Below are positions 1 through 40,807 of a stretch of 40,807 bases of DNA, piece after piece. Origin of the DNA: a virus (taxonomy: Duplodnaviria > Caudoviricetes). Under the pieces are notes generated by a model, which was given only the letters and a program-made list of their open reading frames with translations, had not been told where the DNA came from and made no database searches. Positions within the stretch are counted from its first letter, which is position 1. Each line of letters opens with the position of its first letter. The stretch is taken from IMG/VR virus record IMGVR_UViG_3300033513_000025, positions 1 through 40,807 of that record. The stretch is one strand, 5' to 3'. The translations under genes were made by a program, and so were the position numbers.

Positions 1-127
1 GCGGCGACGGCCAGGCGCAGGGTTTGCCCGTCCTCGCCGGCCTCGCTGGCGCCGATCTCCAGGCCGCGCGTTTCGATCTTCTCGCCCGTGCCGTGGACGT
101 AGATGCCGTTCTCCAGGGGGTTCGAGG
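1..127. repeat. Terminal direct repeat identical to 40681-40807 (circular assembly overlap)
   Basis: The first 127 nt match the last 127 nt exactly, and the portal reading frame is continuous across the junction. Confidence 0.97.
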
Positions 128-947
128 TGGTGAGTTGTTTTTTCTTCTCGTCCACCAGGCTGTCGTCGGAGACCTCGACGTCGAGTATGCCCTGGCGGGT
201 GCGGTAGCGGTTGAGGCGCACGCGGTCTCTGAGCCATTCTGAGTAGCGCTTCACCCACGGGAGGACAGGTCCGAGATCTCCCTCGCCCCTGACGGCTCCT
301 AGAGGCTTGTTGACGGACCAGTGCAGCATGAGGGGATCGAGGTGGCGGCCGGGCGCGCCGCGCAGGCGGCCGAACGCCTTTCTGTGCCCGGGCCCCATCC
401 ACCATTTGAGTTCGATCGTGGTGCCCTGGGTCTGGCCGTATTCGAGTTCTTGCTCGTAGTCGTCGGGGTCGGTGTGGATCTCGCGCACTTGTTGGGCAAC
501 GGCCGGGAAGCGCACGTAGGACATTCCGTCGGCGTGGTTGGTGAAAAGGACCGGGAAGAGCTCGCCCGCGCGGGTGAGTTCGTCGCACATTGGCCCTAGC
601 CGGCGGGAGATTTGGTTGTTGGGATGGTTCCAGAACGCCTGGGCAAAGTCGTTGACCTCGCCGATGCTGCTGGATACGGAAATGCCGCGGCCGACGACGT
701 AGGAGCGGGTTAACGTGACGAGGCGGCGCACGAGGAAATTCTTGCGCCAGGCCTCGAGGGCGTCGGTGAGGTCGTCCAGCCGCTCGCCCCAGGGCCGGTC
801 GGTGGGGCCGGTGTCGCCGCCGAGTTGCTGCCAGCCGCGCGAGTCGTCCACGCGCGCGCTGACGGCGGCGGTGACGGCGGCCTCGATCACGTCGTGAAAG
901 AGGGCGTTAGCGAGTCGCTGTTTCAGGGTCGGCTTGGTCTTGCTCAC
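1..947 (-). CDS. Phage portal protein, N-terminal part (continues at 40680-40257; about 456 aa total)
   Basis: GTG at 947 (MSKTKPTLKQRLANALFHDVIEAAV...). The frame joins ORF 40257..40613 across the origin (947+424=1371 nt). It lies between terminase and capsid genes. Confidence 0.8.
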   Translation of the reverse strand, partial: MSKTKPTLKQRLANALFHDVIEAAVTAAVSARVDDSRGWQQLGGDTGPTDRPWGERLDDLTDALEAWRKNFLVRRLVTLTRSYVVGRGISVSSSIGEVNDFAQAFWNHPNNQISRRLGPMCDELTRAGELFPVLFTNHADGMSYVRFPAVAQQVREIHTDPDDYEQELEYGQTQGTTIELKWWMGPGHRKAFGRLRGAPGRHLDPLMLHWSVNKPLGAVRGEGDLGPVLPWVKRYSEWLRDRVRLNRYRTRQGILDVEVSDDSLVDEKKKQLTTSNPLENGIYVHGTGEKIETRGLEIGASEAGEDGQTLRLAVA

Positions 948-1179
948 GTGTACCTGTGCCCCGGGCGTGCTGTTCTTTGGGGTGCTGCGTGTGGCGGCGC
1001 GCCTCCAGCCTGGCGGCGACGGCCTGGCGGATGGCCTCGACCTCGGCGCGCAGGGTCTTGATCTCCACGATGGCGGCTTTGAGAATGGGTCTGGCAGCCT
1101 CGTTGGTGGCGCTCTCCAGCAGGAGTTGCAGGCCGTGCACGACGTCTATTTTTCCTGTACTGGTAGGTTTGTCTGGCAT
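907..1179 (-). CDS. Hypothetical coiled-coil protein (90 aa)
   Basis: ATG start, helical composition, overlaps the portal start. Confidence 0.55.
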   Translation of the reverse strand: MPDKPTSTGKIDVVHGLQLLLESATNEAARPILKAAIVEIKTLRAEVEAIRQAVAARLEARRHTQHPKEQHARGTGTREQDQADPETATR

Positions 1180-1291
1180 TGGAAAGCCTCTAAAGAAGCC
1201 GGAAATTTGTCAAGTTTGGGTCTACTTGACATAGCATATGTAGTCGGAAGTAGAATTCTAAGAATTTCTTTGCCAAATCTTCACCAAAGTC

Positions 1292-1486
1292 TCACTTTTG
1301 AGGCCTTTCCTGGGCTTTTGTGCGGGCGTCGGAGACGGCCTGGATGAAGGTCTCACGCTCGATCATCGTCGCCCCGGAGAAGTAGAGTGCGACCCGGTCC
1401 TCTCCGTGCGCGTGCATAAAGGTGACGCTGGCGCGGTGTGTGACACACCACTGGATGGCGTGCTCGGCGGTGAGTTGGTCTGTCAT
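1292..1486 (-). CDS. Hypothetical protein (64 aa)
   Basis: ATG overlaps the upstream stop (TAATG). Confidence 0.6.
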   Translation of the reverse strand: MTDQLTAEHAIQWCVTHRASVTFMHAHGEDRVALYFSGATMIERETFIQAVSDARTKAQERPQK

Positions 1487-1707
1487 TAGAGTTCTCCGCG
1501 CGTGATGAGCCTGCTGAGGTCGGCCACGTCTATCTGTGTTGGCGTGGCGCCCTCGGCGACGGGTGGTAGACGTTCGTCGTCGAAGCGGATCTCGATAATG
1601 TGGGTGATGGGGTCGGACTGTACCCCCGTCACCTGGAACGGCACTCCGAGCATCGCCTGGAGTTGAGTGGGTGAGATTCGGATTATGGCTGCGTGTACTG
1701 TTACCAT
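1486..1707 (-). CDS. Hypothetical protein (73 aa, MVTVHAAIIRISP...)
   Basis: ATG at 1707 overlaps the end of TerL, with a GAGGGG RBS. Confidence 0.6.
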   Translation of the reverse strand: MVTVHAAIIRISPTQLQAMLGVPFQVTGVQSDPITHIIEIRFDDERLPPVAEGATPTQIDVADLSRLITRGEL

Positions 1708-3410
1708 TCCCCCTCCTCGTCTATGTTCCTGAGCACGTCCTCTGTCTGGATCACGGCGCTTTTCCCCGTGCCTGGCCATTGCTGCTGGTCGAGCATTGCC
1801 GTGAGTGCCGCGCTGATCAGCAGGTCGTCGTGGCCGTACGCAATCAGGCCGTCGTAGGCCGGAGTTTCCCACACGCCCCAGCGGATCGTCTGGGTCTGGC
1901 CCTGGCGAACCTCGTATTGACAGCTGGCCACCTCGTACCAGAATTGGCGCGTGTCGGCCTGGTCATCCTCTACATAGTCTCTGTAGCGGCCGGTTTCGAC
2001 GACAGAGACGAAATCCCAGCCCAGTTTGCTCTTGAGGCCCTCAGAGAACGTTACTCTGATCAGCTTCTCGCCGAGTGCCCGCTCCAGGAACGATGCCAGA
2101 CCGGCGCCCACACCGGTCGCGTCCACCAGGACGAACATCGCGTGCCAGTGGCGGGATAGGGCGAGGATCTGGTCGAACAGGCTGGCGTGCTTGGTGCCGA
2201 GCCAGAACTTGCGGTCTACGGCTCTGTACGTCGGCAGCCGCCCGATGTCGATTTGGACCTCGACCACGGTCAGGGCGGTGGCGTCGCGCTTCGGGTTCTC
2301 CAGCATCATCCTGGACATTGCATCGCCGGGTTGCTCTTCCTCGCCGGCTACGTCTATCAGCAGGGCGTAGCGCTTGCCGGGTTCTGGCTCGTGCCTGCGC
2401 GGGTGATCGCCTCTCATGAGCGCCCGGCGCAGTTCCGGGAACAGGCCGCCCTGGGCGTCGATCTGCTCCAGGAAATACTGGGTCTTGATGAGTGGGTGGT
2501 TGCGCCCAAGCCTGGCCACTTCTGAGGCGACGTACTCGCCGTATGACGGGACTTCTGCGCCTACGACGTCGGCGTCGTAGAGGAAGACGCGGCGCTGACC
2601 GTCTCGTGCTTCCTGGTGCCTGAGTTGCGCGATGGTCTGAGCCAGGAGGGTCTCGCTGGTCCAGGCCGTGCCCCACAGCACGGTGGTGGCGTTGGTGGAA
2701 GCGCCCATCGGGCGGAAGTCCTTTTGCCACTTGTCGTGTCTGACGTCCTGGGCCTCGTCGCACTCGAGCAGCAGATCAGCCGTTGCCCCAACCACGTTTG
2801 AGTGTGGGTCCGCGGAGAAGAACAGGGCGCGCGCCTTGCCTATCTCGATGATGTACCCCTCGCGCCGTTTGACCGCTCTGCCCCAGTCATTGTCGAGCCG
2901 GTCTGCCAGGCGCATCATGGAGTTAACGGTCTGGGGCTTGAACGTGGGGGAGGCCTTGACGATCTGAGCGCCTTTTCTGCGGTAGAGATGGAGCAGGTAT
3001 GCCTCCAGTTGGCCGCTGAGCTCGTTCTTCCCGGCCTGGCGGGACATCATCACGGCGAAGGTCAAGCCCTTGTTGTACAGGATGGACTTGAGGATGGCCT
3101 GGGCCGGCTCGATCTGGTAGGAGCGCAGGGGGCGCTTGGTGACGACTCTGGTGAAGGTGGTGACGTCGGTGAGCCACCCGAGGATGCCGCCGCCGTGCTC
3201 CTTGCAGACGGTGAGCAGGTCGGCGCGCAGGCGCTTTTCCTGCCGCTCGAGTTTGCGCTTCTCCTTGACCAGCTGGAGCGGTACGTCGGTAGTGAGGACG
3301 TATTCGCTCATGCGCTCCTCGATGAGGAGTATGTTGGTGCGCGTTTCGGCCAGTGTGTGGCGTAGTGTTTTAAGGTGCTCCTGGTCGATCGGGGAATCAG
3401 GCTTTGGCAT
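1701..3410 (-). CDS. terL: Terminase large subunit
   Basis: LRSYQ motif, Walker A-like MSRQAGKN, Walker B LLECDEAQ, nuclease motifs LIDVAG, VDATGVG and HDDLLIS. ATG at 3410 follows GGGAGG. Confidence 0.9.
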   Translation of the reverse strand: MPKPDSPIDQEHLKTLRHTLAETRTNILLIEERMSEYVLTTDVPLQLVKEKRKLERQEKRLRADLLTVCKEHGGGILGWLTDVTTFTRVVTKRPLRSYQIEPAQAILKSILYNKGLTFAVMMSRQAGKNELSGQLEAYLLHLYRRKGAQIVKASPTFKPQTVNSMMRLADRLDNDWGRAVKRREGYIIEIGKARALFFSADPHSNVVGATADLLLECDEAQDVRHDKWQKDFRPMGASTNATTVLWGTAWTSETLLAQTIAQLRHQEARDGQRRVFLYDADVVGAEVPSYGEYVASEVARLGRNHPLIKTQYFLEQIDAQGGLFPELRRALMRGDHPRRHEPEPGKRYALLIDVAGEEEQPGDAMSRMMLENPKRDATALTVVEVQIDIGRLPTYRAVDRKFWLGTKHASLFDQILALSRHWHAMFVLVDATGVGAGLASFLERALGEKLIRVTFSEGLKSKLGWDFVSVVETGRYRDYVEDDQADTRQFWYEVASCQYEVRQGQTQTIRWGVWETPAYDGLIAYGHDDLLISAALTAMLDQQQWPGTGKSAVIQTEDVLRNIDEEGEW

Positions 3411-3933
3411 GTCCTCCCGTTCCCATTCCCAGGTCCACTTGCAGGATCTCCTCGGCGATCTCGTAGGCTTCACGGAGGAGGTCGTCCATATCCTCGCCGC
3501 CGGTCTCAGTCTCCAGGCGCTTGAGGTCACGCTCGATCTTGACGCAGCGGCTGGCGGTCTGGCCCTGCAGCGCGGTCAACCGCGCGATGGTGTCGGGATC
3601 CAGGTTGTCCCAGTTGTCGTCGAGGTAGCGCTCCAGGCGCTCCAGACGGTGCCTGAGGCGGGCCTGGATCTCGCGGAGACTGTCAGGGTTCGTCTCGTCC
3701 TGGCTGTACAGGCCGTGGGTCTGCGCGTTCTTGTTGCCCGGTGGCGCCCCCACGGGCTTCTGACCCCCGCCGTGCGCTGCGCACAGTGGCGGGTTGCTCC
3801 CCCGGACTGCCCAGGCCCGACAGTGCCGGTCGGGTGCGCATAAATGGGAGCATCGTGCGCTTTTGGGCGCGGGGGATGCGCTCGATGGCGAGGTAGCGGG
3901 CGATGTTGAAGGCGAGACGGTAGAGGTGGCCAC
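3397..3933 (-). CDS. terS: Terminase small subunit (start uncertain)
   Basis: C..C..C..HGG motif followed by GAPPGNKNAQTHGLY, typical of TerS N-termini; directly upstream of terL. Confidence 0.7.
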   Translation of the reverse strand: MATSTVSPSTSPATSPSSASPAPKSARCSHLCAPDRHCRAWAVRGSNPPLCAAHGGGQKPVGAPPGNKNAQTHGLYSQDETNPDSLREIQARLRHRLERLERYLDDNWDNLDPDTIARLTALQGQTASRCVKIERDLKRLETETGGEDMDDLLREAYEIAEEILQVDLGMGTGGHAKA

Positions 3934-3959
3934 AGACGTGTTGGAGGATAGTCACGGGT

Positions 3960-4247
3960 CTACCGCTTGATCCAGCCGGCTGCGCGCTTGGTGAGCTTGT
4001 AGTAGCCGGGGATGGCCAGGACGGCGGCCAGGGCGACGACGACGGACTTGACGATAAAGTCCCACGGGGCTGGGAAGAAGCCGGAGTTGAAGACCTGTGC
4101 CAGGACGATGAACGCGGCGCCGAGCAGGATGGTGGTCAGTTCGGCGGCCCTGCCGGACAGTTTGAACCAGGCTTTGAGCAGTTCGACGATGCCGGGCACG
4201 AGCAGAAGGAGTTTGACTCCGGCGATTTGGAAGAGTTCGGGATCCAC
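3960..4247 (-). CDS. Probable holin (95 aa, 2-3 TM segments, basic C-terminus)
   Basis: Hydrophobic helices, YYKLTKR..IKR tail, GTG start with AGGAGG RBS. Confidence 0.65.
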   Translation of the reverse strand: MDPELFQIAGVKLLLLVPGIVELLKAWFKLSGRAAELTTILLGAAFIVLAQVFNSGFFPAPWDFIVKSVVVALAAVLAIPGYYKLTKRAAGWIKR

Positions 4248-4272
4248 GAGATGCCTCCTATGGCTGAAATAG

Positions 4273-4464
4273 AAAGGGGCGGCTCCTCAAGCAGACCGCC
4301 TCTTCGTCTCAGAAACCCGGAGGGCGGCCAGGCCGGCCAGGCTCCTGAAACGAAGAGGCGGTCACCTTAGAGGTGGCCGCCCCTTTATCGGCTGCTGCTC
4401 CCTGTCGCGTCACTTCCCCCAACAGGAGTTTCCCTAACAAGCACCACATCTGGCAGGGAGCAGC
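4273..4464 (-). ncRNA. Structured leader RNA/attenuator upstream of the holin-terminase operon
   Basis: Stems 4273-4283/4376-4386, 4294-4312/4345-4363 (its one mismatch is a G-U pair on the - strand) and 4394-4404/4454-4464. Confidence 0.5.
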
Positions 4465-4483
4465 GATATTGAGTTATGGGGAT

Positions 4484-4511
4484 ATTGTAGCACGGGTGTT
4501 CTGAATGTCAA
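4484..4511 (-). promoter_or_regulatory. Sigma70-type promoter TTGACA-N16-TACAAT with a LexA-like box (GAAC-ACCC-GTGC) in the spacer
   Basis: Near-consensus hexamers; the same architecture recurs at 27439-27466. Confidence 0.7.
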
Positions 4512-4546
4512 ATGTAGGAAATCAAAGGTGGAACCGCGGGTGGGGG

Positions 4547-4579
4547 AAAAAAAGACGCCGGTTTCCGGTGCCGGCGTCT
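4547..4579 (-). terminator. Intrinsic terminator after the PAPS-reductase-family gene
   Basis: AGACGCCGG/CCGGCGTCT stem followed by a U-run on the - strand. Confidence 0.75.
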
Positions 4580-4598
4580 GTTGCGTGTTTTTGGGGGT

Positions 4599-5861
4599 TT
4601 AGAGTTCGGGGTCGTGGGCCAGGTCGTTTGGGGCTGGCCTGCCGCCGAGGCCGTCCAGGTCGTCGAAGACGCATGGCTGGGCGCTTATGAGCTCGTCCGT
4701 GGGGAAGAGGTCGAAGAGGGCGAGTTGATTGTGATGACGGTTGAGGGCGCGCTGAAGGTTTCTAATCTGGTGCGCCATTCCGGCTTTCATGATGGTGTCC
4801 CACGCCTTGCGGTGGGTCTGGCGCAGGACGTAGAGGTGGGAGTTGGCATAGCCAAAGTCGGTGGCGCAGCCGATGCAGCCGTTGCGGCGGATGTTCTGCC
4901 GGGATCCGTCCTGGGCAATGTAGGTGAGGTCGTAGAGGGAGGCGTAGGGGACGTTGAAGCGGTGGATGTAGGCCCAGACGTCCGCGTCGGTCCAAATTGC
5001 CATTGGCTGGCAGTGGAAGAATGGGCGGCCGTGGAGATACTTCTTCTTGGCGCCTTCGAAGAGGTAGCCACGGGTGAGGAAGTTCTTGGCCCTGGAGCGT
5101 GACTCTGAGGCCATTAGGCCCTTGAAGATGAGGTCTACCCCCAGTTGCTCCTGGGCGCGCTCGGCGGGTTCCTTCTTGAGCGCCTGGCAGCAATGCTGGC
5201 TAATCTTGGCCTGCCTGAGTGTGTCGTAGTAGGCCAGGAGCGTGGGATCTGCACTTTGGCTGGTGGAGTAGCGGAGGAAGGTGTCTATGTTGATGCGGCG
5301 GGCGTCCAGTCGGCTCCACGCCTTGCCCAGGATCGGCCACCCGTACTGGTCCGTGCACCACCAGTACGACATGGTGGTGCCGGTGGGCCAGATAAGGCGC
5401 TGTTGCTCGAGTTGGGCGGTGAGCGCCGGCTGGCAGGCGCGCTCCAGCGCGTCGGTGGATTTGAGCTTGCCGTCGGTTTTGAGTACCTCGCCAATGCGGT
5501 CGGTTTCGATGAGGTGCTGCCAGATGATGCGTTGAGCGCTGTACTTGAGCCCTGGCCGGTCGGTCTTGGCCGGCCTGGTCTCGACGAGGTTGAGGTTCCA
5601 GTCGCGCTGCAACTGACGGGCGAACTGGATGCACTCGGGGAATTCCATCCCCGTGTTGCCGTAGATCACGGGCATGCTCTGGGCCTGCTCGGGGCAGGTG
5701 GCGTGGATGAGGTGCCGGAGGACGGTGGAGTCTTTGCCGGCTGAGAAGGCGATCGCCTGGCGCTGGGAAATGTCGAATGCTCGGCGGATGACGTCGGCGG
5801 CGACGTTGATCTTGTAGTGGAGATCCCGGGCCTGCTCGGCGTTGAGCTCAGCCCACTTCAC
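4599..5861 (-). CDS. Phosphoadenosine phosphosulfate reductase-family (PP-loop) protein, likely DNA modification
   Basis: AFSAGKDS PP-loop, NTGMEFPE, CCQALKKEP, GLMASESRSR, RNGCIGC. GTG start overlaps the upstream TGA. Confidence 0.85.
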   Translation of the reverse strand: MKWAELNAEQARDLHYKINVAADVIRRAFDISQRQAIAFSAGKDSTVLRHLIHATCPEQAQSMPVIYGNTGMEFPECIQFARQLQRDWNLNLVETRPAKTDRPGLKYSAQRIIWQHLIETDRIGEVLKTDGKLKSTDALERACQPALTAQLEQQRLIWPTGTTMSYWWCTDQYGWPILGKAWSRLDARRINIDTFLRYSTSQSADPTLLAYYDTLRQAKISQHCCQALKKEPAERAQEQLGVDLIFKGLMASESRSRAKNFLTRGYLFEGAKKKYLHGRPFFHCQPMAIWTDADVWAYIHRFNVPYASLYDLTYIAQDGSRQNIRRNGCIGCATDFGYANSHLYVLRQTHRKAWDTIMKAGMAHQIRNLQRALNRHHNQLALFDLFPTDELISAQPCVFDDLDGLGGRPAPNDLAHDPEL

Positions 5862-6196
5862 GGCTGCGCCTCCAGTGGCCACAGGGTGGCGTATACGTGG
5901 CCGGGATCGGCGGGGGTGTCTATGCGTATCAAGGGAGCGGTGGTGGTGCGGATGGTGTCGGGGTTGGGTGACGTGACGATTTTCAGGGTTTGGAGCAGGC
6001 GTGCGCCGCGCGCGTACTGCTGGTGCTTTTGGTGGGTGAGGTCGGCGCGTACGTGGGGATCGGTGATGTGGTCGAAGAGGTGATTGATCACCTGGTCGTG
6101 GGTGAGGCCGTTCTGTTCGACGTCGTAATTGACGGCGAGTGTAAAGCGCGCGGCCATCACGTCGGATTGAGTGATTTGTGCGGAGAGTTGAGCCAT
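5858..6196 (-). CDS. Hypothetical protein (112 aa)
   Basis: AGGAG RBS, coupled to the downstream gene. Confidence 0.65.
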   Translation of the reverse strand: MAQLSAQITQSDVMAARFTLAVNYDVEQNGLTHDQVINHLFDHITDPHVRADLTHQKHQQYARGARLLQTLKIVTSPNPDTIRTTTAPLIRIDTPADPGHVYATLWPLEAQP

Positions 6197-6203
6197 TGGC
6201 GGT

Positions 6204-6716
6204 TTACTCCTGTTGTGTCTGTTCTAGGGCGCGCTTGGCGCGCCGTCGTCCGCGCTCCACTCGGCAGGCTTTGGCGGCGACCTGGCCGATGTGGAGGTCC
6301 ATCATATTCGGGAAGACAGCCCGCAATTTGGCGGTGAGGTAGTCGAGTGCTGGAGTGTCGGGCGCCTCCTCCTGCTCGTCGTTCTGGGGCTCGGGCGACA
6401 GGACGGCGTCGGGCAGGGTGCGGGCGAGTTTCAGCGCGTACTCGTAGGCGCTGGCCTTGTCGGGCCGGCGGAAGTCGTTGGTTGGGTCGCGCTGCTGCTC
6501 GGCGCAGAATGAGCAGATTATGGCATCCTCCATCGTGGTGTGTACGCCGGTGGGCAAGCCGACCAGTCCGCGGGCTATGCGTGCGACGGTGCCAGAGATG
6601 GCCAGGTAGGGCTCTTTGGAGGGCTGGATCACGCGGCCACAGATGGCGCACGGTGCGGGTTGGCCGTGTTCGAGTTTCTCGCGGTCTGATAGGCGGTCGT
6701 CTCGGTTGTCATACAT
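6204..6716 (-). CDS. Hypothetical zinc-binding protein (170 aa)
   Basis: ATG at 6716 after AAGGAG; CAIC...CSFC pairs. Confidence 0.65.
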   Translation of the reverse strand: MYDNRDDRLSDREKLEHGQPAPCAICGRVIQPSKEPYLAISGTVARIARGLVGLPTGVHTTMEDAIICSFCAEQQRDPTNDFRRPDKASAYEYALKLARTLPDAVLSPEPQNDEQEEAPDTPALDYLTAKLRAVFPNMMDLHIGQVAAKACRVERGRRRAKRALEQTQQE

Positions 6717-6900
6717 TGGTGTCTCCTTCCTCAGGGATCTCGATGACGACGTAGCGGCACAGGTCGGGCCGACGGTTGGGGTCGTTGTTGTAATAGATGG
6801 CGGTCTCGTAGGCCGTGTTTCTGTCGTCGGTTTCGCCGCCGCGCAGGGTGTCAATGACTTGGCGGGTTGCGTCGCTGTACAGGCCGATCTTATAGCGCAT
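6709..6900 (-). CDS. Hypothetical protein (63 aa, MRYKIGLYSD...)
   Basis: ATG at 6900, overlaps the next gene. Confidence 0.6.
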   Translation of the reverse strand: MRYKIGLYSDATRQVIDTLRGGETDDRNTAYETAIYYNNDPNRRPDLCRYVVIEIPEEGDTNV

Positions 6901-6955
6901 TAGGTTGCTTTCTGCCAGGGCGGGGTTGTCCCGCCCTGGGCTTGGGCTTGGGTTG

Positions 6956-7660
6956 CTAGAACACGCGGTTGAGGTTTTCGAGGATGTCGTCGTAGTACTC
7001 GCGTGCGTAGTCGTCGATCGCGACGTTGAGCGCGCGCAGGACATCGAGTGGGTCCTGCACTACCTGGCCGTTGGCGATGTAGACCTCGTCGCCGCCGGCG
7101 CCGATCCACTTGCCGTCACTGGGGTGGCCGGCGTTCTTCCAGTACGGGAAGCCACTGATCCACTGCTCGACCTGGCTGGCGGTGGCTTCGACCACGGAGA
7201 AATGGGTGTCGGCGACTATGACGGCGTCATCGGGTATTTCCGGGGAGGTGGCGGGGCTGGGGACGTCGGGGCCGCGGAACTGGACGACGTAGAGGTGTGC
7301 CTGATTTTGGCTGGTGCGGTGCTGGGGGTCGTAGAACACGGCGCGAGTGGGCGTGCCGTGACCGCTGAGGGTGTTCCAGGCGTAGTAAATGGTGTGGGTG
7401 AGGCCGTCGGGATCCTGGTGGCTGGTGGACCAGATGGCTACCCGGTCCCCGCCGACCATCTCGCGCAGTTTGTTGGCGAATGCGTAGGGAGCGCGGTAGC
7501 CCTCGGCAACTTGCTCGATCTGGAGGCTGGTCGGGTGGATGGTGGCCAGATCCTCGGGAAGCGTGGGGTTGGCGGTTCGCCAGGTGCGCACGACGAACTG
7601 GCGGAGGGACTCGTCGGGCTGTCGGTCAATGCTGGTGAAGAGTGCGGTTAACTGTGGCAT
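6956..7660 (-). CDS. Hypothetical protein (234 aa)
   Basis: AAAGGAG RBS, normal composition, extended -10 (TGGTACACT) upstream. Confidence 0.75.
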   Translation of the reverse strand: MPQLTALFTSIDRQPDESLRQFVVRTWRTANPTLPEDLATIHPTSLQIEQVAEGYRAPYAFANKLREMVGGDRVAIWSTSHQDPDGLTHTIYYAWNTLSGHGTPTRAVFYDPQHRTSQNQAHLYVVQFRGPDVPSPATSPEIPDDAVIVADTHFSVVEATASQVEQWISGFPYWKNAGHPSDGKWIGAGGDEVYIANGQVVQDPLDVLRALNVAIDDYAREYYDDILENLNRVF

Positions 7661-7779
7661 TTCGGTTGGTCTCCTTTCTGTGATCTGATTCTGCTCTCAG
7701 TGTACCACACATCGCGCTGGATTGCTGTACGGAACGGTGTGTGGTTGGTGAACATTTGGTGTGTGATTGGTGAGTGAAA

Positions 7780-8052
7780 TCACCCACGGCCGGGTGGTAG
7801 CCGACGGGCCGGCGCAGGCCCTGGCAAGGATGGCGTGCCCAGCCGCTGGGCGTCGCGGTGGCCCAGGCGGTATGCGCAGTGGAGTGCGAGCTCGAGCGCG
7901 GCCTGGTGGCGGTGCCAGTCCTGGGGCGCGCTGGCGTATGCAAGGAGTGCCTCGTGGTCCAGGGGGTCCATCAGCTCGCCGAATCCTTCCCGGCTGATGA
8001 GCTCGATCGCGCGCTCGATGAGGTAGCGGTGGTGCTGTGTTCGTTCTGCCAT
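7780..8052 (-). CDS. Hypothetical protein (90 aa)
   Basis: AGGAG RBS and ATG start. Confidence 0.55.
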   Translation of the reverse strand: MAERTQHHRYLIERAIELISREGFGELMDPLDHEALLAYASAPQDWHRHQAALELALHCAYRLGHRDAQRLGTPSLPGPAPARRLPPGRG

Positions 8053-8215
8053 GGGGTGGGGCTCCTGGTGCCCACCTCGCCGATGATTTCCCGGGCGGGG
8101 AGCTCCTTTCCGGCGGGGTGGGCGTGTTTCCTTCTTCTACTACTACCCCCTCAAACCCCTCGCGTGGCCGATCTGGTGGGGCGGGGTGGGCTCGTGGGGG
8201 TAGTAGTAGTAGAAA

Positions 8216-9043
8216 TCAGACCAGGTCCATTTGCTCCTGGCTGCCGTGCAGGAGTGCGTTTCCATCCGCGAGGATCTCCTGCGGCGTGCGCGGGTCGGGC
8301 TGCGCCAGGCGGGCGCGGGCGTTCTTCTCGGCCAGGCGTTCGCGGGCTTCGATGGGCAAGAGCTCGCTGCCTTCCCAGTCAGCCGGGATGGTCTGGGTGT
8401 CGTCCACCATCCACGATTCGCGGGCAATCTCGCGCGGGCTGGGTGCGCCGTGGCTGCGGTTCAAAGCGTTCTTGAGTGCGCGGGTTTCTGCGCGCTGCTC
8501 CCACGTCCAGCCGGTGGGGAGTTTCTTCTCCTTCCCTTCCCGGGTGAGGCGGTCGGCGGTAGTGACGATGCCGACTGCGGGCGTGGCGGCAATCTCGAAC
8601 GCTTCCCGCCAGGTGGCCCCGCCCTGGATCAGGTCGCGGAGCAGCGGCCGGGCGTCGTCGCGCAGGATCCAACAGCGCACACCGATGGCGCCGGCGGGGA
8701 GTTCCTGCGGTCCCATCGGGTCGAATCTCTGGGAATACGGGCATTGCCGCTTTGCCCAGCGTACCAGGATTTTGTAGCCATCGTCGAGGACCAGGTCACC
8801 CCGGACATCGTCCCAGGCGTAGATTTCCCCGCGGAAGATGTTGGCGTCCGTGAGAATCGCGTACTGCGCGGCCGCCATGGCGTGTTCGAGCGAGAGTTTG
8901 GCGCCGCTGGGGAGCATGGTCTGGATTCGGCGCGCCAGTGAAAGCACATCTTGGCGGCTGCCGTATTCGATCAGCGTGAGGTCGGGCGCCGGTGTGGCGG
9001 GCGCGATTACGGTCTGCTTGGTCGTGGCGGTTAGCTCAGTCAT
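8216..9043 (-). CDS. RecT/Redbeta-like single-strand annealing protein
   Basis: ANIFRGEIY..DDGYKILVRWAKR and RAETRALKNALNRS resemble RecT/Bet core motifs; ATG at 9043 with AAAGGAG RBS. Confidence 0.65.
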   Translation of the reverse strand: MTELTATTKQTVIAPATPAPDLTLIEYGSRQDVLSLARRIQTMLPSGAKLSLEHAMAAAQYAILTDANIFRGEIYAWDDVRGDLVLDDGYKILVRWAKRQCPYSQRFDPMGPQELPAGAIGVRCWILRDDARPLLRDLIQGGATWREAFEIAATPAVGIVTTADRLTREGKEKKLPTGWTWEQRAETRALKNALNRSHGAPSPREIARESWMVDDTQTIPADWEGSELLPIEARERLAEKNARARLAQPDPRTPQEILADGNALLHGSQEQMDLV

Positions 9044-9044
9044 T

Positions 9045-9467
9045 CTATTGCTCCTTTCCTGTTGATAGTCTGCGACAGGCCGGACACCGTAGCTCGTATT
9101 GGTTGCCCGGCGCGAACTTTTCCCCACAGGCTGAGCACTCCTTGAGGAGTGCTGGCCAGAACTCATAAAATTTGTTGCGCGCGGCCTGTAACCAGGCTGC
9201 CGGCGTGTAGATTGCGCCATTGCTGGCCCTCTTCCGGACGTCGCGCTGCCACTGGTTGGAGGTCCAGTAGAATCCCTGGCTCTTCCAGAATGCTGCTGCT
9301 TCCGGCTGGTACCATTCGCTTGGTACGATGATCAGGTGGCCGTCCAGCCGTGGACCGGGTCGCATTTTGGTGAGCTGATCGGCGTAGAGCGCGCGGTAGT
9401 AGGCTGCCCGGCCGGCTGCCTCGCCGGCCGCCTTCTCGGCGTGCAAGTCACTGCGCCACATTGCCAT
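9045..9467 (-). CDS. Hypothetical protein with C-terminal zinc ribbon (140 aa)
   Basis: CSAC...CPAC; coupled to neighbours. Confidence 0.65.
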   Translation of the reverse strand: MAMWRSDLHAEKAAGEAAGRAAYYRALYADQLTKMRPGPRLDGHLIIVPSEWYQPEAAAFWKSQGFYWTSNQWQRDVRKRASNGAIYTPAAWLQAARNKFYEFWPALLKECSACGEKFAPGNQYELRCPACRRLSTGKEQ

Positions 9468-9718
9468 TATCCCACCTCCTGGAGCGCGGCGGTGGCCTGC
9501 GTGTCCACGTGGCCAAAGTCCTGCCTACCCCAGCAGCCGATTGCCCATCCCCCGTTGGGTACCAGCATTTCGACCTCGACGTCAGGGTGCTCCGGCTCTG
9601 CGATGATCACATCGCCGTGACCGCCAACGTAGCCGGTGCGGGCGGCGAATTTGGTGCCGTGGTAGGCTTCCAGTGCTTGCAGGATTTCGTCTATCGTGTT
9701 AAAGTGTCTCTCGTCCAC
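9467..9718 (-). CDS. Hypothetical protein (83 aa)
   Basis: GTG start with AAAGGAG RBS. Confidence 0.65.
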   Translation of the reverse strand: MDERHFNTIDEILQALEAYHGTKFAARTGYVGGHGDVIIAEPEHPDVEVEMLVPNGGWAIGCWGRQDFGHVDTQATAALQEVG

Positions 9719-9754
9719 AGGTCTCCTTTCTGTCTGATTGCGCTTGTGGGCATC

Positions 9755-9789
9755 CCCCAGCCTGGAGGCGGTCCAGGCTGGGGCTTTTT
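9755..9789 (+). terminator. Hairpin with T-run (antisense or bidirectional terminator)
   Basis: CCCCAGCCTGGA-GGCGG-TCCAGGCTGGGG followed by CTTTTT. Confidence 0.55.
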
Positions 9790-10057
9790 ATCTGCCTGAC
9801 TGGCGGCACATCGGGCAGAATCGGCTGGCGTGCTTCCGGTTCTTCAGTTGCCGCTCGAGTTTGCGGTCGCCTTGGTACGTGGCTGCGATTGCCCAGGTGA
9901 CGCCTTGCTCGATTGCTGCCGCCAGGATCCGGGCTCCATTGCCTGCGCGGTGCACCGCTAGCCGGCGGTCGAGTTCCCCCTGCCCGTCCTTGCACCATCC
10001 GATGTAGTGCCAGGCCCTTCCCCCCACTGGCTTGTCAAAGTGGAGCAGGTACACCAT
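9788..10057 (-). CDS. Small GIY-YIG family endonuclease (89 aa)
   Basis: VYLLHF...HYIGW...RRLAVH...LERQLK pattern, C-terminal CPMC. Confidence 0.8.
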   Translation of the reverse strand: MVYLLHFDKPVGGRAWHYIGWCKDGQGELDRRLAVHRAGNGARILAAAIEQGVTWAIAATYQGDRKLERQLKNRKHASRFCPMCRQSGR

Positions 10058-10217
10058 TAGCGTCTGCCTCTTTTCCCGCGCTTCCTGCGCGGGGGCTTCG
10101 ACTTCCCGGCCAGCTCTGCCAGGAGCAGGCAGGAGCGGCCGCTGACGCGCATCCCATAGCGCGCTTTGCGCTGCTTGTTCTCTCTCGCCCTCCATTTCTC
10201 GGTCATTGCTGTCCCCC

Positions 10218-10451
10218 TTATCCTATCCATCGGCGCTTCCAAGCGCGCAGGTCGTCGCGCGTCTGGACGTTTTCGAGATCGGCCATTGCTGCCGCTTCGA
10301 GTCGCTTGAGTTGTTCGATCAATTCGGCTAGGTCAGTCGGCGGTCGATCTTGAAGCTCCAGCTGGTGCGCAACGCTCATTGAGGCAACTGGCACCGTGAT
10401 GCTTCCGTCTGTTACCGCTGGCCGTCCGCTTGCCGTTCTGGTGGCTCTCAT
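10218..10451 (-). CDS. Hypothetical protein (77 aa)
   Basis: ATGA overlap with the upstream gene. Confidence 0.55.
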   Translation of the reverse strand: MRATRTASGRPAVTDGSITVPVASMSVAHQLELQDRPPTDLAELIEQLKRLEAAAMADLENVQTRDDLRAWKRRWIG

Positions 10452-10684
10452 TGTATGCCCGTCCTTTCTGAGATGACTGTCAGTGCTTGCCTGATCCCTG
10501 CGGCATAACTCTCTTGCACCGCTTGCTCTCTGAGTGCTGCGGTTGCCTGGTAGCGCGTGGTCCGAGGATCGGAGAGCGTAGCAGCGTATTCGATGGTCTG
10601 GCAGTATTCCTGGACTAGGTCCGTAATCGCCCGTTCGAGTGCTGCCGTGTCAATTAGTGCCTGCATTGCGAGTTGGCTTGTCAT
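10448..10684 (-). CDS. Hypothetical protein (78 aa)
   Basis: AGGAAAGG RBS, helical composition. Confidence 0.6.
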   Translation of the reverse strand: MTSQLAMQALIDTAALERAITDLVQEYCQTIEYAATLSDPRTTRYQATAALREQAVQESYAAGIRQALTVISERTGIQ

Positions 10685-11121
10685 TGGTTTTGCCTTTCCT
10701 GATCTGGCTCACCTGGTGTCCCACCCGCTGGAGGTCCAGCAGGTGGGACTTGACCGTAACCGGTGCCTATCGGGGCGGGCTTGCTCCGTTCTCGCGTTGT
10801 CCGCGCGTCTCTCGTCGGGCTGTCTCAGCACGGGCGCGCGGGGCTGCAACGGTCGAGGGCACACGTTGCCGGCCAGGCTATGAGCGTGTCAGGTTGGGCG
10901 AGAGTAGCGCTTTAAGGTTCTTTCTGGCGCATCCTCCGCCAGATATACTAATCATACCATAGAAACCAGGGAGAAAAGTGTGTGGTTGGTGAAGGAATAG
11001 TTAATTCCCAAGTTGGGATAAGTGCGACTTTGGGGAGATCGGGGCTTGGCTCCTGATCCTGGGGGCGGCCAGCACAGGGCCAACGGCTGGAAAGCCGTAC
11101 AGCAAGCAGGGGCAAGCGGCC

Positions 11122-11206
11122 GCGGATAACCGTCGAGCTTCCCACCCGCGACAGGCAGACCGACCGGCAGGAGAAAAAACCGGCGGATAACCGTCAAGCT
11201 TCCCAC
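11122..11206. repeat. Two 24-bp direct repeats GCGGATAACCGTC(G/A)AGCTTCCCAC
   Basis: Copies at 11122-11145 and 11183-11206, one mismatch. Confidence 0.85.
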
Positions 11207-11455
11207 TGACGGCAGGCAAGGCGACCAGCAAGGCGGGATCTCCTCTCCTCTCCTCTCTTCCCGCGCACGACAGGTACCGCTACCTCGCAGACGAGGCAGG
11301 CACAACAATTCTCCCCAGCCAGCAGACGAGAGACGGCGCGGGCGGGCCGGGCCGGGCGGCGACAAAAAACCAAGATCAGGGGGCAATAGGCACGCCATTG
11401 GCACGAACCCGCCCGGCCCGGCCCGCAAGGCCCACGGCGACCGCGGACCAGCGGG

Positions 11456-11797
11456 CTAACCGAAACCGGGCAGGGGCAGAGCGCGGGCGAGCACAGGGGA
11501 AGCGGACGAGGAAGCAGAGGGGACAGCGACAGGGGGCACGGGCAGCGGGCGCAGCACGAGGCGCGCCCAGCGGGACCGAGCGCAGGAGAACCGGCGCACC
11601 GGACGCGCCAGCGCAGCAGCGGCCAGACGGCGCGAAAGCGCGCAAGCCCGGCGAGAGAAGCCCAGCCCGCAGGACCAGCGGACCGGGCAGGCGAAGCAGA
11701 GCGCCAGGCCGGCGGCAGCGGCGCCCCCACCGGCGGAGGGCGGGACGCCGGCGCACAGGCCACCAGCGGGAACGGGAGCGAGACGCGGATCAGCCAC
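11456..11797 (-). CDS. A-less gene D (113 aa) with C-X18-C-X2-C-X5-C motif
   Basis: The GTG start overlaps the gene C stop (GTGGCTGA); it ends at a TAG made by a surviving A. Confidence 0.55.
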   Translation of the reverse strand: MADPRLAPVPAGGLCAGVPPSAGGGAAAAGLALCFACPVRWSCGLGFSRRACALSRRLAAAALARPVRRFSCARSRWARLVLRPLPVPPVAVPSASSSASPVLARALPLPGFG

Positions 11798-12206
11798 GGG
11801 CCACCACCCGAAACCACCCGCCACACGCGAGGAACGCGCGCGGAGGGGAGCAACGCGCCAGGAGCGCAGCAGCGCGCGAGAGGCCGCGCAGGCCCAGGCC
11901 GGCCACAGGCACACCGGCGACCGCCACGCACCGACCGGACAGCCGGACCGGGACGCGGATCACCCACAGGCCAGCGCGCAGGCGCACCGGGAGCGCACAG
12001 CCCAGCCGCCCGGCCCAGCGCGCGGCGAAAGCCCCAGCCCGGACCGGGCAGGAAAAGGCACAGGCCAGCACGGAGCCGGGCGAAGCGGCGCCGGCGAAAG
12101 GGCCAGCGCCCACGCCAGCGGGACCGACAGACAGAGCCGCAAGCCGGCCAGCGCGGAAGGCGGACCAGGCCACGGCACGGACGGAAGCGAGAGCCAGATC
12201 ACCCAC
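11790..12206 (-). CDS. A-less gene C (138 aa, MGDLALASVRAVAW...)
   Basis: The GTG start overlaps the gene B stop (GTGGGTGA), with a GGGGGT RBS; amphipathic, protein-like sequence. Confidence 0.6.
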   Translation of the reverse strand: MGDLALASVRAVAWSAFRAGRLAALSVGPAGVGAGPFAGAASPGSVLACAFSCPVRAGAFAARWAGRLGCALPVRLRAGLWVIRVPVRLSGRCVAVAGVPVAGLGLRGLSRAAALLARCSPPRAFLACGGWFRVVARG

Positions 12207-12633
12207 AGCACACCCCCAGCCCCGGACCACCAGAGCGAACGCGGGCCAGCGGCACCCACGCCAGCGCCGGGCAGGCGCCCAGCGCCACCGGCGAACCGAC
12301 AAAAACGAGCACGGAGCCGGGCCACACGACGACGGAGACGGCCAGGCCAGAGAGAAAGGCGCGGGCACGCAGGGAGCGCGCGCGGGCAACCCGGCCAGCG
12401 CCGAAAAACGACCACGCGACCACGGGACCGCAAGGGGAGGGCACAGAAGAGCAGGCGCCAGCGCCAGCGGAGCCGACCGAGAGAGAGAAGGCCAGAGCAG
12501 CAGGAAGACCCACAGCAGCACCCCCCAGCCCCGGCCCGAGGACAGCCCCGGACCGGGAGCGAAAGCGCAGAAGCGCAACCAGGCGGGCAGCCGGCGCCCG
12601 GGCGGCCACCCGGACACACGGACCGGAAAGCAA
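12199..12633 (-). CDS. A-less gene B (about 144 aa; start uncertain, frame is open further upstream)
   Basis: TTG at 12633 lies 6 nt after GGGGGTGG; it ends at a surviving TGA. Confidence 0.45.
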   Translation of the reverse strand: MLSGPCVRVAARAPAARLVALLRFRSRSGAVLGPGLGGAAVGLPAALAFSLSVGSAGAGACSSVPSPCGPVVAWSFFGAGRVARARSLRARAFLSGLAVSVVVWPGSVLVFVGSPVALGACPALAWVPLARVRSGGPGLGVCCG

Positions 12634-13055
12634 GCGGCACCACCCCCGCCGGCGACGGGGACCGAGACCGCCGGAAAGCGCCCGGGCCGGGCGCAACCAC
12701 CCGCAGCCCGCCGACCCACGAGCCCAGCCCGCCAAGGGCGAGCACCCACACGGCCGGACACCACCCAACCCACCCCGCACACGGCCCAGCGCGGACCGCC
12801 CAACGCGACCGGCGCCAGCCCCCCAGCGACGGGACCCCAGAGAGGAGGGCGAAGAAAAGCGGGAAGGACCCCGCCGGGACGCAGCCCGGCGCACACAGCG
12901 CAACCCCCGCGACCAGGCACCAGGCCGGGGGAGAACCCCCGGCCACACGACGACCACCGGAAGGAAGAAGAACCCGGGCACCCCCGGGACGAAGACCACC
13001 CGGCACCCAAGGCCGCACCCCCCACCCGGACCGGGCAGCGGGAGGGAGGACGGGG

Positions 13056-13496
13056 CTAACCCCAGCGCAGCGCCAGGCCGCCCGAGCAGAGAGAAACCAC
13101 CACCCGGACGCCCGCCGCCACCGCCACCGCGCGGAAAGCCGCAGCGAGGCGGAAGCGGGCGGCGCCAGCCAGGACGCAGCCCCAGGGCCCCCAGGGCGCG
13201 CCAGCCCCCCCGCAACGCCAGCGGGAGACGCCGACGGCACCCAGGGCGCCAGCCAGGGAAGCAAGAGGCACGAGGCACCCCCAGGCCGGGAGGAGAACCC
13301 CCCAGCGGAAAGGCCCAGACGAGCGGGGCCACCGGAGGACCAGGAGGACGAAGGACGGGCGAGGGGGACCAGGGGAACACAGCCCCAGCCCAACCCCGGG
13401 GCCGCGAGCGCCGCGCGCCACACGGGGGAGGGAGCAGGCCCCGCCCGAGGGAGCCGACCGGCGCCAACCCCCGCGCCGGGGAGGGAGGGCGGACAC
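13056..13496 (-). CDS. A-less gene A (about 146 aa; start uncertain)
   Basis: First candidate ORF after the A-less promoter; it ends at a surviving TAG. Confidence 0.4.
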   Translation of the reverse strand: MSALPPRRGGWRRSAPSGGACSLPRVARGARGPGVGLGLCSPGPPRPSFVLLVLRWPRSSGPFRWGVLLPAWGCLVPLASLAGALGAVGVSRWRCGGAGAPWGPWGCVLAGAARFRLAAAFRAVAVAAGVRVVVSLCSGGLALRWG

Positions 13497-13591
13497 CCCG
13501 CCCCACAACAGGCCCCGAGGCCAGCCCGGCGCAACCCCGCCGGGGAGGGGGACCCCCACCGGGCCCCGACCACCCACCCACGAACAACAAC

Positions 13592-13620
13592 AGGATACCA
13601 CAAAGCGACAAAAAAAGCAA
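13592..13620 (-). promoter_or_regulatory. Promoter TTGCTT-N17-(TGG)TATCCT for the A-less operon
   Basis: 17-bp spacer, extended -10 TG; its only A is the conserved -11 A. Confidence 0.65.
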
Positions 13621-14785
13621 GAGGGAAGGGGACCAGATAACCCAAAGATAACCCAAACAGAGGCACCAAAAAGAAAACGGACACGAAAACCCGAAGGGGC
13701 AAGACAACCCGACAAAGCGAGGGAAAACGCCGGCGCAGCAGGCCAGCCCCAGCCACCGGCCAGCCCCAGCCCACCGGCGGGAGCGCCCCAGCCGACCGGC
13801 CAGCGCCACCCAGGCCCAGCCGGCCCCCCGCCGAGACAACCCCCACCAGGGAAATTTGGCGGGAACGCGCGAGAGAAGAGGCGGAGGGGGAAAGCGCGAG
13901 CGCGCGAGTGGCCGACAAGAAAAAGATAACCCGGGGAGGAGGGTGGAGGATCAGGCGGGGGGAAGGAGATAACACGGGGGCGAGGCGCGCGCGGGGCCGC
14001 AGTGGGAGGGGGGCAACACTCCCGCCAAAAGTCAGAGTTCCAGGACCGTCCCGGGGCGGGAGGCGGTTGGAAAGTCGCTGCTTTCGGCCCCCCTCCCCAA
14101 GGCCCCGCCTTCCCCCGCGCGCACAGGGCCAGCGGCATGAAGGGAACGGTATCGGTCTGTTGGCGGGGAAAGTGCCGCTGTTCAGGATGCCGCTGGGCCT
14201 GAGCCCCCGCCCCCGGAACGACAATGAGAGCCTGCCGCGGGACGAGACAGGGCTTGGGATTGGTCACGGCTTCAGACGCCCCACGAGGGGGACCCCGACC
14301 TCAATTGAAAGTGGCGGTCAAGGCCGGGAGGCCCCCAGAGAGGTGCAGGGGTTGGCTTTGCGGGTTAGGGACCAGTCCTTGAGGTCTTGGTTGAGATGGA
14401 TTGCGGGTGTTTGCCCCTGTCGGGTACCACTCGCTGCGCCTGGAGGGGGCTTTGCTGGGTGGCGAGGTGCCGCGCGTGGGCCGGGGTGGCGCCTTTGAAG
14501 TTCTGGCTATGCGCGGCTGCGGGGCTCCGGTTCTCCTCCCCGGAGTTGCGCATAGCCTCTTCTGGGACGGCAAGAGGCGAGGGCTTTCGGTTGAGGGGCT
14601 CAGGGATAAAGTTGTGCGGTACTCCGCGCATTCGGCCCATGCTCCAGGACCGTCAGCGGACTGAGCGGCAAATCACTGGAGAAGTGTGAGGCCTTGTACT
14701 GAGGGCCAGCAGGAGATCAGGTACCCATTCCCCTAAAACAAAAAGATAAGCGCGACGCGAGGTAGTGACGGTTTCGCAGGGGCTG

Positions 14786-14801
14786 GGGAAGGTCATAGCA
14801 C
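14786..14801. promoter_or_regulatory. Palindrome TAGCACA-AA-TGTGCTA (LexA-box-like operator)
   Basis: Perfect 7-bp arms; the GCAC half-site is the same as in the two boxed promoters. Confidence 0.45.
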
Positions 14802-14823
14802 AAATGTGCTAAATGGGCCGCTC

Positions 14824-15303
14824 TTACACTCCGTCTCGCGCGTCTTTTTTGTGAGAATCAATATCGTCGGGGTGAACGTACCACACTCCACAGCGGATGG
14901 CGCGAATGGCTCCAGTGCGAGCCTGGTACTGGATGGTGTGCCGGTTGACGTGGAACTGCTCGGCTGCCTGGCGGGTGGTGATGTAACCTGCTGGCGGGGT
15001 AGGGGGCACACGCTGGCTGATCCGGTCGCGCTCACGTGCGCCGGTGATGTTCTCGACGTTGACCAGGATGAGGGCACCATCGTGGCGAGCTTGGAGGCGC
15101 CCGCGCTTGATCCAGCCGTAGATCGTCTTGGGGCTGTTGCCGGTGAGGGCGGCAGCCTCGCGCACGCTTCGCCAAGGGCTTGGCTCATTGGCGGGTGTGG
15201 GTTGGCCGATCAGGCAGGGGTAAATGTTACAGTCTCCGCAGTGGTTTGTTGCAGCGGGACAGGCTGCGGGCTTGGGTCCATAGAGCAATTGGGGCGTGGT
15301 CAT
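14824..15303 (-). CDS. Tandem MerR/excisionase-type (HTH_17-like) DNA-binding protein
   Basis: SVREAAALTGNSPKTIYGWIKRGRL and TTRQAAEQFHVNRHTI; ATGA overlap with the upstream gene. Confidence 0.8.
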   Translation of the reverse strand: MTTPQLLYGPKPAACPAATNHCGDCNIYPCLIGQPTPANEPSPWRSVREAAALTGNSPKTIYGWIKRGRLQARHDGALILVNVENITGARERDRISQRVPPTPPAGYITTRQAAEQFHVNRHTIQYQARTGAIRAIRCGVWYVHPDDIDSHKKDARDGV

Positions 15304-16166
15304 TTCTCCCTCCTGCACTTGTAGGGCCAAAACTCGTTGTAGGGGATCGAGCCAAACCATCGGGTATGCCACCAGTACTTGACGAAGCGCCTTAGCTCCA
15401 GGTCTGTCCAGGGTGGGTGGACGTAGGAGTTCTTTTTCATGGTGTCGAGTGGCTGGTATCTCATCGGGCGGGGGTCTATGCCCCATTTGTGCTTTAGCGT
15501 TTCGCAGCGATAAAGTGCATCGGCGGGCGTGTCGTCGAAGCCGGCGAGAACGTAGACGCCGATCGTCTTGACGCCGATGCCGGCCCGGCGCAGGCGCTGG
15601 ATGGCGTCGTAGACGGCTTGCTCGTCGCGCGTGTGGTCCCAGGCCAGGCGGACTTTGAAGAGGTCCAACTCTGCCAGGCGGCGGGCGTGGTGGTCGGTCA
15701 AGAGGCGCGCGTCGAGCCCCTGGTTAAAGTCCACCCCTGGGACGGGCTTGAGCCGGTCAACGACGTGGTCGAAGTGGCGCTTGGAGCAGGCCAGCAGGTT
15801 GTTGTCGCACACGATAGGCTTGGGCTGCCAGTCCGGCAACTCGACCAACTCTCCCTCGATCTTGGGCACGGCGCAGAACTTGCACTTGTTGGGGCATCCG
15901 CGGGAGGTGAACGTGGCGTCGGGGTTATGGTGGTGGAGGGCATTGGTCTCGCCGCCGATCTGCGCGGTGCCGGCGAGAAACTCGGGGTTGAGGCTGACGG
16001 CGGGGCCGCCGGCGCGCACGTGGAGGCCCTGTCCGCGGTAGAAGGCGGCCCACTTGCGGGCCTGGGGCAATTGCCAGGTAAAAACGACGGAGAGGTAGGC
16101 AACGCCTGCCTGTACCCAGTGGCAGAGGTGGTCGTTCCACGTGGTGTGCGGGCTGGCGTTGCTCAT
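15300..16166 (-). CDS. Radical SAM protein
   Basis: TSRGCPNKCKFC (CxxxCxxC), DNNLLA, DFNQGLDARL, YVLAGF. Confidence 0.88.
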   Translation of the reverse strand: MSNASPHTTWNDHLCHWVQAGVAYLSVVFTWQLPQARKWAAFYRGQGLHVRAGGPAVSLNPEFLAGTAQIGGETNALHHHNPDATFTSRGCPNKCKFCAVPKIEGELVELPDWQPKPIVCDNNLLACSKRHFDHVVDRLKPVPGVDFNQGLDARLLTDHHARRLAELDLFKVRLAWDHTRDEQAVYDAIQRLRRAGIGVKTIGVYVLAGFDDTPADALYRCETLKHKWGIDPRPMRYQPLDTMKKNSYVHPPWTDLELRRFVKYWWHTRWFGSIPYNEFWPYKCRREK

Positions 16167-16396
16167 CACTGCCCTGGCTTTCTGCCTGGCTTGAGGGTGG
16201 CGGCAACTCGCTCGACGTCGGTGACGCGGACGCGCCAGAGTTTGGTGCCGTCGCGCTGGGCAGTGATGCGGCCCTCGGTGGCCCAGCGCTGGATGGTGCG
16301 GGCTGGTACGCCGGTGTGGCGGGCGGCGTCGCGGACGCTGACCAGGTTGTTGGGCCTGGCGCGGGCCTGACGGCGGTTCTGGGTTTTGGTGCTCAC
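16166..16396 (-). CDS. HTH_17-like DNA-binding protein (76 aa)
   Basis: SVRDAARHTGVPARTIQRWATEGRI; GTGA overlap. Confidence 0.8.
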   Translation of the reverse strand: MSTKTQNRRQARARPNNLVSVRDAARHTGVPARTIQRWATEGRITAQRDGTKLWRVRVTDVERVAATLKPGRKPGQ

Positions 16397-16536
16397 GGTG
16401 CACCTGTGAGGTCGAGGGCGGGGCCGTTGAAGTTGAGTGTGGGTGTGGGGAGAAGGATGGGAGCGAGGGCAAGTGTGATGAGGGCGGCGGTTACGATGGC
16501 GAGGGCCACGAGGGCTAGCTTGGTGTCTTTGCTCAT
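16393..16536 (-). CDS. Small single-TM membrane peptide (47 aa)
   Basis: AAAGGAG RBS, first gene after a consensus promoter. Confidence 0.65.
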   Translation of the reverse strand: MSKDTKLALVALAIVTAALITLALAPILLPTPTLNFNGPALDLTGAP

Positions 16537-16561
16537 TGGGCGGTCTCCTTTCTCGTGGCGG

Positions 16562-16590
16562 ATTATACGACAGAATGGGCAAGGTGTCAA
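16562..16590 (-). promoter_or_regulatory. Perfect sigma70 promoter TTGACA-N17-TATAAT
   Basis: Exact consensus on the - strand. Confidence 0.85.
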
Positions 16591-16675
16591 GGGGGGCACG
16601 CGGATGACACGGATAAACACGGATGAACGGGGATGGATGGGATCGGTGGGCGTGCCTGGTTACGTTGAAATCTTT

Positions 16676-16728
16676 GGGGCCGACGGGGCCAGCGGCTCCC
16701 TTTCGCCTGCGCTGGCCCCGTCGGCCCC
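16676..16728. terminator. 19-bp perfect inverted repeat (terminator/stem-loop)
   Basis: GGGGCCGACGGGGCCAGCG at 16676-16694 and its complement at 16710-16728. Confidence 0.55.
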
Positions 16729-16941
16729 CAGTGTTTGGTAGGTGTTAGGCGGACGGACGTGAGTACACGTCCGTCCGCCTCTTGGGGCTGCCATTTGAGG
16801 GTGCTTCCAGCGTCGGGCGCTCCTCAACTCCTCGCCCGACGCGGGTCTTGGCTGAGCATGAGATTGGGTGCGACGGGCGGGCACCTCAACGCCTCCCGCC
16901 CGTCGCACCTCCGCTTGGTTCAGGGTGCCGGCCGAGCGGTC

Positions 16942-17403
16942 TCACTGTGGATCATCCTCCCACCCCGGCCTGTCCCACCTGCTGCTGGCGGGGCCTGGCT
17001 GCCCGAGGACGGTGAAGGTGCGTTGGTCCTGGGTGTAGCCGATCGTCGGTTCTGGTCTTGGCGGTTGGGCTGGGTGCTGCTGGTACCCGGGCGGGGCAAT
17101 GACGATCATTGGCGGTTGGGCGGCGTATGGGTAGGCCGGCTGCGGGGGCTCTCGGCGCTTCTCCGGCTCCTCACGCCGGCGGGAGATGGCGACGATCAGC
17201 AGGCTGGTGGGGATGGCGGCGCCGACTCCACAGACTGCGCCGGCCAGGACGGCCAGGGCCTGGTCACTCATCCGGTTGGAGATGGTGATCATGCCGATGG
17301 CAATGGCGAAGATGAGGGCAATGCCGGCAGTTACCTGCAGTCGGCTGGTTCGGCGCTTGGGGCGTTCTGGTTCTGGCGGTGGGTAGTAAGGTGGTTGGTA
17401 CAT
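16942..17403 (-). CDS. Membrane protein with 2 TM segments and a Pro-rich tail (153 aa)
   Basis: AAGGAG RBS, two hydrophobic segments. Confidence 0.75.
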   Translation of the reverse strand: MYQPPYYPPPEPERPKRRTSRLQVTAGIALIFAIAIGMITISNRMSDQALAVLAGAVCGVGAAIPTSLLIVAISRRREEPEKRREPPQPAYPYAAQPPMIVIAPPGYQQHPAQPPRPEPTIGYTQDQRTFTVLGQPGPASSRWDRPGWEDDPQ

Positions 17404-17413
17404 GGTGGTCTCC

Positions 17414-17722
17414 TTATATGAACGTGAGTTGTCCGGCCTGGATCTGGCGGGTTCGGCGTGTGTGTGTGGCGTGTTTGGCGTGAAGGGTGGCGTCGTGTGT
17501 CAGGTGACAGCGTTGGCAGAGTGCTCGGAGGTTGCCGGGATCGTTGTTGGTGGTGTCGTGGTCGAGGTGGGCGACGGTGAGCATGACGCGGGATCCCGTG
17601 ACCGGATGCGGGTAGGAGTTCCACGCGCCGCAACCCTCGCACGTTCCTGCGGCGCGTACCCAGCGCACGTAGAGACTCAGTTGCTCCCAGTCGGGAGGGT
17701 AGTTGGCGCGGCGCGTGGGCAT
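17414..17722 (-). CDS. HNH endonuclease-like protein (102 aa)
   Basis: CEGC...LTVAHLDH..NN..NLRALCQRCHLTHD. Confidence 0.82.
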   Translation of the reverse strand: MPTRRANYPPDWEQLSLYVRWVRAAGTCEGCGAWNSYPHPVTGSRVMLTVAHLDHDTTNNDPGNLRALCQRCHLTHDATLHAKHATHTRRTRQIQAGQLTFI

Positions 17723-18096
17723 TGGCGGAGCTCCTGTTCCAGGATGCGCTGGTAGCGGCCATCCTCATGGGCGCGTGGCAGGCTTATGCCTTCCGCTTCC
17801 AGTCTGCACCATAGGCACAGCCGGGTCACGAAATCGACCGGGTTGTTGGGTGAGCCCTGGAGGTCACAGCGGGTGCATCTGAGCAGGCAGCCAATGGATG
17901 AGGCAGGTAGGTCCTGGCGGGGCTGCCTGGTCTGCCTGCGGCGGAGTTCTGGCGGCAGGACGGCGCGTGCGTACTGCCACACGCGGCGGGCGCTGTAGCC
18001 GGTGTGTTTGGCGATCTCTTTGTACGTCATCCCCTGGTGTCTCATGGTGACGAGGTCCTCACGCGCGAGGACCTGACTCAGTGGTTTTCGGGGCAT
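17677..18096 (-). CDS. HTH plus zinc-finger putative transcription regulator (139 aa)
   Basis: GMTYKEIAKHTGYS HTH; CTRC...CLWC. Confidence 0.7.
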   Translation of the reverse strand: MPRKPLSQVLAREDLVTMRHQGMTYKEIAKHTGYSARRVWQYARAVLPPELRRRQTRQPRQDLPASSIGCLLRCTRCDLQGSPNNPVDFVTRLCLWCRLEAEGISLPRAHEDGRYQRILEQELRQCPRAAPTTLPTGSN

Positions 18097-18262
18097 TGGG
18101 TTCCTCCGGTAGGGTGTAGGGCGGGATGGCTGGCACGATGAGCGCGCGGCGCCCAGTGGCTGCTTCGGCGGCTGTGCGGAGATCGGTCAGGGTGATGGTG
18201 TCGAGGTCCTGGAGCAGGGCCTGGCGGATTGGGTCAGTGAGCGGGCAACAGAGTTCATCCAC
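18059..18262 (-). CDS. Hypothetical protein (67 aa)
   Basis: GTG start with GGAGG RBS at the end of the FtsK gene. Confidence 0.55.
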   Translation of the reverse strand: MDELCCPLTDPIRQALLQDLDTITLTDLRTAAEAATGRRALIVPAIPPYTLPEEPNAPKTTESGPRA

Positions 18263-19676
18263 GTTCGGCCTCCTCCGCCAGGGCGACGATGCGGGCGGCG
18301 CGGTGGTAGAAGGCGCCCTCGGGGGCGTGGCCGAGCAGGTCGCGGCATACGCAGGTTATAAAGCCTCGGCGGTAGCCGGTGCCGGCTGAGTCGTGGCGGC
18401 TTGGCCAGAGGGATAGAGCGCGCAGTTGGTTGGCCAGGGCCTGGTCGGGGTCCGCCTGGATTGGTTGCGGGTCTGGCTCGACCTTCTGGATCTGAAACAG
18501 CGGCTCGGCCTGGTGGGGAAGCCGGCTGACCACGTGGGCGATCTCGCGCTCGGTGATGTGGGCGACCTGGAAGCGGATGGCGCGGCCTTCGGCTATGGCT
18601 ATAAAGTCCCCCTGGCCTTGCAACCTCTCTGCCCCGGTGCCGCTCCAGCCGGTTGCGGTGCGTGCATCCTCGATGCTGGTCACTCGGCCCACGAAGCGGG
18701 TGGGAAAGTTTGCTTTGACGAGTGGGCCTAGCACGGCGGCGGTGGGTTTCTGGGTGGCGGCGACGACGTGTATGCCTACGCTACGGCCGCGCTGTACGAG
18801 GCGGGTGAGCGCCCACACGGCGGCTGGGCCGCCGAGCATAAGCAGGTCTGCCAGTTCGTCTATAAAGAGCACGATGGTGGTGCGGAGGCCGGTGGTGGGA
18901 TTGGTGGGGTCGGGGTCGGTGGGTGATGGGGGGCGTGGGTATTTGTGGGGGTTGTCGGCTCGGTCTGTTCGGGCGTCCATGAGGTGTACCAGGGTCTGGA
19001 TGGCGCCGAGGGCCTCCCGGTTGTCGGTGACCGGCGGGATGGCCAGGTGTCTCAAGCCGTCGAAGGGTGCGAACCCGCCCCTGCCTCCATCTACGAGGAC
19101 CAGGCGCAGATCGGTGGCGGTGTTGGCCAGCGCCAGGCTGGTGATCATCGCCTGCAGCAGGACCGTCTTGCCTGATCCGGTGGTGCCGGCCACCAGGATG
19201 TGGGCGACGTCGGGCGAGGGCAGGCGGACGAGGAGCGGTGCGCCGTCTTCGGCGAGGCCGAGGACGGCGGTGATGGGGGGAATTGGGGGTTGAGGATTGG
19301 GGCTTGGGGATTGGAGGTTGGCGACGGTGTCTGTGAGTTGGTCGTAGAGGCGGAGGAGGTGGACGGGCTGGGGGTCGGCGCGCGGGATCTCGACGGCCAG
19401 GGCCGCGCCTGTGCGGCTGACGCGGCAGTTGTCGGTCTGCATGGCGGCGGCGAGTTCGTCGGCCAGGTTGGTGATGGGGCCGAGGCGCTGGCCGATGGAC
19501 GGGATGACCTGGAAGCGTACCCAGCGCGGGGTGACGGTGCCGCCGGTGACGTGGGCCTGGATCTTGTTCTGCCTGAGTACCTGCTCGATGCGGTCGGCCT
19601 GGAACTCCAGGGCCTGGCGGATGGGTTTAGGCGTGGCGGTCTGGTTCTGACCTGGTGGAAGTCTGAGATTTGTCAT
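18255..19676 (-). CDS. FtsK/SpoIIIE-family DNA translocase ATPase
   Basis: HILVAGTTGSGKT, LFIDELADL, GRSVGIHVVAATQKP, GAERLQGQGD. Confidence 0.92.
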   Translation of the reverse strand: MTNLRLPPGQNQTATPKPIRQALEFQADRIEQVLRQNKIQAHVTGGTVTPRWVRFQVIPSIGQRLGPITNLADELAAAMQTDNCRVSRTGAALAVEIPRADPQPVHLLRLYDQLTDTVANLQSPSPNPQPPIPPITAVLGLAEDGAPLLVRLPSPDVAHILVAGTTGSGKTVLLQAMITSLALANTATDLRLVLVDGGRGGFAPFDGLRHLAIPPVTDNREALGAIQTLVHLMDARTDRADNPHKYPRPPSPTDPDPTNPTTGLRTTIVLFIDELADLLMLGGPAAVWALTRLVQRGRSVGIHVVAATQKPTAAVLGPLVKANFPTRFVGRVTSIEDARTATGWSGTGAERLQGQGDFIAIAEGRAIRFQVAHITEREIAHVVSRLPHQAEPLFQIQKVEPDPQPIQADPDQALANQLRALSLWPSRHDSAGTGYRRGFITCVCRDLLGHAPEGAFYHRAARIVALAEEAERG

Positions 19677-19768
19677 GGTGTCTCCTTTTGACTATACTGG
19701 TCCTGGCGCGGGTTGGGGTGTCTCCTTTCCCGCGCTGGCCCTGGGGGTTTCGGCCCCAGGGCCTGTTT

Positions 19769-20368
19769 TTATGCCGGGATGGTGATGATGGTGTTGTCTG
19801 GCTCGTCGTCGCCGTGGTCGTAGAAGGGTTGGTCGTCCTGGTCGAATGTGTCCTCGTCGCCTGCGGGCTGGGCGGGGTCTTGAGTGGGTGTGGTGGGGTG
19901 ATGGGGGTGGATGAACTGGTTGGGTAGGGGTGGGATGTGGGACAGGTCGCCGTCGTAGGAGGAGTATGCGGTGTACTCTGGTTTGTGCTCGAAGAAGGCA
20001 TAGTGCTGGGCGGCGTTGTCGGCGGCGTCTTGCCTCATCCCGCGGGGGATGAAGTAGACGTGGGTGAAGTCCTCGGGCGGGGTGAAGTTGTCGTTGGGGA
20101 CGACGATGACGCATTGCCGCTTGTGGGAGACGAGTACCTGGAATCGTGGATCGGTGGAGTAGTAGGCGGCTTCGCCGTTGGCCTCCAGGGTGTCGTCTAT
20201 GATGGCGCGGACCTGACGAATTGCTTTTTCGGTGAGCAGTTGGGCGACGGTGCCGGCGTCGTTGTCTACGTCGGCGCTGATGGAGATTTGAGGGCTGGTG
20301 TTGTTGTGGTCACCGAAGGTGCGCGTTTCGCGGTATGTGACGGTTAGTTGAGTGATTCTCATTACCAT
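19769..20368 (-). CDS. Hypothetical protein with acidic tail (about 199 aa)
   Basis: MVMRITQLTVTYRET...; overlaps the ParR-like stop. Confidence 0.7.
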   Translation of the reverse strand: MVMRITQLTVTYRETRTFGDHNNTSPQISISADVDNDAGTVAQLLTEKAIRQVRAIIDDTLEANGEAAYYSTDPRFQVLVSHKRQCVIVVPNDNFTPPEDFTHVYFIPRGMRQDAADNAAQHYAFFEHKPEYTAYSSYDGDLSHIPPLPNQFIHPHHPTTPTQDPAQPAGDEDTFDQDDQPFYDHGDDEPDNTIITIPA

Positions 20369-20613
20369 TGTCCGTTCAGTAGGTTGTCCAGTAGACCGGC
20401 TGTCTCCTGATCCTCGGCCTGCTGCTGGCTGGTCTGCTGGCTCTGGCCGGCGAGTCCGCCGGTGAGGGCGTTCTTGATCATCTTCTCTCTTAACCAGGTG
20501 TCGGCCTGGCTGAGGGAGCGCAGGAATTCGAGGAGGGCGGGATCGTCGCCGGGGCGCCAGCGTAGACGGAGGCGGAAAACCTCGCCTGGTTCCTGTGGTC
20601 TGCCCCTGCTCAT
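20362..20613 (-). CDS. ParR-like adaptor/DNA-binding protein (83 aa)
   Basis: Small protein directly after ParM, with an N-terminal strand-helix-helix pattern and an amphipathic acidic tail. Confidence 0.55.
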   Translation of the reverse strand: MSRGRPQEPGEVFRLRLRWRPGDDPALLEFLRSLSQADTWLREKMIKNALTGGLAGQSQQTSQQQAEDQETAGLLDNLLNGQW

Positions 20614-20633
20614 TGTCTCTGCCCTCCCCCCTC

Positions 20634-20684
20634 GAATTTCGTGGCCAAACAATTCCCGGTCTGAATTTCGTGGTCAAACAATTC
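20634..20684. repeat. Two 22-bp direct repeats GAATTTCGTGG(C/T)CAAACAATTC between parM and parR
   Basis: Copies at 20634-20655 and 20663-20684. Confidence 0.85.
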
Positions 20685-21792
20685 AGTCAAGGTACCCGGC
20701 CCGGCGGGCCAGTTTGGCCAGGCCGCGGGCGTTGGCGGTGACGGGATCTGGTGCTATCTCGGTGTGGGGCCACTGGCGCCTGATGCGCTCGCCCAGCGCG
20801 AGTGCTCCGCCTCCCAGGCACAGGACGCGGAAGCGGCGGGCGTTGTCCACACGCTGCTCGACGAAGCGGACTACTTCGCTGCCGTGGGCTTGCACAGCCT
20901 GGCGCACGGCGCTGGTTACTTCCACTGCTTGCCCCTCCACGAAGACGTGGGCCTTCTGGCCGTTGGTGACCTGGCGGGTGAGTACGTCTGCCTCGTGCAG
21001 GGACAACTCCAGGCCGTAGCGCTGCTGGATGGTGGACGCGATCGCCTCGGCGGAGCGGCGCATTCCCAGGTTGTCCCCACCCGTGTAGCGGGTGCTGATC
21101 TTGCCGCCCTCGATGGCAACCAGGTCCAAAGTGTTGAATCCTATGTCTACGATGAGGGTCGGGGCTTTGGCGGCGTCGGTGCCGCGTGTCCACTGGCCGG
21201 TGTTGGTGAGGCCCCAATCGAACCACCCAGCGACGGGCTGGGCTACGCGAGCGCGTACCTGGGTGATGTCCATCTCGGCGGGCGCGCCGTTGACAGCAAA
21301 CGCGTGGTGGCCGACCATCCACTGGTGCATTCCGTCTTCCGTCTGGCGGGCCTGTTCGGGGTCGAGCAGGATCTCCACGGGTAGGGCAACAGCGATCGCC
21401 AGGGAGTGTGAGCCTCCGTCTATGAGGGGCCACAGGGTGGCGTACAGGAGTGCGCGGGTTTCCGGGCCGTCCACGAAGCGAGCAAAGTCCATCCGCTCGA
21501 TGGGCCGGGCGTAGCGCTCGACGGCCTCGCCGGCCAGGTAGGATTGTCCATCGAACGTGACGACGTGCGGGCGGCTTCTCTCGCGGCCTCCGCGTACGAT
21601 GCCGGCCAGGTTCAATGCGCCGGTAGACGTGGTCGAGCCGATGCCGACCACGGCCGGGATCGCGGAGGTGACGATCTGGAGTTCGGTCACCCCTTGGATG
21701 GTGACCATCTGGACTTCGGCGGCCTTGGAGCCGCCGTGGCCTGGGTCCCATCCGATCTTACGAACTGCGGCTTGGTGATTGTTGGTGGTCAT
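20683..21792 (-). CDS. parM: ParM/StbA-family actin-like ATPase
   Basis: IGWDPGHGGSK (phosphate 1), IVDIGFNTLD (phosphate 2), LGGGA (adenosine), ANARGL. Confidence 0.85.
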   Translation of the reverse strand: MTTNNHQAAVRKIGWDPGHGGSKAAEVQMVTIQGVTELQIVTSAIPAVVGIGSTTSTGALNLAGIVRGGRERSRPHVVTFDGQSYLAGEAVERYARPIERMDFARFVDGPETRALLYATLWPLIDGGSHSLAIAVALPVEILLDPEQARQTEDGMHQWMVGHHAFAVNGAPAEMDITQVRARVAQPVAGWFDWGLTNTGQWTRGTDAAKAPTLIVDIGFNTLDLVAIEGGKISTRYTGGDNLGMRRSAEAIASTIQQRYGLELSLHEADVLTRQVTNGQKAHVFVEGQAVEVTSAVRQAVQAHGSEVVRFVEQRVDNARRFRVLCLGGGALALGERIRRQWPHTEIAPDPVTANARGLAKLARRAGYLD

Positions 21793-23042
21793 TGTAGTTG
21801 GTCTCCTTTCTGATTTTGAAGCGTGTACCAGGCCAGCTTCTGGCCCAGGTTGAGGTGTTCGGTGGTGGTGGTGACGTGACACCCAATCGTGTTTAAGCGC
21901 CGCTGGAGGTAGGGCGCATAGTCGTGCGAGACGTGCAGGTGCACGACGTCGCCGGCCAGGACGTCGGCGAGGCTGACGAGTTGGCGGACGACCTCGAAGG
22001 CCCATTCTCGCCGACGTTGTGCGTTGGCCGGTGCGTCGGTCCAAACGGGGTTTGGTTGATGGCCAGCGATGGAGTAGGGCTTGAGGGCCCCGGGTCCGTT
22101 GAGGGTTAGGATGTGGTGGCAGCGCCTCTCTGCCCAGTAGAGTTGTTTGTCATAGAGCTGGCGACCAGGTGAGTTATCTGGTGTTGGGGCCTGGATGATG
22201 GAGATGCGGCGGGGGTAGGATTGCTCGGCGGCTGGCGGCTTCTGGTATACGAGGGCGGTCTCGGTGGTGATCATCGGGTAGTCGGGGTTGTTGGCGGCGC
22301 AGATGCGACGGTAGCGGGAGGGGATGGTTCGGCGTTGCTCGCGGCCGGTGAGTGAGAAGCCGATGGCGTGACAGAGAGTTTGGGTGTCGGCGGTGACTGG
22401 GACGACGTTGGCTTTGTGGACCTTGTCGCCCACGATCAAAACGAGGGTTCCGCCCGGGACCAGGACGCGCTGGCACTCGCGGTACACCTGGATCATCGCC
22501 CGCAGGTACGTTTCGTAGACGTGGATGTTGGCCAGTTGCCGCGGGTGGAATCCGTAGCATGAGCCGTTCGGGCCGAGAGTGGTGCGGGTTAGGGAGTTGC
22601 CCGAATGAGCGTTCCAGTTTGAGAAGAGGTCAAAATAGGGCGGGCTGGTGATGATGACCGGGATGGAGCTGGATGGCAGGGGCAGGTGGGAGGCATCCCA
22701 CTGCCCGACCTGCGCCGGCGCGCTGAAGAGGCTTTCGGTGTGGATCCGGAGCGCGTTTTGCTGTTGGAGTTGTGCCCACGGCGTTTCGACGTCGCCGGTG
22801 ATGACCTGGCGGCCGGTGTACAGGGCCAGCAGGATCGAGCCGGTCCCACCCATCGGGTCGAGGAGGGTTTGACCTGGTTGGGTATACAGGTGGATGAGGT
22901 GGCCTAGCCAGTTGAGGTTAGTCTTGGCCTGGTGCTCGAAGGACTGTTCGTCGAAGCGCAGACTCCGCCTTTGGTGGTGGTCGCGCGGGAAGGTGAAAAC
23001 CGGGGCTTGGCCCGGGCTGGTTTGCGTGTTTAGAAGTGTCAT
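21789..23042 (-). CDS. N4-C/N6-A DNA methyltransferase-like domain fused to a DUF6884-like domain
   Basis: LLDPMGGTGS and IITSPPY; the C-terminus has RQLY..YWAE..RREWA..V..QL..LNLGQKLAWY. Confidence 0.78.
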   Translation of the reverse strand: MTLLNTQTSPGQAPVFTFPRDHHQRRSLRFDEQSFEHQAKTNLNWLGHLIHLYTQPGQTLLDPMGGTGSILLALYTGRQVITGDVETPWAQLQQQNALRIHTESLFSAPAQVGQWDASHLPLPSSSIPVIITSPPYFDLFSNWNAHSGNSLTRTTLGPNGSCYGFHPRQLANIHVYETYLRAMIQVYRECQRVLVPGGTLVLIVGDKVHKANVVPVTADTQTLCHAIGFSLTGREQRRTIPSRYRRICAANNPDYPMITTETALVYQKPPAAEQSYPRRISIIQAPTPDNSPGRQLYDKQLYWAERRCHHILTLNGPGALKPYSIAGHQPNPVWTDAPANAQRRREWAFEVVRQLVSLADVLAGDVVHLHVSHDYAPYLQRRLNTIGCHVTTTTEHLNLGQKLAWYTLQNQKGDQLQ

Positions 23043-23275
23043 TGTTCTTTCACCAGTATCTGTCTAAGTTCTGTCAGGGCGTTGAGTTGATCCAGGAGCG
23101 AGGCCTCGACGGCGGCCAGCAGGGCGTAGAGCAGTTTGGGCGTTACGGCGTTGTCTGCCTGGGCCTGGAGTAGGGTTTTCACTGTCTCGTGTATCTCCTG
23201 GTTGGTCTGGGCGATAGCGTCTAGGCGGCGCTTGACTGTGCTGCCGCCGGGCTTAAGCCTATCTGGTCTTTTCAT
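23039..23275 (-). CDS. Hypothetical protein (78 aa)
   Basis: Coupled to neighbours. Confidence 0.6.
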   Translation of the reverse strand: MKRPDRLKPGGSTVKRRLDAIAQTNQEIHETVKTLLQAQADNAVTPKLLYALLAAVEASLLDQLNALTELRQILVKEQ

Positions 23276-23618
23276 CCTCGCGCCTCCGTGCGGCTGACAG
23301 GGCGCGGTGATTCTCGATTGCCTCAGCCTTGGCTGTCTGCTGGCAGTGTCGCCAGATGGAGCCGAGTGTCATGGGGGTGCCGCTGGCTGCGAAGCAGGCC
23401 AGGGCCCACAGGATGGGCCTCCAGCCGGCCAGGTGGCCTGCGCCGGCGAGGGTGACGGCCGACCCGCCGATCACGAGGATGGCGGTGTAGCCCCGGTCAC
23501 GGTGGGTTCTCTCCAGCCAGGCGACGAGGGCGTTATAGGCCAGGCCGAAGAGGAGTAGGCCGGACAGGATGAGGGCGATCCGCGGGGGGGCGGGGTCTTG
23601 TTGGCGGTTTCGTGGCAT
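23259..23618 (-). CDS. Membrane protein with about 3 TM segments (119 aa)
   Basis: GAGGAG RBS, hydrophobic segments. Confidence 0.7.
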   Translation of the reverse strand: MPRNRQQDPAPPRIALILSGLLLFGLAYNALVAWLERTHRDRGYTAILVIGGSAVTLAGAGHLAGWRPILWALACFAASGTPMTLGSIWRHCQQTAKAEAIENHRALSAARRREDEKTR

Positions 23619-23634
23619 TTCTCTGGTCTCCTCT

Positions 23635-23777
23635 TGTCTTTTCTTATTTTCAGGGTAAGTGTTTAAGTCTTAATGTCTTTCATGTTGTGTCCTGGACACA
23701 AGGCCCTTATGTCCTGGACACAAGGCCCTTATGTCCTGGACACAAGGGCGGTGTTGCCCTTATGTCCTGGACACAAG
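23635..23777. repeat. Probable replication origin: 4 iterons TGTCCTGGACACAAG(GCCCTTA) beside an AT-rich tract
   Basis: Copies start at 23688, 23710, 23732 and 23763; AT-rich 23635-23685; directly downstream of the initiator gene. Confidence 0.75.
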
Positions 23778-23781
23778 CAAA

Positions 23782-24666
23782 TTAGTGGTCTGGTTCCTCT
23801 GGCGCGAGGGTGGAGAAGGTGAGTTGCTTCCATTCCTCGAAGTTGGCGTGAGCCTGGGCCAACCGGCGGGCGTGGCGTTCTTGGAGGCGAGGGGTGAGGA
23901 GTTGGGCCTGGGCGGGGGTGAGCATGGGGAGGTGGTCCACGACGTTGAAGGTGTAGACGGTCTCGCGTCCCTCGCCCCAGCGGGTTGTCCACACGATCCG
24001 CTCGCGCTCGAGGACTTCCAGCGCTCCGATCATTCTGGCGTGGCCTGGTCGCTGCTTGCGGCCGAGGATCTTTTGGCGGTTGCCTTGGGCGCACGTGTCG
24101 GCCAGGGTCTGGATGGAGGGCCATTCCGGCCTGATCTTGGGGTCCCAGGCGGCGGGGAACGACTTGAGTGTGCACCACAGGACGAAGGCGGGGTTGCCGA
24201 GGAGTGGTTGCCAGAATTGGAGCTCGTAGTTGGTGACCTGGACGTATCCGATGGTAGGGTCGAATCCGATGAGGCGAATGGCGAAGCGGGTGGAGGGGGG
24301 TTCGTTGGTATCTTCCTCTTCTCCTGCTGCTTCTTCTTCTTCCCCGGGGCGGCTCGTGGCCGCCCCGGGTCCAATTGCTGCGGGCGCGCCTGCGAATTCG
24401 CGCTCGCTTCGGGATGTCTTGGGTTGGTGTTCGACGGTGAACGCCAGGTCGAGTGGCTTGCCGTAGACGCGGGCTGCAGTGCGCTTGATGGTGGCGGCCA
24501 GCCGGTTTTGGAGCCAGTCCTTGGCGTATGCGTTTTTGGTGGTGACTGTTAAGGTGCTGCCGCACAAGGAGGCGGTTGAGTCATGTAGCCAGGTGTCAAA
24601 TGTGGCCTGGGTCATTTGGAGTTTGAGTTGTTCGAGTGTGAGTTGCCAGGTGTCGGTGTCCATCAT
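23782..24666 (-). CDS. Phage replication initiator with DnaA N-terminal domain and probable wHTH
   Basis: WQLTLEQLKLQMTQATFDTWL...NAYAKDWLQNRL (DnaA_N-like); WPSIQTLAD (replisome organiser HTH). Confidence 0.8.
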   Translation of the reverse strand: MMDTDTWQLTLEQLKLQMTQATFDTWLHDSTASLCGSTLTVTTKNAYAKDWLQNRLAATIKRTAARVYGKPLDLAFTVEHQPKTSRSEREFAGAPAAIGPGAATSRPGEEEEAAGEEEDTNEPPSTRFAIRLIGFDPTIGYVQVTNYELQFWQPLLGNPAFVLWCTLKSFPAAWDPKIRPEWPSIQTLADTCAQGNRQKILGRKQRPGHARMIGALEVLERERIVWTTRWGEGRETVYTFNVVDHLPMLTPAQAQLLTPRLQERHARRLAQAHANFEEWKQLTFSTLAPEEPDH

Positions 24667-25304
24667 ATCTCCAGGGTTGCGGTGAAGCGCGGGAGGCCGG
24701 CCTGTACCCAGTTGCGCCACTGGGTGGCGTACTTGGCTGGATGGTGTGCCCAGGCGGTGCCGTCTACGCTGTCGGGTAGGGTTCTGAGGCGAGAGGCTCG
24801 GGCGACTGAATTGACACGGCCTATGTGTGTCCATTTGCCGAGGGCTTTTGCCTCGGTGATGAGGTTTGCGGCTGCGGGTCCAAGTTTCCACTGGGTTGAT
24901 CCGCCAATGAATAGCGCATCGAGGTCTTGCCAGGGCGTAGTGAGATTCTCAAGGCCGTCCTGGCCGACGAGGGCGACGGGAAGGCCAAGGGCTCGAATGA
25001 TGTGGCCCCAGCAGGCGAACTTTTGGAGGGTAGCGGCGGCGTTGCAGGGAACGTCTGGAGCGTTGGCGAATAGGCATTTGTGGGGGTCGTGTGCTGCGCG
25101 GATCCGTAGGAGGAAGTTGAGGAAGGTTATGGGGTTCCAGCTGTTGCCTTGGCTGTAGCAGTCGTTGTCAACGCCGAAGCGGAGGCCGTGTGTACGCTGT
25201 TTTGTAAAGGTGCGTCTGGGTGTTAGCAGCCACCCGTAGTGGTCTGGGTCGGTGCCGAGCGTTTCGAGAAGTGACTTGGCGTTGCCGGGAAGGAGTAGTA
25301 TCAC
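24663..25304 (-). CDS. TGT/DpdA-like TIM-barrel protein (putative deazaguanine DNA transglycosylase)
   Basis: FGVDNDCYS, APDVPCNA, QDG, LFIGGST, THIGRVNS, DSVDGT; GTGA-coupled to queT. Confidence 0.6.
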   Translation of the reverse strand: MILLLPGNAKSLLETLGTDPDHYGWLLTPRRTFTKQRTHGLRFGVDNDCYSQGNSWNPITFLNFLLRIRAAHDPHKCLFANAPDVPCNAAATLQKFACWGHIIRALGLPVALVGQDGLENLTTPWQDLDALFIGGSTQWKLGPAAANLITEAKALGKWTHIGRVNSVARASRLRTLPDSVDGTAWAHHPAKYATQWRNWVQAGLPRFTATLEI

Positions 25305-25771
25305 TTGATCACCGTCCTGAGTGTGGGCAGCAGGGTGATTGTGCCGATGGCGATGGCTACGAGTGAGGTGATGAGGACGCAGGCGAATGACGGGAGCCAG
25401 GGAAGGCCGCCTCCGAGGCCCAGGGGGAAGGTGGCGACGGCGGTTGCGATGATGAGGGACTGGGCGATGATGGCGGCTGGCTTGTACCGGCGTAGTTTCC
25501 AGGCTGTGTAGGCCCCGATGAGGTCGAAGATTGGCATGATCAGCCAGTCCCAGAAGCCGAACGGGCTGGCGTGGTTGGCGATGCTGTTGCCAATGGCGAA
25601 GCCGACGGCGAACTCTGGGCGGAGGATGGCTAGTGCCTTGAGCATGGTGGCGGCTCGGAATTGGAGGGGACCGAAGGAGATGGGGGCCAGGGCCAGGACG
25701 CTGACGGCGTAGGCTGCGGCGATGAGCGCCGTGTAGGTGATGTGGCGGGCTGTGATCTTGGTTTCGTTCAT
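25301..25771 (-). CDS. queT: QueT-family queuosine precursor transporter
   Basis: ALIAAAY...LAPISFGPLQFR...GFAIGNSIANHASPFGFWD signature; multiple TM segments. Confidence 0.82.
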   Translation of the reverse strand: MNETKITARHITYTALIAAAYAVSVLALAPISFGPLQFRAATMLKALAILRPEFAVGFAIGNSIANHASPFGFWDWLIMPIFDLIGAYTAWKLRRYKPAAIIAQSLIIATAVATFPLGLGGGLPWLPSFACVLITSLVAIAIGTITLLPTLRTVIK

Positions 25772-25991
25772 TTGTTCTATTGCCTTTCCTTTGGCTTTGC
25801 TGTACAATGTTGGGGAGAGGGCTGTCACTTGGGCAGGTCAGCCCCCCCCCCCATCGCAGCAGCATCGAGGTCCACGTGACGAAGCGGCCGTCAATGCGCT
25901 CGATTCCTTATCTGTCCGCGCGTAGCGCGGGCGGGTTTGGTTTCCTGCGTGTTGGCGGCCGTTTGCATTTTGAAGCTGGGGGTAGAGACCG

Positions 25992-26888
25992 TTGTTGGGG
26001 GAGTGGGTTCGGCGTTACCTGGCGGACTGTTACACCCTGGCGCCTGGTACCCAGGCGCTGTATGCCTATCACCTGGAAGCCTTCGCGCGGGCGGTGGGGG
26101 CTGTGCGGGTGGTCGAGGTGGGCGGTGACGTGGTCCGCGTGTACCTGGCCGGTCTCCGTCGCAGGGACGGCCGGCCATACTCACCGTACTACCTGGACCA
26201 GGTGTTCCGGTCACTCAACACGTTCTTCATATGGGTTGTACGAGAGGAGGGGCTGGAGATCAACCCGATGGTGCGGGTGCGCCGCCCACGGGTGCCCAAG
26301 CGCAAGAGCCCGCGCCTGACGCTGGACGAGGTGGGGCGTCTGCTGGAGGCGGTCAAGCGTGGCGGAAATGCTGCCCGGGACTTGGGCATGATCTGCCTGG
26401 CCGTGGATAGTGGGCTTCGAAGGGGCGAGATCATTGGCCTGCGGCTGGACGGGGTGGACCTGGAGGGCGGGACCGTGCGGGTTCTGGGCAAGGGCCAGAA
26501 GGAGCGTGACATCCCGATCGGCGAGGTGACGGTGACGGCGCTGGCGGCCTGGCTGGCGCTAAGGCCGAATGTGGCGAGTGATCACGTGTTTGTCACGTCA
26601 GGGGGCCGGCCGTTCACGAAGAACGGCATCCAGACCTTGATGCAGCGTCTCAAGAAGCGCGCCGGGCTGCCTCACCTGCGTTGGCACTTGCTGCGGCACA
26701 CGTTCGCGAACCACTTTATCAACGGCGGTGGTCCGCTCAGGATGCTGCAGAAAATTCTCGGGCACTCCTCGATCCGCACGACTGCTGAAATCTACACGGA
26801 TCCGGAGTTGCCGGAGCTGTCGGCGGCGCATCACAGGGCGTCGCCGTTGGCGCAGATGGGCAACCACCCGAAGGAGGGTGAACGTTAG
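25992..26888 (+). CDS. int: Tyrosine recombinase/integrase
   Basis: SGLRRGE, GKGQKER, HLLRHTFA and LGHSSIRTTAEIY supply the catalytic residues. Confidence 0.93.
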   Translation: MLGEWVRRYLADCYTLAPGTQALYAYHLEAFARAVGAVRVVEVGGDVVRVYLAGLRRRDGRPYSPYYLDQVFRSLNTFFIWVVREEGLEINPMVRVRRPRVPKRKSPRLTLDEVGRLLEAVKRGGNAARDLGMICLAVDSGLRRGEIIGLRLDGVDLEGGTVRVLGKGQKERDIPIGEVTVTALAAWLALRPNVASDHVFVTSGGRPFTKNGIQTLMQRLKKRAGLPHLRWHLLRHTFANHFINGGGPLRMLQKILGHSSIRTTAEIYTDPELPELSAAHHRASPLAQMGNHPKEGER

Positions 26889-26920
26889 CTATCCAGGCTA
26901 ACATTCAGAGGGAACGCTAA

Positions 26921-26963
26921 CTTCCCAAGCTGAATGTCAAGGGTTCGAGTCCCTTCACCCGCT
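26921..26963 (+). mobile_element. attP core: 3' half of tRNA-Gly(CCC)
   Basis: CTTCCCAAGCTGAATGTC-AAGGG-TTCGAGT-CCCTT-CACCCGCT gives the anticodon loop, T-arm and 3' acceptor strand with no 5' half; it lies just after int. Confidence 0.85.
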
Positions 26964-27057
26964 TCCGCGCTGTAGCGCGGGCCTTCCTCTCGTTACACTG
27001 AACTGTAAATGTGCGGAGAGCCCACGAGGGGCAGGTGGAGCGTGACGCTGGCGGGCG

Positions 27058-27258
27058 TCACGCTTCTTTTTGTGTCTGGCGTTGCCTCAGCATGTCCTCG
27101 ACGGATTCGGTGTAGATTCGCAGGTGGCTGTTGCGCTTGTCGGGGTTGAGTTTGTAGCCCGTGAGCTGGCCGGTCTGGTACAGACGGTTGACCGTCATCT
27201 TGCTGACGCCGAGCCTTTGGGCTGCTTCTCTGGTGCTGAGGGTTGAGTTTTGCTCCAT
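27058..27258 (-). CDS. Excisionase-like HTH_17 protein (66 aa)
   Basis: LSTREAAQRLGVSKMTVNRLYQTGQL; adjacent to attP. Confidence 0.8.
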   Translation of the reverse strand: MEQNSTLSTREAAQRLGVSKMTVNRLYQTGQLTGYKLNPDKRNSHLRIYTESVEDMLRQRQTQKEA

Positions 27259-27293
27259 TGAGTGTCCCCCGTGAGAGTATCACAAGTAGCACA

Positions 27294-27337
27294 AGTATAC
27301 CATACCTTTTAGGGCGTGTCAATAGAACGGGTGTTCG
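27294..27337 (-). promoter_or_regulatory. Excisionase promoter TTGACA-N17-TATACT with adjacent SOS box GAAC-GGGT-GTTC (27325-27336)
   Basis: Consensus hexamers and a perfect Gram-positive/Chloroflexi-type LexA box. Confidence 0.78.
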
Positions 27338-27438
27338 AGGTGAGGGGAAAACCGAAGGCCCTGGACAAAGGGCGGGGTGTGATCTGCTCCAGGGCCTTCG
27401 TTTGCACGGGGGGTGTCCCGTGCGAGGGTTGTAGGCGT

Positions 27439-27466
27439 ATTGTAGCACAGGTGTTCGCGTTGTCAA
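27439..27466 (-). promoter_or_regulatory. Promoter TTGACA-N16-TACAAT with LexA-like box GAAC-ACCT-GTGC
   Basis: Near-copy of the 4484-4511 architecture. Confidence 0.7.
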
Positions 27467-28107
27467 GGCGCGTCCCGGTCCTGGAGCATCTGGGCGACGA
27501 TGAGGGGGGGGATGTGGGCCTGCAGGATCGGGCGGGGGTCGGTCCAGGGTGTGGTTTTGGTTTTGTAGGCGGCCCACCAGAAGGACTCCCACGCGCAATC
27601 CAGGTGGAGGTGGTCGCCTTCCTTGGGGTATGCCCCGATCAGGCCGGCGGTTTGTGCGGGCTGCACCAGGTCGCCGGGTTTGACGGTGATGGAGGAGGGG
27701 TCCAGGTGGGCGTAGCGGAACCAGATAGGCTTGGCCTCGTGCTCGTGCCTGACGATGATGACCCCCAGCCAGCCGTTGGAGTGGGCGACCTGCTGCACCT
27801 CGCCGTTGGTGAGAAAGTAGACGGGCTGGTGATAGTCTACGTCGCCCTTGCCGTCGAGTTGTACGTTGATGTCGAGGCCGGTGTGCCCGGCAGGGTTGTC
27901 CTTCGACCAGGTGTGCGCTTGAGCACAGTACCAGGCCCAATGCGGGTATTTCTCGCTGCCCACAGGCAGGACCCACAAGGCGGGTTCGGGTGGGATCAGC
28001 TCCGGGTACAGGTGGACGTCGGCGAGACTGAGGCGGTAGCGATTCGGGCCGGCCTGCAGGATGAGGACGACGGGTTGGGCGAGGTCTATGACGGGGACGT
28101 CGGGCAT
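27463..28107 (-). CDS. M23-family peptidase, probable endolysin
   Basis: HTGLD (HxxxD), YAHL, HLH (HxH), DPRP. Confidence 0.85.
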   Translation of the reverse strand: MPDVPVIDLAQPVVLILQAGPNRYRLSLADVHLYPELIPPEPALWVLPVGSEKYPHWAWYCAQAHTWSKDNPAGHTGLDINVQLDGKGDVDYHQPVYFLTNGEVQQVAHSNGWLGVIIVRHEHEAKPIWFRYAHLDPSSITVKPGDLVQPAQTAGLIGAYPKEGDHLHLDCAWESFWWAAYKTKTTPWTDPRPILQAHIPPLIVAQMLQDRDAP

Positions 28108-28131
28108 TTTGCTCCTTGGGCGTTGTCACTG

Positions 28132-28175
28132 TGTTGCTACAGTTTTGTTACAGTGTTGCTACAGTGTTGTTACAC
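28132..28175. repeat. Four tandem 11-mers, consensus TGTTGYTACAG
   Basis: tgttgctacag ttttgttacag tgttgctacag tgttgttacac. Confidence 0.85.
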
Positions 28176-28179
28176 TGTG

Positions 28180-28398
28180 TCAGCTGGCGGTGGTGGAGTT
28201 GGTGATCAGGCCAAGCGTGGCGAGGACGGTTAGCAGGTTGGCCAGTGCCTGCTCTGGGTTGTTACGTGCGCCGGTCACGGCGGCGGGCGCGTTGGCGGCC
28301 AGCACTCGGAGGAGTTCCTTTTCGTCCATGGAGGGGAGTTGGCCGTCTATTTCGTGGTGGGGTGTGCGTCCGGCGTCGGGTAGGTTAGTGTGCTGCAT
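28180..28398 (-). CDS. Small putative virion protein (72 aa)
   Basis: ATG with GGAG RBS; VTGAR...ALANLLTVLATLGLITNST ending resembles phage fibre tips. Confidence 0.6.
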   Translation of the reverse strand: MQHTNLPDAGRTPHHEIDGQLPSMDEKELLRVLAANAPAAVTGARNNPEQALANLLTVLATLGLITNSTTAS

Positions 28399-28503
28399 TG
28401 TGGCTCCGGGGACGCGAACGCGGATGAACACAGAGAAACGCGGATGAACGCGGATGGGTTGGAAGGGGTGCGTGATCACTGGTCACTGGTCACTGTCTCC
28501 TTG

Positions 28504-30042
28504 TTACTCTGCTATGGAGTACCTGACGCTGAGTGAGTCTATGCGGATGTCTTGCTTCGATCCGCTGGCGTTGTCGTCGTGGAGGACTACCTTGAGCTGC
28601 AGCGTGTAGAATGAGGTCTTGAGGTTTTCGACGTTGGCGCGATAGGTGTTGGCGGTGGTCGTGCCGGTGGTCCAGGCGGTGGCGTTGTTGACGCGGTAGT
28701 AGATCTCTGGTGCGAATGAGGCGGCGGCGCCGTCGAGTAGAACGGTGATGGAGTTGAGGTACTTTTCCTTCCCTGGTGAGCCCATGTCCAGCCAGGCGCT
28801 GATCAGCGTGCCGTCTGCCAGGTCTGTGTTGGTGGCCTCGTGGGTGCCGCCGAGGTGGTAGATGCCCTCGCCGGTGGAGGCGTCGTTGCCGGCCATGAGG
28901 ATCTCTGAGGTGGCCATCACGCCCAGCCAGGGCGTGTAGTTGGCGGTGACGGCGGGTGAGGCGGTGGGCAGATCGGCCCAGCCGTCGCCGGCCAGGACTT
29001 TCAAGGCCTGGTCTCCGCCGTTGTCGAGGGCGTAGAAGAGGAGATGATCCTGCCAGGGGATGAGGCCGACGGCTTCGAGGGTGCTGACGGCGGTGGCGGT
29101 GATGGTGGGGACACGGGTTATTTGGCTGCCGTTGAAGGAGTAAATGGGGACATCCCGGTTGGAGTCGAAGCGGGGTCGGCGGCCGGGTGAAAAGTAGACC
29201 TTGTCGTCGTGGTGGGCGAACAGCAGGCCGGAGTCGGGGAGGTCTCCGGAGCCCGCGATGCGGGCCACTTCCTGGAGCGCCTTGGGCACATCGGTGGCGG
29301 CGTCGGGCAGGCGGTGGATGGTCATGGTGCCGTCGTCACCGCGGGCGAAGAGCAGCAAATAGCCGCGGAAGCCGGTGGCGTACTGGATGTCTAATGTGCC
29401 GATGGGGTCGTAGTGGGCTTCGAAGGCGGTGTCGGCGTCGTTGAGGCGGTAGACCAGGCCGGCCTCCGTCACCAGGTACATCCGATCACCTGCCGGGAAC
29501 AGGATCCAGGCGTCGGTGGTGGCGTAGAATTCGGTGAGGCCGGCGGTGTAGTCGCTGCCGCGGTAGACTTTCTTGTCTACGCCGATCACGTACAGGTCTC
29601 CACCCCAATAGGTGACGTTGAGGCCGTCCTTGCCTCCCAGGGCGTAGGTGGCACTGGTGACGTCGTAGACGGTGCCCTTGAGTACCCAGGATGAGGAGTA
29701 GTAGGTGAGCACGATCTTGGTTGGTGGCGTGGGTGTGTCCTGGCCGATGACGACGTAGCGGTTGTTGGTGTCGTCCCAGAAGCCTCCCCGGATGTTCTCG
29801 ATTCCTGTTCCTAGGTCTGCCGCTGTGGACCAGGCGTCCATGCGCTTTAGTAGTCCGTGCTCGTCTGGGATGAGCGCAGTGAGGGAGTACAGGTCGCCGG
29901 GTTCGTGGTAGAGTGTGACCTGTGGGCGGGTCCAGGCGCGCTGGACGAACTCCTTGTTCGTGATGGTCACGGGTTGGGGTCCTCCGACGATGAGGGGCAG
30001 GAACAGCAGTGCGGCGGCGGTGATGCGGTGAACGCTTGCCAT
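28504..30042 (-). CDS. Probable tail nozzle/DNA-stabilisation beta-propeller protein (512 aa)
   Basis: Beta-rich repeats, C-terminal WLDMGSPGKEKYLNSI; follows the adaptor gene. Confidence 0.55.
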   Translation of the reverse strand: MASVHRITAAALLFLPLIVGGPQPVTITNKEFVQRAWTRPQVTLYHEPGDLYSLTALIPDEHGLLKRMDAWSTAADLGTGIENIRGGFWDDTNNRYVVIGQDTPTPPTKIVLTYYSSSWVLKGTVYDVTSATYALGGKDGLNVTYWGGDLYVIGVDKKVYRGSDYTAGLTEFYATTDAWILFPAGDRMYLVTEAGLVYRLNDADTAFEAHYDPIGTLDIQYATGFRGYLLLFARGDDGTMTIHRLPDAATDVPKALQEVARIAGSGDLPDSGLLFAHHDDKVYFSPGRRPRFDSNRDVPIYSFNGSQITRVPTITATAVSTLEAVGLIPWQDHLLFYALDNGGDQALKVLAGDGWADLPTASPAVTANYTPWLGVMATSEILMAGNDASTGEGIYHLGGTHEATNTDLADGTLISAWLDMGSPGKEKYLNSITVLLDGAAASFAPEIYYRVNNATAWTTGTTTANTYRANVENLKTSFYTLQLKVVLHDDNASGSKQDIRIDSLSVRYSIAE

Positions 30043-30120
30043 TGTGGTCTCCTTTCGTTTGGCTGTTGGTTGGCGTTCATTGTATCACCTATGGTTGGAA
30101 GTTGGAAGTTGGAGGTTGGG

Positions 30121-31437
30121 TTAGGCCCATCCGCTCCCGTCGTCATCCCAGCGGTCGAGCGTGGGGCCCTGGGCGATTCCGCTATGGCGGGTGGCGAGGC
30201 GGCGGCCGAGCGCTTTGAGGCCGCGCTCGAATTCCCTGAGCTTGATGTCGGCCCACTCGCGCAGTTTGACCGGCACGCTGAAACCGGGCTGCTCTTGCTC
30301 TCGTTCCATCGCGGCGTAGCCGGTGGCGCCGGTGACGATGAGGGTCTCGGCGTCGTCGGGGAACGTGGTTGTGCTGGCAGAGTCGAGGCCGTTGAGGCTG
30401 TGCTGGCGGGTGTACCAGATGCGCACGACGTCGCCGGTGGCGGGTTCGTCGGCGTCCTTGATGAACAGGATGTTGCCCGGCCACTGCTCAAAGTTCCTCC
30501 ACGACGGCGGGTACTCGGGATCGGATGAGTCATAGTCCCACCACACGCGCTGCACCTGGATGTAGTCGGTGATGGAGGAGATGTCTACTTCCCGGCTGGT
30601 GGCGGCGAGGGTGATCGAGGCGATGGTCTGATCCGGGTTGATCTCGCTGTAGCGCGCGAGGGCCCACCTGATGGCCTCGTCTATGTCCTCTTGAGCGTAG
30701 GCGTAGGCGTAGCGTTGCCAGGCGGGCGGGCGCTGGGCAATGCCGTAGCGGTAGTTCTTCCCGGCATTGTCGGCCCACTCGGTGAGGCGCTTGACCACGT
30801 CGTGGTCCGTGGTCATTGACTCGGACAGTTCGACGGCGCGCGACAGGGCGGCGAAGTGGGCGGCACCCATGACCAGGTAGCTGATGTCCTCGTCTGGTAT
30901 GGTGGTAGCGGTAGCGCTGTCGAGGGCGTTGAGCGTGTGTTTCTTGGTGTACCACACGCGCACGACGTCTCCGTTCTGCGGCTCCGACGGGTCGTCTACG
31001 TACAGGATGGACCCGGGCCACACCTGGAACTGCCGCCAGTTGGGCGGGTAGCCGGGGGTGGATGAGTCATAGTCCCACCACACCTTTTCGACTCTCAGTA
31101 GTCCGGTGAGGCTGGCCAGGCTGATTTCTCTCCCGTTGGCGGTCAGGGCTATGCTGCCGATCGCCGTGTTTGGGTTTTGGCGGGAGTATTGTTCGAGCGC
31201 CTGGCGGATGGCCTCGTCCAGGTCGTCGGTAGACCAGCGTGTGTTGCCGCTGTCTTGGAGGTGCGCCTCGACCCGGTCTCGGAGGGTGGTCAATGTGGCA
31301 CTGGAGGCGGTGACGACGAGTGGCTCGGTGAAGCCTGAGGCGTTGGCCAGCGCGGTCCGGATCCGCAGGCGCAGGCTCGACAGGGTGGCGGCTGATGCGC
31401 CTGTTACGGGTGTGCCGGTTCCTGATCCGGTGGCCAA
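30121..31437 (-). CDS. Head-tail adaptor-like protein with an internally duplicated domain (438 aa)
   Basis: TLRDRV..LQD..RWSTDDLDEAI adaptor-like start; two copies of VWWDYDSS..WPG..GDVVR.WYT. Confidence 0.65.
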   Translation of the reverse strand: MATGSGTGTPVTGASAATLSSLRLRIRTALANASGFTEPLVVTASSATLTTLRDRVEAHLQDSGNTRWSTDDLDEAIRQALEQYSRQNPNTAIGSIALTANGREISLASLTGLLRVEKVWWDYDSSTPGYPPNWRQFQVWPGSILYVDDPSEPQNGDVVRVWYTKKHTLNALDSATATTIPDEDISYLVMGAAHFAALSRAVELSESMTTDHDVVKRLTEWADNAGKNYRYGIAQRPPAWQRYAYAYAQEDIDEAIRWALARYSEINPDQTIASITLAATSREVDISSITDYIQVQRVWWDYDSSDPEYPPSWRNFEQWPGNILFIKDADEPATGDVVRIWYTRQHSLNGLDSASTTTFPDDAETLIVTGATGYAAMEREQEQPGFSVPVKLREWADIKLREFERGLKALGRRLATRHSGIAQGPTLDRWDDDGSGWA

Positions 31438-31438
31438 G

Positions 31439-31615
31439 TTAGAACACCTCCAGGATGGCGGCGGCTAGCGCCGCGGCCAGGCTGATGAGTGCAAAGAAGA
31501 TGATGAAGGCGGTGACGAGGATCAGGGCCCCGTTGAGCAGGTCCGGGTCGTCGTTGTGCCTCAGGCCGCCGATGACGATGGGCTTCTTGGGTCTTCCGTT
31601 CTTCTTGTAGAACAT
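31439..31615 (-). CDS. Small membrane protein (58 aa)
   Basis: GGAGG RBS, TGATG overlap, long C-terminal TM segment. Confidence 0.6.
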   Translation of the reverse strand: MFYKKNGRPKKPIVIGGLRHNDDPDLLNGALILVTAFIIFFALISLAAALAAAILEVF

Positions 31616-33108
31616 CAGGCGACTACCTCCGTATCTGGGTTGGAGAAGGAGTACCCGCTCTTCTTGCGGAACAAGTAGTAGGTGCCGGCGTCGAGGTACA
31701 GGGTGACCTGTCCAAAGTCGTCTGTGTAACCTGAGGTGACCTTGTTTGCGCCGGCGGAGTCGGTGCAGGCCCATACCAGGACGTCGGCGATGGGGAGCGA
31801 GGTGGTGGAGTCGGTCACGGTGTAGACGAAGGTGATTGCTCCCACAGCGGGCGCTTCCGTGGCGGCCTGGGCGAGGGCCTTGCCGGCCGTGCCCGCGGTG
31901 ATGTGCCCGCTCGTTGCCTCGTCCCATACAGCGTCTGCGATGGTTGCCTGGGCGGCTGCAGAGAGGGTGTCGAGGATGGAGCGGCCGACGGGTATGATCT
32001 TGTAGGTGCTGGTGCTGTCGGGTTGTGTTTCCCAGGCGGGTGACACGGTGGCCACGCGGTCGGCGGTGTAGGCGGTGATGAGTCGTGTCTGGCCGATGGC
32101 GGTGCCCGCTGCGATGTAGACGGCGCAGCCGACGTAGGAGTTGGCGATGGCCAGGGCGGTTGTGGATAGGGTGATGGTGCTGGCTCCGCCGGCCTGGGCT
32201 ACCCCGTGCGCTGCGAGGAGGATGGCTGAGAAGGGCAGGAGCTCGTAGATGGAGGTGGCGTTTGGTTGTGTGATCCAGGGTCGGTCGACGGTGGCTACCC
32301 TGGTGGCTCCGACGTATTCGATGATGAGGCGGGTCTGCCCGGCGCCGGTGCCGGAGACGATGGTGATAATGTTTTGGGTGTGGGTGTCGTCTGTTGCGCT
32401 TTCGGTTGCGGCGAGTGTGATGGTGCTGGCGGTGGCGGCTTGTGCGGTGGCTCCGGAGAGTATGAGCAGGCGGAGCCGTTGGCCTGCGCTGTAGGCGACG
32501 TCGTGTGCTGCGGATGTGAGGACTTCGTCCCACACGGCGTCGGCGATTTCTGCGGCGGCGTCGGCGGCCAGCTCGCTTGCTCCTATGGCGTTGGCGGCGA
32601 TCTTGGCCGCGGTGATGGCGTCTGCGGCGATGGCGTCCGCGTCGATCGCGCCGGTGGCGATGGCGGCGGCGTTGATAGCGCCTGCGGCGAATGTGGCGGC
32701 GTCTATGGCCCCGTCGGCGATGGCCGCGGCGGTGATGAGGCCGTCCGTGATCTCGGCGGCGTGGACCTGTAGCTTGTCGGTGCCGAAGAGCGAGTCCCAG
32801 GCCTGGGTGGGCATCACCATAAACTCGTGCCAGACGGGGAGGGCGCCTGCTTCGTTGACCGCCAGGATCAGGATGCCGGCGGTGTTCGTGTCCGTCGCGT
32901 CGAGGGGGCAGGTGTACCAGCCGTTGTGCTCTGCGTCGTGGGTGCAGGCGGTGGCCTCGTTCTTGTTTGCGAACGCGCCGCCGTTCTTGGACAGGTGGAC
33001 GTCGCCCTGGTCAATGGTGAGGGCGGTTTCGGCTGTGACGCCGTCGGTGGCGTCCAGGAAGGGGCCGATCTGCACGGTTACGACGGTATCCTCGCGTAGA
33101 AATAGCAT
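31615..33108 (-). CDS. Virion fibre-like protein (497 aa)
   Basis: ITAAxIAxxAI repeats, two IADAVWDE motifs, duplicated TITL...GQTRLI modules. Confidence 0.7.
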   Translation of the reverse strand: MLFLREDTVVTVQIGPFLDATDGVTAETALTIDQGDVHLSKNGGAFANKNEATACTHDAEHNGWYTCPLDATDTNTAGILILAVNEAGALPVWHEFMVMPTQAWDSLFGTDKLQVHAAEITDGLITAAAIADGAIDAATFAAGAINAAAIATGAIDADAIAADAITAAKIAANAIGASELAADAAAEIADAVWDEVLTSAAHDVAYSAGQRLRLLILSGATAQAATASTITLAATESATDDTHTQNIITIVSGTGAGQTRLIIEYVGATRVATVDRPWITQPNATSIYELLPFSAILLAAHGVAQAGGASTITLSTTALAIANSYVGCAVYIAAGTAIGQTRLITAYTADRVATVSPAWETQPDSTSTYKIIPVGRSILDTLSAAAQATIADAVWDEATSGHITAGTAGKALAQAATEAPAVGAITFVYTVTDSTTSLPIADVLVWACTDSAGANKVTSGYTDDFGQVTLYLDAGTYYLFRKKSGYSFSNPDTEVVA

Positions 33109-33837
33109 TTAGTTGGTCCTCCGGCGGCGGTAGGAGTACTGCATGGCGGGGATGGGCAGGCGGATGCCGTAGGTGTAGGCGTTGAGGATCTCGGCGGCGG
33201 AGAGAGCGCGGCTGAACACGGCGACCTCGTCCATGAGGCCGTCGAAGAAATAGGCGCCGCCGTGGGTGCCGAGGGTGAAAGGTGAGGCGGTGTCGGCGAG
33301 GGCGCCGGTAAAGGCGATGGGATTGTTGATGCCGTTTGTGTCCTGGACGCCGTTGACGTAGACGGTGATGTTGGAGCCATCATAGACCATGGCGCAGTGC
33401 CACCAGGAGCCTGTGGTGAGGTTGGTGGCGCCGAGGGCGCGGGTGGAGGCGGTGCCGTCCGGAGAGAGTTGGCCGGATAGGCGGTAGGTGGTGTCGCTGT
33501 TGTCGTAGAGGCTGAGCATGTAGTTGCGCAGGTTGCCGGTGGCGGTCCACTTGCCGGCGATTTGCATGTGCCCTCGGCTCTCCAGGAGGATCCAGGCGAG
33601 TACGGTGATGTTGCCGGTGATGTCGAGCCCGACCTGGGCGGCGTCGGTGATTTGGAGTGATTCGGAGGCGTCGGCTTCGAAGTCAGCGCTGCGGGCGCCT
33701 TCCTGGTGGGTGGTGGATGAGGCGACCGTGTTTGTGTCGGTGAGTGTGTTGCCGTTGCCGCTGGAATCGGCGCGGTTGCCGCTGACCTCCTCCATCAGCC
33801 ACAGGCCCTGCAGCTGGGGATCGGACTTGAATGGCAT
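33109..33837 (-). CDS. LamG/concanavalin-A-like domain protein (242 aa)
   Basis: DSSGNGN, ITVLAWI, WWHCAMVYDG..VYVNGV, FDGLMDEVAVFSRALSAAEI. Confidence 0.88.
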   Translation of the reverse strand: MPFKSDPQLQGLWLMEEVSGNRADSSGNGNTLTDTNTVASSTTHQEGARSADFEADASESLQITDAAQVGLDITGNITVLAWILLESRGHMQIAGKWTATGNLRNYMLSLYDNSDTTYRLSGQLSPDGTASTRALGATNLTTGSWWHCAMVYDGSNITVYVNGVQDTNGINNPIAFTGALADTASPFTLGTHGGAYFFDGLMDEVAVFSRALSAAEILNAYTYGIRLPIPAMQYSYRRRRTN

Positions 33838-33838
33838 G

Positions 33839-34216
33839 CTAGCCTGGCCTGGGCTGGGTTGGGTACGGTGTGGCGGTTGGGTACGGCGTTGGGGATGGGT
33901 TGGGCAGGAGCGGGTAGCAGGTGGGCGTGGGTGCAGGGGTCAGTGTGGGCTGGACCGGCCAGGGTGTTGGGATGAGGGGGCAGTCCTCGTACCACTCGTG
34001 AATTTCGACGGATGGGGTGGCGGTGGGGCGGGGGGTGCGGGACGGTATCGGGAGTCCGAGGGTGGGCGTAGGCGGTGGGGAGACGGGAGAGGTGAAGGTG
34101 GGGGTTGGCGGTGGGGAGATGGGGGATTGGAAGTTGAGGGCTGGGTGGAGAGTAACGAAGACGAGGCCGGTGAGCAGGGGCACGATGGCGGCGATTGAGA
34201 TTATCCAGCGTTTCAT
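33839..34216 (-). CDS. Pro/Thr-rich protein with N-terminal signal or anchor (125 aa)
   Basis: Hydrophobic N-terminus, PTPT repeats. Confidence 0.65.
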   Translation of the reverse strand: MKRWIISIAAIVPLLTGLVFVTLHPALNFQSPISPPPTPTFTSPVSPPPTPTLGLPIPSRTPRPTATPSVEIHEWYEDCPLIPTPWPVQPTLTPAPTPTCYPLLPNPSPTPYPTATPYPTQPRPG

Positions 34217-34223
34217 TTCTACC

Positions 34224-34613
34224 TCAGCTTTCGAACCAGACGGTGACCTCTACGTAGTCGGCGGCGTTGGCGCCGTCTATCTTGGCGGCCAGCCGGCCGC
34301 AGGCCACGTAGTGGTCTACGACGTTGTTGCCTGTTGAGTAGACCAGGGCGACGTTGGTGTTGGTGACCAGGTTGCGGCGTGGGTACAGCGTGGCGTCTGT
34401 GGCGGCGTTTTGCAGGTTGACGATGTACTCCGTGGCGTTCGGGTCCTCCGCTTCGTAGAGGTACAGGTCGGTGGTGGCGGCGGGTGGGCTGTCGAGGTAC
34501 GCCACGTGGACTTTGAGGATCTTGCCCGTTATGTGCGGGCTGTAGCCGGTGGCGGTGGCGCTGCCGTTGGCCCCCACGGCGGCGCCGGTGGAGAACTTGA
34601 TGCGGTCTATCAT
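34224..34613 (-). CDS. Putative virion beta-sandwich protein (129 aa)
   Basis: AAGGAG RBS, ATGA overlap. Confidence 0.7.
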   Translation of the reverse strand: MIDRIKFSTGAAVGANGSATATGYSPHITGKILKVHVAYLDSPPAATTDLYLYEAEDPNATEYIVNLQNAATDATLYPRRNLVTNTNVALVYSTGNNVVDHYVACGRLAAKIDGANAADYVEVTVWFES

Positions 34614-35188
34614 GGTTGCTCCTTGAACTCTGTGACCTCGCCCTCGTCGGTGCGCACGAAGAAACGAAAGCCGAGCGTGTCGGTGGCCACCGGGTCGCGC
34701 GTGAGCGCGAGCCTGGCGCGCGCGGCGCGAAAGGCCAGGTTTGGCGTGATGCGCGGGAAGCCGAGGAGGAGGCGGAAGTAGAAGCCGAGGAGGTCCGCCC
34801 CGACCAATTTGATCTTGGCGGCGTAGTTTGTGCCAGGGCCGCCCACGACGCATTTGGCGCCTGCCTCCAGGAGCGCGACGAGCATTGGGCTGGGTAGGAG
34901 GTCGCCGTTGACGCGCTCGCATAGGTGGCAGTTGGCGACGAAGACGATGGTGTTGCTGAGGTCGGCTGTCTTGATTTGGTGGGCGCTGACGGCGGTCACG
35001 TATCCGTCGCCGTACCAGTATGGCTGGGAGGGGAAGCCGTGCAGCTTAAAGTACAGGAAGTCGTAGCCCTGCAGCCAGGCGGGGTTGAACGCCTCCATGA
35101 TGACGGGCGGCGAGGTCAGCGGTTTGACGCCCGCCGCCCGTTTGACACTCGGTTCGAAGGACTGCGCGCAGAGAGCGAAGACCTTCAC
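34610..35188 (-). CDS. Caspase/CHAT-like (clan CD) protease-fold protein (192 aa)
   Basis: FLYFKLHG and IVFVANCH His/Cys dyad motifs, then ALLEAGAKCVVG; GTG start with AAGGAG RBS. Confidence 0.6.
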   Translation of the reverse strand: MKVFALCAQSFEPSVKRAAGVKPLTSPPVIMEAFNPAWLQGYDFLYFKLHGFPSQPYWYGDGYVTAVSAHQIKTADLSNTIVFVANCHLCERVNGDLLPSPMLVALLEAGAKCVVGGPGTNYAAKIKLVGADLLGFYFRLLLGFPRITPNLAFRAARARLALTRDPVATDTLGFRFFVRTDEGEVTEFKEQP

Positions 35189-35196
35189 GTGGCTCC

Positions 35197-36753
35197 TTAG
35201 GAGTTGACGTACAGTGCCAGGCACACCCACTCGGTGCCGTCCCAGATGAGGGTGACGACGTCGAGGGGGCCGAGCGCGATGTTGGCGGCGCATTTGACGT
35301 TGCCGCCGGTGCCGTCTATGTTGATGATGTCGGTGACGTTGGTGTTCTCCATGATCAGGAGTTGGCCGGTTGTGGTGCCTGCCTGGATGGGGGTGGTGGT
35401 GTTGGTCATCGTGACGACGAGGCCGGACAGGAGCTTGACGTAGGTGGCGGTGGGCACGATGATGCCGGCGTCGGTGATCCAGGCGGTGGCGCTGGCCAGA
35501 GTGAGGGTGGTGGTGACGATGGCGGCGTTGGCGAACAGGTTGCCGGCGAAGCCGGCCCCGCCGTCCACCTCAAAGTTGCCCTCTATGTACCCATCCTCTC
35601 CATCCTGCGGGGTCGTGGGTGTTCCGTTGCCTACAGCCAGGTTGCCGGTGAGGACGTTGAGGGTCCCGGTGGACTGGACCGTGACGCCGATGGTACCGTT
35701 GGTACTGTTCACGATCGTCTCGTCGTTTTCGAGGGTCACGGTGCTGTTTAGTTCCGTGGCGCCGGCGACGGTCAGGGTGGTGCTGATGACGGCCGAGTTG
35801 ATGGACGTGGCGGCTGATAGGTCTGCCGTGCCGTCTACCTCGAGGTGGCCCTCTATGTACCCATCCTCTCCATCCTGCGGGGTCGTGGGTGTTCCGTTGC
35901 CTACAGCCAGGTTGCCGGTGAGGACGTTGACGGTGCCCGTTGACTGGACGGTCATAGCGATGGTGCCGTTGGTGCCGTTGCCGATGGTCTCGTCGTTCTG
36001 GAGCGTGATGTCGCCGCCTTGGACATCGAGCGTGCCGGTGGTTTGGAGGTTGCCGTTTGCGCTGACGGTGGTGGCGGTGATGGCGACCGTGCCGTTCGTC
36101 TGGTTGCCGATGGTCTCGTCGTTCTGCAGGGTGATGTCCCCGCCCTGGACGTCGAGGGTGGTGGTGATGACGGCGGCGTTGAGCTTGGCGGTAGATGCGA
36201 CGTCGAGGGTGCTGTCGAGGTCTGCGGAGCCGTCCACCTCGAGCATGCCCTCAGCGTACAGGTCTTCACCGTCCTGGGTGGTGGACGGCGTGCCGTTTCC
36301 TACGGCCAGGTTTCCGGTGAGGACGTTCAGTGTTCCGGTGGACTGGACCGTGACGCCGATGGTACCGTTGGTACTGTTCACGATCGTCTCGTCGTTTTCG
36401 AGGGTCACGGTGCCGTTGAGTTCGCTGGTGCCGTTGACGACGAGGTTGCCGGTGATGGTCTGGTTGCCGGCGTACGTGATGGCGCCGCCGTCGGCGAGGC
36501 GCCAGACGGATGTACCGTTGTCGCGAAACTCGACGATGTCGCCCGTGGAGGTCTGGTCTACCACGAGTTCGTCTGTCTCGGTGCCGGTGACGTCCATCCC
36601 GGAAAAGTGCGTGACGCCGAGGGCGACGATCTGGTCGCCCGGGACCTGCTCGACCTGCCGGCGAGCGCATCCGATGAGGCTGGACGAGACGAGCAGGGCA
36701 ATGACGGTGATCAGGGCGAGTAGCCTAAGTGTGGGCCGGTTGAACTGGTTCAT
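35197..36753 (-). CDS. Repeat-rich beta-solenoid protein with lipoprotein-like signal (518 aa)
   Basis: Lipobox LIG-C at residue 29; repeated TLxNDETI..TNGT and LAVGNGTP..QDGED units. Confidence 0.75.
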   Translation of the reverse strand: MNQFNRPTLRLLALITVIALLVSSSLIGCARRQVEQVPGDQIVALGVTHFSGMDVTGTETDELVVDQTSTGDIVEFRDNGTSVWRLADGGAITYAGNQTITGNLVVNGTSELNGTVTLENDETIVNSTNGTIGVTVQSTGTLNVLTGNLAVGNGTPSTTQDGEDLYAEGMLEVDGSADLDSTLDVASTAKLNAAVITTTLDVQGGDITLQNDETIGNQTNGTVAITATTVSANGNLQTTGTLDVQGGDITLQNDETIGNGTNGTIAMTVQSTGTVNVLTGNLAVGNGTPTTPQDGEDGYIEGHLEVDGTADLSAATSINSAVISTTLTVAGATELNSTVTLENDETIVNSTNGTIGVTVQSTGTLNVLTGNLAVGNGTPTTPQDGEDGYIEGNFEVDGGAGFAGNLFANAAIVTTTLTLASATAWITDAGIIVPTATYVKLLSGLVVTMTNTTTPIQAGTTTGQLLIMENTNVTDIINIDGTGGNVKCAANIALGPLDVVTLIWDGTEWVCLALYVNS

Positions 36754-37015
36754 CTTGCGGAACCTCCTTCTTGGTGCTCTTGCGCCTCGGGGCGGGAGTA
36801 GCCGTGGCGGGTGGCGTGGTGGGTGGCTGAGGGATGGCCAGGGCCGGTTCTGCGCGACGTGGCGCGCTTTTTGGCTTGGGTGGTGACCAGGTGAGTTGCT
36901 GGCCGCCGTACAAGTACAGTGTGATGGTGCCGTCGGGCGCCACCTCCGCGCGCATCACGGGCACGTCAATGCCCAGTTCGCGGATGGCGCGCTCGACGTT
37001 GCCTTCTGTGGTCAT
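36725..37015 (-). CDS. Hypothetical protein (96 aa)
   Basis: ATG at 37015 with AAAGGA RBS. Confidence 0.65.
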   Translation of the reverse strand: MTTEGNVERAIRELGIDVPVMRAEVAPDGTITLYLYGGQQLTWSPPKPKSAPRRAEPALAIPQPPTTPPATATPAPRRKSTKKEVPQDEPVQPAHT

Positions 37016-37106
37016 ATCGTTCCTTTCCTTCCCCCTGGTGGCCCCCGGGGTGGTTCCCCGGGGGTCGTCAGGGGGGGACAGCAGGGGTTTCGCCTCCTGA
37101 GAGGGG

Positions 37107-37469
37107 CTAGCCCTCGGCAAAGGTTAGAACGAGCGTGACGTCGGCGGAGGCGTTGGCCGCTCCGCCGCCGTTGTAGTTGTAGTCCAGTGCGATGGCGATG
37201 ATGGTGTCGTGTGCGATGTGCGGGTACTGGGTTCCCACAAAGTTCGCCTTCGTCTTCTCGACGGGTGCTCCACTGACGCCGATGTCGCACTTGGCGAGGT
37301 AGGCGGTGCCGTCGGAGGAGGTGCCCAGGGAGAGGCCTGCGGCGTAGGCCGTGGAGTTGTCGGCCGAGACGTGCAGCAGTTGGCAGTCTACCGGCATAAT
37401 CCACTTGATGTCCAGGTCGGCGGTGAGTGTGCCGGCCACGTGGAAGGAGACTTGCCAGATTCTGTTCAT
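37107..37469 (-). CDS. Putative capsid decoration protein, paralog 2 (120 aa)
   Basis: MNRIWQVSFHVAGTL...; clearly paralogous to 37471..37824. Confidence 0.7.
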   Translation of the reverse strand: MNRIWQVSFHVAGTLTADLDIKWIMPVDCQLLHVSADNSTAYAAGLSLGTSSDGTAYLAKCDIGVSGAPVEKTKANFVGTQYPHIAHDTIIAIALDYNYNGGGAANASADVTLVLTFAEG

Positions 37470-37470
37470 C

Positions 37471-37824
37471 TCATCCCTCCGTGAACGTGAGCACGATCGT
37501 GACGTTCTGGGCGGCGGTGCCGGCCGAGCCGTCGAAGTCGAGTGCCAGAGCCATAATGGTGTCGTGCGTGATGTGCGGGTACTGGCTGCCGACGAAGTCG
37601 GTTCTCGTCTTCTCCACTGGGGTACCCGAGTCACCGATGGCGCAGGCGGCGAGGTAGGCGGCGGCGGAGATGGAGCTGCCGATGGTCATCGTGGCGTCGG
37701 AGTCGTTCGAGGCGACGGCCGAGACGTGGATCAACTGGACGTCGCACGGGGCGTACCACTTCATCGAGAGGTTGGCGGCGAGTGTTCCCGGTACGTGGAA
37801 GGTTACTTGAAATATGCGGTCCAT
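37471..37824 (-). CDS. Putative capsid decoration protein, paralog 1 (117 aa)
   Basis: Directly downstream of the major capsid gene. Confidence 0.7.
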   Translation of the reverse strand: MDRIFQVTFHVPGTLAANLSMKWYAPCDVQLIHVSAVASNDSDATMTIGSSISAAAYLAACAIGDSGTPVEKTRTDFVGSQYPHITHDTIMALALDFDGSAGTAAQNVTIVLTFTEG

Positions 37825-37869
37825 TGTCTTGCTCCTGGTTCCTGGTCACTGATCGCTGACCACTGGTTG

Positions 37870-40260
37870 CTAGACCTCGTGCTTGTACCACGGGCGCCAG
37901 TCGGTTGGGCCGACGGCGATGACGTAGCGCACCTTGATCGGCAGGGTGTCGTTGGTGAACATCAGGCCGCCCAGCGGGTCGGCGACGGAGAAGATCTCGG
38001 GCGTTTCGCCGTAGCGGTAGCCGAGGCCCAGGCCGGGGTATAGGCGGGGGTCGGCCTGTGCCGCCCAGTCGTTGGCATCGGTGGGGAACGGACTGACAAC
38101 GACGCGGCGGCGGGCCTCCGCCAGGCGCGCGGTGCGCGTCTCGCCTTCGGCGTCAGGGTTGACGTTGTAGTCGCCGCTGCCGCGGTCCTGCTCGGTTGCC
38201 AGGATCTGGATTGCGGTGTCTTCGAGGTCTAGGGGCACCCAGATGTAGTACGGGCGCGTCAGGGCCGCCAGGCGCTCGCCGGAGTTGAGCTCCGCCTGCT
38301 TCATCATGAGCAGCTTGGTGGCGCGCCAGGACGTGAGCGAGAGGGCGGTGGAACCGAGGTTGGCGTGTCCGCCGGTTGAGGTTACGGCGGTCGCGTTGAA
38401 CAGTCGGCCGGTGTCCACGCACGTGTGGCCGCTGGCGGCCGTGGTGAACACGACGTCGCTGATGGCCTTGCCGAGCGTGAGCCAGGCAGCCTGCGCGAGC
38501 GCGCGCGGTGCGGCGGCGACGCGGCTAGTGTCGTCCTTGTCTATGGCCTCCATGGTGATCCCCAGGTAGCCACCCTTTTTGACGAACGCGACGGTCTCGT
38601 AAGCGTCGTCCCAGGTGAGTTCCGTGTAGGCAGCGCCCTCGGCGACGGTGGGCAGCTCGCCCACCCCACCCAGGGTCGTCCAGCGCGGGTTATTGAGGCT
38701 CTGGAAGTTGACGATTGTGACCACGTCGTTCCACCAGCGCGGGTATACCTGGAACTCGCGTACGACCTGCTTGTTCAGTGCGTTGGCGCAGATGCTGGCC
38801 ATGGTGCTCGAGGTGACGTTGGCGAGGTAGACGCGGTCGGGTTGGTAGATGCCGGTCATCTCGAAGTCGCCGGAGAGTAAGTTGTACATCTCGCGGATGC
38901 CGGTCAGCGGGCGGATGCCGTTGGCGGGGCGTTGGCCGGTCAGGAGCGCTTCGAAGGCGAGGGCGATCTGGTCGGTGCCGGTCTGTGCGCCGGTGAGGTG
39001 CGGGGGCTGCCCGTTGCCCTGCACGGTGCGCGCCTGCTCCTGTTGGACGGTGAGTGCGGCCAACTGTTGCACGGCTTCTTGGAGGGTGTCCAGGCGGGCT
39101 TCCAGGGCGGCGGTAGGCTCGGTTTGGGGCGTTTCCGGGGGCTGGGGTGTAGGAATGGCTCCCAGCGCTTGGACGCGGGCGGTCAAGGTCTGCAGGTGGG
39201 CAACCATCGTCTGGAGGAGTTGCAGCTGCCCGTCGGGTCCGGGGGCAGGGGCAGGTGAAACCTGCGCGGGTGTGGGCGCCGGCGGGGTTGGATCAGCGGC
39301 AGGTGCCGGCTGGGGTAGTGGTTTATCGCGTAGCATTGTACCTCCTACGGTATACAGGCGGTGGGGCTCCTGGCCCCAGCCGCTGGCGGATAGTGCGGCG
39401 CGAACGTAGCCGCCCGCGCCGGCGTCATACACGAAGTCCACTGACTCGACGTAGTGGATGGCGTCTGTAACCTGCACGCCCTCCGCCTCGTCGAGGTGGC
39501 AACTCTGGAAGAAAGCCGCGCTGAGCCCGACCTTGGGCACTTCGAGGCCCCTGGCCTGGTCGCTGAGGATCTGGTCGAGCAGTGCGCCGATGAAGGCGCC
39601 GGGTGAGCCGGGGGCTTCGTCGTAGAGGCGTATGCCTCCGGCGGCGGCCTGGAGCTCGTCCGACCATCTGGCGTCGAACGTCACGCCGGCCAGGTGTTTC
39701 ACCTTTGGGTCGTCGCGCCAGCCGAAACCGAACAGGTCCGGGTGATCCACGTAGGACGCGACGGAGTTGAACAGGTGGGCGCTGTCCTGGACGATACGGG
39801 CGGGGAGGAGCCAGGGGGCGGGCTGCTGATCGGCCTGTTTCACTCGTCCGGCGGTCATGAACACACAGTCGTACTCTCTTCGTCCGGACCGGGTGTGGCG
39901 GTCGGTTGGCTGGAGCAGAACGTGGCCGTTCGTGAGGCGGGCCGGGGTGGTGTCGTCCTGATCTATGCCAAGCGTGTTACGGTGTTGCTGCAGGTGGCTC
40001 TTTATGGCGTTGGACGCTTCTTCGCCTGAGCGTGCGCCCTGGGCGGCGGACCAGGCGGCGTTGAGGCCGCCTTTGTGCAGGTACATGGTGCCGGAGGTGT
40101 AGCGGCCTTCCTGGTCGGGATCTGCGCCGTTCTGTACCCAGTGGTGCGGGTAGCGGCGCTCTTCGCGATCGGCGAAGGCGGAGTTGGGTAGGTTGTCTTT
40201 GTCTACTTCCGACCAGTTGGGTTCGGTGTCTGCAGTCTGAGAGTTGTGGGTTAGGCTCAT
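37870..40260 (-). CDS. Fused prohead protease-scaffold-major capsid protein (796 aa)
   Basis: ATG at 40260 with AGGAG RBS; protease motifs YVDH, GLSA, SVDFVYDAGAGG; Pro-rich/coiled linker; Mu-like capsid part LPTVAEGAAY..KKGGYLGITMEAIDKDD..DWRPWYK. Confidence 0.82.
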   Translation of the reverse strand: MSLTHNSQTADTEPNWSEVDKDNLPNSAFADREERRYPHHWVQNGADPDQEGRYTSGTMYLHKGGLNAAWSAAQGARSGEEASNAIKSHLQQHRNTLGIDQDDTTPARLTNGHVLLQPTDRHTRSGRREYDCVFMTAGRVKQADQQPAPWLLPARIVQDSAHLFNSVASYVDHPDLFGFGWRDDPKVKHLAGVTFDARWSDELQAAAGGIRLYDEAPGSPGAFIGALLDQILSDQARGLEVPKVGLSAAFFQSCHLDEAEGVQVTDAIHYVESVDFVYDAGAGGYVRAALSASGWGQEPHRLYTVGGTMLRDKPLPQPAPAADPTPPAPTPAQVSPAPAPGPDGQLQLLQTMVAHLQTLTARVQALGAIPTPQPPETPQTEPTAALEARLDTLQEAVQQLAALTVQQEQARTVQGNGQPPHLTGAQTGTDQIALAFEALLTGQRPANGIRPLTGIREMYNLLSGDFEMTGIYQPDRVYLANVTSSTMASICANALNKQVVREFQVYPRWWNDVVTIVNFQSLNNPRWTTLGGVGELPTVAEGAAYTELTWDDAYETVAFVKKGGYLGITMEAIDKDDTSRVAAAPRALAQAAWLTLGKAISDVVFTTAASGHTCVDTGRLFNATAVTSTGGHANLGSTALSLTSWRATKLLMMKQAELNSGERLAALTRPYYIWVPLDLEDTAIQILATEQDRGSGDYNVNPDAEGETRTARLAEARRRVVVSPFPTDANDWAAQADPRLYPGLGLGYRYGETPEIFSVADPLGGLMFTNDTLPIKVRYVIAVGPTDWRPWYKHEV

Positions 40261-40680
40261 GGTGTTTCTCCTGGGGGGGCGTCGCCGGTGAGGATGTCGT
40301 CGATCTGCTTCATGGTGAGTGTCTCCCCGGCGAATTTGAAGATGAGCTGCACGGCCGTTCTGCTGTCCACCCACCCTTGATCGTAGGCGGTCTGCAGGGC
40401 CTGGACGATGGATAGCGTGGCCTGGGCCAGCTGGAGATTGTCGGCGCGCGCGACCTCGAACGTGGCGGGGGTCAGCTGTAGGTTGCCGTCCTGGGGCATG
40501 GTGGCGTGGCCAAGGGCGGCGGCGCGCTTGTACGCGGTGGCGACCAGGTCGATCAGGCAGTTGCACAGCTCGCTCTGGCGCTGGGTGTAGAAGAGTGCGG
40601 TCGGCTCGCCCATCTCTTTCGCGGTGGCGTAGTTGACTGAGGCGCCCTCGCCGAGGTAGTGTAGGGCGACGTTTGCGCCG
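40257..40680 (-). CDS. Phage portal protein, C-terminal part
   Basis: ANVALHYLGEGASVNYATAKEMGEPT portal-like motif; ATGA overlap with the capsid gene. Confidence 0.8.
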
Positions 40681-40807
40681 GCGGCGACGGCCAGGCGCAG
40701 GGTTTGCCCGTCCTCGCCGGCCTCGCTGGCGCCGATCTCCAGGCCGCGCGTTTCGATCTTCTCGCCCGTGCCGTGGACGTAGATGCCGTTCTCCAGGGGG
40801 TTCGAGG

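Follow-up and report, generated by a model that had tools for sequence, protein, structure and literature searches.

Adenine-free genes in a tailed phage, recurring in other phages and in cyanobacterial plasmids, as possible antidotes to a host defence directed at adenine

The stretch of DNA analysed here (the window, 40,807 nucleotides) represents a circular 40.7-kb tailed phage. An island on its minus strand (11400 to 13854) is essentially free of adenine, with 0.3% A on the coding strand and T nearly absent from the template strand. More specifically, the plus strand of this island contains 598 A, 971 C, 878 G and 8 T over 2,455 bases, as compared with 8322 T of 40807 bases (20.4%) in the whole window (binomial log10 P = -225). 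The T are found at positions 11457, 11790, 11960, 12199, 13057, 13596, 13638 and 13649, leaving a longest T-free stretch of 857 bases (12200 to 13056); for A, C and G, the longest stretches of the window that lack the base measure 62, 39 and 35 bases, respectively. Both the count of 8 T and the 857-bp run had been given in an earlier note on this DNA and are exact, and the three GATC sites reported there are present. The limits proposed in that note delineate the core of a slightly broader tract, with A-poor margins on the minus strand at 13858 to 14030 (7 A in 173 nt) and 11313 to 11455 (4 A in 143 nt), and its description of the sequence as non-repetitive holds largely, apart from short internal duplications (D4, D5 and D19). 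All 782 of 782 words sampled from 9000 to 16500 are contained in sequencing run X1, which may be the source sample and is thus not independent.

The features that follow lie on the minus strand unless noted and are given in the direction of transcription. An A-free tract (13660 to 13854; 0 A in 195 nt, with 4% A by 13858 to 14030) is found upstream of a predicted promoter, and a predicted operator (13635 to 13653) consists of two direct repeats of GGTTATC, spaced by 11 bp. All seven minus-strand copies of the motif GGTTA[GT]C fall within 11131 to 13931, and a peptide reading matching the GGTTATC repeats is common to P0014. The promoter, predicted from sequence (13592 to 13620), is of the sigma-70 type (TTGCTT, 17 bp, TATCCT, with an extended -10 TG); its sole A (13596) is the -11 base, and loci L058 and L099 carry the same design. 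A consensus promoter scan returned no site, the predicted promoter scoring under threshold. Probable A-free ORF 1 (13056 to 13340; about 95 aa, uncertain start, TAG end), called by codon score, has no homologue or family match in family profile searches. It is followed by 542 nt (12514 to 13055) without A, and hence without any possible stop codon, in which a coding-like signal moves between frames. Probable A-free ORF 2 (12199 to 12513; 104 aa) has a GTG start after a G-run and a TGA stop, and no homologue was found among 187 candidates of a database search. By eye only, ORF 2 and ORFs of L058 have an FFGAGR-like stretch in common. Next are a conserved A-free gene designated SAFRAG (11790 to 12206; 138 aa) and probable A-free ORF 4 (11456 to 11797; 113 aa), the GTG start of which overlaps the upstream TGA and which ends in TAG; ORF 4 was not matched by the SAFRAG or SLOG profiles.

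Past the last stop codon, a perfect 18-bp inverted repeat (11342 to 11426, assigned to neither strand) is predicted to form a terminator-like hairpin, and two 61-nt repeats, each with a GGTTATC (11106 to 11227), precede another promoter-like site near 10955. Downstream, small ORFs with normal base composition (7780 to 10684) are probable early genes and gave no family matches. The small and large terminase subunits (1701 to 3933) have the orientation of the island and are encoded about 7.5 kb downstream of it. The window also encodes PAPS-reductase-like, radical-SAM and methylase genes; none of the 67 window ORFs scanned matched a PurZ-type base-modification gene. The island proteins have no PADLOC or NCBIfam match, no anti-defence gene was recognised in the window by PADLOC, NCBIfam and profile searches, and blastn of the island against GenBank phages gave no match. 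The eight A kept on the coding strand belong to four stop codons, one Ile codon, the -11 promoter base and two operator-like repeats. The island is likely to be the first-expressed operon of the phage.

The SAFRAG gene is a member of an unnamed family of 216 clusters, the usual companion of which is a gene with a DprA/SLOG fold. This companion is absent from the present phage, its profile finding nothing in any frame of the window. The SAFRAG protein is predicted to adopt a small alpha/beta fold with weak RRM/ferredoxin-like matches only; its best structural match is weak (Z 4.7, rmsd 3.4, 75 aligned), no Foldseek match was obtained at E 0.001, PDB sequence and fold searches yielded weak matches only, and the structure atlas had no usable match. 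The SLOG partner adopts a Rossmann fold of the SLOG type: Foldseek gives a probability of 1.0, with a TM of about 0.5 to ShosA and to H. pylori DprA, and the atlas search a TM of 0.77 to a DNA_processg_A cluster. Its top fold match, ShosA (PDB 8zva), is weak (E 3.5e-3, TM 0.49), and its structural neighbours include YAcAr proteins, some of them fused to NADAR ADP-ribose hydrolases. Pfam DNA_processg_A matched 4 of 88 SLOG members, even the best of these (E 0.0026) falling short of the cut-off. The encoded proteins are predicted to fold confidently (pLDDT 81.5 and 94.7), and the SLOG partner retains A for one conserved Asp. SLOG matches were found in 2 genomes of a 401-genome phylum sample. Both Chloroflexota genomes with the SLOG gene contain Cas10/Cmr2, one also having a TM1812-type Csx1, and the Csx1_HEPN profile matched neither of two carrier genomes, a number too small to speak for or against co-occurrence.

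Dozens of other phages, and also cyanobacterial plasmids, carry genes spelled in this adenine-free way. Thirty non-redundant related islands together contain 423 A in 30,275 bases, and it is invariably the sense strand that lacks A (41 loci examined). Of 16 cyanobacterial plasmids examined, 11 have an A-free SLOG gene; in Synechocystis PCC 6803 plasmid pSYSX (SGL_RS01470), A occupies 0 of 125 fourfold sites. Outside islands, members of the same families contain 18-33% A (L073, L075, L069 and 5 of the 16 plasmids). The A-free state is kept across deep divergence, and one gene with 18% A is nested within an A-free clade. Islands are usually placed upstream of terS, divergent from it at 7 loci and co-oriented at 10 of the 41 examined, and 2 of 41 lie in the middle of the head module, after the portal gene. 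At several loci the A-free tract is confined to ORF and UTR, and plasmid tracts mostly stop 25-50 nt past the stop codon. Upstream, the stretch from -60 to -160 holds at most 3 A at 8 of the 21 loci where a promoter was called, out of 38 examined. About 6 of 11 A-free plasmid loci have A-poor stretches of 50-150 nt, and the -35 and -10 boxes also keep A to a minimum. Plasmid neighbours include ArdA, SSB, Rad52/ERF and zincin genes, ArdA and other neighbours having normal A content, and the A-free SLOG gene often directly precedes ArdA, SSB or Rad52 genes. Six of 16 plasmid loci, two of them with normal-A copies, have ArdA or an antirestriction annotation nearby, and 99 downstream ORFs at phage loci gave two ArdC-N matches (2 loci), one Rad52 and one RecT match. 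Such genes are often missed or annotated on the wrong strand. A tblastn search with an A-free SLOG protein found none in plasmids or phages, probably owing to low-complexity filtering; normal-composition SLOG homologues retrieved 28 and 27 plasmid records and no phage. No precedent for adenine-free bacterial or phage genes was found in a search of the literature other than subscription journals and bioRxiv supplements.

The purge extends to silent sites. Fourfold sites of the SAFRAG gene in the window contain 0 A of 101 (12.8% in the other genes of this phage), and those of homologues under 10% A contain 128 of 6304 against about 896 expected. The bases used at silent sites include T and C in addition to G. 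Because silent sites are purged, the pattern recurs and normal-A copies exist outside islands, long-lived selection on the nucleic acid is indicated, rather than an artefact, a codon need, avoidance of restriction palindromes or a cis-acting reverse transcriptase. The strand-specific selection postulated in the earlier note is thus supported, as is, with probability rather than certainty, its early counter-defence operon: relatives carry A-free homologous islands with conserved ORFs, and not the normal A content and missing ORFs that the note had named as counterevidence. A is depleted whatever the context, its retention being 0.07 following G, 0.10 following T and 0.17 following C, and this points to a per-base hazard. 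Three narrower causes were rejected. A UV-proof template does not fit the sense GG (template CC) frequency, 164 per kb as compared with 70 in the control, or the depletion of pyrimidine-flanked A; exemption through GATC methylation was set aside as a cause, 11 of 26 island GATC being in SLOG Asp codons and others being stops or Ile codons; and tRNA-level selection is ruled out by the purged silent sites.

The overall reading, held at a probability of roughly one half, is that phages and plasmids in several bacterial phyla keep three-letter genes as adenine-free antidotes, expressed while the host destroys adenine-containing material. Escape of the island mRNA from adenine-directed host RNases or modifiers is the best mechanism for this, tentatively and at somewhat less than even odds. 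The host attack would cut or modify RNA at adenosines and an A-free message would survive it. If each A is a potential cut site, reducing a message from about 25% A to a handful would lengthen its life many-fold, and this gain would pay for proteins in which K, N, D, E, Q, H, I, M, T and Y are almost absent. The A retained would be those that cannot be replaced, in stop codons, at position -11 of the promoter, in operators and in the codon for the conserved Asp of the SLOG partner. The operon would be expressed early, its products would presumably counter a host defence, and the hazard may be RNA-directed, such as type III CRISPR RNases of the Csx1/Csm6 type, toxin mRNA interferases or CmdT-like ADP-ribosylation. 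An archaeal RNase that cuts after A in several contexts has been described (PMC4712672), as has an mRNA toxin that modifies A (PMC11618068); CmdT is GA-specific, which the island purge is not. Of the four causes suggested earlier, A-free mRNA fits best, except for its tRNA-cleavage version, which fails since A is purged from silent and non-silent sites alike and from UTRs. The constant sense orientation of the A-free strand and the confinement of several tracts to ORF and UTR speak for this mechanism. The A-free DNA upstream of the predicted promoter argues against escape of the mRNA, as it would be unexplained unless the flank is transcribed.

That flank, together with the A-minimal promoter boxes, would be accounted for by a possible but doubtful alternative, a per-base hazard to DNA, in which a T-free template (or A-free non-template) keeps promoter and genes copyable and transcribable despite damage or modification of T. 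DarT2-like ADP-ribosylation of exposed single strands and T hypermodification are example sources. The YAcAr neighbours of the SLOG partner, some NADAR-fused, and the ssDNA-handling genes that adjoin islands are consistent with it. However, DarT2 requires a motif containing two T, so that isolated T should be safe, yet 857 nt hold none and A is depleted in all contexts, which weighs against a motif-specific DarT2 as suggested earlier. Transcription would moreover expose the T-rich non-template strand, many islands are confined to the ORF, and the virion DNA of phages with portal and terminase is presumably double-stranded. Hypermodification retains candidates in the PAPS-reductase-like, radical-SAM and methylase genes of this phage, but across 41 loci with 10-kb flanks the PAPS-reductase and methylase homologues are found in the window only and radical SAM at one other locus, and the plasmids carry the same purge.

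Host adenine nucleotides are depleted by RADAR-, Cad1- or nucleosidase-type defences, and a T-free template could be transcribed, and the sense strand copied, without ATP or dATP. Such sparing of ATP would impose a context-free, A-specific cost per base and leave G abundant, as observed. It is nevertheless unlikely, since tRNA charging requires ATP and translation should fail at about the time that transcription does. The fold of the SLOG partner is matched best by ShosA, which is described as the antitoxin of a toxin disrupting purine metabolism (PMC11961720), but this match is weak and ShosA acts through DNA binding.

Universal escape from restriction, in which one strand without A leaves no Type I site or A/T-containing palindrome in the first-entering DNA, is very unlikely. 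The island has 18 same-strand A..T pairs at a spacing of 7-12 nt, as compared with 466 in a control stretch, a DNA-level cause would cover the flanks, hydrophobic residues are encodable only with an A-free sense strand, ArdA is nearby in plasmids, and a leading region free of Type I sites can suffice for infection, as described in PMC12455610. Observed/expected ratios in the islands are nevertheless 1.0 for GGCC and GCGC, 1.24 for CCGG and 1.75 for CCWGG, GATC is 2.2-fold enriched, and the palindromes that are low (CGCG, GGNCC, CCSGG, CCCGGG and CCGCGG) are equally low outside. With ArdA and other neighbours at normal A as well, loss of palindromes, also proposed in the earlier note, is not supported. 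Some islands lie mid-genome after the portal gene, and the gain per A would probably be too small to drop whole amino acids.

A mutational purge without benefit, by which a DGR-like reverse transcriptase or an adenine deaminase converts sense A and essential ones survive, would account for the flanks and for the A that remain. It is most improbable, as RVT_1 is absent from the window and from 24 of 24 viral records and lies at unrelated positions in the 2 of 5 large plasmids that have it, silent sites hold T and C besides G, unlike A-to-G deamination, and the state lasts over deep divergence. Lastly, a sequencing or assembly artefact is refuted for the class by homologous A-free genes found in numerous independent assemblies as well as in finished plasmids of isolates, by the confident predicted folds and by the functional positions of the retained A, although contig ends gather within 300 nt of islands (5 upstream and 6 downstream in 39 contigs, about 0.6 expected each), a clustering whose symmetry is read as assembly breakage rather than termini.

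Being ancient, reversible and found again in different hosts, the pattern appears to record strong selection of an unnamed kind as infection begins. It is surprising in its own right that natural genes should dispense with one base and that proteins should fold with about ten kinds of amino acid. If the overall reading is true, these genes indicate a widespread adenine-directed defence, possibly undescribed, and adenine content is a sequence-only marker by which a one-line composition scan would find candidate counter-defence genes that annotation misses.

Several known systems resemble the islands in part. The first-entering regions of phages T7 and T5 are depleted in restriction sites, and plasmid leading regions carry anti-defence genes. 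Murciavirus is described as escaping Type I RM via a site-depleted region (PMC12455610). As in these leading regions, small early genes head a cassette, anti-restriction and ssDNA-handling genes occur in relatives, and the sequence would be shaped by host defence. Leading regions, however, avoid specific motifs, whereas here one strand excludes a whole base and the proteins are reshaped; the purge also follows particular genes rather than a whole region, in both orientations and mid-genome. ACA-less mRNAs designed to resist MazF likewise remain translatable while an RNase destroys other messages, but those are engineered and lack one triplet, whereas the island is natural and lacks all A. The variable repeats of diversity-generating retroelements share a sense-strand loss specific to adenine; the islands differ in having no cis reverse transcriptase, in their kilobase scale and in comprising whole conserved genes, and no template/variable repeat pair was found within 10700 to 14900. 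Finally, the SLOG partner shares its Rossmann fold with DprA/Smf-type SLOG proteins such as ShosA and phage YAcAr, but differs in being a short stand-alone domain, borne by mobile elements, without a toxin partner and nearly without A-coded residues.

The island at 11400-13854 carries 8 T per 2,455 bases on the plus strand, set in a window with 20.4% T by base count (log10 P = -225 for the depletion), and its longest T-free run extends over 857 bases. This recount confirms the near-T-free 2.45-kb island described in the earlier note; the depletion tapers off outward, to about 14030 and 11313. On the coding (minus) strand, all eight A's of the island occupy useful positions. One of them forms position -11 of a predicted extended -10 promoter, TTGCTT-17-TATCCT; this site received no score in a consensus promoter scan, and its design recurs in the islands of relatives. 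Two lie within GGTTATC repeats just upstream, a motif family with 7 minus-strand occurrences, all inside 11131-13931. Four belong to stop codons (TAG at 13057 and 11457, TGA at 12199 and 11790) and the remaining one to an Ile codon.

The island genes are real. Coding at 13310-13056, 12410-12199, 12206-11790 and 11797-11650 is supported by a codon model that was trained on the rest of the phage's genes; for ORF 1 (13340-13056) and ORF 4 (11797-11456) the codon signal by itself supports a putative coding assignment, and a database search with ORF 2 (12513-12199) yielded no homologue. Ahead of two of the three called GTG starts (12513, 12206) lies a G-run in place of a standard ribosome-binding site, and the starts at 12206 and 11797 overlap the TGA of the preceding ORF. 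The frame favored by the codon model shifts along the stop-less stretch 13055-12514, 542 nt in which no stop codon is possible; it may hold genes in decay, a recoding event or a structured RNA.

The conserved A-free gene at 12206-11790 (138 aa) has 9 direct homologues, and a profile search extends its family, SAFRAG, to 216 clusters at 50% identity. Residues with A-requiring codons make up a median of 5% (range 0-42%) of the 158 SAFRAG proteins retrieved and 38-51% of five ordinary window genes. The predicted structure (AlphaFold pLDDT 81.5) gives weak RRM/ferredoxin-like matches and none better. Relatives usually pair this gene with a second A-free gene having 253 homologues (named sources: Chloroflexota, Competibacteraceae and Acidobacteria), which is absent from the window phage. 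Its predicted fold is a DprA-like SLOG domain (pLDDT 94.7), with the antitoxin ShosA and DprA as top matches, and in the cleanest SLOG genes the lone A-bearing codon is mostly that of the conserved Asp. In some elements (proteins P0025 and P0150) both domains form a single ORF, either a true fusion or a missing stop.

The contig that makes up the window is circular, its ends overlapping by 127 nt and a portal gene spanning the junction; its class is given as direct terminal repeats, and the CheckV estimate of 49% is at odds with the closed map. Its 67 scanned ORFs include a capsid-protease fusion, terminase, tail proteins and a replication initiator as well as PAPS-reductase-like (4599-5882), radical-SAM (15300-16472), N6/N4 methylase (with DUF6884; 21789-23042), FtsK (18255-19676) and ParM-like actin (20683-22044) genes, all on the minus strand. 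The PAPS-reductase-like, radical-SAM and methylase genes are a possible DNA-modification set. FtsK and the ParM-like actin hint at a prophage kept in a plasmid-like state, and there was also a weak integrase-like match. HTH genes flank the island on one side and a run of small ORFs leading to the terminase on the other. The window's island gene has a single named carrier, a genome of the Chloroflexota (Ardenticatenaceae).

Across 30 non-redundant islands, picked for low A and including the window, there are 423 A per 30,275 nt. At fourfold-degenerate sites the window gene has 0/101 A and homologues under 10% A have 128/6304, where about 896 would be expected, a low estimate because three short loci lack a background. 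Among cyanobacterial plasmids 28 records matched and 16 were fetched; the SLOG gene has 0.8-4.3% A inside loci of 22-30% A in 11 of the 16, and 26-33% A in five. Annotated plasmid neighbours include ArdA, SSB, Rad52, ERF and zincin proteins, and two of the normal-A copies likewise adjoin anti-restriction genes. Downstream of phage islands, 99 scanned ORFs gave 8 SWIM, 2 ArdC-N, 1 Rad52 and 1 RecT match; past the island, normal composition often resumes with a SWIM zinc-finger gene (L021 1980-2711; L058 11370-12011; others). Two SAFRAG copies outside islands have 20% and 18% A (L073, L075). A SLOG tree of 47 sequences, in which composition bias limits the reading of deeper branches, needs 3 changes between the A-free and normal states, and one 18%-A gene sits within an A-free clade with starred support. 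Taken together, the silent-site purge, the normal-A copies and the tree indicate a constraint that acts on the nucleic acid, is old and has been relaxed in some lineages. Public annotation misses A-free genes or places them on the wrong strand (L100 8293-8724; L102 7515-7874 and 8293-8724; L101 7976-8101). In 39 viral contigs, ends fall at islands about ten times as often as expected, and therefore islands are probably under-assembled and under-counted. An A-rich, T-poor tract often lies directly ahead of the A-free one (L058 9100-9156, with 29 A's; L051 3740-3760; just upstream of the SLOG gene in L104 and L105), and the two could fold into a hairpin. The island promoter shares operator-like repeats with the promoter that follows downstream (L064 6860-6895/7670-7720; L070 9380-9435/10840-10900), which suggests that the two are co-regulated.

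The A-free strand is the sense strand in all 41 loci examined, of which 7 have islands pointing away from the small terminase subunit gene and 10 along with it; two islands follow the portal gene. Silent A stands at 0.07 of expectation after G, 0.10 after T and 0.17 after C, and this lowering after every base implies a cost per adenine, not per motif. In plasmids the tract usually ends within 25-50 nt past the final stop codon, and in several loci it is limited to ORF and UTR, which favors the transcript as the target. We tentatively prefer, at a rough probability of 0.4, an escape from adenine-directed RNA attack, in which the host would attack RNA at adenines and A-free messages would be spared. 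Two such activities are known: the RNase Csx1, cutting after A in several contexts (PMC4712672), and an mRNA ADP-ribosyltransferase acting on A in GA (PMC11618068). Of the two carrier genomes checked, each has a Cas10/Cmr2 gene, one has a TM1812-type Csx1 gene and neither matched the Csx1_HEPN profile; these type III CRISPR genes would provide opportunity only. From position and neighbours we infer that the island is expressed early and that its products act against host defence.

A less likely alternative is a DNA lesion that strikes template T base by base. In 8 of the 21 loci where a promoter was called, A-free DNA reaches 100-300 nt beyond the predicted promoter on its upstream side, and the promoter boxes are themselves A-minimal; both features favor DNA as the target and count against the transcript, whereas the tract ends near the stop codon favor the transcript. 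UV-proofing of the template was rejected, template CC being abundant. In L053 and L066 the flank is built from a tandemly repeated A-free unit, but the window's flank is not. ATP-sparing expression is doubtful, although ShosT, the toxin partner of ShosA, disrupts purine metabolism (PMC11961720). Universal escape from Type I restriction (compare PMC12455610) is improbable, and the loss of restriction palindromes proposed earlier as a cause is not supported, since the islands show no avoidance of G/C-only palindromes. A mutational purge is more improbable still, no reverse transcriptase having been found in cis in the window or in 24 viral records. All 782 sampled words of 9000-16500 are present in sequencing run X1, which may be the source sample. 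An artefact is very unlikely.

The literature searched, which takes in few subscription journals, yielded no earlier account of phage or plasmid genes that lack adenine. Although the island does not show the site depletion that defines the family of defence-proofed leading cassettes, it would work in a similar manner.

Follow-up and report, generated by a model that had tools for sequence, protein, structure and literature searches.

An almost adenine-free gene block in a phage genome: a candidate cassette for escape from an adenine-reading defence

The sites of toxins of the MazF/PemK/ChpBK type are given as ACA, UACAU, UACA, ACY, and UAH, the known RNase toxin sites contain AC or UA[CAU], and HigB of Proteus vulgaris is described as cutting essentially any A-containing codon (PMC7781912). 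CmdT of CmdTAC, an anti-phage enzyme, modifies single-stranded RNA by ADP-ribosylation at N6 of the A in GA; it reads mRNA adenine and blocks translation (PMC11618068). Avoidance of defence targets is already known, and exclusion of a whole base over an operon appears not to have been described: in the literature searched, mostly open-access texts, we found no description of natural A-free genes, nor of a natural HigB-proof gene. Phages and plasmids avoid restriction sites in the DNA that enters first.

Here, we analysed a stretch of 40,807 nucleotides, referred to as the window (IMG/VR record IMGVR_UViG_3300033513_000025). It is a complete circular phage assembly with a 127-nt terminal overlap, and its minus strand carries every recognisable gene of the phage. 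Gene matches comprised the portal, the large and small subunits of terminase, and a head protease/major head protein, as well as a PAPS-reductase-like protein, excisionase-like regulators, radical SAM, HNH, FtsK, a ParM-like actin, an N6/N4 methyltransferase, and a replication protein. A search of 50,697 annotated phages gave no DNA match to the window. The region 18255-24891 encodes the ParM-like actin, FtsK, and a replication protein whose N-terminal domain is that of DnaA, and no integrase match was obtained; hence, this is possibly a phage-plasmid. The N6/N4 methyltransferase is fused to DUF6884 (21789-23042), the PAPS-reductase-like protein adjoins the terminase (4599-5882), and the radical SAM protein is of the B12 type (15300-16472); these may be DNA-modification genes.

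Between the end of the regulator/replication genes (around 14365) and the small genes leading to terminase (from 10684 down), we observed a block whose coding strand is almost devoid of adenine. The block and its features are as follows.

11400..13854, minus (coding) strand: A-free block, 8 A in 2,455 nt
13621..13854, minus strand: A-free upstream DNA, presumed untranscribed; its 2 As, at 13638 and 13649, belong to a short direct repeat
13592..13620, minus strand: predicted sigma70-like site, TTGCTT-17 nt-TATCCT, with TGTGG before the -10
13272..13585, minus strand: A-free 5' leader without coding signal, ending in a GGGGGTG ribosome-binding site; folding z +1.16
13056..13271, minus strand: ORF D', 71 aa, GTG..TAG; probable gene, possible distant paralog of A'
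12514..13055, minus strand: A-free spacer without coding support; folding z -0.10
12199..12513, minus strand: ORF A', 104 aa, GTG..TGA; real gene, matching an independent family profile
11790..12206, minus strand: ORF B, 138 aa, GTG..TGA; real gene, its start overlapping the A' stop by 8 nt
11456..11797, minus strand: ORF C, 113 aa, GTG..TAG; real gene, its start overlapping the B stop by 8 nt
11342-11359 / 11409-11426, no strand: 18-bp perfect inverted repeat at the downstream border of the block

In 11400-13590, the minus strand contains 5 A in 2,191 bases, where the composition of the rest of the genome predicts about 475 (log10 P = -221). An earlier note had counted these five adenines, and they were confirmed base for base, the plus strand having exactly five T (11457, 11790, 11960, 12199, and 13057). 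The longest T-free run of the plus strand in the block is 857 nt, compared with 62 nt for the longest A-free run of that strand in the whole window. The limits first given were too small: the real span is 11400-13854, with three further coding-strand As at 13596, 13638, and 13649. With an A content of 0.23%, the window block is among the most extreme cases in this analysis. Two 61-nt imperfect repeats and several GGTTATC/GTTATC words also flank the block (11106-11227, 13638-13649, 13927, and 13970); these may be operator or origin sites.

The four stops that had been read from the surviving adenines were found in place (TAG 13058-13056, TGA 12201-12199, TGA 11792-11790, and TAG 11458-11456), as were the two 8-nt stop/GTG overlaps, GTGGGTGA at 12206-12199 and GTGGCTGA at 11797-11790; the stop at 13056 overlaps no start. 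The fifth A, at 11960, had been taken as part of an Ile codon. It does belong to an Ile codon of ORF B, at a position occupied by Ala, Ser, or Val in homologs, but it also forms a TGA in the third frame (ORF 11960..14224), and it sits within a 29-nt near-copy of the 11790 junction (repeat family D4). The proposed ten-residue alphabet held broadly, except that ORFs B and C carry one Asp each, contributed by the overlapped stop.

The block is not an artefact, since the related phage G003 has a comparable one at the matching place. G003, which is related to the window phage through terminase (69% in the best segment) and radical SAM (54%), carries a 2.3-kb A-free block matching in position and strand, and in both phages the block forms the head of the small-gene arm toward terminase. 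The five As of its core (2,137 nt) are four TAG stops and one ribosome-binding-site A; three of the four TAG stops stand in GGTTAGCC context, like the two TAG stops of the window. Five TAG stops in the two phages (window 13057 and 11457; 8465, 9163, and 9968 of L031, the G003 locus) share the near-palindrome GGT-TAG-CC (Gly-stop). Inverted words like TATCCCAA/TTGGGATA precede the next promoter-like site in the window (11005-11020), L031 (about 8130-8170), and L047 (1415-1455). Among 27 terminase-related loci, L009 and L027 have A-poorer stretches upstream of terminase and L015 has no A-poor stretch in 10 kb; most of the others are too short to show one.

Every stop codon contains A, so long open frames within the block prove nothing, and Pfam, PHROG, and NCBIfam gave no family for any of the four ORFs. 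ORF B was matched at E <= 0.01 by 9 of 1,179 candidate proteins, which are 43-50% identical and built from the same residues; its loci came from pattern matches (4/92, 1/46, and 7/597, the last scan covering 34 of 64 parts). Identity at the three codon positions was 0.57/0.68/0.39 over 8 distinct loci (820 codon pairs), and the claimed frame reached z 19 versus at most 6.8 and 4.3 in the other two (60 shuffles per pair). ORF C, which has a conserved CxxC..C, has a single homolog, with 49% identity, encoded by the final gene of the G003 block; the codon-position identity with this one homolog was 0.61/0.65/0.39 (94 pairs), the claimed frame gave z 10.4 versus at most 2.7 in the others, and none of 85 stretches in a viral scan held a further homolog. 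The frame-specific conservation proposed earlier as a check was thus found for B and C, with homologs in the claimed frame and saturated third codon positions. Protein-level purifying selection on both is demonstrated by these codon alignments.

When ORF A was compared with 1.84 billion representatives, two matches were obtained: a 92-aa protein covering only the end of ORF A, and a relative that is close across the last ~110 residues but cannot be aligned ahead of them. The end of ORF A scored 34.4 bits with a profile of 6 relatives from which the window sequence was left out, and 0 of 600 shuffles scored above 8.8. The first 182 codons are unconserved in the close relative and have no coding signal, nor has the 5' part of ORF D; both are open because stop codons cannot be written without A. 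As the family match is confined to the end of ORF A, we placed the gene, A', at 12513-12199. Like ORF B, it starts behind GGGGGTG, and this site is aligned with the start of a gene in G003. No homolog of A' was found in a word-index search (0/187) or a viral scan (0/22). ORF D' is a 71-codon frame opened by GGGGGTG at 13271, and a codon model favours its frame there; the training set of the model comprised 23 A-poor coding stretches from relatives, of which one was picked in the wrong frame. It is the second-best match to the A' profile, although at 2.2 bits, a score that 13 of 600 shuffles equalled, this likeness is weak; the word-index search gave no homolog (0/68 candidates). On these sequence features, we consider it fairly probable, though well short of certain, that D' is a gene.

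Of the four ORFs supposed to be real genes tiling the region, B and C stand as drawn, A stands for its last 104 codons, and D is probable for its last 71 codons. Judged by conservation, the block holds three protein genes (A', B, and C) and probably a fourth (D'). They do not tile it: some 860 bases in the leader and spacer, and a further 230 bases lying upstream of the promoter-like site, lack coding support and are also A-free. Gene callers overextend such blocks because they are open in all frames; P0010, for instance, was called as 297 aa with a start upstream of its own promoter-like site.

The model of ORF B, built from 11 sequences, had a mean pLDDT of 75.5 and a pTM of 0.69, and the ESM Atlas had no usable match for this ORF. 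The models of A' and B share the order helix-strand-strand-helix-strand-strand, whereas their profiles showed no similarity (probability 0.2%). Against known folds, the best Z for B/A' was 5.2 (rmsd 3.3, 65 aligned), with RRM rows at Z 4.0-4.6; RRM/ferredoxin-like and LAGLIDADG folds were considered, and Foldseek gave no match at E <= 0.001. ORF B is predicted to be a basic alpha/beta protein of a new family and A' to represent a new small alpha/beta family. The cassette proteins are basic (pI 11-12); as modelled, small basic alpha/beta domains of this kind would be compatible with nucleic-acid binding.

In L037, L038, L040, L041, L046, and L047, the ORF B homologs directly adjoin an A-poor gene that we take to be SLOG/DprA-like; its profile had no match in Pfam, NCBIfam, or among solved structures (PDB). 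The window itself has no SLOG-like gene and carries four other small ORFs instead. The SLOG-like proteins of L038, L040, L041, L048, L052, L054, L055, L056, and L062 end in Q-x-x-L-F-like tails (QLSLL, QPALF, QPSLF, QLPLF, and QLALF), as does the third gene of L044 (QLSLF); the A of CAG is retained for the Gln of the tail, and the tails resemble a beta-clamp-binding motif and might serve as one. Window ORF C ends in LPLPGFG and an L051 protein in RLPGF. An A-free, Cys-rich (several CxxC) zinc-finger-like gene occurs in L031 (9450-9163), L044 (2148-2380), P0005, and P0006, free-standing in L031 and elsewhere fused to the ORF B family. Only one relative of a cassette gene is named; it is in an Ardenticatenaceae (Chloroflexota) genome, in which no terminase was found. 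Among 401 sampled Chloroflexota genomes, two have the ORF B family: this one and a weak match with two stops.

Subsequently, the expression signals were examined. The motif GGGGTG-N4/5-GTG/TTG occurs 4 times in the block versus 0.67 expected, and 1 of 300 dinucleotide shuffles reached 4. The GGGGGTG/GGGGTG site corresponds to the common GGAGGTG in which a wobble-pairing G takes the place of the A, and this A-free ribosome-binding site recurs in L041, L044, L046, L050, L051, and L054. The GTG starts, A-free ribosome-binding sites, and stop/start overlap that had been described were borne out for A', B, and C and are probable for D'. Translational coupling is plausible for A'/B and B/C, which overlap by 8 nt and have a ribosome-binding site, but D' and A' are 542 nt apart and uncoupled; the genes of relatives have 4-nt stop/start overlaps. 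The single A of the sigma70-like site (13596) stands at the conserved, invariant second position of the -10. The site fell below the threshold of the promoter scan, which called none; a separate scoring script ranked it best. Its counterpart in L031 is TTGCGT-17-TATCAT, and the site is the best-conserved stretch in comparison with G003; the last ~100 nt of the A-free DNA upstream also align with L031. As sequence signals, the A-free ribosome-binding sites and the conserved sigma70-like site support expression of the block. Among raw sequencing data, about 36% of the one matching DNA run yielded three short partial contigs, and the RNA run yielded none.

The leader (13585-13272) and the spacer (13055-12514) showed no folding excess over shuffles and no Rfam match, and a structured ncRNA is not supported. 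The spacer contains terminator-like hairpins at 12988-12973 and 12875-12858, a 67-nt segment (12856-12922) that is 82% like L031, and a TTG start at 13010, behind GGGGTG and in the ORF B frame, that has no other support. Three loci carry tandem repeats that are A-free or A-poor and fall outside the presumed transcript, either ahead of the promoter site or past the terminator: L044 (1720-2055), L050 (4730-4895), and L038 (6960-7150). In L052 (5815-5840) and L054 (5845-5870), the cassette is followed by a perfect 23-nt inverted repeat.

Selection acts on nucleotides, not residues. All three codon positions are without A; at the third, A was found in 37 of the 2,991 four-fold codons that 25 cassette coding stretches contain, compared with 9-17% in 12 ordinary window genes, and since these As are gone too, the pressure must be on nucleotides. 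The 25 stretches end in TAG (13), TGA (9, one of them a wrong-frame pick), and TAA (3), versus 40, 106, and 88, respectively, of 234 ordinary genes; TAA is thus rarer in the cassettes. We also counted the contexts of 221 scored As in 18 de-duplicated cassette cores (18,962 nt). AC accounted for 34 of the 221 against 35% expected (p 5e-11), and for 5 of 71 in the 12 strictest cores; TAC occurred once and GAC 6 times, with 21 and 28 expected. The commonest surviving contexts were CAG (67), TAG (31), and GAT (29). The context counts as a whole are not independent, as the genes are homologous and stops and Gln force TAG and CAG. The choice of Asp codon is free, unlike that of stops and Gln, and hence the avoidance of AC is not wholly forced: GAT:GAC was 19:3 in the cassettes versus 46:317 in ordinary window genes, and the homologous Asp of the neighbouring SLOG-like gene was GAT in 11 of 14 loci (p 0.001). 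GA was mildly low overall (56 of 221 survivors versus 37% expected), and no GA effect was seen at synonymous third positions (A 1.2% after G, 1.4% after C, and 0.9% after T). GATC was 2.5-fold over-represented among the survivors (19 versus 7.7 expected) and accounts for 3 of the window's 5 As.

Several simple causes were rejected. Surviving As are not protected in stems (mean pairing 0.59 for 73 As versus 0.62 for 144 random placements). UV-dimer avoidance is not supported by template CC, which stood at 1.05 of expectation, and is contradicted by the purine neighbours that surviving As favour, which would make template dimers. The sites of host DnaG primase correspond to CAG/TAG, the commonest survivors, so that avoidance of such sites was discarded as well.

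In 10 of 15 relatives, with start codons placed by hand, the first start codon marks the onset of the A-free zone (15-38 A in the preceding 100 nt and 0-7 after it); in the other 5, and in the window, the A-rich flank does not run to the first start. The 200 nt upstream of the called promoter site contain 0-4 A in 4 of 16 loci, 13-16 in 4, and 26-73 in 8; in 3 further loci no promoter site was called. The 5' leader of some relatives retains As, and in 4 of 14 relatives and the window, A-poor DNA continues beyond the last stop.

A message free of its target escapes a sequence-directed nuclease, and the avoidance of TAC, GAC, and AC resembles the MazF/PemK/ChpBK-type sites listed above (PMC7781912). 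However, the known cases lose one 3-5 nt motif, whereas the block loses a whole base over 2.4 kb, leaders and DNA upstream of the promoter-like site included, at the cost of half the amino-acid alphabet. Membership was rejected, since every A context is purged, though AC and TAC are the most depleted; by analogy, the block would work like MazF/PemK-type avoidance without being a member of it. A HigB-like enzyme would select against codon As, as in the cassettes that are A-free from start to stop (on the 5' side, 10 of 15 relatives fit), but it is ribosome-dependent and leaves the A-free leaders, spacers, and upstream DNA of the window, where A loss extends beyond translated codons, unexplained. 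CmdT is likewise an anti-phage enzyme acting on mRNA adenine (PMC11618068); however, G precedes three of the window's five As, Asp is preferentially encoded by GAT, all As rather than those of GA are lost, and the synonymous sites show no GA effect, and CmdT-type avoidance was rejected. As in restriction-site avoidance, an early region, adjoining the head of the early arm, is cleared of defence targets, but here the base is cleared and not the sites, G/C-only palindromes stay, and the borders often follow genes. The A-poor SLOG/DprA-like genes of mobile elements show the same A-free writing.

The purging could also act at the level of DNA, the block being the first DNA exposed or expressed and its A-free strand denying restriction sites or thymine-directed lesions; we regard this as rather unlikely, yet worth serious weight. 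Type I restriction uses a bipartite site with a methylatable A on each strand. Without A on one strand, no A/T-containing palindrome and no bipartite methylatable-A site can form; in a second version, a thymine-directed lesion cannot block the template. Coding needs would force the A-free strand to be the sense strand. Such a cause fits the lack of A in the non-coding spacers and in the DNA upstream of the promoter-like site, the A-poor DNA past the last stop, the tolerance of GATC, expected if its As are methylated, and the N6/N4 methyltransferase and PAPS-reductase-like protein encoded by the phage. On the other hand, 10 of 15 relatives retain an A-rich flank that reaches the start codon, although purging would cost least in non-coding DNA; there is no avoidance of G/C-only palindromes (CCGG 1.0 and GCGC 1.15 observed/expected), and GATC is not enriched genome-wide (0.95). 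A DNA-level cause explains the upstream A-free DNA and GATC better than a reading of the message does, and the gene-bound borders worse.

An adenine-specific mutator, either a sense-strand deaminase or a DGR-type reverse transcriptase, might have ratcheted As out so that essential ones survive. The sense strand is up by ~13 points in G relative to the rest of the genome, and a context bias with spread into the flanks would suit a local mutator; T is up by ~8 points too, however, relatives keep chemistry with A-free codons (Thr/Ser/Cys exchange in a SLOG-like motif) that are not simple A-to-G products, and the borders often coincide with gene borders. None of 72 ORFs scanned matched a reverse transcriptase or deaminase, no PHROG match to a diversity-generating retroelement was found among them, and 10700-14400 holds no long repeat pair. 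A DGR-type enzyme could be host-encoded, and overall we judge a mutator improbable. Little more can be said for a message transcribed without ATP, or decoded without U-containing anticodons, under an ATP-depleting or tRNA-cleaving defence, to which we give a slim chance. A is indeed absent from all three codon positions and such defences exist: ATP-depleting systems are known, and Cas13a reportedly cleaves tRNA anticodons. Yet neither version predicts the AC bias or the A-free upstream DNA, both sit poorly with the As retained in the 5' leader of some relatives, the tRNA version does not predict A-free ribosome-binding sites and leaders, and translation would still require ATP for tRNA charging. 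Finally, that the block is a non-coding origin or packaging signal, or an assembly artefact, with ORFs as by-products of stop absence, is very improbable indeed. Long ORFs come free where stops are impossible, ~40% of the transcribed part lacks coding support, Pfam, PHROG, and NCBIfam are silent, and repeats flank the block; but B and C have same-frame homologs with the codon-position signature and frame-specific scores, the fold predicted for ORF B is confident, and independent assemblies carry the same kind of block. The non-coding reading is refuted for A', B, and C and holds for the leader and spacer only.

The explanation we favour, with a confidence somewhat short of even, is a counter-defence cassette whose early message is purged of adenine and would stay translatable under an adenine-directed RNase or RNA modifier. 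In 10 of 15 relatives, the A-free zone opens with the first start codon, and this links the pressure to the message. The sigma70-like site would drive the block early in infection while a host defence cuts or modifies mRNA at adenines, and the A-free message would continue to be translated. The attacker, an RNase or RNA modifier, may act preferentially near AC, on MazF/PemK/ChpBK-like motifs, or it may be a HigB-like enzyme cutting any A-containing codon; the products may be counter-defence or takeover proteins that bind nucleic acid. Each kept A would pay its way as part of a stop, as the -10 base, or, in relatives, in a conserved Asp or Gln. Several points count against parts of this explanation: the ~230 nt of A-free DNA upstream of the -35-like site against an RNA-level attacker, barring an upstream transcript; the ~860 nt of A-free non-coding leader and spacer against a ribosome-dependent toxin, which would not demand it; and the over-representation of GATC against a message reading, since it fits DNA methylation better than a cause at the RNA level. 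The dependence among the context counts and the sub-threshold score of the promoter-like site weigh against it as well. No known enzyme fits the whole pattern.

The window adds three new gene families without a SLOG-like gene, corrected gene limits, A-free ribosome-binding and promoter sites, and the AC bias. By prediction, its proteins fold although Lys, Asp, Glu, Asn, Gln, His, Thr, Ile, Met, and Tyr are absent or nearly so, and we found no account of such proteins in the literature searched. The context of the surviving As provides a fingerprint for hunting the host enzyme, and synonymous recoding makes A-exclusion directly testable. Taken together, these findings suggest, with about an even chance of being right, that three-letter operons form a class in phages and mobile elements, written in a ten-residue alphabet with their own A-free ribosome-binding sites; they would answer an undescribed adenine-reading defence, to which AC is the worst context and GATC and TAG/CAG are tolerated, acting on the first message or DNA of an invader, and their products may disarm that defence.
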